From Leucoraja erinacea (taxonomy: Eukaryota): DNA of 64,000 bases. Made by a program: the position numbers and the translations under genes. Positions 1-64,000 of the stretch are shown here, one piece after another (within the stretch, counting starts at the first letter, position 1; every line of letters starts with the position of its first letter). The notes under the pieces are model-generated. The model worked only from the letters and a program-made list of their open reading frames with translations, was not told the DNA's origin and ran no database searches. The stretch covers positions 53,444,001-53,508,000 of the forward strand of contig NC_073383.1 in assembly GCF_028641065.1 (NCBI RefSeq), in the 5' to 3' direction.

Positions 1-3000
1 AAGTCCAGAGGCACCGCAATTATTATTCGCAAAGGAATACCATTCAAATCAAAGAACATTATATCAGATAAGGAAGGGAGATATCTTATAGTTACAGGAG
101 AGATCCATGCTACGCCAATCACTTTGGTAAACATATATGTGCCCAATTTTGATAATCCTCAATTTTTTAATAAAATCCTGAATACAATCGCAAAATTTTA
201 CTACCAAAATGTTATAATTGGAGGAGACTTCAACTGTGTTTTAGATCCATACTTAGATAAATCGATGCAAAAACAAAGAGGTAATATGAAATCTAAAACT
301 AGCGAACTCTTAAATGCATATATAAAAAATACAAATATAGCAGACGTCTGGAGGATCTCGAATCCGACTGGAAGGGAATACTTGTTTTATTCAATGGTAC
401 ACAAAACATACTCACATATAGACTACTTCCTAGTGGATACAAAACTTATCCCTTATACTATGAACCCTAAATATCACACCAATACAATTTCAGATCACTC
501 CCCGTTAACTTTTGTTTTAAAATTAGAAGGAATGTCTATGAGCAAATCATTCTGGAGGTTTAACTCGCAAATTTTGAAAGACCCACAAGGGAGGATATAT
601 CTAAAAAAACAGATGGACCTATTTTTTGAGACAAACGATACACCAGATATATCGCCCACTTTACTATGGGAATCCTTCAAAGCTACATTAGAGGAGTCAT
701 TATCCTGTATCAAGCTTTTCAAAACAAAAAGAATAAGAATGAACAAAGACAATTAGAAGAACAAATCAGACAACTAGATATAGATAATGCTAAAGATCCA
801 ACTATGGATAAACATAATTAAATTTTAATACTGAAATTTAAGCTAAATAAATTATTGTCAGAGAAGGTTATAAGATTATTCTAAATTACAAAACAAGAAC
901 ATTTCGAATTTGGGGATAGACCCCATAAACCTTTGGCACGCCAACTGAAAAAACGGAAAAAAGATCATGCAATTTTAAAGATTAAATCAGATAGAGGGGA
1001 ATTATTAACACTACCTAATGATATCAATAAAAGATTTGCTCAATTTTACAAGAATTTATACACATCGAAAACACTAATAGACAATAATAAAGTTTCAGAA
1101 TTTATGGACAATTGTAACCTTCCAAAACTAGAACTGAAGGAACTGGGAGCACAAATTACATCTAAGGAAATAGAAGACACAATAAGCACACTTAAGAATG
1201 GAAAAACATCAGGACCAGACGGATTCACTAATGAATTTTATAAATGTTTTTACGACATAGTTACACCACGTCTACAGAAAATGTATACATACGCTTTTAA
1301 AGAGCAAATCTTACCTGAAACACTAGCAGAATCAACGATCACATTAATACTTAAAAAAGATAAAGATATAGAAGAACCAGGCTCATATAGAGCTATTGCT
1401 TTGTTAAATACGGATCAAAAAATATTAGCGAAAACACTAGCTAGAAGACTGTCAATATGTTAGTAAATTAATAAATGAGGATCAAACGGGATTTATACCC
1501 AAGAGACATTCATTTAATAACCTGAGACATCTGCTTAACATAATGCACTCTCACAAACCTCAAGAACAAGAGTTATCTATCATTTCATTGGACGCAGAAA
1601 AAGCGTTTAATCAAGTAGAATGGGATTATATGATTAAAGCATTGCAAACATTTCAAATGGGAGAGAACTTCATCGCATGGATAAAATTATTATATAACAA
1701 ACCCACGGCTAGAATATTAACTAATAATATACTATCTACAAAATTCCAATTAACAAGGGGCAATAGACAAGGATGTTCATTATCACCGCTGTTATTTGCT
1801 CTGGTAATTGAACCTTTAGCTGAAAAAATTAGAACACACTCGGATATTTACGGTTATAATAAAAAATATTCAAATAACAAAATATCCTTATACGCAGACG
1901 ATGTACTACTGTATATCACAAAACCCCAAATCAGTATACCAAACATATTAAATCTAATTGAGGACTTTGGATCTTTCTCAGCATACAGAATAAACTGGAA
2001 CAAAAGTGAAATTATGTCGATAAAACCGAAAGACTCAACACATCTTTTGAAATTCCCCTTTAAAATAGCCACAGAAAAATTTAAATATTTAAGAATTGAA
2101 ATCACTAGAAACTATCACGCTATGTTTAATGCCAATTATAGTCCCTTACTTAAGAAACTAAATAATCTAATCAAATTCTGGAAAACGCTCCCGATGTCTT
2201 TAATAGGTCGAATAAATGCTATAAAAATGATCTTTTTACCACAAATCCCATATTTATTTAAATCAATACCAATATATCTTCCAAAAAGTTTTTCAAAAAA
2301 CTAGACTCAGACATTACAAATTTTATATGGGATTATAAATCCCACAGAATACAAAGAGCACACCTTAGTATACTAAAAGAGATGGGTGGTCTAGCGCTCC
2401 CTAACTTTATGTACTATAACTGGGCAGTAAATATTAAAAATATGATTCACCTGCTGGACAACTCTGCCCAGCAGGTCGACTGGATTGTAATGGAGAGAGA
2501 GGACTGCTCTCCGTGTAATACAGGAGCGATTATCCTCTCACCAATAAATCTGAATAACAAAAAATATATTAAAAATCCAATGATACATAGCACAATTAGA
2601 ACTTGGAAACAAATAAAACAGAATCTAAAATTAAGAAATCTATCTCTTTTAATGCCAATAGTCAATAACCCGTCGTTTAAACCTTCAATTGTAGATAAAT
2701 CATTTACACAATGGGAAAGAATGGGAATCAAAACGCTCGGAAACTTGTATGAATTAGGAAAATTATTATCATTTCAACAATTACAACTGAAATATAATTT
2801 GAAAAATAATCAATATTTTAAATATCTTCAAATCCATGACTATCTGAAAAAATACACAAAAGACTATCATAACATGCCCCCAGACTTATTGGATGAAGCC
2901 ATGAAGACAAAGTCTGAATCAGCAAATCTAATATCATACTTATACAACATTATTTTAAATATAGAAATACCTACAACCGATGGTATTACAAGATACAAGA

Positions 3001-3631
3001 TACAAGATACATTTAATTGTCATTTAATGACAATTAAATGTATCTTGTATCTTGTATTAGAAGAGACTGGGAACAAGAACTAGCTATACAAATTTCAAAA
3101 GAGAGCTGGGATAAACACTTACTATATGTGCATAAATGCTCGATCAACGTACGACATACTCTAATTCAATTTAAAACAAAACATTGACTATATTATTCAA
3201 AAACTAAAATAAATAAACTTTTCCCCAATGTCTCACCCATTTGTGATAAATGTCAGTCACAAGAAGCTACCATAGCGCACTATTTTGTTTTTTGCATAAA
3301 AATCCAAAAATTCTGGAACAAAATATTTGAAACCTACACAAAATTAATAAAAATAAAACTTGTACCAAAAGCAGAATGGATCATTTTTGAAATATCGGAA
3401 GGTAACTCCGAACTAAACGTGTTTCAAAAGAACTTACTTAATTACGGGCTAATAATGGGAAAAAATCTTATACTCAAATTTTAGAAAAATGCTCCAATAC
3501 CAACAATAAAAATGTGGATTTCAAACATGTTCGAAACACTACACTTGGAAGAGATGAGACTCCTCCTAGCAGGCAAAGCAGACCATTTCCAAAAGACGTG
3601 GTCCGCATTTATGGAACTATTACAAGCATAA
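1..3631 (+). pseudogene. Disrupted L1 ORF2 (endonuclease/reverse transcriptase)
   Basis: ORFs 124-756 (IIGGDFN, SHIDYFL, ISDHSP), 933-1463 (SGPDGF, SYRAIALLNTDQKI), 1543-2304 (DAEKAF, RQGCSLSPLLF, YADD at 1891-1902) and 2382-3083 (GGLALP), broken by frameshifts and stops. Confidence 0.93.
2989..3054. repeat. 66-bp palindromic insertion in L1 ORF2 with TATTA duplication
   Basis: Perfect 32-bp arms at 2993-3024 and 3026-3057. TATTA at 2984-2988 and 3055-3059. Removing the insert restores the reading DGIRRDWEQEL. Confidence 0.9.
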
Positions 3632-4224
3632 GGTGCAATAGCAATTTAAAATATAAATGGTACCAGGATCTGGTAACGGGGGGTATAAAATTAAAAAAAA
3701 ACACGGTTGGTATATCCTTTTTTGCTGAGTTTTTTGTTATAATAGAGCGATTGTTTTTCCTTTTTTTCATTCTTTCTAGGGTCTATTTCCTTTCTTTACT
3801 TCCTTCTCTAACTTCTTCCCTAAGTGGCTTTCTTTTCCGAACACTTTCCTGCACCTTCACGATTCTTGCTCACTTTCCTTACTTCTTTTATTTCTACCTT
3901 TTTTAAAGCTCGAAAAATGAAGTGGTACAACAAATGTAATAAGATATATGTGATGTGTATTACTGTAATTTACTGTACTTCTAATAAATTAAAAAAAAAA
4001 AAAATTCACACTTATACTACAGCTCAACTCAAGGGAGCTTTCTGCTTGTATGGAATGAATGTGCAGGACAAATAGACAACCATTCAATCTACTACATGAT
4101 CCTTCCAACCTCAGTTATTGAGTTGCAGTACATCAATAAATAAAGCATCATTAAATAGTTTACTGCAGCACATAAGTAAATAGACAAAACCAAACATCTG
4201 CAAAATTACGAGAAGATGAAGTAC

Positions 4225-4435
4225 AAAGAACTGCAGATGCTGTTTTACATACAGAAGGCACAAAGTGCCAGAGTAACTCAGTAGGTCAGACAGCGTTTCT
4301 AGAGAACATGGGTAGGCAACAATTCTGGTTGAGACCTTTCTTCAGAGACTGAAGGGGCCCAACTTGAAATGTCACCTATCAATGTTCTCCAGAGATGATG
4401 CTTGACCCGCTGAGGTACCCCAGGGCTTTATGTAT
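4225..4435. mobile_element. Penelope terminal-repeat (pLTR)-derived short element, head-to-head inverted pair
   Basis: Minus arm aagaactgcagatgctg...ctttcttcaga is joined to plus arm ctgaagggg...gaaatgtcacctatc...ctgaggtacccc. Both are similar to 49277-49369. Confidence 0.8.
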
Positions 4436-4479
4436 TTATCTGAAAAACTAAGATCCTTTACCAACTTGCTCTCCTGAAG

Positions 4480-4640
4480 AACAGCACCTATTACTTGCCA
4501 CACTTTATCTGGCCTCTCCCCTTTGCCTGCTTTCTTCTCCCCTCCTATATTCAGTGTAAAGAAGGGTCTAACCTATCACCTATCCATGTTCTCCAGAGAT
4601 GCTTCCTGACCTGCTGAGTTACTCCAGGACTTTATGTTCT
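4480..4640 (+). mobile_element. Degenerate Penelope pLTR-derived element
   Basis: gaagggtct...ccagagatgcttcctgacctgctgagttactccag family motif. Confidence 0.7.
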
Positions 4641-4649
4641 TTTATGAAT

Positions 4650-4845
4650 TTCTATTGGGTATTTTTGGGGTTGCATTAAGGACTTTTGTACTAGTATTAT
4701 GATATTGATTCATTGAATTTTTAAAGAATTATTATACGTTATCTGTATGTGTGTTGCTTTAGAGGCCTGTTAAGCTGCAGCAAATAAGTACTTCATTGTT
4801 CCGCTGTTTGTACATCCAGTATAACAATTAAACGCTCTTAACTCT
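4650..4845 (+). mobile_element. Old Rex1/Babar-like LINE 3' end
   Basis: gctgcagcaaataagtacttcattgttcc...acaattaaacgctctt resembles the reverse complement of the 3' end at 46420-46490. Confidence 0.45.
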
Positions 4846-5377
4846 GTTCGACTACCATGTTTCCTAGATTATACTTGATTATTTCAACATATATTTTGGG
4901 ACAATGAAAGGATGTGAAATGCAAATGCAAATCTTAATTATTCCTTTAAGTGCACAGGACTTACCAGTTTAAACTAATTAACCTGGTGCATATCTGCATT
5001 AGGATTACATTTATGATAAGAGTATATATCGGATTTTGGATACGTTAAATAATTTTGATTTTATGCCCTTGTGTAGTGACTCTTTGTCCCAGTTCACTTT
5101 GTTCTGCAGATATCTGGCAATGCATCTGTCCTGTGTGTCACTGGAGCATTCCCAAGGCAGGCAATGCCATGGCTGTAGTCCCCAACCACGGAACAACGAA
5201 GCAAAGTAGTTAACCTCTATAACCTTTACATGTTGTATAGAGGCATTATGTGGTAACTGCCATTACAAAACAGTCAGAGTCACGAGCTGCAAACATTCTT
5301 CACGTAGATTTTAAAGCAATGTACTGACAATTATATACAATTAACCCTAATGATGCTGTTGCATGCCAAAAGAAATT

Positions 5378-5451
5378 TATCGACCCAAAACATTCCTTCT
5401 ATCTAGAGATGCTGCCTATACTGCTGAGTTACTCCAGCATTTTGTGTCTAT
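5378..5451 (+). mobile_element. Penelope pLTR-derived fragment
   Basis: tcgacccaaaac...gagatgctgcc...ctgagttactccagcattttgtgtctat. Confidence 0.75.
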
Positions 5452-6025
5452 CCCAAATGATGTATTACGGCCAAAACAAAGTATTCTACTTACCATACTA
5501 TTCATCAGTGAAAATTAAGCGATTGTCAAATAATGCAAATAAGCATTAAACTTTACCTCAATATAAAAAACTTGTGTTCCTTAAAAGGAAGGGCGATGGT
5601 TTAAACAGCACACATTTGCAGATTTTAATTATTCCCTGAAGCAAAATATTTAAAACATGGTGCAAATTGTACAAGCAAATTGTAATTATGTTTGTACATA
5701 TTATGAATATATCTCGCATCTATTTAAAATTTGAAAATATATCCAAATATTCAACCACATAAGCAGGAAATGTTCTTTGTTGTTAAATATATTTGAAGTT
5801 TGTACTCTGTATGGTTAAACAATTGTGTTCTGATCATTGTTTCACATGTTAAGAAAACAATTGTAATAAATAGATTGAGTTGAGTTAAGTGCAGAGTTAA
5901 TATAGGATATTGGAAACCAGACAAAAACACCCAGAACACTCACATTTATTTTGGTGCAAGCAATCCTGTACAAGCATCTGTCATAAATTAATTAAATAGA
6001 AAAAATGGCTGTAGGAAAAGACTGT

Positions 6026-6145
6026 AGGAACTGCAGATGCAGATTACAAAAGAGGACACAATGTGCTCTCGTAACTCAACAGGTCAGGCAACATCTTTGG
6101 AGAACACAGATAGCTGACTTTTTGGATCTTATCCCTTCTTCAGAC
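6026..6145 (-). mobile_element. Penelope pLTR-derived element
   Basis: aggaactgcagatgc...gtaactcaacaggtcaggc...cccttcttcagac, the reverse complement of the family consensus. Confidence 0.75.
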
Positions 6146-7149
6146 CTGAGGGTCTCGAAGGGTCTTGAGCAGGCTCCCGAGTAAAAATGGCTTATTTTAT
6201 CAAATATTTCCAGTAGTCAGTTAACTGAACATACAGTATACCTGATCACCTATCTTTATTAATTCCCTACAATGAAACAACGACAATCCATAATTATTTC
6301 TCAGCTGCAGCCGTTCCTAATGATATGTATTCATTAATATTTGTGTGCTGCAGAACACTTCTGGCACTATCGTCCCAGAAGGTTCATGTACCATCTTCTT
6401 ACACAATGCATGTTACTGTATAATCCAAACCATTAAGCAGGTAAGAGATAGAATATGCATGAGATGTACAGAGACCTCTCTCCTGTTTGTATCTGAAGAT
6501 TTATAGTGATACATATTAAAAGAGAAAGAACAGAATTGTATACACTATCTAAATGGGGACAGAAAAAAAAATCATAAATAAATAAAAGTTCCAATTGAAA
6601 CAATTATCATGCCACAAAGGCTGAAAGGCAGTCACCAAAAGAAATACAGACAACCAGATTCAATAGAACCAGGAATTAGAATGCACAATTAAAGCGTGCC
6701 TGTTCGCTGAAATTCATGCAACTCTGTGTGGCCTGCTAATTATAATGATTGCAGCATTCAGGCAGCACTAATCATTCTTTTCATTGTCTTGACACTTTAG
6801 CAGTGAGACAAATTATAAGTGGCTTCACCCTCTTAAATGGAAAATGCATTGTGGATGCAGCAAGTACTGTCAGGCACATTACAAATTACGATAATTTGGG
6901 AAACGATGAAGAAAGGCACAACATGAGAAAGTGCGTGTTCCAAGGTTCAAATTCTGCACTGATCTGGCTGGAGGAGTTGAAAAGGAAGGCTTATGTGACT
7001 GCAGAGAACTCTAATGCCCTCCATTACAAAAGCAGAAGGAAGTGGAAATAGTGAACTTTGGGTCAATGTCAGGAGTAAAACTCCAAAGATCCTGATACCA
7101 TGACAAAAAAAAATCAAAGTGTGGACAGTGAAGCCATCATTAAACACCA

Positions 7150-8622
7150 TATCTACCAAATACACTGTGAGCCTGAGTCATCCCAACAGGCCTTTCAGGT
7201 GAGCCAGGGGNNNNNNNNNNNNNNNNNNNNNNNNNNNNNNNNNNNNNNNNNNNNNNNNNNNNNNNNNNNNNNNNNNNNNNNNNNNNNNNNNNNNNNNNNN
7301 NNNNNNNNNNNNNNNNNNNNNNNNNNNNNNNNNNNNNNNNNNNNNNNNNNNNNNNNNNNNNNNNNNNNNNNNNNNNNNNNNNNCAAAAACTCCATTCAGG
7401 CTGATGNNNNNNNNNNNNNNNNNNNNNNNNNNNNNNNNNNNNNNNNNNNNNNNNNNNNNNNNNNNNNNNNNNNNNNNNNNNNNNNNNNNNNNNNNNNNNN
7501 NNNNNNNNNNNNNNNNNNNNNNNNNNNNNNNNNNNNNNNNNNNNNNNNNNNNNNNNNNNNNNNNNNNNNNNNNNNNNNNNNNNNNNNNNNNNNNNNNNNN
7601 NNNNNNNNNNNNNNNNNNNNNNNNNNNNNNNNNNNNNNNNNNNNNNNNNNNNNNNNNNNNNNNNNNNNNNNNNNNNNNNNNNNNNNNNNNNNNNNNNNNN
7701 NNNNNNCATCTACCGAGACTCACTGGCCATGAGTCACTGAACAGGACTCCATCCATGTGCATTCAGGTGAGCCAGGGGTTCATGTGCATTTCTCCAATCC
7801 TTGTCTAGTGCATTCAGTGCTGCCAATATGGCCTCCTTTAGTGTGATCAAGCATAGACTAGGTGACCACTTCACTGAACTCTTGAGCTCCATCCACCAAG
7901 GCATGCCTGATCTCCCAGTTGCTAATCATTTTAACTGCCTTTCCCTTTCCCATACCAACTGTTCTGTCCTTGGCCTCCTTCATTGCCAGAATGAGGCCAC
8001 ACATGAACTGGAGGAACAGCACCTCATATTCCACGTGGGATGCTTACAACCCAACAACATGAATATTTAATTATCTAATTTCAATTAATAATCCCCCTAT
8101 CCTCCACCCTTTCCCATCCCCTGTCACCCCCCATCCCTGGTGCAAACCATTTTCTCCCACCATCTCCCACCTCGCCATTCACCCTGCTCCTTTCCTCTCC
8201 TTCATACATTCATCTCTGATCCCCTCGTCCCCAATATCTTTTTTATCTCCTCTCTTTTCCCTACACACTAAGCCTTACACCCGTATTCCTCCATTGGCTT
8301 TACATTTCAGTCCTCTTCTCTCCTCATCTGACACCCATTTGTCTCCTTTTCACCTCTAGCCTTTGCTGCTACTTACTCTACCCATGTGCCGTTCAAACCC
8401 CCTCACCTGCATCCACCTGTCACATGCCAAGCTTTGTCATACCTCCCATTCCAGCATTCTCCCTACTACTACTGAAGAAGTCACAACTCAAAATGTTGTC
8501 AATACATTGCCTCTGTAGATGGTGCCTGACATACTGAGTTGAATCTGAATCTGAATCTGGAGTTCCTCCAGCACTTGGTTTTTTGGCTCAAGGTTCCAGT
8601 GTCTGCAATTTCTTTTGTTTCC
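7150..8622 (+). mobile_element. Degenerate Penelope-like element (GIY-YIG remnant + pLTR) spanning two N gaps
   Basis: ORF 7801-8070 contains KHRLGDHFTELL...PVANHFN...SVLGLLHCQNEATHELEEQHLIF, homologous to 48666-49136. A pyrimidine-rich tract and a decayed ctgaagaag tail follow at about 8472. Confidence 0.85.
7211..7706. other. Assembly gaps (7211-7383, 7407-7706)
   Basis: Runs of N. Confidence 1.
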
Positions 8623-9254
8623 ACTAGCCCCAGACTGTTCAATTCACCATGCTCCATTCATTCATTACCAATAGTCAATCAATTAAATCAAATGGCTTAA
8701 CGTGGCACTTAGAACTAAGTTGTGCTTCTCTGTCTGTATGTGTTGCTAAAAGGCCGAGGCAAAGTTACAAGGGGAAGAGTTGCAGAAATGGCCAGTTATG
8801 TTACAAACAGAAAGACTGAGCAAGTTGCCTAAAGATGTTGAATACAATATGAACTTCAGATGGCTACAATACACCCAGACTGGGATGCTTTTCTTCTTGC
8901 TTACGTTGCACCTCATTATAACAGGGCAGGAGGCCATAGTGGGATGGGATGGTGAACTAAAGTGACAGGTGATCAGAAGCTGAGATTCAATCATGCAGAC
9001 TGAATACATAACTCTGCTTTTGGAAATATTATTTTACAGCATCAAAGTCTCTTGTGTCTCTCTCGTACCATGACTTATTTCATATATGTTGAGAGTAATA
9101 AAGATTACAGGACAAAAATACAAAAAAAAAGATATTACTTTGGATGATAATTCTACATTGTTAAAATGTTAGGTTGTTTGCAGATATATGAAAGCTTGAT
9201 ACCGTGAAACAGTAAATTATCTTATCATATTAATGGTGTGTGTGATGCTTTACC

Positions 9255-9560
9255 AGTCATGAAGGCACACCAGCTCCTCCATTTTTTTAGGTTTAAAAAG
9301 ATTTGGCATGCCACTGAATGCTCCAACAGATTTCCGCAGATGCACTCTAGAAAGTATCCTGGCAGGTTGCATCATCGCCTGGTATGACAATTCCAATACA
9401 CAGGAATTCAAGTGGCTGCAGACTGATCCATCAGAACATTTCACATGAGGTCCTGCCGGAGAAGGTGGCATCTACCATAGAGGATCAGAACTATCCAAGC
9501 CAAGGCCTGTTCTCATTACTACAATTATCTAGGAGATACAAAAGTCTGAAGTTTCATCTA
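9255..9560 (+). mobile_element. Rex1/Babar-type LINE RT remnant
   Basis: Translates to KAHQLLHF..RFKRFG...FRRCTLESILAGCIIAWY, homologous to ORF 46805-47284. Confidence 0.75.
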
Positions 9561-9567
9561 ATTACAA

Positions 9568-9981
9568 GAACATAGAACAGTACAGTGCAAGAACAGTCCA
9601 TATAGTCTACAATGTCTGTGCCAAAAATAATGACAAGTTAAACTAATCTCTGCCTGCGTGACCCATCCAAATTCAAGCCCTGCATACATGTGTGGATATC
9701 TAAAGGCTTATTAAATGCCTCTACATATCTGCCTCCACCACCACCCCTGGCAATGTGGCCCAGCCTCACACCACTCTCTATGTAAAAAATCTCTGCACAT
9801 TTCCTTTAAACTTTGCCCATCGCACCTTCAAGCTATGCCTTGTAACATTTAACATTTCCACCCCGGGAGAAAGGTTCTCACTGTCAACTCCATCTATGCC
9901 TCTCATAATTGTATATACTTCTATCAGGTCTCCCCTGAACCGCCAAGATTCCAGAGAAAACAATCCAAGTTTGTCCAAACT
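9568..9981 (-). mobile_element. CR1 LINE 3' fragment
   Basis: ORF 9778-9978 reads DKLGLFSLESWRFRGDLIEVYTIMRGID...FFT, followed by a CR1-type tail. Confidence 0.85.
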
Positions 9982-11396
9982 TAGAGCACTGATGTGGGAT
10001 GAATTATTTTACAAGCAGGGACGGTTGTTAGGAAGACAAGTATGTGCACAATATTCTTCCACAAATAACAATGAAGTGGACAATGAGATAAACCATGCGT
10101 AGCAACATTAGTTGAGGGATTGTGTAAATGTAATGTAATTATGTGAAGCACAGAAGATTAAGTATTAAATCTGGTGTCATATGATGGTGTGACATGATGG
10201 AAAGGAACTTGGGTTCCCTGACACTCCAAGTTACCGTTGGCCAGTTTACTGCTGTGCAAATGCATTCCCTTCACAATACAGGTAAGAAAATTCCTGTCAT
10301 ACCTCTAAGACAGCATGACAGCAATATGTTGCCTTCAGTGGGACAATGAAAATATCTTGTAAATGGATACATACAGGCAGCACCCAGCAATTTAACAGCT
10401 ATAAAAACCAACAATTAAAAATAAATGAGGGAAAAGTGCTGAATCCAAGAATATATGATCTAATTCAATGACACCCACAACTGCTGTATAGCCAATTTGG
10501 CTACCTGTGCTCCAATTTTAAATGGTCTGCTTGATCCAGCAGTCATTTGTGTGGTTGAATCAGACATGCCACTGAGCCTCCAGAGGTGTATTTTACCCAC
10601 GGCACCTCAGGTAGAGCCATATCCAAGGTATTCTGCAGCAATGCCACTAATGTTTGCTCCAACTCGAGGAGCAGAATATGGTACAAATACTGATCAGTGA
10701 ATTAATCTTTTCTAAAGAGCTCTACACTTCTAATTAAGAATACAAGAAGAAATCTCATTCCATAACACCTTTAACTTTTTATGTGTCTTACATATCAATG
10801 ACATCGCTCAGTGTCTGTGACAGTCATGTTTCCTATCACTTCTACTGCAACATCAAAGCTTATAAATAATGGTGCTGAATAATTAACATTGATGAAACAA
10901 TGTAGCACAAAGAATAATCTGTCATTAATTATTAAGGACACAGTAATATCACAGGTAGGCAAAAATGCTGGAGGAACTCAGCGGGTGAGGCAGCTTTAAT
11001 GGAGCGAAGGAATACGCAACGTTTCAGGTCAAGACCCTTCTTCAAATTAATGTGGGGGGGGGCGGGAAAATGAAAGGAAGAGGCGGAGTCAGTAGGCTGT
11101 GGGAGACCTGGGAAGGGGAGGGGTGTAATGAGTGTAGTCGTACACGTGTCAAAACACAACACATATTTATTAAAGTCCACTTACAGCATTGGTCTACAGG
11201 ACGTTACAGTACCTAACAGCTACTCAGACTGCCTTACGTAAGCAAGCTCTTGATAATATAAATTGAATCTAGGCGGAGCCACTGCTAACAAGCACTACAA
11301 TTGGTTAATAGGAAATAACCAATCTACATCTTTCCTTGTAGAAACAAAATAAAGCATAGATACGTGGAAACATGGTGCCTAAATAATATAGTGGCT

Positions 11397-11544
11397 NNNN
11401 NNNNNNNNNNNNNNNNNNNNNNNNNNNNNNNNNNNNNNNNNNNNNNNNNNNNNNNNNNNNNNNNNNNNNNNNNNNNNNNNNNNNNNNNNNNNNNNNNNNN
11501 NNNNNNNNNNNNNNNNNNNNNNNNNNNNNNNNNNNNNNNNNNNN
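11397..11544. other. Assembly gap
   Basis: Run of N. Confidence 1.
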
Positions 11545-12037
11545 TTTCAAGAGTCTCAAGGACACCTTACAAAAATTTAGCAGGTAGAGGAAAAACATGT
11601 AAGGGGAATTAAATAAATAGTAGAGACATGACTAGTACACAAATTAAAGACAGAATTCAATTCAAAACACAATATGAGGCAATTCATGCACAAATGAAAA
11701 GGGAGGGGGACGTGGGGCTAAGGATAGGCAGAGGTGAAGAGATGGGTCTTGAGGCGGGACTGGAAGATGGTGAGGGACACGGAATTGCGGATCAGTTGGG
11801 GGAGGGAGTTCCAGAGCCTGGGAGCTGCCCTGGAGAACGCTCTGTCCCCAAAACTGCGGAGGTTGGACGTGGATGGAGAGGAAACCGGCTGATGTAAATC
11901 TGAGGGACCGTGAGGGATGGTAGGGGGAGAGGTGGTCAGTGAGATATGGGGGGGGGGGGGGCAGATGGTGGAGGGCTTTGTAGGTGAGGACCAGGATTTT
12001 GTAGGTGATCCGGTGCGAGATGGGAAGCCAGTGAAGC
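11545..12037 (-). mobile_element. L2 LINE 3' end inserted in the Gypsy relic
   Basis: LHWLPISHRITYKILVLTYKALH...SRSLR / GDRAFSRAAPRLWNSLP...FQSRLKTHLF is the typical L2 RT C-terminus. Confidence 0.9.
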
Positions 12038-12835
12038 ATATGGGAAAGTATAGATAGTTACACAAAATCGCCGTATCTAATGGGTGGCCTGCTGACCCAT
12101 TCGGCTCATGTGCGGTACAAATCCACATCTCCTCCTTTCACCGGTGAAGTGACCGGGGAGGGAACCGGGGAAATGACCGGGAACCGCCGGGTGGAGGTGG
12201 TGAAATAGGCGAGCTAGGCGCTGAACGCTGTGGGGAGGCCGCAGGGGACACAGTCTCTGGTAGTGGAACAGCTGGCCCGGTAGTGGGAGGGTATACAAAA
12301 CGCGAGACCTCTGGATGCGGAGTCGCAGGAAGGAGATGTTGACGGTTGCGTCTGTAAATGGCCCCGACCGCGCTAACTAGGTAGGAGAACGGTTCTTTGT
12401 CAGGGGCTGTGGATGTGACCCAGACGGCCATAGCCCTTGTTGGTCTGGAGGTGAACAACCTGCCCACTGGAGAGAGGTTTAAGTGACTTACTGGATTTGT
12501 CGAAAAAACATTTTTGTGCATCGGGCTTGAATTGTAGTTGTTTCTGGACCGCGGGCGAAGACCGAACCTGTGGCTGCACAAGCTGCTGGGGTAGCACGGG
12601 TTTGGCGAGATATCAGTCGTTGGGCTGGGAAACCCAGTATGGGATTCCTGGCAATGTTCCTTAAATTGAGCAGTCCAGGTAGACTACAAGGGGCAGGAGG
12701 GAGAAAGCAAGGACTACCTGAAATTGGAGGTCAATGTTCATACCGCTGGGGTGTAAACTACGCAAGCAAAATATGAGGTGCTTCTCCTCCAATTTGCAGT
12801 GGGACTCACTCTGGCCATGCAGGAGGCACAGGACA

Positions 12836-12996
12836 ATAGACTATAGGTGCAGCAGTAGGCCATTCGGCCCTTCAAGCCAGCACCACCACTCAATGTGATC
12901 ATGGCTGATCATCCCCAATCAGTAACCCGTTCCTGCCTTCTCCCCATATCCCCTGACTCCGCTATTTTTAAGAGCTCTCTCTTGAAAGCATCTCTT
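12836..12996 (-). mobile_element. CR1 3'-tail fragment inserted in Penelope
   Basis: gtaggccattcggcccttc...tgccttctccccatatcc tail, with GACA duplication at 12832-12835 and 12997-13000. Confidence 0.8.
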
Positions 12997-14039
12997 GACA
13001 GAAAGGTCGAATTCCAAATGGGAGGGGGAGTTGAAGTGCTGAGACACTGGGAGATCAGGTTGGTTATTGCGAACTGAGCGGAGGTGTTGGGTGAAGCGAT
13101 CTCCAAGCCTGCGCTTGGTCTCACCGATGTAGAGCAGCTGACACCTGGAACAACGGATGCAATAGATGAGGTTAGAGGAGGTGCAAGTGAACCTCTGCCT
13201 TACCTGGAAAGACTGCTTGGGTCCTTGGATGAAGTTGAGGGGGGAGGTAAAGCGACAAGTGTAGCATTTCCTGCAGTTGCAAGGGAAAGTACCAGGGGAG
13301 GGGGTGGTTTTGGTGGGAAGGGACAAATTGACCAGGGAGTTACAGAGGGAACAGTCTCAGTGGAAATCTGAAAAAGATGTAGATGGGAAGATGTGGCCAG
13401 TGGTGGGATCTTGTTGGAGGTAGCGAAAATGTCGGAAGATTATCTGTTGTATATGACGACAGGTAGGGTGGAAGGTGAGGATAAGGGGGACTGTCCTTGT
13501 TGTGAGTGGGGGGATGGGGAGTGAGAGCGGAGCTACGGGATATTGAGGAGACCCTGGTGAGAGCCTTATCTATATCACAGGATCACCGCAAAGAAAGTAT
13601 CCATTTTATGCAGAATGTACACCCGATTGAGTGATGCCGAATTTACATTTCCTTTATTCGACTTGCAATATTTAATCATAATGATTTAAACTGAATTGTC
13701 TGCTCATAAAACAGCTGAGTTATCTTCTTTAAATAGCCTGTGATACAAAGAGTGGAACATTTGCTTCCCACACAGATGGTTGTGTCCTGGGGCTCTCTGT
13801 CACAAATTTCTCTACCCACAGCTTAAGAGTCTATTTTAGCTGCATGCAGTTAGTCACCTAGAAGGACTATATCACAATATCCAATTTCTGCACAATTTAG
13901 ATTATGATTGATCTGTCCTGAAAATATTTGTGTTCCACTTACACATGATCAAACTTAATTTTCTTTTGGTAGTGGCAAACTGTCATTGCTCTGTCTTTTG
14001 TGAAGCATGCATACATTTGTGCCTTGCAATGTTACATTG

Positions 14040-14118
14040 TTTAATGTCGTAACAAATTCCAGCCATCAGTGGCCCTCCAGATCTGCCCACTGTCTGTGCA
14101 TGCGACTTGAGAGGCTGT

Positions 14119-14152
<34 letters not shown>

Positions 14153-15573
14153 GATTAAAATGCAGATTTTTATTGGTTGTCGGAGAGGGATTTGCTCGTC
14201 CGACAAGCTTATGAAGAAATTTTGTTCTGTGATCCCGTTCGTGTCTTTAAAAAAACCGTTGCTGGTCTATTGAATCGCTGGATGAAAGTCGGGCCAACTT
14301 CAATGCCTTCAAACTCATGGATCGCAAGTTCAGGACAAAAACAAAAGGTATGTACTTTAGGATGTTTATTTAACATCTTATCTAGTTTTTGGTGTCATTT
14401 AATTTTAATCTGATAATGCAAAATTGGTCATTGGTCATATCTGCCGTGTCTTGCCTGACAGCTGTGAGTGAGCGAAATCATGGTGGCGGCCACAATCCGA
14501 TCTCTGTATCATAATCCACAAACATCCACTCTCAAGATAATCAAATTCATTAATTTTTGCACAATCATGTCATAAGAACATCTAGATTATCTATATTTTG
14601 TGTTATTGGCTATCCATGATCAATATTTTCATCCTAAATATCTGACTAAAAAGTTCCGCAGTACATAGTTTTTAGTCAGATGTTTACTATGAAAATACTG
14701 ATCATGGATAGACAATAACACAAAGCATAGATAATTTAGATGTTCATGACATGATTGTGCAAAAAAATTGTGGATTTTGAACACATGTCTCAATCGGCTC
14801 TTGCCTGCTGCAATGTTAAAACCAACAGAGTAAAATTCATGGGAATTAAAAGTTCAATTCCTTCGACTCGGCATAGAAATTCATGACAAAGTGAGATTTT
14901 AAAATCATGTTATACTGTGAATTCTTGTGTGAATGGGATCAGTTTGTTATTTGGATACTTTGGCTATTTAAACAAATATTTTTAGCCTTTTCTTAAGAAT
15001 GGGATAGATGTTTAGATCTAGTAATTGAATTTAGATGAATTGAATTGAATTGATGACACTGATGAATATATATTTTTTTGATGGGTATTTACTATTTGTT
15101 TTAACATTACAATGATATTAAATTTCTGATCTTGAGAATACGACATTTTTGAATTTTCAAAGCAGTATGTTACTATTTCAGTCACAGCGGTAAATGATGT
15201 AATTAGCTACTTAATTATGTAATTAACTAATTATATACTTTAATTTCAGGTCATCCAAGTAAGATGTATCATATTTGTTTCCGAATGCTTTAATCGATAA
15301 TAACTGAAAATTTAATTCAGTTCTCTTAATTTTTAAGACAGTTATGAGCTTTCATGTCAATTGACTGTCCTCGATCACAGCGTTTGTGTTACTATAATGG
15401 AAAAGCACTAGGGAACAAGATGCTAATTTCGGAGTATGAAAATTACCATAACTTTTTTAATACTGAAGATATGAAAGTGAATTATGTATTAAATTAAAGT
15501 TATTTTTATGCTTTATCCAATGGGATAAATTACAGGCTTGATTTTTAAGATCTCAAAATTTTGTAACATCCCT
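14040..15573. mobile_element. Unclassified non-autonomous DNA-transposon-like repeat (boundaries uncertain)
   Basis: Compositional shift, retained CpGs, G33 run, internal long inverted repeat and weak terminal similarity (gtaacaaatt / aattttgtaac). No coding signal. Confidence 0.35.
14552..14769. repeat. Imperfect inverted repeat, arms of about 100 bp, 16-nt loop
   Basis: Left arm tttttgcacaatcatgtcat...tctgactaaaaa pairs with right arm tttttagtcaga...atgacatgattgtgcaaaaa. Loop at 14653-14668. Confidence 0.9.
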
Positions 15574-17167
15574 ACATTGTTTGGCTCATATATCTCCACA
15601 CATGATTGTGGGTGAACTTTTTAAGATGACATTCAAAGGAAATTTGCCCCAGAACAAATGTTGTATTCTTTCACCCCAGCAGTAAGCCTCGATTATCCAA
15701 GTACTACCTTGACTGGTTTTCATTTCCCATCATTCCCGCATCAATAGCTGTTTGCCCATCACCCTACCCCATCAACAAAGTCCACACTGACTTCCCAACT
15801 CCAATTGTTCAATACAGGGAGACCCTGCAATGAACATTGAAATGTTTCACCAGTTCATCTTTATGCACTCACATCATTTCGCTGGCTGTAGCTTCTTTAT
15901 TCTTTTCAACCTTGTCAAAGCATTGTTAGCAATTGTAGCAGAGCCAGGCAATTGGTATACTCTCTTGAATGCTCTTTTGATACATTTTATGATTTCATCT
16001 TCTTCGCACTGCATTTAAACATTGCAATCTAACTGAAAGCTTCCTTTCCAAGATCAGCATCTATTGTGCATGAATCTAATTACCAAATGTCCCGTTTAAA
16101 GTTTAGATATAATTATCATTGCTTCAGTATTGAGGCTCCAAGAGAAACAGTCACAGACATTTGATTTAACATCTCGCATTTACTGAAAATCAGTCGGTTG
16201 TTTACAACCAATAACATTTTAATACCCCTTGTTGATCTTATTTAATTCTCTGTTTCCCCATAACAATGGCTCTGTTTCCAAATGTGAAGCAATTTATTTT
16301 CTTCCATTTTCTCCAATAAACTTTCAAACATGCCCTGCCTCAGTTTCTTGTTTCTTTAGCATTTGCTTGAACCTTTTCTGTTGTTTCTGTCTGCTTCCGA
16401 ATGCAGTGCTGCTTTACTATATTTCATCCCTTTTCTCAACATGAGTTCTCCTCTGCCCATGGGTTGCATGGGTGGAAATCCCGGGGGGATATGGGGACAC
16501 GTCCCCCCCCCCCCATGTTTTGAGAGGTGGGAGACAATCTCCCCCCCCCCCCCCCCATGTTTTGGAAGCTGGATTTTAAAATTCCGTGAAAAAAAATCTA
16601 TGAAAAATCTCACCTTTCCGCGAGACAGTGAGATTGGGACTGATGATCGTGGGTGCCGAATGGACGAGAGAGACGTCGATCAGCAGGCAATGGGAGGGAG
16701 GGCGGGACATGATGATTCACTGTGATGGTTAGAGGAGGGAGGTGTCAGTCAGAGGCAGTGATTGGAGGAGGGAGATGTCCTGATGGAGCAAAGATCATAG
16801 AGAATTGGCCCATTCACGGGACCTTTCATCGCCCGGCGCGGCGTAAAATCAGCCACAGGATTTTCCATCAACCCGCAGTCAAATTGTTGCATCGAGACGA
16901 TCGAGGCACCCGATGTTGAAGCCCCCACCGGGCGATGGAAGATCCCGCAGCCGGTTTTAAGCCGCGCCAGGTGATGAAAGGCCTCGGGAACGGGCCAATT
17001 GAAGTCCCATGATTTAGGGCGGACGAAGCTGCTGTTGCTGGAGTTCGGAGTCGGTCACCAACCAGGTCAGCTCTCGATGTTACCGTCCACAGGGCCCATG
17101 GCCGAAGCCACCGGAGCCTCGCCTGTGTGCGTGTTTGTGCATTCATGCGCGTGCAGCCACCAAGTAA

Positions 17168-20027
17168 CCATATAACCATATAACAATTACAGCACGGAAA
17201 CAGGCCATCTCGGCCCTACAAGTCCATGCCGAACAATTTTTTTTTTTTTTTTTTCCCCCTTAGTCCCACCTACCTGCACTCGTACCATAACCCTCCATTC
17301 CCTTCTCATCCATATGCCTATCCAATTTATTTTTAAATGATACCAATGAACCTGCCTCCACCACTTCCACTGGGAGCTCATTCCACACCGCCACCACTCT
17401 CTGCGTAAAGAAGTTCCCCCTCATATTACCCCTAAACTTCTGTCTCTTAATTCTGAAGTCATGTCCTCTTGTTTGAATCTTCCCTATTCTCAAAGGGAAA
17501 AGCTTGTCCACATCAACTCTGTCTATCCCTCTCATCATTTTAAAGACCTCTATCAGGTCCCCCCTTAACCTTCTGCGCTCCAGAGAATAAAGACCCAACT
17601 TATTCAACCTATCTCTGTAACTTAGTTGTTGAAACCCAGGAAACATTCTAGTAAATCTCCTCTGTACTCTCTCTATTTTGTTGACATCCTTCCTATAATT
17701 TGGCGACCAAAATTGTACACCATACTCCAGATTTGGTCTCACCAATGCCTTGTACAATTTTAACATTACATCCCAGCTTCTATACTCAATGCTCTGATTT
17801 ATAAAGGCTAGCATACCAAAAGCTTTCTTTACCACCCTATCTATATGAGATTCCACCTTCAAGGAACTATGCACGGTTATACCCAGATCCCTCTGTTCAA
17901 CTGTATTCTTCAATTCCCTACCATTTACCATGTACGTCCTATTTTGATTTGTCCTGCCAAGGTGTAGCACCTCACATTTATCAGCATTAAACTCCATCTG
18001 CCATCTTTCAGCCCATTTTTCCAAATGGCCTAAATCACTCTGTAGACTTTGGAAATCCTCTTCATTATCCACAACACCCCCTATCTTGGTATCATCTGCA
18101 TACTTACTAATCCAATTTACCACACCTTCATCCAGATCATTGATGTACATGACAAACAACAAAGGACCCAACACAGATCCCTGAGGCACCCCACTAGTCA
18201 CCTGCCTCCAACCCGATAAACAGCCATCCACCATTACCCTCTGGCTTCTCCCATTCAGCCACTGTTGAATCCATCTTGCTATTCCTGCATTTATACCCAA
18301 CAGTTGAACCTTCTTAACCAACCTTCCATGAGGAACCTTGTCAAAGGCCTTACTAAAGTCCATATAGACAACATCCACTGCTTTACCCTCGTCAATTTCC
18401 CTAGTAACCTCTTCAAAAAATTCAAGAAGATTAGTCAAACATGACCTTCCAGGCACAAATCCATGTTGACTGTTCCTAATCAGACCTGTTTATCTAGATG
18501 CTTATATATATTGTCTCTAAGTATCTTTTCCATTAATTTGCCCACCACTGAAGTCAAACTAACAGGTCTATAATTGCTAGGTTTACTCTTAGAACCCTTT
18601 TTTAAACAATGGAACAACATGCGCAGTACGCCAATCCTCGGGGACTATTCCCGTTTCTAATGACATTTGAAATATTTCTGTCATAGCCCCGGCTATTTCT
18701 ACACTAACGTCCCTCAATGTCTTAGGGAATATCCTGTCAGGACCTGGAGACTTATCCACTTTTATATTTTTCAAAAGTGTCAGTACTTCTTTTACTTCGA
18801 ACCTCATAGTATCCATAGCTACTCTACTAGTTTCCCTTACCTCACATAATTCAATATCCTTCTCCTTGGTGAATACCGAAGAAAAAAAATTGTTCAATAT
18901 CTCCCCCATCTCTTTTGGCTCTGCAGATAGCTGTCCACTCTGTCTCTCCAATGGACCAATTTTATCCCTCCTTATCCTTTTGCTATTAATATAGCTGTAG
19001 AAACCCTTTGGATTGACTTTCACCTTACTTGCCAAAGCAACCTCATATCTTCTTTTAGCTTTTCTAATTTCTTTCTTAAGATTCTTTTTACATTCCTTAT
19101 ACTCCTCAAGCACCTCATTTACTTCATGCTGCCTATAATTATTGTAGATCTCCCTCTTTTTCCGAACAAGATGTCCAATTTCCCTTGAAAACCAGGGCTC
19201 TTTCCAATTTTACTGTTTCCTTTCAACCGAACAGGAACATAAAGATTCTGTACTCTTAAAATTTCCCCTTTAAATGTCCTCCATTTCTCTTCTACATCTT
19301 TTCCATAAAGCAAAATGTCCCAGTTCACTCCTTTTAAATCATCTCGCATCGCATCAAAGTTAGCCTTTCTCCAATCAAAAATCTCAACCCTAGGTCCAGT
19401 TCTGACCCTCTCCATAGTTATATTGAAACTAATGGTATTGTGATCACTGGACCCGAAGTGCTCCCCAACGCATACCTCCGCCACCTGTCCAGTCTCATTT
19501 CCTAACAGGAGGTCCAGCACTGCCCCTCCTCTAGTAGGTACCTCTATGTATTGCTGCAAAAAACTATCCTGCACACATTTTACAAACTCCAACCCATCCA
19601 GCCCATTTACAGAATGTGTTTCCCAGTCTATGTGTGGAAAGTTGAAATCTCCCACAATCACTACCTTGTGCTTACTACTAATCTCTGCTATCTCCTTACA
19701 TATTTGCTCTTCCAATTCTCGTTCCCCGTTTGGCGGTCTATAATACACCCCTATAAGTGTTGCTACACCTTTCCCACTTCTCAATTCCACCCAAATAGCC
19801 TCCCTAGATGAGCCCTCCAATCTATCCTGCCAAAGCACTGCTGTAATATCTTCCCTGACTAGCAATGCAACACCTCCACCTCTTGCCCCTCCAATTCTAT
19901 CACACCTGAAGCAACGAAATCCTGGAATATTTAGTTTCCAATCACAGCCCTCCTGCAACCACGTTTCACTGATCGCCACAACATCATACTTCCAGGTGTC
20001 TATCCAGACTCTAAGCTCTTGTAAGCT
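17168..20027 (-). mobile_element. Young CR1 LINE, 5'-truncated, near-complete ORF2
   Basis: (TTATATGG)n 3' tail. AAGTAA duplication at 17162-17167 and 20028-20033. Endonuclease and RT ORFs present. Confidence 0.96.
17260..20027 (-). pseudogene. CR1 ORF2 (APE endonuclease + RT), frameshifted into three ORFs
   Basis: 19119-20105 (ISETWL, VGDFNFP, SSDHN), 18589-19113 (KSPGPD, VPEDW) and 17260-18456 (DFSKAFDKV, GVPQGSVLGP, YADD). Confidence 0.95.
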
Positions 20028-20144
20028 AAGTAATTGTGTCTCCCCCCCAAGTTTTGATCGCGATTTCACAAAGTCACAATCAACCAAGCAATTAACGATG
20101 AACAATATCCGTTACCACCTTGCAAGATCTGTACGCAGATCTAA

Positions 20145-20461
20145 TGCCCCTGTACCACTTAGGAAACCTGAACGGAAACCTCTGGAGACTTTGCGCCCCA
20201 CCCAAGGTTTCCATGCGGTTTCCGGAGGTTTTTGCCAGTCTCCCTAATGGTCGAAAGTGGTTTCCGCTTCTTCTATGTTCCGGAGATTATTTCAAATAAT
20301 TAAAAACCGGCCGAGACTAAAAATAGGTTGCCGTTTTAAAAATCGGTAATTTTTTAGTCGAAGCCGGTTGCGATGCTATTTGAAGGTGGTTGCCGGAGGT
20401 TGCAGGCAGTGGAAGCTAAGACCTTCCACTACCTGCAATCTCCGGCAACCACCTGCAACCT
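20145..20461 (+). mobile_element. Probable PIF/Harbinger-like non-autonomous element, left part only
   Basis: TAA followed by the gcccctgtaccactt terminus. Internal 32-bp hairpin at 20384-20415/20423-20454. No right TIR seen. Confidence 0.5.
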
Positions 20462-21753
20462 TAAGCATATGAGGTCAAGCACTACTACTGAGTGTACCAT
20501 AGATTAGATCAATTTTCGCATGCCATGGTTTACCGGAAGAACTTGTTTCTGATAACGGACTTCAGTTTCATTCAGAACGGTTCAAAGTTCATGCAACAAA
20601 ATGGTGTAAAACACACACTTGTTCCCCCATACCATCCAGCCTCCAATGGGGTGGCGGAAAGGTCTGTTCGAGTTGTCAAAGATGCTCTCAAAAAATAGGT
20701 TTTGCAGGGTAGTTCAAAGCTCAGCATGAAACATCATTGCTAGTTTCTTGCTGAAGTACAGAACCACACAACAACAGGTTACTCACCTGTAGAATTGTTG
20801 ATGAAGAGAAGGCTAAGAATACGCCTAAGTCTAGTTCAACCCAACTTGGCCTTGAGAGTTGAGCAAAAACAGCTAAGTCAAAAATGCCATTTTGACTCTC
20901 ACAAAAAGGAAAGGTACTTCAAGCCAGATGAGCAGGTTCATGTTCTCAGTCCTCCCAACAAGTCCAGTCGAGACAAATGGGATGTTGGGAGAATAGCGGA
21001 AGTGTGCGAACAAAAAGATATTTAGTTGAAGTTAGAGATAGGATTAAAAGTGTTCATGTTGATCATGTTGATCAAATGATTCCAAAATCTGAGCATGAAG
21101 TCTTAATCCCTGAGTTTTTATCTGAAAGTGAGTTGGAAGAAACCATTGTGATTGAAACACAAAGTTCAGTTAGTACAGACAAAGAAACAGATTCCTCTGG
21201 TCAAGTCTGAAGAAAGGTTTCGGCCCAAAACGTTACCTATTTCCTTCGCTCCATAGATGCTGCTGCACCCGCTGAGTTTCTCCAGCATTTTTGTGTACCT
21301 TCCTTTGGTCAAAGTCAGGGTACTAAAACAAGCCAAACAAGTCTTCAGTTGAGTCAACACCTAAACCTGTTACACCTGTTACTGTTAGGCAATCAGGCAG
21401 GATCCGTAAACCAGTAGTCAAGCTAGGTTTGTAAGTTAAATACATCACTGCACAAGTAAAACAAAAATATATAGATATGTAAATTAAATATATTATGTTA
21501 TAATTTAGAATTTCATGAATACTGGTTTAAATTGATTATCACAACAACAAAATTGTAACTGAGTACTTAGATTTAATACTTAAAAAAAGGAGAGCGGCGT
21601 AATGTATTCATACATATTCATGTATATGTTAATGAATTGGTGTTCAATATAAGATGGGAATGTTGGGCAATAAATCTCTCTCTCGTGATCCAGGCAACCA
21701 GCGTGTGAGTTGTTATTTATTCTGCCGTCCGGAAAATAACAGATCCCATCACA
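20462..21753 (+). mobile_element. Gypsy LTR retrotransposon 3' fragment: integrase remnant, PPT and short 3' LTR
   Basis: GLPEELVSDNG and HTLVPPYHPASNGVAERSV integrase motifs. PPT at 21582-21597. LTR at about 21598-21753 (cgtaatg...catcaca) with AATAAA at about 21669. Confidence 0.88.
21205..21299 (+). mobile_element. 95-bp Penelope pLTR/hammerhead-only insertion
   Basis: Near-identical to 49275-49369. Flanked by a 13-bp duplication, ttcct(c/t)tggtcaa. Confidence 0.9.
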
Positions 21754-21988
21754 GGACCTTAATGCTGAATCTTTTCCTATTGTCTACACAACCAGGCCAA
21801 AACAATTTGATTTTTTGATTTTGTCCTTTATCGCATATGATTTGTTTCCCTTTCTTCAGACTCTTCTCACCTGTCACCATGCCATCTTTCATTTCTTCCT
21901 TCATGGATACTCAAGTCTCCCAAATCCCCAATCTCGCTCCATTGAGCTTGAATAGAAATGTTTGGCACTGAATGATGCCATTTGGCCC

Positions 21989-23091
21989 ATTAGCAAGATG
22001 GATTCAACAGTGGCTGAATGGGAGAAGCCAGAGGGTAATGGTGGATGGCTGTTTGTCGGGTTGGAGGCAGGTGACTAGTGGGGTGCCTCAGGGATCTGTG
22101 TTGGGTCCTTTGTTGTTTGTCATGTACATCAATGATCTTGATGAAGGGGTGGTAAATTGGATTAGTAAGTATGCAGATGATACCAAGATAGGGGGTGTTG
22201 TGGATAATGAAGAGGATTTCCAAAGTCTACAGAGTGATTTAGGCCATTTGGAAAAATGGGCTGAAAGACGGCAGATGAAGTTTAATGCTGATAAATGTGA
22301 GGTGCTACACCTTAGCAGGACAAATCAAAATAGGACATACATGGTAAATGGTAGGGAATTGAAGAATACAGTTGAACAGAGGGATCTGAGAATAACCGTG
22401 CATAGTTCCTTGAAGGTGGAATCTCATATAGATAGGGTGGTAAAGAAAGCTTTTGGTATGCTAGCCTTTATAAATCAGAGCATTGAGTATAGAAGCTGGG
22501 ATGTAATGTTAAAATTGTACAAGGCATTGGTGAGACCAAAGCTGGAGTATGGTGTACAATTTTGGTCGCCCAATTATAGGAAGGATGTCAACAAAATAGA
22601 GAGAGTACAGAGGAGATTTACTACAATGTTGCCTGGGTTTCAACAACTAAGTTACAGAGATAGGTTGAAGAAGTTAGGTCTTTATTCTCTGGAGTGCAGA
22701 ATGTTAAGGGGGGGACTTGATAGAGGTCTTTAAAATGATGAGAGGGATAGACAGAGTTGATGTGGACAAGCTTTTCCTTTGAGAATAGGGAAGATTCAAA
22801 CAAGAGGACATGACTTCAGAATTAAGGGACAGAAGTTTAGGGGTAACATGAGGGGGAACTTCTTTACTCAGAGAGTGGTAGCGGTGTGGAATGAGCTTCC
22901 AGTGGAAGTGGTGTCGGCAGGTTCATTGGTATCATTTAAAAATAAATTGGATAGGCATATGGATGAGAAGGGAATGGAGGGTTATGGTACGAGTGCAGGC
23001 AGGTGGGACTAAGGGAAAAAAGTTGTTCGGCATGGACTTGTAGGGCCGAGATGGCCTGTTTCCGTGCTGTAATTGTTATATGGTTATATGG
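21989..23091 (+). mobile_element. Young CR1 LINE 3' fragment (same subfamily as 17168-20027)
   Basis: ORFs 21972-22733 and 22779-23012 are nearly identical to 17260-18456. TTATATGG tail. Possible TGGCCC duplication. Confidence 0.95.
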
Positions 23092-23544
23092 CCCCTTGCC
23101 TGTATCTTTGTCAATAAAATGGTGTCTAAATTATTCTGGTCACATCTTGATCCACTTTCTAAGTTGCACATCTAAGTCATTTTTAATGCTGTATCTCTTT
23201 CTTTCTTACCCTTCACGGAGTGCATGCCAGTCTCCATTCTACTCTGTTGAGTATTTTTTTTCTACAATTCCTCTGTAATCTTTCTAATTACCTTTAATCA
23301 ATTGTTTTTTGTTTACCAGCATCTTAAGTGAATTTGGTCCTTCTTTACAATTATACCCATGCCACTGATTTTGTGTGCTCTGTTAAATTTCTCCTCAGCA
23401 TAGAAAATAATCTACTCAGTCAATCTTTCCTCAAAAAAATCCTCATAAATCTCCTCTGCACTCTCTTTGGTGCTATGACAAACTTTTTAAATGGAGTAAC
23501 CAGAATAAGATATTATAGATCTGCTGTGATCCCCGATTCTCAGT

Positions 23545-23865
23545 CCTGATGCAAGACCTCAGTCCAAAACATGACCTATATCATATGCCTCCACAGTTGC
23601 AACTCGACCCACTGAGTTTGTTCCAGATTCCCGCATTGTGGACTCTTTTATGTTGGTAGGAACTGTAGATGCTTGTCTAAACCAAAGATAGACACAAAAA
23701 GCTGGAGTAACACAGGGGGTCAGACAGCATTGCTGGAGTAGAGGAAAAGGTAATGTTTCGGATCGAGACTCGTCTGTCTCAACCTGAAATGGCACCTATT
23801 CTTTTTCTCCAGAGATGCTGTCTGACCAGCTGAGTTATTCCAGCTTTTTGTGTCTATCTTGTGGT
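23545..23865. mobile_element. Penelope pLTR-derived copies (old plus copy at 23545-23630; inverted pair at 23658-23865)
   Basis: aggaactgtagatgc...gtttcggatcgagac is joined to tctcaacctgaaatggc...ctgagttattccagc. Confidence 0.8.
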
Positions 23866-23967
23866 CTCTTTTGTCTTCTGGGATGCTGGCAAGTATAGCA
23901 TATTTCATTTATGAGGAGGGACAATGTAGGCTGGGTTTTTCATTTCCCATGGAGCATTTAATTTCCC

Positions 23968-24485
23968 TTTGAGCAAAAGAGGCTTAAGGGAATTTGCCAA
24001 CTGTGCACCAAATGGGCGTTGATAGGGTGGATAGTGGGAAACCTTTATCCATAACGACGGCATCCAAAAACTGAGAGCAAAGGTTTAAAGTGAGGAGAAA
24101 GAAAGTGCGAGGAATCTTTTCTTTTCATGCAGAGGGACGTTGTAATCTGAAGCCTGACAAAAGGTTAAAGGGGTTTGATGTGGACAAGCTTTTCCCTTTG
24201 AGAATAGGGAAGATTCAAACAAGAGGACATGACTTCAGAATTAAGGGACAGAAGTTTAGGGGTAATATGAGGGGGAACTTCTTTACGCAGAGAGTGGTGG
24301 CGGTGTGGAATGAGCTCCCAGTGGAAGTGGTGGAGGCAGGTTCATTGGTATCATTTAAAAATAAATTGGATAGGCATATGGATGAGAAGGGAATGGAGGG
24401 TTATGGTACGAGTGCAGGCAGGTGGGACTAAGGGGAAAAAAATTTGTTTGAAGGGCCTGTTTTACTGTGTTGTATAACTCTGTGA
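23968..24485 (+). mobile_element. Old CR1 remnant containing a young CR1 segment (24175-24448)
   Basis: Degenerate LEQKRLKG...DRVD sequence, then about 270 bp near-identical to 22757-23020. Confidence 0.85.
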
Positions 24486-25749
24486 ACAGTATAAAAGCAA
24501 GAGGTTTTCAGTTACATTCACAGAGATAAGAGCAGGATGGTGTACATGGCTTTTCTACTACTATTTTCAGCTCCTTCTTTTCCTTTCGCTGGCATGTATT
24601 TATCTAACCTCTCCTGCCAGGTGGCAGCTCCAAATACCTAAAAAAATGTGATTCAAGCTAATTCAGAATGAGAGTCGTATGATATGATTGTGGTGAAAAT
24701 AAAATTTAGTTTAATTTGCATCTTTTCATTCCAGTGGTTACTAAGATCAGTTCCTCCCTTTGGATTTCATTGCATATTTCAATTTGAGCAAATGTCCCTG
24801 AGGTTTATTTACTGTTAAATATAAAGTGTTGCAGTTGTTGTTATTCTAATGTCAGTTTTGAAGTATATTTGGAAATAAATGATTGCAGAATGTATGTCGG
24901 ATTATTATAATTATCTTTTATATAATGCTGGACCTTCTTGGCATTTTAATACAAGCTGAACAAGTTGGTAATCTCAGTTCTGAACAGGCGTGTGCTATAG
25001 CACACTTAGACACCAAGATTGATGTTTAAAACTCACCGCTAATCTAGATTTATGTTGACTTCAAATACAAAATCCAATGATTTATAAACCATGATCCCAG
25101 CACATTTTATTTTCATTGCAATTGATCTGTAATTGAAGGACCTTTATTTCTGTTGATGTAAAAGTTTCTATTATTGAATTCTTTTGTGCCAGACTTTGAC
25201 TAACGATTTGGGCATTATGTCATATTATAGGTCAAATTGGGTCATAAAGGCAATTAGCAATATACCTGCGAACTGTTTGAAAGCTAGCTTTGATATTGTT
25301 GCGAGTAATATTATGATGATTACCGTTTGCACAAGAGAACATCAAACCATTTTTAAAGAGAAAATAAAATTATTTGATTTATGGTTTAATATAGCTCTTG
25401 CCAGACCGCAACTTGGTTCATGAATGTACTGTGGTACTGATTACTAAGATACATCAATGTTAGTGACTTTATTAGCTACAATTTACTAATCTCTGATAAA
25501 TTGGCGCACCAAGTGCCAAGTGTAACAAAATAGGGTAAAATCAAGCTTAAATGACTTTAACCTGCTCTCAACTATGTTTATGTAATTATAGAAAAGCATT
25601 GCAATTGTTTCATCTGTACCTCACCTGCATAATGAAATGAAGTAAAAGTTAAATAAATGACAACAGATAAATTAATTTTACCATGGAATAATACAATATG
25701 GAGTTAAACGATGTCCTATTTCTGGAGAACCTGCAACATTTACGGAAGC

Positions 25750-26222
25750 ATGTCCATCGGCTCAACACACCATGCCAATCAAGGTACACCAATCCTACCT
25801 GCCTGTGTTTGCCCAATATCCCTCCAAACATTTCCTAACCATGTCACTGTCTAAGTCTCTTAAATATTGCTATTGTACCTGCCTCATTTATTTCATCTGA
25901 CAGCTCGTCTCATAGACCCCCCCACCGACTGTGTGACAAAGTAGCTCCTCAGGTTCCTATTAAATCTTTCCCTTCTCACCTAAAACTTATGCCATCTAGT
26001 TTTGATTCCCCTACCCTGGAAAAAAAGACTGTGCATTCATCTTATCTTTTCCCCTCATGATTCTTTGCACCACTATAGGATCACACCTCAGCCACCTCCA
26101 CATCAAGGAATCAAGTCCTAATCTGCCCAACCTCTCCCTATATCTCAGGCCCTCGAGTCCTGACAGTCTATCAGCTTGATGGGATCTTTCCTATAGCAGA
26201 AGACCAAAATGAACACACTAGT
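25750..26222 (-). mobile_element. Old CR1 3' fragment
   Basis: Reverse strand resembles LEGLRYRERLGRLGL...RWLRCDPIVV...GIKTRWHKF, followed by a CR1 tail. Confidence 0.75.
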
Positions 26223-27623
26223 CCTTAATCTTCCTGTACCATTATTGGTGCAAAATGAGATCTAGATAAAAATATCAAGGCAACATGGTCATTGGCACAG
26301 GTTGCAAACACAAAACATTTTCTGCAATATTGAAGGTAAATTGCATACATACCTCATCGGGTCTTTAAATAGATTGTTATACCGCTTGCTGCCCATGAGG
26401 GTGAACAATATTTCAATTAAAATCTCACAGCTTCTCCAGAAAAAGTAATTCATTCAATTCCAAATTCCATCTCTTGAAATTGGTGCAAATACATTAATTG
26501 ATTGAGACACAGCATGCATTTTACCACTCTGTCTCTGAAGCTTTCTAGTCGAGCAATCTGATAATTTGCATATGTTTGATAAACAGTTTGACAGACAACC
26601 ATTGGATTTCCCTCCTTAATGTGAACTCTTTGTCATTCCCTGTGAGAATCAAGCAGCTCTACTGACACATTCGTCACAACTGTTTTCATCTGAACATTTT
26701 GACAATATGTTAAAGCTGCAAGTTTTACCTAGTTATGGTGCTTTGCAGCACTGTATTTACACAGCTTTATATAGCAATACCAAGAAATCATCGACACAGC
26801 TCATCTATTATGCCGAGCTATCTAGATTGCTGACCTGTATGGATGTGCACAGGAATATAATGGAATTATATATTGTCTAACATCAATTCCAATAGCATGA
26901 ATGATAAACAAGCAGTCCTGCTCAGAATTCAGATCTGCTCCTGCTATTAACTGAGCTTTGGTGATATAATGCATCTATTTTTTTGTAGAGATTGAATTTT
27001 CCCCCCACTCTTATCCTACCTGTAGTACCAGGACATGTGAAAGTAATAATTAAGTTCCCTTGTGATCTGAATTAGGTCCCAGTTCCTCAGCCATTTTTTT
27101 TCTTTCAATCTCTCTGAAGTTTGGTCCAAATTAACAGTAGCCAACACCTGCATACTTTATTTCTAATATCTACTTTATTCCATGCTCAATGATGTTTATT
27201 TATTGGAAATAGAAGAGAGATGTATATCTTGTAGAGTCTACAGCCAGTTAAAGTCTAGCATCATATCTCAGCAACTGAAAGAGGATTCTGAAATCCCACT
27301 ATATTCAGAGGATGGTAGCATTCCATCTTGCATGTTTGCATCAATGCATATAATGCTGGATAGATGGTTAGGCAAAGTTTATATGAGTATAAAAGTTAGA
27401 TCATCATATTTGCAGCATACTGGCAGAAATTAGAACATGTAAATTAGTATTCCCGCTTAATCAATAAATGAAAATCTGCATTAATTGTTGGTAAACACTC
27501 TAAAGTGTTAAAAACAGATGCTAAGCTTTAAACACGAGAAAGATTACCGATTTTACCAATTGCACCAAATTTACACTTGCTAACTACTGCAAAGGACACT
27601 ACTTGTCACATTTTATAATGGAA

Positions 27624-29018
27624 CAAGACCAAGTGCAAACCCTTTGTCTGCTCCCCCAAAGCACGATTCCAGAACTTACCCGTTCCCTCAATGCAATGCA
27701 ATATTGCACCACTCACGCATAGCCCCAACTGCGCAAGCGCGGCTTATTTCTCCTCATCACCCAGCACTCCCTCCTCCCCCTCTTCACCCTTCCTCTTCAA
27801 TTCCTAGGGAGGGAGAGGTGGTAGAGAGGGAGGGGTGGTGGTGGGGGGCAGAGAGGGACAGGGGCAGAGAGGGACAGGAGTGGAGAGGTGGGAGAGAAGG
27901 AGGAGGAAAAGGTAGAGAGGGAGGGTAGTCGAGAGAGGGAAGAGGGTGGGATGGGGGTAGAGTGGGGAGGAGGGAGGGTAGAGGGGGAGGATGAGGGAGA
28001 GCAAGGGAGGGGGTAGAGAGGGAGAGGGGTTAAAGAGGTTGGGAGTGATTGTAGAAAGGGAGGGGGTAGAGAGGGGGAGGAAGGATAGAGAGGGAGGGGG
28101 CAAGACAGTGACTTGACGTGGTGACTATCCTCCCTACCCTCTCCTCTCCCTCAATCCCCCCACTCTCCCTCCTCACCTCCCTAGGATCTTTCCCCGCTCA
28201 ATCCCACTCCCCACCCCATCTCCCTCATCCACCCCTCCCCGTCTCCCTCCTCCACACCCCCCATCTCCTAGTGCCACCCACACCTCACTCACCCCATCTC
28301 CCTCCTCCTCATTTCCCTATTCATCGTCCCCTCATTCCCATTCCCTGACCCAGTACCTACCCAGATCGTAGAGCAGCGCCAGGGCCTGGAACTCGACCTG
28401 GTTCTCGTACTCAGCCCAGCCGTGGTTGTAGACGCCAGCTGTCAACTCGGCTGCCGCTTGGGCTCCAATCCAGGCCCCGACTTAATCTCCGGGCTTGTCC
28501 CTGACCCCGGACCCAGGCTCGTCCTTGCTTCCAGCGGTGGCTTCTTTCTCGGCCCCGGTCATGGCCCCATCCCAAGCGTCATGCTTGGCCCTCACTCCAG
28601 CTCCAGCACCGGGCTCAGCTACAGCACCGGCCCAGTCCCCCGGTTCGGCCCGCGGCACCAGTACCGGGTAGCCGTCGGTTGCCGGCAGCCGACGCCAGTA
28701 CTCATTCACCACGAGTGCTGGAGTGCCCTTCCCTCCCCGAGTGTCCCGTCCTGCCTTGTGAGTGCATTGTGACATCACTCAGATTTCTTTTTCTGAATTG
28801 GGCGAGTTTTTGGGGCTGTTTTTAAAATTCAAAGGATTGATAACTTCAGAAATATAGGTGGGAATGCAATGGGAAAATGTTTATCGCCACAAGGGGAAAC
28901 ATGTGAGTAGGATGTGTGAAAATTGATAGGTTGTGGCCTAGCATTAGGAAGAAGATAGGAAAGTCAGATTGACACATAGTGGGCACAAAGAAGATGAAGA
29001 CTTTTAGTTATATAGAGA
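27624..29018 (-). mobile_element. Non-autonomous Helitron-like element
   Basis: Minus strand begins A^TCTCTATATAACTAAAAG at 29018 and ends ...cagacaaagggtttgcacttggtCTTG^T at 27624 (degenerate hairpin + CTAG-like end). Inserted between A and T with no TSD. Confidence 0.6.
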
Positions 29019-30244
29019 TACTGCAAATAAATTATAACCTTTGAAGTACCTTTTTAATACATGACATTTAATATAATCAAGGGAAGGCAAGTTAGAGGCA
29101 GTGACTATTTCTTAGAAACAAACAATGATTGTTCATGATTGGAGACTTTTGTAAACAACCTTTTTGAAATTAGTCAAAATATGTTCTAGACTGTCCTTCA
29201 GAACCAAATTCTTTTAGAATTACCTTAATATCAACTTTCTTTCGTGTTACTCTTTTGGATAAAAGTTGCCTACTAAAATCAAATTTTACAGTAATGAACA
29301 CAATTATGAATACGTCATTTGGTTGCTGGCAAATATGTTTTCCATATCTCTCACTGATATGCAGTGTGGCACATGTGAACTTGTAACAGGTAATGACTCA
29401 GATTTTTTCACTTTCTTTGTTTTAAAGTTGCTTAACTGAGCTCCCCCTCCCCACTTTGCAACTTCCACTTCTTGGGCAGTACAGCAGACAGCAGTCTCCT
29501 GCAGTTAGTGATTTTGTATTATTTTAAAGTTTCACAGTTGGAGAAATCATATCATTTCTCTTTGCAGACATCACTTCTTGACACAGCGCACATCTCTACA
29601 TATCAAGCAATAATAAATGTCCACTAGTAAAAGTAACATTGGGAGCATTCTTTTCTTATTCATTACTGAATGAGGAATCACTGGCAAATACAAGCTTTAT
29701 TGTTCATCCCCAATTGATTTTCAGAAGGTGGTGGTGAAACATTTCCTTAAACCATTTTCAACTATTAATGCTGGGGTTGTTTTAAACTATTTTCATATTT
29801 TAGAGCTCTTAACAAAGTTAAATAATTTATAATTTTAAAGCTAGATATCCTCAACCTCAAGGATACCGATTGTTTCCTCAGGCTGATGGATTGGTTGCTC
29901 TGGACCATCAAATTACATAAAAACAACCTTCTCCACTAGATCATCAGGGGATAACTGTACATTCATCACTCAGTCACCATAGAGCACAAAAACTATCAAG
30001 AATTCCGTCCCACCCCACTGGGGTGCAAACAAATTGATGTCATTGTGAAGCCAGATCACCAGCAAGAATGCATTTAACCCTAAGTAACCCAAGGGATCAG
30101 ATGGCTGCATAGATAATGGAGTTTGATGGTGTTCAATCATAAAGAAATTACCATGCTTCAATTTCCATGTGATCTGAGCAACAACTGACCTTTGAAATTA
30201 ACATTTTATGCAGTTGCTTATCTTTCTTTCACTGTCAGAGCCAT

Positions 30245-30732
30245 AGTCATACAGCTTAGAAACAGACTCTTTGGCTCAACATGCTCACACCGCCCAACAC
30301 GCTCCATCTATACTAGTTCCACCTGCCTGCATTTTGCCCATATCCTTCTAAACCTTTTCTATCCATGTACCTATCCAAATGTATTCTAAATGTAGTGATG
30401 GTACTTGCCCCAACCACCTCCTCTGGCAGCTCATTTCATATATCCACCACCCTTTGTGTGAAAATGTTGTCCCTAACGTTCCCATTAAATATTTCCCTTA
30501 CCTTAAACCTATTTCCTCTGCTTCCTGATTCCCCTACACTGGGTAAAATATTATGTGCATTTACCCTGTCAATTTCCCCCACGATCTTATACACCTCTAT
30601 AAGATCACCCTTCATCTTCCTGCACTCCAAGGAATAAAGTCCAAGTCTGCTCAACCTCCTGCTGTGGCTCAGGCCCTGGCAACTCGCAACATCCTTGTAA
30701 ACATCCTGCCCTGGCAACATCCTTGTAAATTT
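30245..30732 (-). mobile_element. CR1 3' fragment
   Basis: ORF 30436-30750 reads RLSRLGLYSLECRKMKGDLIEVYKI...FTQRVV. Confidence 0.85.
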
Positions 30733-30964
30733 TGTAATACTTATTATCACTGGTTTAACTTTATTCCGCAGTTCTCAGCCAAAAGATACTCAATTCATGT
30801 CCTTAAAAGGTCACCAACAGAGTCAAGTTGATGTCATCAGCTCTAGGGTTCAAAATTGTCACTTCCATCCAAGGCCTTGGGTGGCCTTTTGGCATCAGGT
30901 CAACATCTTATGTTAGTTTATCCATCATGCTTATCATTATTTACCTCCTGCAGATCATTCACAT

Positions 30965-31062
30965 AGAAACAGGAAACTACAGATGTTGGAATCTTGAGAA
31001 CAACAGTGTTGGAAGAACTCGGTGAGCCAGGCAGTATTCGAGGAGGGAATTTCCTCCACAGA
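30965..31062 (-). mobile_element. Penelope pLTR-derived fragment
   Basis: ggaaactacagatgttgg...tgttggaagaactcggtgagccaggcag. Confidence 0.55.
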
Positions 31063-32459
31063 TCATTCACAATTGTTTTGATCCTATTCTTCTTGCTGAC
31101 CTCTATTCAAATGATTAGTTGTGAAGTCTGTATAGGTTTGGTCTGCTTAGTTGTTTAACATAATCTTTCTGAATAACAAGCAGGTAACTGATTGCATTAG
31201 TGATTAGTGTGTAGAAAGACTACCATAATGAGAACACATCTGTACATTGTTTCAGTTTTGCAGGATCCCCGCAGGTGATAAGTAAACCAAGATGCTTACT
31301 GTATGGTGGTAATATGAACACCAGAACATGCAGGATTTATATATCAGCTACACAATTCTTTAAATCTTGACTTAGATAGTGAAGTTTTCACCATGCTTTA
31401 TGATCAAATGTTTAGAACTATCCACAAATAAAAGCTCAGAGTTTGTTTAAAACTATGAGTATCGGAGTAGGAGTAGAAGTGAGGGTCATATTTGTACAGC
31501 TGTTACAGAACTAACTACTAATCAATAATTTCAACAGTACCCCTTAATATATATATATTTATAATTACCTTTCGGTGAGTTTCATTAGGTTTTGGCATTT
31601 AATCTGACTATTATCAATCTAAGAGCAAGAGCTCATTTCAAAAGAAAATTTAATTTGAGAATTAATACATTGGTTTGCCTTTTTTTATTGATACATTCAT
31701 AGAAAAATAGATAATAATTTTATGTAACAGTAAAATGTACACATTTACAGATTTCTACTGTGAAACCATTCTTAAAAAATATCTGGAATAAATACACATG
31801 TACTATGTGGGTATGTAAAGCCAGATCAACGTCTACCAACAAATTGCAATATCTACAAATTACACCAATCTTTAATAGCAGGGTTGATTTAGTAACTGTG
31901 GTCAATATACACATTCCTTAAATCACATTGACTGATTTGGAAAAAAAATGATGTGGATGAATTGTAGTAGAAGATCAAGTGTGGACCAATGTTGACCTGC
32001 TTCATATTTGGATCTTCTTATAACATATAACATATCCCTGAGCAAAAAATTCACTGTAAGATTTCTGCTGATGCCAGTTTGAGAGAGGCAAGAGAGGAAC
32101 TGCAGGGTCCTTGACAAAGATAGTTGCATCTTTTCTAGCCGTAGGCAAGGTCTCAGAGGTCTGGAGCCGAACCAATATTGTTGCTTTGTTTAAGCAGGGA
32201 AGTAGAGAGAATCTTGGTTTACACCAAAGGTAGACACAAAATTCTGGAGTATAGTAATGTAAAATGCATATAGTAAATGTTAAGGTTTAAGGAAACAGAA
32301 TATACTACATTAATCTCCCTACTCAACTTAATTGCTTTTTTTGGTAACAATGTCTCGAGCTTCAGGCAATGTGCTGTCAAATCTTCTTATCACACACTTA
32401 TAAATTGGCAAAGTTTACCAAAAATATAAACAGCTAACATCCCACACTTGGCAGTAGCA

Positions 32460-33030
32460 TCTCAGGTGCTCGAGGAAAATCTGTCACTGCCAAAAAATGG
32501 TAGCCACAGTCGAAATAACTTTCAAAGGCATTTTGTACCTTTGAAAGTAAAGTGAAAGCAATGGTATTGGAAAGTGTAGAGAATGGGAATAATGTTGATG
32601 TCTAAGGTTTTGATCTTCAAATATGCTTGCTTCAATCAATCACTAGTTGTGATTGAAGCCAATGATGAGTTTTATCATCACTGTCTATTTTGATGAGAGG
32701 TGACTCCCTGGAGAGACACTCAATTCTAAGCTCTATTGTTATAGGAGACTTCCAGGGAGACAGGGAAAAAAAATCAAGATGTCCTCAATGTTTTCTTGAA
32801 GAAGTGCAACCTCCCCACTGACTTTTGGGAACATCTGGTTCACGATGACTCAAAGTGAAGAAATAACATTTCATATGGTGTCAGTAACCTTGAGGGCAGA
32901 CATTGGAAGCACACAGTAGAATTGTACAGGCAGTGAACACCAACCACCCAAATCATCAGGAATTAATTGTCCCGAGTGCATTCATCTGTAGTTCCCACAT
33001 TAGCTTCATTGGACACCTGAGCAACTACAA
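32460..33030 (+). mobile_element. Ancient RTE-clade LINE remnant
   Basis: Translates in part to QDVLNVFLKKCNLPTDFWEHLVHDDSK*R and SHISFIGHL, resembling the RTE/BovB ORF2 C-terminus. Confidence 0.55.
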
Positions 33031-33353
33031 ACATGCTCACTATATCGGTATCCATGACAACAGTAAATATCAAAATTAAAACTGAAGTTGATTTACATTA
33101 TACTTGATCCCAAGGGTCTGCCTTAGAAAACTAAAGGAATAATTGGGGAGATCTTTCAGAAAACTGGCACAGATATGAATGATTCTAATTTGTTGTATGT
33201 GAATTTAAGTAATATTTGCAACAACATGATCACATAAAACTCAAGCAAGTTTAACTGGAGATATGATTATACAGAAACTAATCAAACTTGCAATGGCTCT
33301 GGAAATGTTTATCAAATAAACACATGAGAATGCATGTATAAATTAAAATTAAT

Positions 33354-33490
33354 CTGTCCATAAGTTGGCAACAGGACAGTATATTTTACATTATTGCTGT
33401 TTAATGCCTATATTCAATAAGTTAAACTGTCCATAAGTTGTCAACAGGACAGTATATTTTACATTAATGCTGTTTAATGCCTATATTCAA
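33354..33490 (+). repeat. Tandem duplication, 73-bp period, about 1.9 copies
   Basis: ctgtccataagttg...gcctatattcaa at 33354 and 33427, with 2 mismatches. Confidence 0.9.
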
Positions 33491-33699
33491 AACTAGTTTT
33501 ATATTGATGGGCTGCCACCAATTCTTATCTTTGCAGCTGAAATGGATGCTCTGGCCACTCCAGATTAATTTCTTTACTTCTGAATGGTGGTGTAGAAATA
33601 CTTAATGGAAGAAGTTTAATAGTCTCAGGGGTTTCAGATGAGATAGAGACGGTTTTAACAGGGAAAGTCAGGGGAAGGAATGTTGGCTAAAGCAAAAAA

Positions 33700-35850
33700 T
33701 GCAAATATGGGAAAGGATGCTATTTTAAAGAATCATTAAGTGAACTTTTAAGGATTGAATTAAAGAATAGAAATTATGCAATTCCACTGTTTGGAGTGGG
33801 CTATGCATTCCTAACAGTCTGAAGGAGATAGAAAAAGAAAATTTACAAGCATGATCTAGGATAGTGAGAGACTTCTTCTAACCTAACGTTAATGGTGGCA
33901 CTGTCACTGTAAAAGGTGTAGAACTCTTAAAATGTAATAAGGCAAACTTTTTTTGGCCAGTATGTAAGACGTTAGTGGGGGTCAAGTCTGGATTCAGTTT
34001 CAGGAAATGAAGCTAGCAATATGAAACAAAAGGATAGTTTTGTGGTTGTCTTCATAATTTAATACAATTTAACAAAGGTATGAAAAAGGGCAACGATATA
34101 GTAAGAAAAGTTCTAAATTTGATGTAATGCTAAATGATTTTCACTGAGAATCATTCAACAAAGGTGGACAGGGAATAACTATTTCAGGGGATATCAATTT
34201 GGAGTAATGGGAAGCATTTGAAACATAGAAACATAGAAACAAATTAGGTGTAGTAGGCCACGCCCTTAGCCTGCACCGGGCTGATCATCAAGTCTGGACC
34301 TGCCTTCTTCAGATTTCAGGAAATAAAAGCTAGCAATCTGAAGAGTTCCAGAAAAGGAAAAAAGTTCTTCTCATCTTGGTTTTAAAGTATCCTTAAGTTG
34401 TCTTCATAATTTAATACATCTAGCCTGTCCAACCCCTTAAGAAAGGTATGAAAATTTAGGGCTACGTTACGCACATGTTTATAGTACAAAAATTAAAAAT
34501 TTTTGGGTAAAATTTTTGTATAATATCCAAAGTAATGCTTAACTCAGATTTTTCACTGATTAAATTCACTTAGAATAACACAAAGAAACTTTATCGTACA
34601 GTTTAATAACAGGGAATTAACTAAAATTTGGAAATTTCAAAATGGGATTATAGAAATTTGGAGACCTTAAAATGGAAAGAATCATTTTCCCTGTTTAGAT
34701 TCGTTGGAAATGGAAATACTTAAAGGGTCAGAATAGTCAGCACAGGAACCTGGGACTAAAATTGATGAAATGAACTTGAAATGTCGATATCTCGAATATG
34801 ACTCCTCTTCCTTTTTTTTTTATTTTAGATCCCTTTGCATAGAAAAAAAAAAAAAGAAAAAAGGCAAAAAGTATGGAGACAATGAAGACAATATTATCAA
34901 TTTAAAAATGATGTAAATGATGTAATAGAAACCTATCTCCAATAATAAAAAAAATTAAATAAGGTGGTATGTAAATCTTTATTCTGGTATAAAAAGAAAC
35001 ATGCATTGCATCTTCTGCTTCTCTGCTATGGAACTTGAACCAAAACAAGAAAATTAGGACACAACATGAGTACTTGCACTCCCTCTATGGCAAAATGTCC
35101 TTCCTCCAGATTTGGAGACCAAGATTCAAGAAATTATAAAGTAAGGGAAAGGATGAACTGTCGATTTATATGACAAGATGCATAGAAGTGTAAAAATGGA
35201 GGACTTAAATTGAATATTAGAAAGCAATAAGGTGGTGTGTAAATTATTGGTAAAGAAACATGCATTGCATCTTCTGCTTTCTGCTAGAACTTGAGAACAA
35301 CACAAATTAGGACACAACATGAGTACTTCATTCATTTTTGATTACCGCACTACAGTTAAGGTGTGATTAAATTGGAAAGAAAGCAACGGAGATGTATAAA
35401 TGTGTTACCTTGACTGAAAAACTGTAATTATGACCAACAATTTGAAAACTAGGTTTATTTTCTTTGCAACAGATGCGACAGTGGAGATTTAATTTAGTTG
35501 TACCAAATTGTGAGATTTTGTACCTAGATAGTATAATTAAGATACATGTATGAGTAAAAAATCACACTGGATTAAAGGAATTGGGAGAATGTTTGGAGAA
35601 GAGATGCAGAATCATTTTTTTCCATGCAGAGGATGGTAGAAGCAGGCACTCAGTACCTGATCCAATGGATGGTAGGGCAGATATCATCACACATAAGCCC
35701 TGCTTGGACATGTGCAGAAAGAGCATTGGCCTGCATGATTTATGCTGGAGAGAGGAATTAGGTTAGAGAGTACTTTTTCAGCTGTGGTAGACAGATTGGG
35801 TCGATTAGCCTTCTTCTGTGTTGTAAATGTTCAAATTCTACAATTTTATG
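33700..35850 (+). mobile_element. Highly degenerate CR1 remnants with a scrambled or duplicated interior
   Basis: IELKNR...PLFGVG endonuclease-like start and CR1 RT end/tail at 35350-35850. Interleaved duplicates at 34220-35130. Confidence 0.5.
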
Positions 35851-37435
35851 ATGTAAAGTTACTATTTACCTAGAAGGCAATCATCTCTTCAGTGAGAACA
35901 CGTTGATGCAATAAATTCAATAATTTACAAAATTACATGAGACACTGCTAATCGCTGGTACTGCAAGTTGCATTAGTCACACCAAAAGAATATCACTGTG
36001 GATGGTGAAAAACATTTTTTTATACAGATTCCAAATGCTCGTAGCTCAGTCCATGATGCTCAGTTCTCATGCTTTTCCAAACACAACCATTGCCTATAAA
36101 CTAAGTATGCCTTTTCGCTCTAGATTTAAATCTTTGCTTTTCAGATGACAATCATTTAATTATCCCATGAAATGCCAAACTGAAAGTAAAACATCACAAT
36201 GCTTCATCAGTATCCTTCAGGAATGTGATCTGCCATCCCTACTTGGTCAACTTTACATGCAATTCCAAACCCACCACAAAGTGATTGACTCTGAACTACC
36301 CATTGTAGCAGTTTGGCAAGTAATTTACTTCAGGAGCTATTGGAAAAAGCAACGTATGGTAGCTGAACCACATCTCGTAAACAAACCAACAGGAACAGGT
36401 TAAAAGAAGTTTAGATTAAATACTGGCTTGATAAATTGAATTGGTATCAAGCTGCACATTTTCCCCTTAAAACAGTTCTGGATGTCACAGCACAGTAGAT
36501 TAACTGGTCACTGTAAATTGCTCCTATGGTGTAGGCAAATTGTAAAAACAGGAAGGGGTTGAGGAGCAAGTGGTTGCAGAATAAAATGGGTTTAGTGTGG
36601 GATTAGTTTGATTGGGTACTTGATAATCATTGCGGACACTGTGGGCAAAAGGAACTCCTTTTATATGAGCAAAGGAGAGAGGTGTTGACCTTAGAGGGTG
36701 ATCTGGTTGATATGTGGGTGATTAGGAATTCAAATGGTAAGATTACACAACATGGCTTGTATTTTCTGGCAGGTTGAAATTTTAGGGTTGCCTGAACAAT
36801 ATTTTGAAGATTTGAGAATTGATCTAGTTTACAGTGAACCACTATTTCCACTGGCAAGGGGATTCAGGACTACAAGACTTTAGGACAAGGCTTTTATTAT
36901 GTGAAGGGCCATATTTACAGTTCAAGCTGATTCTGAAAGCTACTCATGTGAAACCTTTTGTGTCAGCCTCTTATTAGCCACGTTTAAGGACATCAATGAT
37001 CGAGTTGTCACTGTCCCACTCATGCCTTTTTGCTGCTCCATCACTGCCACTCACCAGTTCCTGCCTCCTCTGATCATCTTGTTTCAAATGCTCCTTTCCA
37101 CCTTCCAACAATCTCAACACCTCCCGTTCTCTGCCTAAAAGCGTTCAATTCATATGCTAAGGATGTAAACCTGATCTTCCAATCTACCTTTCATCTGCCC
37201 AGTTAATATACTAGATAAGCTGCGGTGTCCAGAACTGCTTAAAATAAATAAAATTATAACTTGATACCATCTCAATTATCAAGCAAGTATTTCATCCAAG
37301 TTTCTTTAAACCTTCTTCTGTTGATTAGTGCCCTTCGACTATTATTTTAACCGCACTTTCTATGTAGCTGTGACACCATACTTTGCAATCTGTTTACTTT
37401 CTCTTTTGCACAATCTGTTGTACTCATGTATGGTA

Positions 37436-37618
37436 GAATCAAAGAACTACAGATGCTTGTTTACAAAAAAAGACACAAAGTGCTAGATTAACTTAGCAAG
37501 TCAGGTAGCATTCTCGGAACAGAAGCTGATTTACAAAAAAAAAAGCGAAAGTGCTGATGTAACAGTGGTACACAAAAAAGGCACAAAGTGCTGGAGTAAC
37601 TTACAAAATAAGACACAA
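37436..37618 (-). mobile_element. Reiterated Penelope pLTR end fragments (4 copies)
   Basis: acaaaaaa-gacacaaagtgct-gagtaact is repeated four times, with a 17-bp flanking duplication. Confidence 0.8.
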
Positions 37619-37852
37619 TGTACTCATGTATGGTACGAATCCACCCATGTATGGTATTTGTTTTTGCTGTATTTTGGTACATATGACATTAATAAACCAA
37701 CATCAATACCATTTGCTGAGGAGAAAGGAGTTTTAAATGTTTAATCCAACTAGACATCAATTTGTCTGGCCCTTTAGAATGGTCATGGGCTCTGCACCAG
37801 TTTCACACAAGTTCAGCCTCCACATCATTCAAAGAAAGCCCCCAAGTGCTTT

Positions 37853-39244
37853 AACCATATAACCATATAACAATTACAGCACGGAAACAGGCCATCTCGG
37901 CCCTTCTAGTCCGTGCCAAACACGTATTCTCCCCTAGTCCTATATACCTGCACTCAGACCATAGCCCTCCATTCGTTTCCAGTCCATATAACTATCCAAT
38001 TTATTTTTAAATAATAAAATCGAACCTGCCTCCACCACCTTCACTGGAAGCTCATTCCATACAGCTACAGCTCTGAGTAAAGAAGTTGCCCCGCATGTTA
38101 CCCCTAAACGTCTGTCCCTTAATTCACAAGTCATGTCCTCTTGTTTGAATCTTCCCAACTCTCAGTGGGAAAAGCTTATCCACGTCAACTGTGTCTATCC
38201 CTCTCATCATTTTAAAGACCTCTATCAAGTCCCCCCTTAAACTTCTGCGCTCCAAAGAATAAAGCCCTAACTTGTTCAACCTTTCTCTGTAACTTAGTTG
38301 CTGAAACCCAGGCAACATTCTAGTAAATCTCCTCTGTACTCTCTCTATTTTGTTGACATCCTTCCTATAATTAGGCGACCAAAATTGTATACCATACTCC
38401 AGAATTGGCCTCACCAATGCCTTGTACAATTTTAACATTACATCCCAACTTCTATACTCAATGCTCTGATTTATAAAGGCCAGCGCACCAAAAGCTTTCT
38501 TTACCACCCTATCTACATGAGATTCCACCTTCAGGGAACTGTGCACAGTTAGTCCTAGATCCCTCTGTTCAACTGCATTCCTCAATTCACTACCAATTAC
38601 CATGAACGTCCTATTTTGATTTGTCCTACCAAGATGTAGCACCTCACACTTATCTGCATTAAATTCCATCTGCCATCTTTCAGCCCACTCTTCCAACTGG
38701 CATAAATCTCTCTGTAGACTTTGAAAATCTACTTCATTATCCACAACACCACTTATCTTAGTATCATCTGCATACTTACTAATCCAATTTACCACACCAT
38801 CATCCAAATCATTGATGTACATGACAAACAACAGTGGACCCAACACAGATCCCTGTGGCACCCCACTAGTCACTGGCCTCCAACCTGACAAACAGCCATC
38901 CACCATTACTCTCTGGCATCTCCCATTCAGCCACTGTTGAATCCATCTTGCTACTCCACCATTAATACCCAACAATTGAACCTTCTTAACCAACCTTCCA
39001 TGAGGAACCTTGCCAAAGGCCTTACTGAAGTCCACATATACAACATCTACTGCTTTACCCTCATCAATTTCCCGAGTAACCTCTTCAAAAAATTCAAGAA
39101 GATTAGTCAAACATGACCTTCCAGGCACAAATCCATGTTGACTGTTCCTAATCAGACCCTGTTTATCCAGGTGCTTATATATATTATCTCTAAGTATCGT
39201 TACCATTAATTTGCCCACCACTGACGTCAAACTAACAGGACTAT
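37853..39244 (-). mobile_element. CR1 LINE 3' part (sister subfamily of 17168-20027)
   Basis: ORF 38124-39230 has SQHGFVPGRSCLTNL, GVPQGSVLGP and YADD. Same TTATATGG tail. Confidence 0.95.
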
Positions 39245-40029
39245 CTTAATAACATAATAATATCTTAATAATATAATATGATTAGGGTCATCCATCAGCA
39301 TTTAAACAAACTTGCAATGTGAATGACCCACCCCTGCTACAAATACATCTTAAGAAATTAATACATGCTTATGTTTGCCAACTACATTGAGGACCAAGGG
39401 TCCTGGTAATTCCAATCCTCTCCCCGATTTGTATTTATTGTATTATCTGATCTGATTTAACATGCAAAACAAGGCTTTTCACTGTACCTTGGAGCACGTG
39501 ACAATAATAAAACTAAACCTAAACACTGCAAATGACATAGTGAATATCATTAATTAAATATATTTTGAATTTCAATTTAACTGCAGTGATTTTGCTTTGG
39601 AAGTGTTTAATTGGAAGCAAGATGGTCTATTAATGCCTCAGCACTGTTCCACCATTCCATCTGATCTGTCGCTTGGCTCCATTTACCCACATCACTCAAC
39701 ACTTTGCTTAGCAGAAATCTTTCAATCTCAGTTTTAAAATGAATAATTGACCTGGCATCAATTTCTAGTTGTGGAAGTGAAATTCACATTTAATAGCTGT
39801 GGTGTGCTTTGTCTGATCTTAAGGATTTGAAGGGAGTCATAAAAAATGTTACCTTTTACATTTCAACGCAGCATCTATCAGTCATATAAACATAGTGGTT
39901 AAATGGCCTCTATGGTAGTGTCATGTGAACCAGTAATCACATGTTTTCTGACTGCATTAGCATTTTGTGAGGTGAAAACACTTTTGTGCACTAAATAATG
40001 TTTTTACTCAGGAATTCCTTTGTGACATC

Positions 40030-40405
40030 GGAGGTAGAGGGAAGACCTGACAGGTATATAAAATGATGAGAGGCATAGACAGGTTAGGCAGTCAAAACCT
40101 TTGTCTAGGGTGGAAATATGGAGGAATAGGTACATGGGTTTAAGAGGACAGGGACAAAGTTTGAAGGAGATGTGCAGGGCAATATTTCTTCAGAGAGTGG
40201 TGGGTGCCTGGAATGGTTGCAAGGGTTGTGGTGAGAACAGATACGATAGTGGCATTTAAGAGGCTTATAGATGGGCACATGGATATGCAAGGAATGGAGA
40301 CATATGAATCACGTGCAGGCAGAGGAGATCAGTTTGACGGCATCATTCATGGCACATTCTCATGGTCTGAAGGGCCTGATCTCGTGCTGTTTTCTTATAT
40401 GTTAT
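40030..40405 (+). mobile_element. Old CR1 3' fragment
   Basis: RGRPDRYIKMMRGIDR...RVVGAWN-like sequence and gaagggcctg tail. Confidence 0.75.
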
Positions 40406-40661
40406 ATCCCAAACCAAAACAACTTCATGTCCATGCAGAGCTAATTGGGCAGTCAGCTTCTGCTAACATTAAAACAGTGTCAAAATAATCTGTAGATGAG
40501 ATACTAGAGATCCCATTATAATGCAGCGAGTATGGTGTTGATATCACAAGAGGTTATATTCCTCAGGATATAGAGAAGAGTGCCTACTCGTCAGTATGGA
40601 TGAATTGGGCTGAATGGCCTGGTTTCCATATAGTACCTTTCTATGATTCAATGATAAAGGA

Positions 40662-41112
40662 CAAAAAACAAAAAACACAGGTCAAATACAGTCCCATATA
40701 CTATATGAGCACACAAGCTGCTGATGGGTGTGCTGAGATTAATACAAGAGAATAAAGATACATTTTACAATGTCATCAGAAGAAGTAGAGTCAGTTAAAA
40801 GCTTGATTGAAAAGATAAGCTTTTAGCTGCAGTTTAAAAATGTCAACTGAGTGGGCGTCTCTCATAGCCCTGGGTAGGGTATTCCACAGCTTGATTCCAT
40901 TTGTAATTGAAAAAGGCTGCTTCACCAATTTTCTTATTGCTGCGGCATTGAGAGGCTAACATGCCGGCATCAGAAGACCTGAGCGCTCTATTAGGGGCAT
41001 AGGGAAGGAGGGACGGTAAAATATGCTGCTCCTCAGCCAAAAAGGGCTTTATAGATAAAAAGGACTTTATAGTCTATCCTGGATCTCACAGGGACCCAAT
41101 GAAGGGAGTGGT
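40662..41112 (-). mobile_element. L2 LINE 3' remnant
   Basis: ORF 40843-41040 reads LLPYAPNRALRSSDAGML...IGEAAF. Confidence 0.75.
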
Positions 41113-41849
41113 GATATGTTCCCTTTTTTTGTTATTTAACCCATTATCGAGTTATATTTTGAATCTACATATAGAAAGGCAACAAAATATCTTCACTAGT
41201 TACAATGGAGCTGAGGTTTACAACACTTCCACTTTGTATCAAAAATAAAGCATTCAAGAAATATTTTTCTTGCACAAAATTTTGTCAATCAATGATGTTG
41301 TGGGGCCCATTCAACCTTTTTCATGAATATTTATACAGCCTGAATCATTCAATAATTGTGTGGCAGATGTTAAAGTGAGATTACGCAATGCTGGTCTAAT
41401 TTAAATTATATCAGCTACAACAATAGTCAATCAAAATTAGCAATTTATTTGTTCATTTTTAACTTCTGCCAGTTTCAAACATGCTATAATTTCTGCCCTG
41501 GTTTCAGCAATAAAATTCCCGAGATACCTAAACCAAAGGTTAAAAATCAGTTTTGAGCAAAACCTATTGAGTATATATCAGATTCTCCTGCATGACTCAA
41601 CACTGGCTTAAAAAAACATTTTGCTGGCAGCTAGAAGCCAGACTTGCCATAACATTAGCCATCCATCTGGACTGATAAAATGAGATGTTGAGTTAATGTT
41701 GAATGGGCCTATTCAAAGAATCTCTTGAAAATAAGTTGTTTATTTTAGGTTCCAAAGTTTTATTGTGAAAACTTGTACATGTACACCATGAAAATTGGTA
41801 GAAGTTTCAACATAGTCATATATGAGTCCATATCACTGATTAGTTTAGT

Positions 41850-42025
41850 GTGGAACTGCAGATGCTGGTTCACACCGAAGATAGACACAAAATGTTGGAG
41901 TAACTCAGTGGGACAGGCAGCATGTCTGGATAGAAGGACTGAGTGACTTTTCGGGTTGACGCCCTTCTTCAGACCCTTCTCGACCCGAAACATCGTCCAT
42001 TCCTTCTATACAAAGGTACTGCCTG
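41850..42025. mobile_element. Penelope pLTR-derived inverted pair with 17-bp TSD
   Basis: tcactgattagtttagt at 41833-41849 and 42026-42042. The arms join at cttcttcagac/ccttctcgacccgaaac. Confidence 0.88.
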
Positions 42026-42034
42026 TCACTGATT

Positions 42035-42250
42035 AGTTTAGTCTAGTTGAGAGATCCAGCACGGAAACAGGCCTTTAGGTACAATTTAACAAAAGCCAAT
42101 TAATCTATAAATCTGACTTTGGAGTATGGGAGGAAACCAGAGCAACCAGAGAAAACGCACGCAATCACAGGGAGAACGTACAAACTCCTTACAGAGAGCA
42201 CCCGTAATCACGATTGAACCTGGGTTTCTGGCGTTGTAAGGCAGCCACTT
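42035..42250 (-). mobile_element. tRNA-derived V-SINE/HE1-like SINE (partial)
   Basis: gggagaacgtacaaactcc V-domain, B-box-like ggttcaatc on the minus strand, CR1-type tail. Confidence 0.75.
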
Positions 42251-42859
42251 GATGTTTAAATAGATTGCTCAGTTTGGGCACGTTCATTGCAAATGTTCTT
42301 TTATAATAAAGTCACCTTCAATTGCACTTACAAATCTACACAATGTTACTACATTTAAATTACTGTTTGTTTTTTTTTATTTAATACAAAGAGTAATTAC
42401 TGATTTTTGTGTAATACAAAGACTAATTAAAAAAAGTTATTGTTTTAAAAACTGCCAATTGGTGTTGCTTCACAAAGATTTTTCATATGCAACTGCACAA
42501 GTAAATTTGGCCATAATTTTGAACCGACACTATTTCGATGAAACAATGCATTAAATGTCCAGTTTCCTGATTTATTTCACAGTGGTTTACAAAATGAACA
42601 CAAAGGTGCTGTGTGATACTTAATCTGATTCGAATTGTTGTGCCATATGCATTGTCATCTCATGCTGAAGATATTGGTGTTCTTAAGATAAATTTCCATC
42701 TTAATTGTAACGTAGTGGTATCACTCTTGCTTCTGAATCTTATTGTAGATCAAGACCCATTTTATTTGCGTGACCACATAAACCAGCTGACATTCTGATA
42801 CAGATCTGAAAGCATTATGAGTAGCACCATAGCACTGTAGAGTAAATGCCACATGGTGC

Positions 42860-43370
42860 CAGAGAAGGATGTATTGGCACTGGAGAGGGTCCAGAGGAGG
42901 TTTACAAGAATAATCCCAGGAATGAGTAGGTTAGCATATGATGAGCGTTTGACAGCACTGGGCCTGTACTCGCTGGAGTTTAGAAGGATGAGGGGAAGCC
43001 TCATTGAAACTTACCAAATAGTGAAGGGCTTGGATAGTGGATGTGGAGAGGATGTTTACACTAGTGGGAGAGTCTAGGACTAGAGAGCATAGTCTCAGAA
43101 TTAAAGGGCATACCTTTAAGAAGGAGATGAGGAGGAATTTATTTAGTCAGACGGTGGTGAATCTGTGGGATTCTTTGCCACAGAAGGCAGTGGAGGCCAA
43201 GTCAATGGATATTTTTAAGGCAGAGATAGATAGATTCTTGATTTGTACTAGTTATGGGGAGAAGGCAGGAGAATGGGGTTAGGAAGGAGAGATAGAACAG
43301 CCATGATTGAATGGCAGAGGAGACTTAATGCGCCAAATGGCCTAATTCTGGTCCTATCACTTATGATCCC
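42860..43370 (+). mobile_element. CR1 3' fragment
   Basis: ORF 42853-43077 reads KDVLALERVQRRFTRIIPGM...LGLYSLEFRRMRG. Confidence 0.9.
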
Positions 43371-43874
43371 ATTCGATCTTGTGCTTGGGTACGGTCTCTC
43401 TGAAATGTTATTGATCTTCCTGGGAATGCATGGGCCTGGGGAAGTTGTTAGAAATGGGGGGAGAATAAAAGAGGGACTAATTTAGGATTAATGGTTATTT
43501 AATGGTCAGCATTGATTCCGAAGGCTGAAGCGTCCATTCCTATGTTGTTTGCCTCTATGACTCTATGAGTGCTGCATTGCTGGAGGTAAACTAAAACAAG
43601 TTTGTCTGCAAAATGGAGCCCGTAGCAGGAATGAACTTGCAGGAAAGAATAAAGTAGGCAGTAAGTGAATATCAAGAGAATTCAAAGTTAGATTGTGTCT
43701 ATTTTAATGGTAAGAGTATAACCTGTAAAGTAGATGAAGCATTAATATGATACTTCATGATATGATATTTTTGCCATCTAATAAATGGTTCAAGGATAAG
43801 CAGGACAGATAAACTCAATATCCTTCATGTTCCACAAAGATCGGTATTTGTAATAAATGAGTATAACTTGGATG

Positions 43875-44330
43875 ATAATAGACAATAGACATTAGGTGCA
43901 GGACTAGGCCATTTGGCCCTTCGAGCCAGCACTGCCATTCAATGTGATCATGGCTGATCATCCACAATCAGTACCCCGTTCCTGCCTTCTCCCCATATCC
44001 CCTGACTTATCTTTAGGAGCTCTAGCTCTCTTGAAAGTATCCAGAAAACCGGCCTCCACCGACCTCTGAGGCAGAGAATTCCACAGACTCACAACTCTTT
44101 CCTCATCTCCGTTCCAAATGGCTTACCCCTTATACTTAAACTCTGGCCCCTGGTTCTGGACTCCCCGAACATCAGGAACATGCCCTGCATCTAACGTATC
44201 CAAACCCTTAACAACCTTATATTGTTCATTAAGATCCCCTTTCATCTTTCTAAATTACAGAGTATACAAGCTCAGCCGCTCCATTCTCGCAGCATATGAC
44301 AGTCCCGCCATCCTGGGGATTAACCTTGTG
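43875..44330 (-). mobile_element. CR1 3' fragment
   Basis: Same tail as 12836-12996 (aatagacaatagac...gccatttggcccttcgagccagc), plus the RT end. Confidence 0.85.
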
Positions 44331-45386
44331 ATAATGTGGGAGGCAAGATCAGTAAGTTTGTGAACAATTTAAAGATTGGTAGAGTTGTTGATGGTGTGGA
44401 AGATAATCTTTGACTGCAGGGCCGTATCGATGTTTTGGTTGAAATGGTCTGGAAAATCGCAGATTTAATCCAGACAACGTGAGATTATGCATTTTGAAAG
44501 CACTAATAAGGCTAGGACATACATTGTGAATGGTAGGGAGTACTGAGGAACAGATGGACTTTGGAGTACAGATCCACAGATTTTTGGCAACCCAAGTAGA
44601 TAAAGTGGTTAGGAAGGCATATGTAAATCTGGCCTTCATTAGGCATTGAGTACAGAAGTAAGGAGGTAATGCTCTAAATTTATAAAACTTTGATCAGATC
44701 TCAGCTGGAGAACTGCGTGATGTTCTGGTTACCAAGGTATGAGAAAGATGAGTCTGAAGAATGGTCCTGACCCAAAAGGTCACCTATCCATTTTCTTGAG
44801 TGATGCAGCCTGACCCACTGAGTTACTCCAGCAGTTTGTGTCTTTTTTGTGTAAACAAGCATCTGCAGTTTCTTGTTTCTACACAAGAAAACATGTTATG
44901 GAGCTGAAATAGGGGAGGAGGAGAGGGGGGGGTAGGGCAGAAGAAATTTACCAGGATATTGCCTGGACTGTAGTTAAAATGAGATACTGGTAAAAACAGA
45001 TCTTTGCTCCCTGAAATGGAGGAGGTTAAAATGGGACTTAACTGAAGTATAGAAAAATATGAGGGGTACATATAATTTAGACTGTAGGAAACCTTTCTCG
45101 CTATCAGAGGTATGGAAAAAGTAGAGGACAAAGGTTTAAAAAAAGGGGAAGAGATTCAGAAGCTATACAAGGGGAACGATCGGCATCAAGAGTGGTATGT
45201 ACCTGGAATGCATTGTCTGAGAGAGTATTTGAATCTGTTGTTGAAGACAGTATTTAAGCAGTGTTGAGATGAGCACTTGAATTGTCTAGGCATAGGAATT
45301 AGTCCTAGGCAATGGGATTAATAGAGAAGAGTGCCTACTCGTCAGTATGGATGAATTGGGCTGAATGGCCTGGTTTCCATGTAGTA
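44331..45386 (+). mobile_element. Old CR1 RT fragment interrupted by a pLTR element and a DNA transposon
   Basis: ISKFVNNLKIG...FNPDNVRLCIL...DKVVRKAYVNL homology. The tail continues at 46361. Confidence 0.75.
44751..44885 (+). mobile_element. Penelope pLTR/hammerhead-derived insertion
   Basis: gtCTGAAGAatggtcctgaccc-aaaa-ggtc...gcatctgcagtttc. Imperfect agaaa(g/ac)atg duplication. Confidence 0.82.
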
Positions 45387-46358
45387 CAGGTGCACAACCT
45401 TTTATCCGGAGTTCCGGAAACCGAAAAACTCCGAAAACCGGCCATTTTTTCCAGATGTCGTCTGCGCACCAAAGCTCGTGTTTGGCGCCAAACTTGACCC
45501 GAAACAACCCACGGTCAACCCAGGTCTGTACTACTGTAGCGGCTGCCCCCTCCACGGAGACCGGGAGACGCTTAAACATCTGTAAATCATTGCTTAAATG
45601 TTAGTCAGTTAGTTTGGAGGGCTTTTATGTGAAGGGGGGGGTGAAGGGGTAAACTTTAATTCTTAGTCCCCTACCTGGTCGGAGAGGCGGGGAGCGGTCA
45701 ATGCCTTACCGGGTCGCCGTGCAGTAAGCTCCGCAGCGCTGTGGCCGGTGGGGCTGCGGGCGGCGCCGGTTGTAGCTCCGACCCCGGCAACTCTACCCCT
45801 GGCTGCGAGGCGCTCCAAATCCAGCGCGGCCCGCGGCCGGACGCCCCAGCTCCGCGAATGTCGGGAGTCGGCGGCGTCGCAGCGCTGGGATACCAGCGGG
45901 GAGCGGGCAATGCCTTACCGGGTCGCTGTGCGGCAAGCTCCGGAGCGCTGTGGCCGCCGACTCCCAACATTCGCAGAGCGTCGCTGGATTTGGAGCAGCG
46001 CAGCCAGGGGTAGAGTTGCCGGGGTCGGAGCTCCAACCGGCGCCACCCGCGGCCGGACGGAGCCCCCAGCTCCGCGAGGTTGGGAGTCGCCGACCAGGTA
46101 GGGGACTAAGAATTAAAGTTTCCCCCTTCACCCCTACTCCACCACCACCACCACATAAAATCCCTCCAAACTAACTGACTAACATTTATGCAATGATTCT
46201 CCCGGTCTCCGGGGAGGAGGCAGCTGCTCCAGACTTTTCAAGCCGCCCGCGCTACCTACCTAATCTACGCTAAAAATCTTCCATTCGGAAATCCGAAAAT
46301 GTCCGAAATCCGACAAGTGTCTGGTCCCAAGGCTTTCGGATAAAAGGTTGTGCACCTG
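45387..46358. mobile_element. Non-autonomous Tc1/mariner (Tigger/pogo-like) DNA transposon
   Basis: Perfect 22-bp TIRs CAGGTGCACAACCTTTTATCCG. TA duplication at 45385-45386 and 46359-46360. CpG-rich, no transposase. Confidence 0.93.
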
Positions 46359-46419
46359 TACTATGATTCAATGATAAAGGATCAGAAAGTTTGGATAAAC
46401 AGAATGAATTTTCCCAGAA

Positions 46420-47253
46420 TGTCAAGTCAAGAGAGTTTATTGTCATGTGTCCCAGATAGGACAATGAAATTATTGCTTGCTGCAGCACAACAGAGTATTG
46501 TAAGCAAAAATACAGAACAATTCAGTGTGTCTATCGCATAGACCATATATATACACATAAATAAACATATAAAGTGCAATAGGCTGTTACAGTTCAGAGT
46601 TTGTCTGATGGCAAGTTTAATAGCCTGATGGCTGTGGGGAAGAAGCTGATCCTGAACCTTGATGTACCTGATTTTAGGCTCCTGTACCTACTACCTGATG
46701 GCAGCAGGGAGATGAGTGTGTGGCCAGGATGGTGTGGGTCCTTGATGATGTTGGCAGCCTTTTTGAGGCAGCGACTGCGATAGATCCTTTTGATGGTGGG
46801 GAGGTCAGAGCCGATGATGGACTGGGCATTGGTCGCAACTTTCTGCATTCTTTTCCCCTCCTGGACGCTCGTTGCCGAACCAAGCCACAATGCAACCAGT
46901 CAGCATGCTCTCTACTGTGCACCTGTAGAAGTTCGAGAGAGTCCTTTTTGACATACCGACTCTCTGTAATCTTCTCAGGATGTAGAGGCGCTGATGTGCT
47001 TTCTTTATGATTGCATCAGTGTGCTGGGACCAGGAAAGGTCTTCGGAAATATGCACGCCCAGGAATTTGAAGTTCTTGACCCTTTCCACCATTGTCCCAT
47101 TGACATAAACGGGATTCTGGGTCCCTATCCTACCCCTTCCAAAGTCCATAATCAGTTCCTTGGTTTTGCTGGTGTTAAGAGCCAGGTTATTGTGCTGGCA
47201 CCATTTGGTCAATCGGTTGGTCTCACTTCTATAATCTGACTCGTCACCATCAG
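46420..47253 (-). mobile_element. Rex1/Babar-clade LINE, 5'-truncated
   Basis: WCQHNNLALNTSKTKELIMDF, FKFLGVHISEDLSW, KKAHQRLY, FYRCTVES and DPHHPGH...LLPSG. 3' aataaa followed by a (CTTGA)n tail. Confidence 0.9.
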
Positions 47254-47702
47254 ATCTGTGATGACTCGAAATCATCATGCTCATGGACCAGAGAGAATTC
47301 AGTTTAAGAGATAAATGTGTGGCTATCTAATTGAATTTTTATTAAGAGACTTAGAAGTTAGGGGAAGGAATTTTCTTCATGATATATAGTTTACAGTTAC
47401 CAGAAAGTGAGGCCTTCAGGAGCAGCAGCATGAGTTCTTGATGTAATTGCCACAAAAAGAGATTACTCTTTCTGCATGATGTCACTCAGGCTTGTTAACT
47501 GAGTGAAACTATTCAGAAAAGAGTATTTCTTGAAAAGGAATCAAGCTTCCACAGGTTATACTTCGAAACTTCATAACACTTGCTTCAAATTCTAGTTCCT
47601 TACCGAGAGCATACGAATAACAAAGCACGCCATCAAGCTGACTGAGTGTAATTGGAGCCTCTGTGTACAGGTATTGCAGACCTGGGAGACTACACTGATG
47701 TT

Positions 47703-47819
47703 CATTATAGACTCAAAATGTTGCATTAACACAGCCAGATAGGCAGCATCACTGGATAGAAGGAATGGGTGATGTTTCGCGTCGAGACCCTTCTTCCGAT
47801 CCTTGTGCAGTTCCTTCCC
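47703..47819 (-). mobile_element. Penelope pLTR-derived element with 11-bp TSD
   Basis: gtttcgcgtcgagacccttcttcc core, with acactgatgtt on both sides. Confidence 0.75.
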
Positions 47820-48665
47820 ACACTGATGTTGGTTAGCTTGTTCTGCAAATGAATTTGGATGAGTTTATGGAAACATGTCTGATATAGTTAGTCCATGCTT
47901 CGGAGCTATACAAGGGGGTAAGATTACTGATGCCCATTATTGTGCTGGGTCTGAGGCCTCCAAAATCGCATATTTGCAAGTGAAGGGCACCACCTCCCAT
48001 ATTTTCCACCCATCTATCCTATCGTACACCATCTGTAACCCTGCATCAGTGCCCTTTTATTGTCCCACATTGTTCCCATAGTTACTTTGAAGAGTGAAGT
48101 GGAAGCTAGTTATCCTCAACCACGAGGGAACACCTGAGAGGAAGGCATAATTATCTGGTGCGTATAAAACAAAAAGTGTTTCAGTAAATGACAGAAATAC
48201 GTCTCTGGCAGAGTGAAAGGTTAGTGAAGGGAGTTACTGGCATAAACAAGCACAATGTAAAGCTTTTCCTGAGATCAAAGCTGAGATGGCAGATTGTCTG
48301 TGTGCTGTTAGTCAGATCAGTTCAGAAACAAAGCATCAAAGAAGAATCAATGTCAGAAGACTCATCAACAGAAACAGATACAACTTGTATTTACAGTGTA
48401 AAGTGTTCCAAGGAAATGTTAACAAATAGAATTTGGCAATCATAAAAGATTTATGTGCATCACTCCCAATCTTGGCTGCCCTAAGCTGCCTTGCATGCCA
48501 ATCCCAGTGAAAGCTTTAGGTCTGTGTGTTGTGAGGTAGCTGATGTGTGACCTTCAACTCTGGCAAAGTTAGGGCTGTGGGTTCATAGCTTGGGACCTAA
48601 TGTGGTCATAAACAAGTTTCACACAACGTGACCCCACCACTCGCCACATCTTCCCATCTCCCCCT

Positions 48666-49136
48666 ATGTCTGCCTTCCGCAAAGACCTCTCCCTCCGCAA
48701 CTCCCTTGTCAATTCTTCCCTTCCCTCCCGTACCACCCCCTCCCCGGGCACTTTCCATTGCAACCACAAGAAATGCAACACCTGTCCCTTCACCTCCCCC
48801 CTCAACTCCATTCAAGGACCCAAGCAGTCGTTCCAGGTGCAACAAAGGTTCACCTGTATCTCCTCCAACCTCATCTACTGCATCCGCTGCTCTAGATGTC
48901 AGCTGATTTACATCGGGGAGACTAAGCGAAGGTTGGGCGATCGTTTCGCCGAACACCTCCGCTCAGTCCGCAATAACCTACCTGAACTCCCGGTGGCTCA
49001 ACACTTCAACTCCCCCTCCCATTCCCAATCCGACCTCTCTGTCCTGGGTCTCCTCCATTGCCAGAGTGAGCAACACCGGAAATTGGAGGAACAGCACCTC
49101 ATATTCCGCCTGGGTTGTTTGCGTCCGGTGGCATGA
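48666..49136 (+). CDS. Penelope GIY-YIG endonuclease domain with Cys-rich linker (5'-truncated ORF fragment)
   Basis: GTFHCNHKKCNTC...NLIYCIRCSRCQLIYIGETKRRLGDRFAEH...RKLEEQHLI. The RT part is absent, so it is unlikely to be functional. Confidence 0.75.
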   Translation: MSAFRKDLSLRNSLVNSSLPSRTTPSPGTFHCNHKKCNTCPFTSPLNSIQGPKQSFQVQQRFTCISSNLIYCIRCSRCQLIYIGETKRRLGDRFAEHLRSVRNNLPELPVAQHFNSPSHSQSDLSVLGLLHCQSEQHRKLEEQHLIFRLGCLRPVA

Positions 49137-49269
49137 ACGTTGAATTCTCCCAGTTTTGCTAGCCCTTGCTGTCTCCTCCCCTTCCTTAACCCTCGAGCTG
49201 TCTCCTCCCATCCCCTCGCACTCGAGCTCCTCCTCCTCCCTTTTTCCTTCCATCTCCCCCCCCACCCCC

Positions 49270-49312
49270 CATCAGCCTGAAGAAGGGTTTCGGCCCGAAA
49301 CGTCGCCTATTT
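49270..49312 (+). ncRNA. Minimal type-I hammerhead ribozyme motif (predicted)
   Basis: CUGAAGA at 49277-49283, extra A, stem II GGGU-UUCG-GCCC, GAAA at 49297-49300, palindromic ACGU, GUC triplet ending at 49304. Helix I is short (GC/GC). Confidence 0.7.
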
Positions 49313-49719
49313 CCTTCGCTCCATAGATGCTGCTGCATCCGCTGAGTTTCTCCAGCATTTTTGTGTACCTTCACGCAATACTTCATGTGCTCTCAATGAA
49401 TGCACTCAAGACTCTCCATGCCAACCTAATGATCCTTGTCTACCTTGCAGCGGGATAACTATATGTTGGTATTGCTATTATAAATTGTTTTACATGTGCT
49501 ATGGGAGAATGGTCTTTCCCTCTAGCAGACAAACAGGGCAACTCTTCTGTAGTTTTTGTAATTGGATGCTAGGTTTCTCTAGCAGAATGGCATCATGATT
49601 GGTTTAATGAGAATGATCAGAGGTTACAGGAGTTAGCTAATAACAACCACAAAGTCTTCTCATTGACAGCATCCAAACTTTTCGTTGCCACCAGTTGTCA
49701 CAAAAATTCACAGAGACAT

Positions 49720-50108
49720 ACAAGAAAAGACAAAAGGTGTGAGACAAAAGGATTGAAGAGTTGTGTATTGTGAAGCAAGAGGAAGGAATGTAGGGGGAGG
49801 GGAAGGGGAGAAATAGGTGCAAATCTAGGTGGAACACAGGTTAGGTCAGGGAGAAAAGTGGGTAGGGGAGAAAATAGGGTGTGAGAGAGAGAGGGGAGGA
49901 GGCTATTAGAGGTTACAAAAAATGTCAATATTCAATGTTCATACCATTAGGTTCATACCAAGTGGAATATGAGGTGCACTTCAACCAATTTGCATGGGGA
50001 CTCACTTTGGCAATGGAGAAGGCCCAGAACAGAAAGGCCAATATGTGAATGGGAAGAAGGGTTAAACTGGCTAGCAACAGAGAAAACTAGTATGTGTTGG
50101 CGGACCAA
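49720..50108 (-). mobile_element. Degenerate Penelope GIY-YIG remnant
   Basis: aatatgaggtgc...ctttggcaatggagaaggcccagaacagaaagg is the reverse complement of SVLGLLHCQS...HLIF. Confidence 0.75.
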
Positions 50109-50236
50109 AACGCATACAACACAGGAAAAGGCCCTTTGGCCACTATGTCTAAGCCAAGAATCAAATATCTAACCATAGGAATACTATTTACCAGCACTTA
50201 GTCCAACATGCACGATGATATGGACATTCAAGTTCT

Positions 50237-52118
50237 TTTTTTATTTTTTTTTTTTTTATTTTTTTTATTTTATTAGAAGTTAATACAGTACAAAACAGTA
50301 CAGTGGAACCTAATTTTAGGTGCCAATTATGTCATACCGTAATCCATTCTATGTACAACCTCTAGTTTTATGTTTTGAGAAGGAAGTAAGCAAGACAAGA
50401 AAAAGAAAACAATAGAAAGGGGAAAAAGAGGAAAAATAGATGGTAGAGAATAGAAAAACGTGAAGTGTGTATATAAAAAAAAGAAAAAGTGGAAAGTAGA
50501 AATAGGAGAGAAGGCCCCTTAAAAGAGAAATTTTCAAATCTTTATTCGGAGATGTAGATCTATCCACGTCATGAACTGAAATCAGCAATCTTTACGGTAC
50601 CGCTGCATCACATGATTCCAAAAAGTCGATGAAAGGAGACCAACTCCTTAAGAATTGGTCATATTTATCTATTAGTCGGAGTCTCATTTCTTCAAGGCGT
50701 GCTATGCCCATCATATTCCTAATCCACATTTTAACAGTTGGTATGGCTGTATTTTTCCAAAATGTAAGTATCAATTTCTTTCCAATTATTAACCCATAAT
50801 TAAAAAAAACGTTTTGGTCTTTATTTAAATTGATATCTTCTACTATTATTCCAAATATAATCCATTCCGTTTTAGGTTCTATTCTTGACTTGAAAAGCTT
50901 TGTAAATATACCTAATATATCGCTCCAAAATGTATTCAACTTTGTACATCCTACAAATGAATGTGTTATATTAGCGTTTTGAAAAAAACATTCATCGCAT
51001 CTGGGAGAGACGTTTGGATAAAATTTATTCAACCTCGTTTTTGAATAATATAGTCTATGTAATAATTTGAATTGATTTTTATTATGTTTTGCATTCATAG
51101 AACAATTATGTGTGTTCATCAGATACTTTTCCCATCTATCCTTCGAGATCTTTATCATTAGCTCATGTTCCCAATCTTCTCTTAGTGCTTCTGTTGAGGG
51201 TAATTCTCTATTTAATATATTATTATAAAAGTATGATATTAGTTTTTGTGAATCAGCCTTAATATTCATTGCTTCTTCTAGAAATATAGTTTGAAATCTA
51301 TGTGTATATTTCTTCATAAAGTCACATATCTGTATATATTTAAAATATTGATTATCCTTCAGTTTAAATTTTAATATTAAATGTTGAAATGATAACAGTT
51401 TGCCCAATTCATACATATTCCCTACTTTCCTAATCCCCAGTCTATCCCATTGTTGATATGTTTTGTCGATGAGAGATGGTTTGAATGCGGGGTTGTTCAA
51501 TAGTGGGGTTAGTACTGATAGATTAGTTAATTTCAAGGATACTTTTATTTGTTTCCAAATTCTTATTGTATTGTGAATAATTGGATTCTTCTTATATATT
51601 ATACTATTCAATTTTATCGGTGAGAGCAAGATCATTCCTATATCTTGCGGATAGCACTCCTCTTTCTCCATTCTTATCCACTCCAACTGCTTAGTGGAAC
51701 TATCCAACCAGTACATTATGTTCTTAATATGCACTGCCCAGTAGTAATACATGAGGTTAGGTAATGATAAACCCCCAACTTCTTTAGGTTTACACAAATG
51801 CTTTCGTTGAGTTCTGTGTGCTCTGTAATCCCATATAAAATTAGTGATAGTAGAATCTAGTTTTTTGAAAAAGTATTTTGGAATATATATTGGGATCGCT
51901 TGAAACAAATATATTAATTGTGGTAAGAAAGTCATTTTTAGAGCGTTAATTATACCTATCAGTGAGAGTGGGAGCGTTTTCCAAAATTTAATCATATCAT
52001 TCAGTTTATTTAATAGTGGCATAAAATTGGCACTAAATAATGATTTGTGTCTTCTCGTAATTTGAATACCCAGATACTTGAATTTTTCTGTTGCAATTTT
52101 GATGGGGAATTTATATAT
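50237..52118 (-). mobile_element. L1-clade LINE, 5'-truncated (paralogous to 1-4004)
   Basis: Poly(A)-type tail at about 50236-50272. Probable TSD att(c/t)aagttct at 50226-50236 and 52119-52129. Confidence 0.93.
50592..52022 (-). CDS. L1 ORF2 C-terminal fragment (476 aa open; post-RT region + Cys/His motif)
   Basis: GGLSLPNL.YYYWA, FKLLHRLY, PRCDEC...HSF..C and WSPF. Collinear with 2140-3631. Lacks the RT core. Confidence 0.75.
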   Translation of the reverse strand: MPLLNKLNDMIKFWKTLPLSLIGIINALKMTFLPQLIYLFQAIPIYIPKYFFKKLDSTITNFIWDYRAHRTQRKHLCKPKEVGGLSLPNLMYYYWAVHIKNIMYWLDSSTKQLEWIRMEKEECYPQDIGMILLSPIKLNSIIYKKNPIIHNTIRIWKQIKVSLKLTNLSVLTPLLNNPAFKPSLIDKTYQQWDRLGIRKVGNMYELGKLLSFQHLILKFKLKDNQYFKYIQICDFMKKYTHRFQTIFLEEAMNIKADSQKLISYFYNNILNRELPSTEALREDWEHELMIKISKDRWEKYLMNTHNCSMNAKHNKNQFKLLHRLYYSKTRLNKFYPNVSPRCDECFFQNANITHSFVGCTKLNTFWSDILGIFTKLFKSRIEPKTEWIIFGIIVEDINLNKDQNVFFNYGLIIGKKLILTFWKNTAIPTVKMWIRNMMGIARLEEMRLRLIDKYDQFLRSWSPFIDFLESCDAAVP

Positions 52119-52721
52119 ATTTAAGTTCTGGTTAACATTATTTCCTGTTTGGACATGAATAATGGAAACTACATTCAGGGATTCCAGAGAACATGGGTAA
52201 TTTAACTGGCTGCCAGGTGACTGGATGATCTATACCCAGAGAGGAAAACAGAGTTCACCCTGGAATCTGGTTAGGTCAAGATTCTTCTATCATTAGGAAG
52301 TGAATTAGAACTTACAAATCATTGAGCTTTTTTGTCTTACAGAGAGCAATGAATATTTAGTTTTTTAAAGAAAGTAAATAGGCAAAAAAAGCTGGAAATA
52401 CAAATATACGACCATGTGCGGCATAGGAGCAGAGTAAATGTTGAATGAAGCTTTAACTCTGTCTGCAACAAATGCTGCTTCACCTGCTTTCATTTCCAAT
52501 ATTTCTATTTGGTCTAAGACTTTCAAAGGATTAAAAAAAAATTATTGAACTTAGGGAAACAGGAACGGTAGACAGTTTTGAAACAAAATGTATCTATTGT
52601 CACACTCCATCTTGTGATAAAGAAAAGTGCACCTATTGCCACCCTTCATCTTGTGATATGGAAACATGTTCAATCCAGAACAATGTGTGTCAGTGGTACA
52701 CTTGCACTCACCATTGTCTTA

Positions 52722-53018
52722 TTTAGTTTAGAGATACAACATGGAAACAGGCTCTTCAGCCCATCAAGTCAACGCCAACTATTCAGCATTGCTCTATGTT
52801 ATTCCACATTTCCTAAATACTGCCAGCAATTTACAGACATCAATTAACCTACAGTCCTGCATGTCTTTGGCATGTGGGGGTAACCAGAGTACATGGAAAA
52901 AACCCACACATTCACAGAGAGAACATGCAAACTCCACACAGACAGCAGCCAAGTTTCAGGATCAAACCTGGGTCTCTGGTACTGCGAGGCAGTGGCTCTA
53001 CCAGCTGTGCCACTGTGC
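52722..53018 (-). mobile_element. tRNA-derived V-SINE/HE1-like SINE, near full length
   Basis: Minus strand has A-box tggcacagctggta, B-box ggtttgatcc, gtggagtttgcatgttctc V-domain, and a CR1-derived tail ending in (CTAAA)n. Confidence 0.85.
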
Positions 53019-55454
53019 GAATCAGGAGGGCATCTGTTCTTCAAATGAGAAATGGCATCCACTAGGTTGGCTTTACCCTGATGGGTGATGCTCAGCGCTG
53101 CCCAATGATGTCTACCTTTATAAAATATCACAAGGCAAGCACAACTACAAAAATGCTTCAATAGCTTACAACATCAAGACCCAGGATAATTATCTGTTCC
53201 TATCTGCAATAAAATGCATTTGGAAGATGAAAAACAAACCAAACATATTTCCAGGATCCTTTAACTAAGCAAAGTATGCCAAGTACATCACAAGAGTGTT
53301 ATCAAGTAGTCTACAGGAAGCTGATGCACTGTTCTTGGAATCCAAAGTGGGATCTAACTTGAAAGATAAACTGGGAAAAAGAGCCAAGCACATTATAACG
53401 TTAAATAGTTCCACATTCACATCGAGTATTTACAGAGGTAAAGGTAGCAGTTTCTTGCAGCACTACTAGCTTTTCCGATAAGAAACTGGGCCAATGAACA
53501 CTGTTGGCATGTCTTGATTGCTGTGTTAACCAAAATTTTGTGCAGGACAAACTGGGGGTGGGTGGATTTCAGAGACAATACCCTACAATAATAAACAATC
53601 ATATTTGCGTGTAGGCACCTCCAGAGGTGGTCAAATTTCAATGTTTACATATGCCCTCAAGAAGAAGAATCTTTTATTTCTCATAAACCAGCAACAAATT
53701 TGATAGTAAAATATACAAGTTTGGTTGGCACCATACTAAAGGTAGATTTTACATTCACTCAGCAGTCCATTTCAATTGATTTACTTTGAACATTATATTT
53801 ACACTTGTTCTTTTTTATGCCTTAAACAACTTCCACCTCCAGTAATTTGTCAGCAGACCTATCGATTACAAACCAACCCCCTCATATTCAGGAGTGCATT
53901 CTTGGTAAACGCCTCACTGGTTTTAAATTAATATATGTTCTCTGAACAGTAAATGTGAATGTAGGAGCGTTGGGACAAGATAATAAGTTAACCATTGTCT
54001 GTGGTCATTATATAAGTACATATTCAGTGCATATTACAGCACAACACATTCATTTATAAGGAGTCTGACCCCATCGGAACTCTCTTGAGCATCAACCATG
54101 GCTCTTAATAATTACGGATATCCAACTCATTTTCATGAAAAAGTGTTCAAACAAATCTCAAGAACTGACAATTATACATTACAAGTATATTGATTTCCAT
54201 TTTATAGCATACATTATTTTTACAGATATGTGGCCTTGGTACTCAGAATGGATTTTTATAAATGTGCATTAGATACTGCAGTATATGAAGAAAAAGATGC
54301 TAAAGGTCGATCTATCAAAAATGACAACCCACGGGCATGGTCCATTTTTCATATGTCTCCTACTCTTATGCAAAATAAAACACCCCCATGGGTATTTTTA
54401 TTCGAGGAGACCCTTCACAACATACTAATGATATGAGACTGGATACTAGATAGTGAATGCATTTTTTTCTTGTACAAAACATTATGAAATACATCAACTC
54501 AGCAGGTAATTCAGTTTTAAATATGTGGAATCGTATTAAATTGCTTGAGCAAAATTTAATAAAATCTCACTTGAAGTGTTTTTGTTTTCTTTGTTGCGAG
54601 TTCAATTCGTGGACATGCTGATTACTGCTGAAAATTATGAATTAACATTCACACCAAGGCTTCATGAGAACATTTCACCTTCAATTAACCTTTCAGCTGT
54701 TAAGTGTTCTCAGCAAATTTAAAAACGGAGAAAAGGACTTCTGGGCTTTAATATGTGAACTGGGAGACAGACAATTTAAATGAGATAATACCAAGATTTT
54801 TTCCAAATTGCTTGCTTTAAAAAGCATAGCTGTCACCTTTATGAGCCACAGACTGCAGATTTGCTACCAAAGCATTCAATCTGGGTGTGCATGCTCAATT
54901 AAAACCAAAGCAATTGATGATCATAAGCGGCAGATTTACAACCGGATTTCTTAGCTCTTTATTTCTACTGTTTATTTTGCATAATTATTTCCTCTTTAGT
55001 GAAGAAAATGAACTAAAAATGAATTTAGCCACAATACGAGCCATTGCATTGCTAAATATTAACAGATTTTCCCTGCATAAAATCAAATTCTCATGGATGA
55101 ATCTTATAGTCAATGCTCAAGGATGAATTATCTGGACACCTGTTAGATGACCATTTGGATCGTTGAATTCCTGCTAATTATTTGAAAGAGTAATTCAATT
55201 AATCATTCTCCCATGACTAAAGTTCTCCAACTACAGGTAACTTGATTTATCCACCTGTACAAATCATCCACTGGTGATATTGGCTCTGTTTGTTTTTTAG
55301 TCTGGAATGGAGACATGCCCAGTCTAATCTACTTTGCATTTCACAACCTCCTCATTCTTTGAACTATGTTGTCACTCTGTAACTGTTCACATGCACGCAT
55401 TGATCAGATGAAGTTGTTTTTAGCTTATTTATATGGTCACCCCAGTTCATAAAT

Positions 55455-55572
55455 TCAGAAGTTCAAAAGTAATAGGAGCAGAATTAGGCCATTCAGCCCA
55501 TCAAGTCTACTCTGTCATTTAATCACGGCTGATCTATCTTTCCCTCTTAATTACATTATTCTGCCTTCTCCA
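55455..55572 (-). mobile_element. CR1/SINE 3' tail fragment
   Basis: ggagcagaattaggccattcagcccatcaagtc. Confidence 0.65.
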
Positions 55573-56161
55573 CTGGTCAGTTGCACCCTTTCAGATACAA
55601 ATTTACAAGCTATTTTGTGCCTCCTTTTCTGTTCTGATGTTCTCTGACCTGAAACATTGATTTTTCTGAAATATTGTTTATCTTCAACAATAGTATCCTG
55701 GCCTGCTGAGTATTTCCAACATTTTCTGTTTGTGTTTGTGTTTAGATTTCCATCATCAGCAGTTTTTTTTTTTCATTTTAACTCCCCATATCCAATGTAC
55801 TTTTGCCATTAAAGGAAACCTATGATTTCTGGTTTCTGACCTTTTTGTCTGTCTTTCAAAACAGTTTTGTCCTATCTTCTTTTTCAAAACTATTCATCAT
55901 TTTCACCAGATCCAAAACATTTTCCCTTAATCTTTTCTGTTCTAAAGAGAATACCATTAGCTTCAGTAGTCTTTATGTACAACTTACATTCCATATTTCT
56001 GGTATGTATCTGATTAATCTTATTCATCTGTAAACTAAAATCTTCAAAGCATGACAGGAAGACTATTAAAGTTTAAAAACATTGTACCAGTTTAACATAT
56101 TTGTGTCTCAAATAAAAAGGCAATATAAAGTGAAATTTGAAACATCTAGCCACATTATAAA

Positions 56162-57120
56162 GATGTAGAAACAAGGAACTGCATGTGGTGACCTTTAGAT
56201 AAAGCACAAAGTGCTGGAGCAACTCAGCGGGTCAGGTAGCACCTTTGGAGAACATGGATAAGTGCCTTTTCAGGCCGGGACTCCTATTCTGAATGTGCAG
56301 GAGTGGGTGGGGTGGGGTGGGAAATCCCTCACCTATATCTTGCTGGGCTTTGTCCTACCGCTCCTCACTTCCAGCTTTCTTTCCCGCTACACCACAATTA
56401 GGATGAAGAAGGACCCAACTCAAAACGTCACCAAGCCATGTTCTCCAGAGATGCTGCCAGACCTGCTCAGTTACTCCAGCATTTTGTATAGCAATGTAGA
56501 AACAACAAACAGCAAATGCTGGTTTACAAAAAAGGTCATGAAGTGCTGGAGTAACTCAAAGAAGGCAGAATCGGGAACACAGGATGTAGTAGATAAGGTT
56601 AGGGGAGGTGCACGTGAACCTCGGTCTCACTGCAAAGGCATGCTGCGGTCCCTTGATGGATGTGAGGGAGGAGGTTTAGGGACAGGTGTCACACTTCCCA
56701 TGGTTGCAGGGGAAAGTATCTGGGGGGGGGGGGGGGGGAAGGTTTGGATATTTATTAAATAAATATAAGGAGTTGTGTGAAGGGAGTGGTCAGAAAGGGG
56801 TGGGATGGGATGATGTAACTAGATGATGTAGGATCACAGTGGAGGTGGCAGAAATGTCAGAGAATGGTGTGTTAGATGTGATGGTTAATTGGGAGACTGG
56901 TGAAGACCAGGGAATGCTCATTCTCCACGTGGAGCAGGGAGGTGGAAGAGGGGGGGGTGGGGTCATGGGGGTCATGAGAGCAGAAGTGCGGGACACAGAG
57001 GGGATGTGGGTGAGGGATCAATCTATGACGACAGGGGGGGAATCTATGTTTCCTAAAGAAAGAGGGCATGTCAGATATCTTAGTATGGAAAGCCTAAACT
57101 TGGGAGCAGATGCGGAGAAG
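56162..57120. mobile_element. Rearranged Penelope element: inverted pLTR copies plus minus-strand ORF remnant
   Basis: pLTR minus at 56162-56292, plus at about 56330-56490, minus at 56493-56558. This is followed by GIY-YIG/linker/RT remnant homologous to 13140-13575. Confidence 0.8.
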
Positions 57121-57267
57121 ACAGATTTTTTAAAAACAAAGCAATGGATAAGTAAAGATTGTTCAAATGGTGGGAGAATGGTGACAGCTTCCTCGTTTAT
57201 CTTCAGTGTTACTTTGTCTTAGACTTGAAGGGCTGAATGCCCTAATTCTGCTCCTATCACATGAACT

Positions 57268-57392
57268 TAGTTTGTGGGAGGAAAACTGGAACACCCAGGG
57301 AAAACCCACATGGTCATAGTGAGAATATACAAACTGTGTACAGAGTTTCTGGCATAGTAATGCAGCAACTCTACCACTGCACTACTGTGCAG
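57268..57392 (-). mobile_element. V-SINE/HE1-like fragment
   Basis: gtgggaggaaaactggaacacccagggaaaacccac...ctctaccactgcactactgtgc. Confidence 0.65.
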
Positions 57393-57528
57393 CACAAAAC
57401 TATTCAAAAAAAATGCCATGAAAAATAATTGCAAATTCAACAGGTCAAAAGGATAGAAATAACATTGGGCATTATTTCACACCTGTAATCACATGAAAGA
57501 TTATTAAAATTGTCTCAGTCCTAGAAAT

Positions 57529-57643
57529 GTGTATGAAAGAACTGCAGATGCTGGCTTAAATCAAAGACAGACAAAACATCATCCATTCGCTCTCTCCAGA
57601 GATGCTGCCTGTCCCGCTGAGTTACTCCTGCATTTTGTGTCTA
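57529..57643. mobile_element. Penelope pLTR-derived inverted fragment with 14-bp TSD
   Basis: tcagtcctagaaat at 57515-57528 and 57644-57657. Confidence 0.85.
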
Positions 57644-58429
57644 TCAGTCCTAGAAATTACTTAACAATGTTGGGAGCATTGGATTATTACCATTGTAATC
57701 TGAGCTGACCTGGGATTGGCAAATATTACTGGAAGGCATTTTTGAAGATTTGATTAAGTGATGCCTGATATCTGATCTAAGAGCTACAGATTGCAAAAAA
57801 TCTTCCCAAAGTTTTGAAAGGTTTTGTATTTCTTTCTATGGTGCTTGGATCATCAAGTTGTGCACTTTATACATTGGCAGCTGAAACACACAAAGTCCTT
57901 AGAATTGAAAGGTACATCAGAGTTGTTTGAAGAGGGAGGTCAGTTCTCCTCTGTAGTTCCTGAATAGAATGTACTTGCTGCCGTGACATTGCATTTAATT
58001 TTTAACTGTGTATCATCAATCTTCCCTCCTAGTTCACATCAACACCCACCCCCACCAATTCTCATAACATAAAACCGGAGAAGTAGATTGAAATATGTTT
58101 TATTCATTAAAGCCATTTTTTGACCTCTTCTCATATATTCTTTATTCCATTCTGGATTGCATGCTTCTGAATGCACAGCATTCTTTGTGAAAGGATTCTT
58201 GACCAAAGTTGAAGCTGGGCAAGGAACTTGCAAAGTTATTACTTGTGAAGTACTATTATTAAAATCAACAGACTTCCTTGATCTCCACCTTGTTACACCA
58301 GGTCCTAAACCTAATTCCAGATTTCTCCTGAATACACCTTTGGCACTGGGGCTATGATTTTATTTGCACTGCTCAATTTTGAAGCATGCATTGAATTGTG
58401 ATAAATAGTATTCTTATTTTGTTATTGTT

Positions 58430-58775
58430 TCATCACCGTGACAGATTCAGTAAAAGTTTTTGTTTATGTGCTATCCAGTAAGATTAAATGATACAATATA
58501 ATACTCTACGAGGCCTACAATCAACCCATACACAAACAAGTACAGTGGGTAGAGCAAAGAGAGAAAAAACTATAATGCAGAATATAGTTTTACACTATTT
58601 ATAGCTTTACTATTGCAGAGAAAAAAGTCCAATGTTCTCAGTGAGGTAGGCTGGAAGATCATGATTGCATCCTAGCTTATGGGAGGATCATTGAGTGGTC
58701 TGATAACAGTGGGGATGAATCTGGTGGTATGTGTTTTCAAGCTTTTGTATCTTCTGCCTGACAGGAGAGGGGAAA
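58430..58775 (-). mobile_element. Old Rex1/Babar-like 3' remnant
   Basis: caagcttttgtatcttctgcctgacaggagagg is the reverse complement of PLLSGRRYKSL. Confidence 0.55.
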
Positions 58776-59195
58776 CTTTCCATTAATATCCGTTATGTGT
58801 AATATTTAGTTGGGATTCTAATCAGGAGAAAGACAATGCTAATGAAGGCTTAGAGCTTTCTGCTGCTCCAGAGGTTTCATTAGATTAACAAAAAAACATA
58901 TTTTACAGTTATTTTTGGCTCAGAATTCATTTAGCAACACTCTGGTTTGTCATGAGTAGCATGATGAATGCTGTTCTCAGTGCTTGGTTAAAGCATGTTG
59001 TCAAGGTTCAAACAAGATCATCAGATCCATCAGACATTTTCAATGTTAATGAGACACAATACTTCTGAAAGCTGGGAGTTTGAATACAGGTACAGCATGA
59101 ATAGGTGTCCAAATGGGCAATTTCTACTCGAACCCTTGTCCCGCCAATTGTTTCATTTATCGCAGTCATGGGAAGTTGCAATTGAAGTTCTAGAA

Positions 59196-59420
59196 AATAA
59201 CACAAAGCGCCGGAGTAATTCATTGTTTAAGAAGGAACTGCAGATGCTGGAAAATTGAAGGTAGACAAAAATGCTGGAGAAACTCAGAGGGTGAGGCAGC
59301 ATCTATGGAGCGAAGGAAATAGGCAACATTTCGGGTCGAGACCTTTCTTCAGATCAAAGGAGTAATTCATTGGGTCAGATGCATGGATAGGTGATGTTTG
59401 GGTTGGGACCCTTCTTCAGA
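59196..59420 (-). mobile_element. Two nested Penelope pLTR-derived copies
   Basis: Inner copy 59226-59358 is flanked by ggagtaattcattg (59212-59225, 59359-59372) inside an older copy. Confidence 0.88.
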
Positions 59421-59887
59421 CAAGCTTCTAGGTTTCTTTTTCTAGCATTATTCTTATCCCATTGAAATAACTTAGGTGACAAAAAAAATCTTCTGTACAT
59501 TGAAATACGATTTTTTTTTCAATAAATGACAAAATGATAGTTGATTTTATTAGACTTCCTATAGGTTGCTCTATTCCCAGGCACAAACTTTTATGTCCAT
59601 TTTTTTCACATTTTAGTTACCCGGTGATTGATCATGACAGGCTTTCTTTTGAAGATAATGCTTTTCAACTAAAGCTTTCCTTAAGGGCGCTGCTGGTTAA
59701 GACTGCATGGGTCCTTTGTGATTGGTCCTAAGGTTATTCCTATTTGATTATTGTTTCTGTCATCAATTTCTCTCGAAGTTGACAAACAATTCCTTTTCTG
59801 ACTTTGTCATGCAGGCAAGCTGAACATTTCCAGTGCTAACTACACCCGCTCAAATTGGTTACCATTTTGATTAACTTAGTCTAACAT

Positions 59888-60458
59888 AGGAAGGTGCACC
59901 AGCACCTCCATCTTCTTAGAGGTTTAAACAGATTTGGTATATTTTTAACAAATCTCAATAGATGTTCTGTAGAAAATACCCTGACTGGTTGCATCATGGC
60001 CTGGTACGGCGATTCCAATGCACATGAACACTGGTGGTGGCAGAGTATGGTGGATTCAGCCTGGAAGACACTCCCTCCATTGGAAATATCTACCTATGGC
60101 TCTGCCTCAAGAAGGCATCATCTATAATTAAGGATCCCCACCATCTGGGGCTTTCCCTCTTCGCACTGCTATGAGTTCCAAACTTCCAGGTTCAGGAGCA
60201 GCTGCCATTCTACAAATAGAATACTACGGTCCACCACTTGCATTTGTTTTTTTTTCCTAATTATGTGTTTTTGCATTAGCGTCTTGTTTTTTTTTGTCGT
60301 CTACTTTATTTTAGAAATGTCACCCATAATTTATGTATAATTTGTTTTTGACTGTATACGTCTATGTGCCTGTGATGCTACTGCAAGCAAGACTTTTTAT
60401 TGCACCTGTACCTCAACCTACTTGTGCACATGGCAATAAACACAACATGAATTGACTT
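59888..60458 (+). mobile_element. Old Rex1/Babar LINE 3' fragment
   Basis: RKVHQHLHLLRGLNRFG...RCSVENTLTGCIMAWYG, with an aataaa tail. Confidence 0.75.
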
Positions 60459-60649
60459 AAAAGCAGGGTGGACTTGTTACAACTGCAAAGGACCGAGCAG
60501 AGGTCACATTATCTGAAAGACTGCATTCAGTTTTTCCTAGACTATTTAAGAAAGAATATACTTGATCGGGTGCCAGTTCAGGAGAAGATTGATTTCTTAA
60601 GTAAAAAAATAATAATTTTATCAAAGAATTGAGAGAATTAGGCTGAAAG

Positions 60650-60785
60650 TCATAAGGTCATGTTCATAAGGAATAGTAGTAGAATTAGGCCATTCGGCTC
60701 ATCAAGTCTACCTCATTATTCAATCATGGCTGATCTATCTCTCCCTCCTAACCCCACTCTCCTGCCTTCTCCCCATAACCTCCGA
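60650..60785 (-). mobile_element. CR1/SINE 3' tail fragment
   Basis: gtagaattaggccattcggctcatcaagtc...tgccttctccccataacc. Confidence 0.7.
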
Positions 60786-60859
60786 CTACCTATGTTTATG
60801 AGAATACAATGTGATCTTGCAGAAAATAGTCCTTTTATTTTTAATTATTCATTTTCATC

Positions 60860-61700
60860 ATATGTTGTCAGCCAGACTTTCTTTGCCCATCACTAATTGC
60901 CCTTGAATCTATCACCTTGAATTTCTGCCATCCTTCTGGTGCAACTCTCAAGAAGGATTGGCAATATATTTTTAAGTCAGTAGAGGGTGTGATTTGTAGG
61001 GTAATCTGCAAGTGGTGATCGCATTCTGCGGTCGCCATTGGCTTTCTTCGTGCTGGAGGTTGCGAGTTTGAGAGATGTTATCAACGCCTTTTGCGCAAGT
61101 AACTGCAAACCTGTTGTAGATTGTACACACAGCAAAAAACTGTCTGCTGATGGTGGAGGAAATCGATGTTAAGATGATTGATGATGTGCTAATCAAAAAA
61201 AATGCTATGTTCTAAAAGGGTTGCAACTCCACTTACCCAGGCATTCTGCAAATTTTCTCTCGTGCTCCCAACTTACAACATGTAAATGGTGACATCTAGA
61301 GAGTGCCAGTCAAGAGCATGAAAGAGTACATTTCAGGCACCCACTCGGTGAATAGCTCTTGAAACCATAGTATTTATATGGCTGGCTGAGTTGAATTACT
61401 CATCAGAGATGACCCCGTAATATTGTTAATGGAAGACTTAATTAAATAATGCTATTGAAAGTCTGGTTGGCTAGATTCTCCCTCGTTGATGATGGGCATT
61501 AGATGGTGCTTTTGTGGCACAATTAATGCCACTTATCACCCCATGTCTAATCATTGTCCAGATCTTGTTGTAAGTAAGCATGGACTGTTTTCTATGCTGA
61601 AGACTTGCAAATGGAATTGAAATTGTACAGTAAGCAGTAAACATCCCCACCTCCGTACTTACATTGGAAAGAAGCTAAGCAATGAAGTGGCTGAGTTTTG
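60860..61700 (-). mobile_element. Ancient unclassified LINE remnant
   Basis: ttgcccatcactaattgcccttg motif is shared with 29690-29760. Heavily decayed. Confidence 0.35.
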
Positions 61701-62613
61701 GATCCAGGTCACTGTCTTACTACATATTCCAATTATTGTAATATTTGTAAAAATCAGACACTGCACTTGGTTTCCAAATATAGGACACATCATCCATGTA
61801 ACATGCAGAAATAATGGCAGTGCCCACCAGGTCTAATTGCTGAGTTAACATCTTTGAAGTGGATAGCAAGTTGTGTATAAAGCAAACACTGAGAAGTTTA
61901 GGAAGAGGAGTTAGGAGACATGGTGATTAGGAAAACTGTTTTGGATGTACTGTTAAATTTATGCTCACAATGCTAAATTTATGCCCATGTCTAAAATGAC
62001 ACCCAATATTTTAATTATGTTATATGATTTTGTAAAGAGTGAAGATTATGGGTCATTGTAGCAGGGACAATATGAAATAATGAGGGACCCTCCAGATTGC
62101 TTCCATGCAAAATTTGCTCCAAAGCACATTTTACCAAGGCAAGAACAATATTTCAAAATAGTCTGTCCAGTGTTTTGAATGATGTTAAAAACAATTGAAA
62201 CTTATTTTGATACATCAAATATTTTGTTGTCAAATCACAGTGACTCACTTTCTATTGCTTTTAATAATGGAGAAATACATTAACATGCAAGTTCAAACCC
62301 AAAAGCCAACTACATAATATGTGCTACAGGTCTGGAGTTTGACAGTCAATAAATTTCTATTTCACATGCATTGAATAAAAATGAGTTGGTGGATGGTGAT
62401 AAATTAGCATATGACAAATTACACCATCTATTTCTCTATTTGGTTATTATCTGCCTGAAATTGTCAGAAATACAATTTCTTAACTAGAATGCAATGCACT
62501 GATGCATATGGGGAAATGTAACATTGACCGGAAGAGGTTAAAAGAAGTTAAATCAGAGCCTGGTTCATAAATGCATTTGTTTGCAAAATTGAACAGAAAA
62601 CGTATGTTCCCTG

Positions 62614-63245
62614 AATACGATACAATACGATATGATGCGATAAACGTTATTCATCCACGGAGGGAAATTGGTCTGCCAACAGTCACAACACACAAGATAC
62701 ACAAAAACTTGAAATTAAAAGTGAAAACAAAAAGAAAAAGACAAACCACTGTTGGCTGGCTGCCATGTGCACAGCGCCTTCATCAGAACGAATGAACAAA
62801 CAAACAAGCACAGACTTATCCCCTAGGCAGAGGATTCTAAACTAGAGTGCCCACCCTCCCCTTCCTCCACACTCGTTCCCCTTTTGTTCTCCCACCGTCT
62901 CTCATGGCGGTTCCCCCACTCCGGGTCCCCATTTTCTTCCCCTCCCCCCACTGCCACCAAGGCTCCCGCTACTGTCAAGGCACCCGTTGCCACTGCCGAG
63001 TCTCCTCCTGCCGAGTCTACCACAGCCGAGTCTCCCACTGCTGCCGCCGAGGTTCCCATCACCGCCACCGCTGAGGCTTCATCAGCCCAAACAGGCCTTG
63101 CCACCCAGCTTCACCGCAGTCCCCTAGGAGACCTGTGGGGCGTTGGGCCTACCGGGGTGCATTCCAGTCTTCAGTCGTTGTTCTGGTCGTCGGTGCTGCG
63201 GTTGTTCGGCAGGTGGATCGGGCCCACCTAGCTCTCTGGGTGATG
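62614..63245 (-). mobile_element. Element with Rex/L2-type 3' tail ((ATCGT)n) and GC-rich non-coding body
   Basis: atacgatacaatacgat...ttattcatccacggagggaaattg terminus. CpG-rich body with 15-bp repeats at about 62990-63055. Confidence 0.5.
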
Positions 63246-63249
63246 TTTT

Positions 63250-63352
63250 GAGACGTCGAGACCCTGAGTCTGAGGATGGTTCTCACACCCATCCCTTCTC
63301 TCCAGAGATGCTGCGTGTCCCGCTCAGTTACTCCAGCATTTTGTGTCTATCT
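63250..63352 (+). mobile_element. Penelope pLTR-derived element
   Basis: gtctgaggatgg...ccagagatgctgcgtgtcccgctcagttactccagcattttgtgtctatc. Confidence 0.8.
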
Positions 63353-63884
63353 CTGATCATTGTTATTGATAGGTGAAGTTACCACATGCCCATGTCTCTC
63401 CTCAGATATGGAGCCCACTGCAGCTCAGGGACATTGTTTTCAATCATATGGCCAAGTATTTTGGCTGCACTCAGCAAACCACTGGCTAACATCCAAGGCA
63501 TAAGCAAATGAGTAATGCTTAGCCAAAGGGATTGAAAATAAAATTATTAACAAATGTGGACACAAACACACATTATTCAAAACCCTGCAAAATGATGGTG
63601 AACGTTTAGATTTTATACTGTTTGAAAATAATAAGTAAGCGACACAACAAGATAAGGGAAGGAGAAATTGAATCGACTTGCAGAGCTTTGCTCTGATGTA
63701 TATATATCTAGACGTTCACTTACAAAGGCAGTGACCCAAGGATTCACTGGGCTAGAATACTAATAAATCTCTGACATGATGAATCAAGGAGACCACAGAA
63801 AATGAGCTGGCAACCATCTGTTGGGTCTGGATGGTTAACATCAGAGATTGTGATTCAGCTTGTCGAACCAGTGTGTTTTCCAAG

Positions 63885-64000
63885 GGACATAGGAACATAG
63901 CAAATAAAAGCAGGAATAGGCAATTGTTTTTGCCACTCAGTAAGATCATTGCTGATATTTTCCTTTAGTGCTACTATGCATTAATCTCATATCCCTTGAT
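63885..64000 (-). mobile_element. CR1/SINE 3' tail fragment
   Basis: acataggaacatag...gcaggaataggc...aagatcattgctgat. Confidence 0.55.

What the first reader, a model, noticed from the sequence alone, without database searches (positions are those of the whole stretch)
21192..21312. ORF-less 95-200 bp hammerhead-bearing units inserted on their own with long TSDs: candidate non-autonomous ribozyme retroelement family
Seen: a 95-bp insert (21205-21299) inside a Gypsy integrase relic. It starts 2 nt before CTGAAGA, contains only the ribozyme core plus tail, and is flanked by a 13-bp duplication. About 20 related short copies occur in 64 kb (about 4225, 4555, 5378, 6026, 23545, 23658, 30965, 32215, 37436, 41850, 44751, 47703, 55640, 56162-56558, 57529, 59196, 59226, 63250), against about five ORF-bearing Penelope relics. 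Five others have clean duplications: 17 bp (37419/37619), 17 bp (41833/42026), 11 bp (47692/47820), 14 bp (57515/57644) and 14 bp (59212/59359). One boundary repeatedly falls at or within a few nt of the CTGAAGA core (6145, 21205, 41972, 44751, 59352, 59420). Inference: either a SINE/retrozyme-like parasite mobilised in trans by Penelope RT, or a strong structure-determined RT stop at the ribozyme fold. Either way the genome would be seeded with very many ribozyme-like motifs.
Basis: partly seen in the sequence, partly recalled or inferred. Interest (0 to 1): 0.75.

Follow-up and report, generated by a model that had tools for sequence, protein, structure and literature searches.

The report
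Penelope end stubs with fixed start
These short inserts are dead end-pieces of a known Penelope-type jumping gene, and the one unusual trait is that many begin at the same spot just before its small ribozyme motif, which likely marks where the copied RNA starts.

Summary
The 95-bp insert, its 13-bp duplication (12/13 match) and the five other duplications are real; 9 of 21 clusters have one, against 2.5% by chance. The units are not a separate family. The named insert is 95% identical to the end module of a GIY-YIG-bearing Penelope-like element (PLE) at 49277, and solo and ORF-linked copies interleave on a tree. Two 3' end classes (main end, tail), head-to-head inverted pairs and variable duplications are published PLE anatomy. 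Three of the five other inserts are inverted composites, one lacks the ribozyme, and the named copy's core is broken. One claim survives testing: 5' ends pile up 0-3 nt before CTGAAGA (10 of 17 pieces in the window; a loose-end peak there in 4 of 4 public runs), about 30 nt upstream of the predicted cut site. Best reading: the element's RT primes internally and runs off an RNA starting at an initiator-like TCAGT; this step is inferred. No tandem retrozyme arrays and no discrete RNA were seen. The scan noted the same pattern before on other genomes.

The parts
21205..21299 (+). Named solo insert: minimal hammerhead region (core broken) plus pLTR to the main 3' end; last letters may overlap the right duplication by microhomology
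   Evidence: (D17)
21192..21204 (+). Left target-site duplication (13 bp)
21300..21312 (+). Right target-site duplication (12/13 match)
48612..49136 (+). 5'-truncated PLE ORF end: CX4CxxC linker and GIY-YIG endonuclease
49137..49273 (+). Pyrimidine-rich UTR ending in an initiator-like / splice-acceptor-like CAG
49274..49372 (+). ORF-linked end module with full minimal hammerhead core (49277-49304; predicted cut 49304/49305); 95% identical to the named insert
59226..59358 (-). Simple solo insert with tail, 14-bp duplication, full core; nested inside another module copy (59195-59422)
41850..42025 (.). Inverted composite: minus-strand module with tail plus short plus-strand piece; 17-bp duplication
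47703..47819 (.). Inverted composite: minus-strand module to the main end plus 16-nt plus-strand tail end; 11-bp duplication
57529..57643 (.). Inverted composite: tail piece (-) plus main-end piece (+), no CTGAAGA box; 14-bp duplication
23650..23858 (.). Inverted composite joined in stem II region, tail at left end and main end at right; 14-bp duplication (1 mismatch)
37436..37618 (-). Three partial pieces without the ribozyme; 17-bp duplication
6011..6179 (-). Module with tail plus short inverted restarts at the core; 13-bp duplication (1 mismatch)
30964..31058 (-). Older-family piece with tail, no core; 13-bp exact duplication
44751..44883 (+). Solo module with tail starting 3 nt before the core; no clean duplication
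4225..4640 (.). Miniature PLE complex: inverted copy with tail, direct module, short UTR piece, second direct module
56165..56559 (.). Head-to-head pair, each piece with 35-75 nt of UTR, plus a third piece abutting an endonuclease relic
10945..11125 (-). Module with UTR; likely the 3' end of the GIY-YIG relic 12748-13422, split by later insertions
7849..8613 (+). Older PLE relic: endonuclease end, UTR, module with tail
63232..63352 (.). Inverted composite with restarts at the core, no clean duplication
5370..5454 (+). Solo piece, main end, weak 14-bp duplication with 2 mismatches
23546..23650 (+). Divergent older-family module with a short pyrimidine lead

Best explanation
The short units are end-module (pLTR) copies of endonuclease-bearing Penelope-like retroelements, and their shared 5' edge likely marks the start of the RNA that was copied. 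Shown: sequence identity with ORF-linked ends; 11-17 bp duplications; two 3' end classes about 30 nt apart; head-to-head pairs; 5' ends piled up 0-3 nt before CTGAAGA. Taken from published biochemistry of another PLE clade (Frangieh 2024): the protein cuts both target strands and starts reverse transcription inside the RNA at two adjacent sites, on uncleaved RNA. Inferred: (1) the element's mRNA starts at the initiator-like TCAGT right before the hammerhead; (2) priming at the 5' copy of the module leaves only 95-130 nt of template, so RT runs off the RNA end and gives a fixed-length cDNA, comparable to strong-stop DNA, that is integrated; (3) priming at the 3' copy gives the longer, variably truncated copies; (4) when both target ends are primed, two cDNAs are joined head to head, helped by palindromes in the hammerhead. 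The inserts are by-products that then decay.
For: Named unit 95% identical to ORF-linked 49277, support 99/95; label changes 6 against shuffled 6.1. ORF has GIY-YIG and a CX4CxxC linker; top 5 of 22 protein hits are from cartilaginous fishes. End rate per nt 0.185 at -3..0 against 0.006-0.007 inside and upstream; conservative P=3e-5 (positions read by hand). Loose ends at 49277 in 4 of 4 runs (448, 464, 878, 25), with heterogeneous A-rich flanks (agreement 0.35-0.39) ending AGT, not pyrimidine UTR. Raw-read depth on the module is 6.6x the ORF 3' end and 23x the UTR. None of the 24 loose-end rows shown is at the predicted cut site. In all 4 inverted inserts where both pieces reach a 3' end (4225, 23650, 47703, 57529) one is a tail end and one a main end. 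Published match: Craig 2021 (inverted copy, tail at one end); Arkhipova 2013 (8-10 bp TSDs, Inr-like TCACT in pLTR, palindromes at inverted junctions, solo pLTRs); Schostak 2008 (TSS in pLTR, internal promoter); median 128-bp de novo PLE insertions in Chlamydomonas.
Against: No transcript start was observed: the table of molecule starts was empty for the poly(A) run (fragmented library from a related species, about 6% read). The same YnCAG|T motif is equally a 3' splice acceptor, and in D. virilis the intron ends at helix I while the TSS is about 120 nt upstream. No full-length element or 5' pLTR was available to test that it starts at the same base. Only 24 of 2,244 loose-end rows and 15 of 236 joints were shown. 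Depth ratios can be inflated by subfamilies whose ORF is under 85% alike. Five solo pieces form a weak group (89/84, open) with no linked member in the window. Two-site priming was shown for a Poseidon element, not this clade. Only 1 of the 10 boundary ends (21205) is fixed directly by a clean duplication; 59352 has a clean one 6 nt upstream of the core, and the rest are read by homology, at inverted junctions or from degenerate duplications.
Confidence: 0.55

Rival explanations
1. Solo modules are self-propagating: they carry an internal promoter, are transcribed from the same start into flanking DNA, and are re-copied in trans; internal priming would regenerate the exact unit without needing a defined RNA 3' end. 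This would be a Pol II SINE-like parasite of Penelope. It can co-occur with the best explanation.
For: Module outnumbers ORF 6.6-fold in reads; fixed 5' end; weak solo-only group of five pieces, nearest linked copy 69-85%; pLTR cis sequences suffice for mobilisation in trans in Adineta; non-autonomous PLEs exist in Chlamydomonas.
Against: Named unit groups with an ORF-linked copy; label unclustered overall. Module reads are strand-balanced (51% +) and 92% of laid reads run on into unlike sequence, as for passengers in host transcripts. No tRNA or Rfam head. No covariation beyond shuffles.
Confidence: 0.2
2. RT copying the 3' pLTR is blocked where the module meets the pyrimidine tract (proteins bound at a 3' splice site, or the C-rich tract itself), or the end arises from splicing at that acceptor; the RNA continues upstream.
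For: Tract plus CAG sits exactly at the boundary in UTR-bearing copies; the D. virilis intron ends at helix I; PLE 5' UTR introns are conserved.
Against: A sequence or protein block would more likely give scattered stops than a 3-nt edge (inference). A spliced template should add a shared exon-1 sequence, but the loose flanks are heterogeneous; no GT..AG joint among the 15 of 236 shown, and none of those had RNA-read support. End rate inside the tract is background.
Confidence: 0.18
3. Ordinary continuous 5' truncation, with the apparent boundary produced by loss of homology in a fast-evolving low-complexity UTR.
For: 14 of 32 pieces end inside the module and 4 upstream in the UTR; ORF depth falls gradually, about 3-fold over 400 nt.
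Against: Flanks at the boundary are A-rich and unrelated, not diverged pyrimidine tracts; a clean duplication abuts the boundary at 21205 and lies 6 nt upstream of the core at 59358; about 30-fold rate excess.
Confidence: 0.04
4. Retrozyme-type cycle: hammerhead self-cleavage yields unit-length linear or circular RNAs that are reverse-transcribed.
For: A minimal hammerhead is present; animal retrozymes derive from pLTRs (Li 2026).
Against: Ends lie about 30 nt upstream of the cut site and include the core; no tandem arrays of the unit among 18 TRF rows; no circular permutation seen; hammerhead cleavage is dispensable for PAc insertion.
Confidence: 0.03

Closest known systems
5'-truncated insertions of canonical EN+ PLEs, Neptune/Nematis type (Craig 2021 PMC8557442; Arkhipova 2013 PMC3846280)
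   Same: pLTR with hammerhead, optional 30-40 bp tail at one end, adjacent inverted truncated copy, variable TSD, solo pLTRs, C-terminal GIY-YIG with CX2-5CxxC linker.
   Different: Here about a third of pieces (10 of 32) share one 5' base position; the passages read describe truncation as frequent but give no fixed point at the hammerhead. TSDs 11-17 bp against 8-10 bp in Adineta.
Minimal hammerheads of metazoan PLEs (Cervera and de la Pena 2014, PMC4209133)
   Same: Core boxes, extra base between 9 and 10.1, palindromic CG in place of helix III, thousands of single motifs 'probably related to truncated PLEs', opposite-strand pairs 100-700 bp apart.
   Different: Helix I is only 2 bp (D. virilis-like) and helix II about 4-5 bp; cartilaginous fish are not mentioned in the parts read.
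PAc Poseidon in vitro TPRT (Frangieh 2024, PMC11167929)
   Same: Two internal RT start sites that define main end and tail; both target strands extended; uncleaved RNA used; insertion into its own pLTR (59226 nested in another copy).
   Different: Different clade; 3' ends here follow a duplicated CCAGCAT motif rather than an AC-rich loop; the paper does not report fixed-length genomic stubs in the text read.
Non-LTR retrozymes (Cervera 2020 PMC7229834; Li 2026 bioRxiv 10.64898/2026.07.22.740005)
   Same: Non-coding, hammerhead-bearing, related to pLTRs, long TSDs.
   Different: Retrozymes are tandem arrays with canonical type I hammerheads and circular RNAs; these are dispersed single or inverted units with a minimal, mostly decayed core.
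SINEs
   Same: Short, non-coding, defined 5' end, variable TSD, very high density.
   Different: No tRNA/5S head found, no poly(A) or simple-repeat tail, and the entire unit is PLE sequence.

Membership tests
EN+ PLE insertion (Neptune/Nematis type) | C-terminal GIY-YIG endonuclease upstream of the module, same strand | tested here: met
   48612-49136, 7849-8052, 12748-13422
EN+ PLE insertion (Neptune/Nematis type) | CX2-5CxxC linker before the EN and two cysteines inside GIY-YIG | tested here: met
   translation; definition
EN+ PLE insertion (Neptune/Nematis type) | Optional 30-40 bp tail, two 3' end classes | tested here: met
EN+ PLE insertion (Neptune/Nematis type) | Head-to-head inverted truncated copy and variable TSD | tested here: met
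   (opposite-strand joints)
EN+ PLE insertion (Neptune/Nematis type) | RT phylogeny (Neptune versus Nematis) | not tested
   no RT domain linked to a module in the window; no genome held
Minimal hammerhead of PLEs | CUGANGA, stem II, GAAA, UH with extra base after A9 and palindromic 15.2/16.2 | tested here: met
   full core in 3 of 19 regions; palindromic CG in 49277; broken in the named copy
Minimal hammerhead of PLEs | Covariation of stem II | tested here: inconclusive
   74.5% paired, above slid controls (10-44%) but not above shuffles (270/500)
Minimal hammerhead of PLEs | Self-cleavage | not testable with these tools
   needs in vitro assay
Non-LTR retrozyme | Tandem array of two or more full units | tested here: not met
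   no module array in 18 rows
Non-LTR retrozyme | Canonical type I hammerhead, unit ends set by cleavage | tested here: not met
   (no Rfam hit); ends about 30 nt upstream of the cut
Non-LTR retrozyme | Abundant small circular RNA | not testable with these tools
   only a poly(A) raw-read run was available
SINE | Pol III head from tRNA/5S/7SL | tested here: not met
   degenerate heads can escape both tools, but the whole unit aligns to the PLE end
SINE | Defined 5' end | tested here: met
SINE | Own lineage, separate from autonomous copies | tested here: inconclusive
   not met for the named unit; open for one five-piece group; 22 rows from one window only

The most novel reading that the evidence does not exclude
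In cartilaginous fishes, Penelope-like elements integrate a fixed-length 'strong-stop-like' cDNA made by internal priming near the 5' end of their own mRNA, and some of these solo modules have become a self-propagating, Pol II-transcribed, hammerhead-headed SINE class that needs no defined RNA 3' end and outnumbers its autonomous partner several-fold.
Probability: 0.2. Interest if true: 0.7.

Novelty: new variant of a known kind. Interest (0 to 1): 0.38.

Why it matters
How PLEs build their pseudo-LTRs, tails and inversions is still unresolved. A fixed 5' edge shared by a large share of copies is a genomic record of a template end. It gives a direct test (CAGE, 5'-RACE, in vitro TPRT) of where the PLE RNA starts and of whether the hammerhead is cut before copying; the data here say the copied RNA was uncut. 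It also explains why such genomes hold so many isolated, mostly dead minimal hammerheads. The elements themselves are ordinary PLE debris.

Tried and rejected
No whole genome is held, so no genome-wide TSD-anchored histogram, tree or empty-site check was possible. Pattern scans of viral and metagenome contigs found 0 loci. Rfam: 0 hits at gathering score in the window; 1 unrelated sub-threshold hit at 49223-49378. No RNA holder was listed as on record; X15 is only guessed to be RNA. The poly(A) run showed no place where many molecules start or end, which says nothing about small or circular RNAs. Contig depths were not used as copy number. Stable-fold idea rejected: z -0.37 to -0.48 in 3 of 3 copies. 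Covariation not above shuffles for stem II or the downstream 6-bp helix. BLAST found no alignable homology among 8 UTR stretches, so UTR linkage was called by pyrimidine content and position. A search of 3 supplement files of PMC11167929 for 4 terms found nothing, and its Fig. S2 (genomic coverage of the template) could not be seen; it may already show a 5' boundary. bioRxiv supplements are closed. Look-ups of earlier findings by sequence and by place gave nothing. Nine paper searches listed no paper reporting a fixed 5' boundary at the hammerhead or a shark/skate PLE-SINE; the library lacks subscription papers and Repbase was not available, so this is not proof of absence.

Full report
OBSERVATION. 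The insert at 21205-21299 is present, starts 2 nt before CTGAAGA and lies between two 13-bp copies matching at 12 positions. The surrounding DNA has weak integrase similarity (rve_3 E=0.0011, rve E=0.12; 2 of 4 frames). A profile built from 10 window copies found 36 hits, 27 at E<0.001, against 1 weak hit in the reversed window. I grouped them into 21 clusters and scanned for flanking repeats: 9 of 21 score 9 or more against 2.5% of 400 random pseudo-inserts.

CORRECTIONS TO THE OBSERVATION. The named unit has no tail; it ends at the main 3' end. Of the other five inserts, three are head-to-head inverted composites and one is three fragments without the ribozyme. A full hammerhead core survives in 3 of 19 regions checked, and not in the named copy.

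WHAT IT IS. The module is the 3' end of a Penelope-like element. At 48612-49372 a GIY-YIG ORF end (Pfam E=1.2e-4) with a CX4CxxC linker is followed by a pyrimidine-rich UTR and the module on the same strand. The same order occurs at 7849-8613, and at 12748-10945 once an LTR-type insertion with a 5-bp duplication is allowed for. The linker marks the Neptune/Nematis type (Craig 2021, passages). The five best of 22 protein relatives are from cartilaginous fishes, so the host is likely one. The named insert is 95% identical to the ORF-linked module and pairs with it at 99/95 support. Across 22 pieces the solo/linked label needs 6 changes, as do shuffles (6.1); only 1 of 19 inner branches is strongly supported, and five solo pieces form a weak group without a linked member.

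PUBLISHED ANATOMY THAT MATCHES. Craig 2021 (passages): heavy 5' truncation, an adjacent inverted truncated copy, a 30-40 bp tail often at one end. Arkhipova 2013 (passages): 8-10 bp TSDs, palindromes at inverted junctions, an Inr-like motif in the pLTR, solo pLTRs. Cervera 2014 (parts 1-2 of 4): thousands of single minimal hammerheads related to truncated PLEs, pairs on opposite strands, and the D. virilis intron ending at helix I. Frangieh 2024 (parts 1-2 of 4): both target strands cut and extended, two internal RT start sites that define the tail, cleavage dispensable. The Chlamydomonas mutation study PMC9977147 (passages): de novo PLE insertions of median 128 bp. Schostak 2008 (passages): internal promoter and TSS in the pLTR. 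Li 2026 (parts 1-3 of 5) and Cervera 2020 (passages): retrozymes are tandem arrays. PMC8969392 and PMC6155905 (passages) added general context only. In the window, all 4 inverted inserts in which both pieces reach a 3' end have one tail end and one main end.

THE FEATURE THAT IS NOT ORDINARY. Of 32 pieces, 14 end within the first 95 nt of the module, 1 lies wholly in the tail and was left out of the rate, 10 end at -3..0 relative to the C of CTGAAGA, 4 end in the UTR and 3 run on. The end rate is 0.185 per nt at the boundary against 0.006-0.007 on either side; a conservative test gives P=3e-5 (positions were read by hand and mostly by homology). Laying four public runs on 48560-49430 at 85% likeness gave a loose-end peak before 49277 in 4 of 4 runs (448 and 464 contigs, 878 raw reads, 25 contigs), comparable to the 3' end peak at 49372 (356, 288, 1353, 28). 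The loose letters are heterogeneous and A-rich (agreement 0.35-0.39) and end in AGT, so these are true element ends 1-3 nt upstream of the core, not diverged UTRs. In raw reads the module is 6.6x deeper than the ORF 3' end and 23x deeper than the UTR, while depth along the ORF falls gradually. The best DNA run may be the source of the window; the raw-read run and one DNA run are from a related organism. Only 24 of 2,244 loose-end rows and 15 of 236 joints were shown.

MECHANISM. The boundary is about 30 nt upstream of the predicted cut (49304/49305) and keeps the whole core, so the template was uncleaved. A fold-induced stop would be expected at the downstream edge (inference), and the unit is not unusually structured. 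The simplest reading is a template end. UTR-bearing copies have a pyrimidine tract followed by TCAGT or a decayed form of it. This fits the initiator consensus with +1 at A (consensus recalled, not from a call) and equally a 3' splice acceptor. If the mRNA starts there, internal priming at its 5' module yields a 95-130 nt run-off cDNA, and priming at the 3' module yields the longer truncated copies. Short inverted restarts at the core in 6143, 41972 and 63250 look like RT re-priming at a template end (inference). A 7-bp inverted repeat inside the hammerhead (49287-49301) coincides with a fold-back loose end seen in 78 contigs at 49287 and offers a way to join two cDNAs. Both 3' end classes follow a duplicated CCAGCAT motif: 12-15 nt in 5 of 5 main ends, 12-26 nt in 8 of 9 tail ends, a candidate priming signal. 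None of these steps was shown experimentally here.

RNA. Module reads are strand-balanced (51% +) and 92% of laid reads continue into unlike sequence, as expected for passengers in host transcripts. No start or end pile-up was listed. A poly(A) library cannot exclude small or circular RNAs.

VERDICT. Real, abundant, and mostly known PLE anatomy; not a retrozyme; not shown to be an independent SINE. The fixed 5' edge is real in two organisms and was not found in nine paper searches, with the limits given under Tried and rejected. Four earlier unchecked notes of this scan describe the same pattern on other genomes; they are not independent support. My first stated odds already included a TSS/acceptor boundary at 20%; one search raised it.

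Noticed in passing
window 49348-49372, 59226-59280 and other copies: Both 3' end classes lie a similar distance past a duplicated CCAGCAT motif about 27-35 nt apart; either copy can pair with an upstream ATGCTG. Candidate signal for the two RT start sites.
   Followed up: partly
window 59195-59422: One module copy inserted into another module copy with a 14-bp duplication, as expected if the endonuclease can cut its own pLTR.
   Followed up: partly
window 11125-12690 (minus strand): An LTR-type insertion with TG...CA ends and a 5-bp duplication, itself containing an L2/CR1-like piece and an assembly gap, splits the UTR of a PLE relic.
   Followed up: partly
window 48620-49100: Poly(A) reads over the PLE ORF are strand-biased (60-74% first mate on +), which in common stranded libraries means RNA antisense to the ORF; module reads are balanced.
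   Followed up: no
window 49304: The cleavage-site base C17 reads T in about 60-73% of DNA contig depth and raw reads (88% in the small contig run); it sits in a CpG, so decay or a subfamily trait are both possible.
   Followed up: no
window 17119-20111, 21972-23091, 37855-39245: Young CR1-like LINE copies with long open frames, 91-99% identical to each other.
   Followed up: no
window 885-3083 (+) and 50592-52229 (-): Two L1/Tx1-like LINE relics about 72% identical, in opposite orientation.
   Followed up: no
window 8540-8565: A short GAATCT-type microsatellite has expanded inside an old module copy.
   Followed up: no
window 12832-12992, 43881-44041, 55461-55571, 60662-60802: A separate short interspersed repeat family, one copy inserted into a PLE endonuclease relic; not identified.
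   Followed up: no

Follow-up and report, generated by a model that had tools for sequence, protein, structure and literature searches.

The sequence at 49270..49312 of the window (i.e., the whole 64,000-nucleotide stretch of DNA analyzed) is very probably a complete minimal type I hammerhead in the 3′ terminal repeat of a truncated, frameshifted copy of a Penelope-like element (PLE), at a locus that is likely inert and in a family whose cleavage is likely paired and protein-aided. The motif likely survives since the copy is fairly recent. Cleavage of this focal copy in vivo is unlikely, because there is no intact partner in the 64 kb. The features are located in Table 1.

Table 1. Coordinates of the hammerhead, its host element and related features in the window.
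Feature	Positions	Strand	Basis or remark
5′-truncated PLE copy (linker, GIY-YIG endonuclease, 3′ pseudo-LTR; no RT, no tail)	48624..49372	+	Read depth, homology, tblastn
ORF remnant: CX4CX2C linker (48759-48785), GIY-YIG domain with CCHH residues	48624..49162	+	Pfam, alignment, frames, tblastn
Pyrimidine-rich upstream part of the pseudo-LTR, ending TCAG (49272-49275)	49163..49275	+	Sequence
Helix I, 5′ strand (G2.2, C2.1)	49275..49276	+	Sequence; C2.1 is the minority letter in the family
Core C3-A9 (49277-49283) plus extra A before helix II (49284)	49277..49284	+	Sequence, descriptor, PMC4209133 Fig. S3 consensus
Helix II, 4 bp, UUCG loop, G10.1:C11.1 intact	49285..49296	+	Sequence, copy comparison
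Rival 6-bp hairpin or long imperfect palindrome burying G12-A15.1 (predicted)	49287..49301	+	Folding
G12-A15.1 (GAAA, 49297-49300), palindrome ACGU (49300-49303), C17 (49304)	49297..49304	+	Sequence, descriptor
Helix I, 3′ strand (G1.1, C1.2)	49305..49306	+	Sequence
Remainder of the ~100-bp terminal unit	49307..49372	+	Loose ends at 49369-49372
Closest window copy, 94% over 99 nt	21205..21302	+	Solo unit from 2 nt before C3; 13-nt target duplication, 1 mismatch
Solo unit with tail inside an older copy (C3 at 59419)	59225..59358	-	Exact 14-nt target duplication; G10.1 lost

When the sequence is read directly, the minimal hammerhead is complete on the plus strand where the initial annotation had placed it. 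All core nucleotides and the extra A before stem II that it reported are present, as both the reading and a full descriptor match indicate, and stem III is the loopless palindrome ACGU it described, a known mark of the published consensus. The extra A and the loopless palindrome are defining consensus features, and the motif is a letter-for-letter match to the published class. Its reading of stem II as GGGT-TTCG-GCCC is also correct, yet the 5-bp stem with a 2-nt loop proposed for other copies cannot fold and is better read as 4 bp with a 4-nt loop. Here helix II has three G-C pairs and one U-G pair, and opens with G49285:C49296. The letters CG at 49301-02 and UC at 49303-04 follow, and the predicted cut lies between 49304 and 49305.

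The full descriptor (i.e., core, helix II of at least 3 bp, palindromic 15.2-16.2, UH, and helix I of at least 2 bp) yielded a single match in the 64-kb window, at the 49277 site, and none in 300 dinucleotide shuffles. The bare core pattern is at chance level, with 8 window matches against 7.19 expected. The 49277 motif is real and beyond chance. Helix I is just 2 bp long, and no descriptor match is left once 3 bp are demanded. The motif has neither the self-contained helix III nor the Rfam model match of a canonical type I hammerhead: no Rfam model matched within the window at gathering score, and hammerhead families are absent among the six weak window matches at E<=10. A match to HOTTIP_3 (17.8 bits, against a gathering score of 50) was rejected as an artefact of the pyrimidine tract. 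None of the 18 rows of a tandem-repeat scan covers the motif, which indicates there is no retrozyme-type tandem array, and pattern scans for further copies found no loci in metagenome contigs, viral contigs or prokaryote genomes.

The host element begins at ~48624 according to depth and homology (48621-48624 by tblastn of relatives) and ends at 49372. A 9-nt imperfect repeat is present at both junctions (48618 and 49370), of a length within the chance range. The GIY-YIG domain matches Pfam PF01541 with E=1.2e-4. In the alignment, the linker cysteines C50, C55 and C58 fit CX2-5CxxC before the endonuclease, and C93, C96, H115 and H131 (CCHH) are invariant or nearly so. Judged by these residues, the CX4CX2C linker and the CCHH set mark a PLE of the Neptune/Nematis type. 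The reading frame is shifted near 49124-49129, where RNA reads carry an extra base, and meets a premature TGA at 49134-49136. Relatives read through this TGA in tblastn, and the other frame gives the expected ending to the TAG at 49160-49162. Hence, the distance of about 140 nt from the GIY-YIG stop given in the initial annotation holds for the premature stop (141 nt), while the family stop lies 115 nt upstream of the hammerhead. The pseudo-LTR part between stop and motif has a pyrimidine fraction of 0.93, versus 0.80 at the 99th percentile.

Of 146 candidates searched, 118 proved to be relatives, as did 23 of 370 longer ones. An RT domain (PF00078) is listed for four of these 23 longer relatives; the focal copy has none, and tblastn found no RT of the same family near it. 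The best named matches are from skates, rays and sharks, including one of 96% over half of the query to a Leucoraja erinacea model. Together with the GIY-YIG ORF, these cartilaginous-fish relatives confirm that the motif sits in the Penelope terminal repeat of a chondrichthyan element. The family shows 5′ truncation, inverted 5′ copies and a 30-40-nt tail, and the focal copy itself is truncated and tailless. Many other copies run on into a tail of ~30 nt, a motif flagged in 9 of 20 window copies. Downstream of the cut, a hairpin AUGCUG...CAGCAU is possible at 49327-49357 in all subfamilies and may be an RT-recognition structure; where copies have a tail, it gives the same strand an alternative partner of greater length.

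Other repeats were observed in the window. Older GIY-YIG fragments of the same Penelope-like group lie at 12700-13491 (-), 7749-8085 (+), 56559-56734 (-) and 49958-50105 (-), and the copy at 12.7-13.5 kb is split by another repeat. LINE fragments with RT and endonuclease domains by Pfam lie at 885-3083 (+), 17260-20111 (-), 21972-22733 (+), 38124-39245 (-), 46805-47326 (-) and 50592-52229 (-). The last is a 545-aa open frame that has no Pfam match and is similar to the C-terminal portion of the element at 2262-3083. The assembly has three gaps here (621 N), at 7211-7383, 7407-7706 and 11397-11544, and these create spurious ORFs near 7.1-7.8 kb.

The copy had been called young. It is relatively recent, with a CpG observed/expected ratio of 0.66 (window, 0.36; an older copy, 0.35), yet it is already truncated and frameshifted. 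At least 12 of its differences (among 40 listed) are found in ~85% or more of the X21 reads, which corresponds to ~2% of the element as a lower bound. For the family, four runs were mapped at 85% likeness: two RNA runs (~6% and ~5% sampled) and two contig sets. The flanks of the focal locus are covered in one of the four (X15), and the RNA data thus speak for the family and not for the focal copy. Family RNA is abundant in both RNA runs. The transcript strand ratio is uninformative: over the ORF it is ~2:1 in X21 and 1:1 in X24, and the terminal unit likewise gives 1:1. At position 49276, the family letter is T in 86-95% across the four runs (884/983 reads in X21, 1156/1341 in X24, and 94% and 95% of contig depth in X17 and X15). 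With its G-C/C-G pairs, the focal helix I is stronger than that of the family, which usually closes with U-G or U-A; this counts against inertness. Position 17 is U in 63-72% of family reads, as the NUH rule allows.

Profile searches returned 21 and 25 window matches, and none in the reversed control. After two distant or duplicate matches and fragments were dropped, 22 distinct copies were curated. Core, 4-bp helix II and palindrome are all kept in one of these 22, i.e., the copy at 49277. Copies 21207 and 44754 have lost G10.1 and G12, copy 59352 has lost G10.1, copy 41972 has lost the palindrome, and copy 11045 carries C3U. G12, which acts as the base in hammerhead chemistry while the G8 2′-OH acts as the acid (PMC6155905), is kept in 9 of 18 copies. 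At 59225-59428 (-), the insertion of a younger unit in an older repeat copy has left two hammerheads, both damaged, on the same strand at a distance of 67 nt.

The initial annotation had held that other copies vary compatibly with the fold. The copies it cited (11045, 21207, 41972, 44754 and 59352) are the damaged ones just described. In the alignment of 18 copies, a few rows of which are poorly aligned at the 5′ end, 69.0% of cells pair, and 346 of 500 shuffles are as high; the covariation score is 0.231, and 163 of 500 shuffles are as high. Against slid controls the score is higher, as expected of a structure taken from one of the aligned rows. Covariation was therefore rejected as support, and the significant stem I/II signal on which the annotation proposed to judge the motif is lacking in the 18 window copies. 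The helix II change relative to other subfamilies is one-sided (U-A to U-G). Regarding the first helix I pair, T:A is indeed found at 21206/21235, 41972 and 44754 where the focal copy has C:G; as a sign of covariation, however, the C:G pair rests on C49276, the minority letter. Such shuffle-level values show neutral decay of dead copies and not an absence of selection on master elements.

The core was also expected to be better conserved than the rest of the pseudo-LTR. In 19 other copies (the focal copy and two hammerhead-less copies were left out), majority agreement at non-CpG sites is 164/181 in the core versus 692/808 downstream (p=0.09), slightly higher in the core, and versus 604/682 once seven subfamily-diagnostic sites are removed (p=0.50). 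Contrary to that expectation, decay in the core is no different from that in the remainder of the repeat. Intact CpGs are found in 4 of 18 copies for C11.1-G12, 3 of 16 for the palindrome, and 5 of 18 for one downstream site. After insertion, the motif would decay neutrally and mainly at its CpGs.

This bears on whether the host has domesticated the focal copy as a regulatory ribozyme, which we consider extremely improbable. It is the sole intact motif among the 22 window copies, and its closing pair is Watson-Crick where the family has T; both would fit domestication. Yet the copy is CpG-rich and close to the family, so its intactness needs no selection, helix III is still missing, and its flanks are covered in only one of the four runs.

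Folding predictions indicate the obstacle to the active structure. In 49268-49314, helix II has a predicted pairing probability of 0.02, because 49287-49292 is modeled to pair with 49296-49301. The predicted probability of a hammerhead-ready monomer is 0.01-0.06 for short constructs and 6e-5 for 49250-49369. Predicted energies are -11.1 kcal/mol for the active double hammerhead, -16.0 to -18.3 kcal/mol for two free monomers, and -28.0 to -28.8 kcal/mol for an inactive duplex through the longer palindrome, i.e., ~17 kcal/mol more stable than the active dimer. In these models, the longer imperfect palindrome wins in both monomer and dimer. Nearest-neighbor models omit the tertiary core and Mg2+ and so understate the active fold; the values bound the claim without settling it.

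It had been proposed that the RNA cleaves itself after C49304 when two copies pair through ACGU. The cut position stands, and so does dimerization as the sole route to helix III, given the published class: a single copy could not form helix III, and two motifs would pair via ACGU and swap helix I strands, yielding two active sites that would each cut after nucleotide 17 (here 49304). Simple unaided pairing is unsupported, because the longer palindrome is predicted to win and the window holds no intact partner, and because published metazoan minimal hammerheads show poor cleavage as naked dimers (PMC4209133) or need the element's protein (PMC11167929). Cervera & De la Pena 2014 saw no monomer cleavage and low dimer cleavage, and dimers of a Schistosoma minimal hammerhead cleaved weakly (PMC4209133). 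No pile-up of RNA molecule ends was found in the reads, a weak test; fragmented libraries rarely keep RNA ends. Although every core letter is present, dimers of the class have been reported to cleave (many such variants, according to the title of Lunse et al. 2017, as cited in PMC6765202 and PMC7761336), and the abundance of family RNA means partners exist in trans, unaided self-cleavage of the focal copy in vivo is very unlikely.

With the active fold of the naked RNA predicted to be unstable, cleavage in vivo would likely need the element's protein as a chaperone. The likeliest setting would be two repeats of a full-length or tandem transcript with that protein bound. For the family motif, both the dimer chemistry and the protein help are argued by analogy with published relatives, and the focal copy is taken to be inert.

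A sharp boundary lies just upstream of the hammerhead. Depth rises ~24- to 33-fold (X17, X21) from 49233-49265 to 49299-49331, and loose ends before 49277 number 878, 2301, 464 and 469 in the four runs, a top class in all of them. Their flanks are heterogeneous and A-rich, ending in GT or AGT. The cut site at 49305 is absent from the six loose-end classes listed per run. Inspected by eye, the starts of 20 window copies tell the same: six reach the pyrimidine tract, ~11 fall within ~6 nt before C3 (one uncertain), three are inside the hammerhead, and none is at the cut site. Of 16 copies tested, 6 lie between target duplications of 13-19 nt (the null has its 95th percentile at 11 and its 99th at 14). 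In two of them the duplication sets the copy start at 2 and 6 nt before C3, and in the others it encloses an extra, often inverted piece. The 5′ boundary is real. Most short copies start directly 5′ of the hammerhead, with none starting at the cut site. Uncleaved RNA was therefore likely the template, and the short units were likely copied from RNA still holding the whole hammerhead. Cleavage would thus likely not be an insertion step. Head-to-head inverted pairs of terminal units were also found at 4257-4434, 23691-23854, 41884-42059 and 56203-56490, as in known inverted 5′ PLE copies, and both arms of the pair 4345/4348 start 2-3 nt before C3.

Copies that retain an uncleaved motif would also be expected if, in this lineage, the motif has lost cleavage and persists at the transcript head to act as a promoter or to bind protein. 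The 2-bp helix I, the A-C at its third position in 9 of 22 copies, and the rival hairpin predicted in the subfamily point the same way, and Naiad elements thrive without canonical hammerheads (PMC8557442). Against this, the same core letters are kept in PLE repeats from cnidarians to reptiles (PMC4209133), and core mutants with compensatory rescue of the anole element indicate real hammerhead chemistry (PMC11167929). Hence, we regard a non-cleaving signal as very unlikely and retain paired, protein-aided cleavage for the family.

The boundary suggests a tentative and rather doubtful reading of its function: transcription may start at an initiator-like TCAGT (A49274), so that the ribozyme would form the first ~35 nt of a capped RNA, and cleavage dependent on both dimer and protein would remove a capped 31-nt leader as a copy-number-sensing off switch. 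Tail-primed reverse transcription of uncleaved RNA would then scatter the ~100-130-bp units. If so, cleavage would be such a switch and not a tool for freeing element RNA. The initiator consensus resembles TCAG(T). The letters at the boundary may fit an initiator or, after the pyrimidine tract, a splice acceptor. The same TCAG/TTAG ending of the tract is present in copies 4555, 56403 and 23546, and the focal copy has lost the TCAGT, with C at 49276 where the family has T. In a post hoc inspection by eye, UCAGU or UCAUU occurs in the ~15 nt before C3 in 10 of 56 published rows (PMC4209133), against ~3 expected by a hand estimate.

Alternatively, the boundary may be an end defined by splicing or a point where reverse transcriptase stops. 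Transcription of Drosophila Penelope starts 46 nt upstream of an intron of 75 nt (PMC2377424), and this intron ends at helix I (PMC4209133). Internal splicing that would join the stop-codon region to 49276 has no RNA-supported joint among the 15 listed for the present family. No literature linking the 5′ boundary to the hammerhead, or describing this motif in cartilaginous fish, was found by a search outside which most subscription journals lay. The role of PLE hammerheads is still described as open (PMC8557442, PMC7761336), and the abundance of this family, together with its sharp 5′ edge upstream of the cut, makes it possible to distinguish the processing and off-switch models.

The motif is a cartilaginous-fish addition to a class that was described in 2014 and numbers thousands of copies per genome. 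Cervera & De la Pena 2014 (PMC4209133) defined this minimal hammerhead, gave the extra nucleotide, the G10.1:C11.1 pair and the palindrome as distinguishing features, and counted ~4,000 in coelacanth and ~9,000 in Xenopus. The skate motif shares with it the extra nucleotide before helix II, G10.1:C11.1, the loopless palindromic helix III, the NUH site, the position 3′ of a GIY-YIG ORF, and the occurrence mostly as solitary truncated copies and opposite-orientation pairs. By eye, 7 of the 56 rows of its Fig. S3 carry the same core letters as 49277. It differs in that none of these 56 rows is from cartilaginous fish, and in the rival hairpin predicted in the skate subfamily. Whereas helix I usually has 3-5 bp in that class, here it has 2 bp, at the low end, with a short helix II of 4 bp; rows with a 2-bp helix I in that alignment are from Culex, three Drosophila species and Oikopleura.

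Regarding the element, the CX2-5CxxC linker defines the Neptune/Nematis clades of EN+ PLEs (Craig et al. 2021, PMC8557442). The skate family shares with them the C-terminal GIY-YIG with CCHH, the Cys linker, 5′ truncation, inverted 5′ copies and the tail. The focal copy, having no RT, is placed as Neptune/Nematis type and not in one clade.

Another close system is the Poseidon element PAc of Anolis carolinensis (Frangieh et al. 2024, PMC11167929): its hammerhead cleaves only with protein, its uncleaved RNA is the insertion substrate, priming takes place internally at the tail, and RNA-seq shows no ends at the cut. The skate family resembles PAc in the minimal hammerhead within the pseudo-LTR, the 3′ tail extension, the RNA-seq data with no ends at the cut and, probably, the use of uncleaved RNA as insertion template. 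It differs in the CX2-5CxxC linker, lacking in Penelope/Poseidon, and protein-assisted cleavage is shown in that work for PAc alone. Finally, non-LTR retrozymes, found in the sole chondrichthyan sampled (bioRxiv 10.64898/2026.07.22.740005), carry a type I hammerhead related to that of PLE pseudo-LTRs, yet they are arranged in tandem, whereas the skate units are dispersed.
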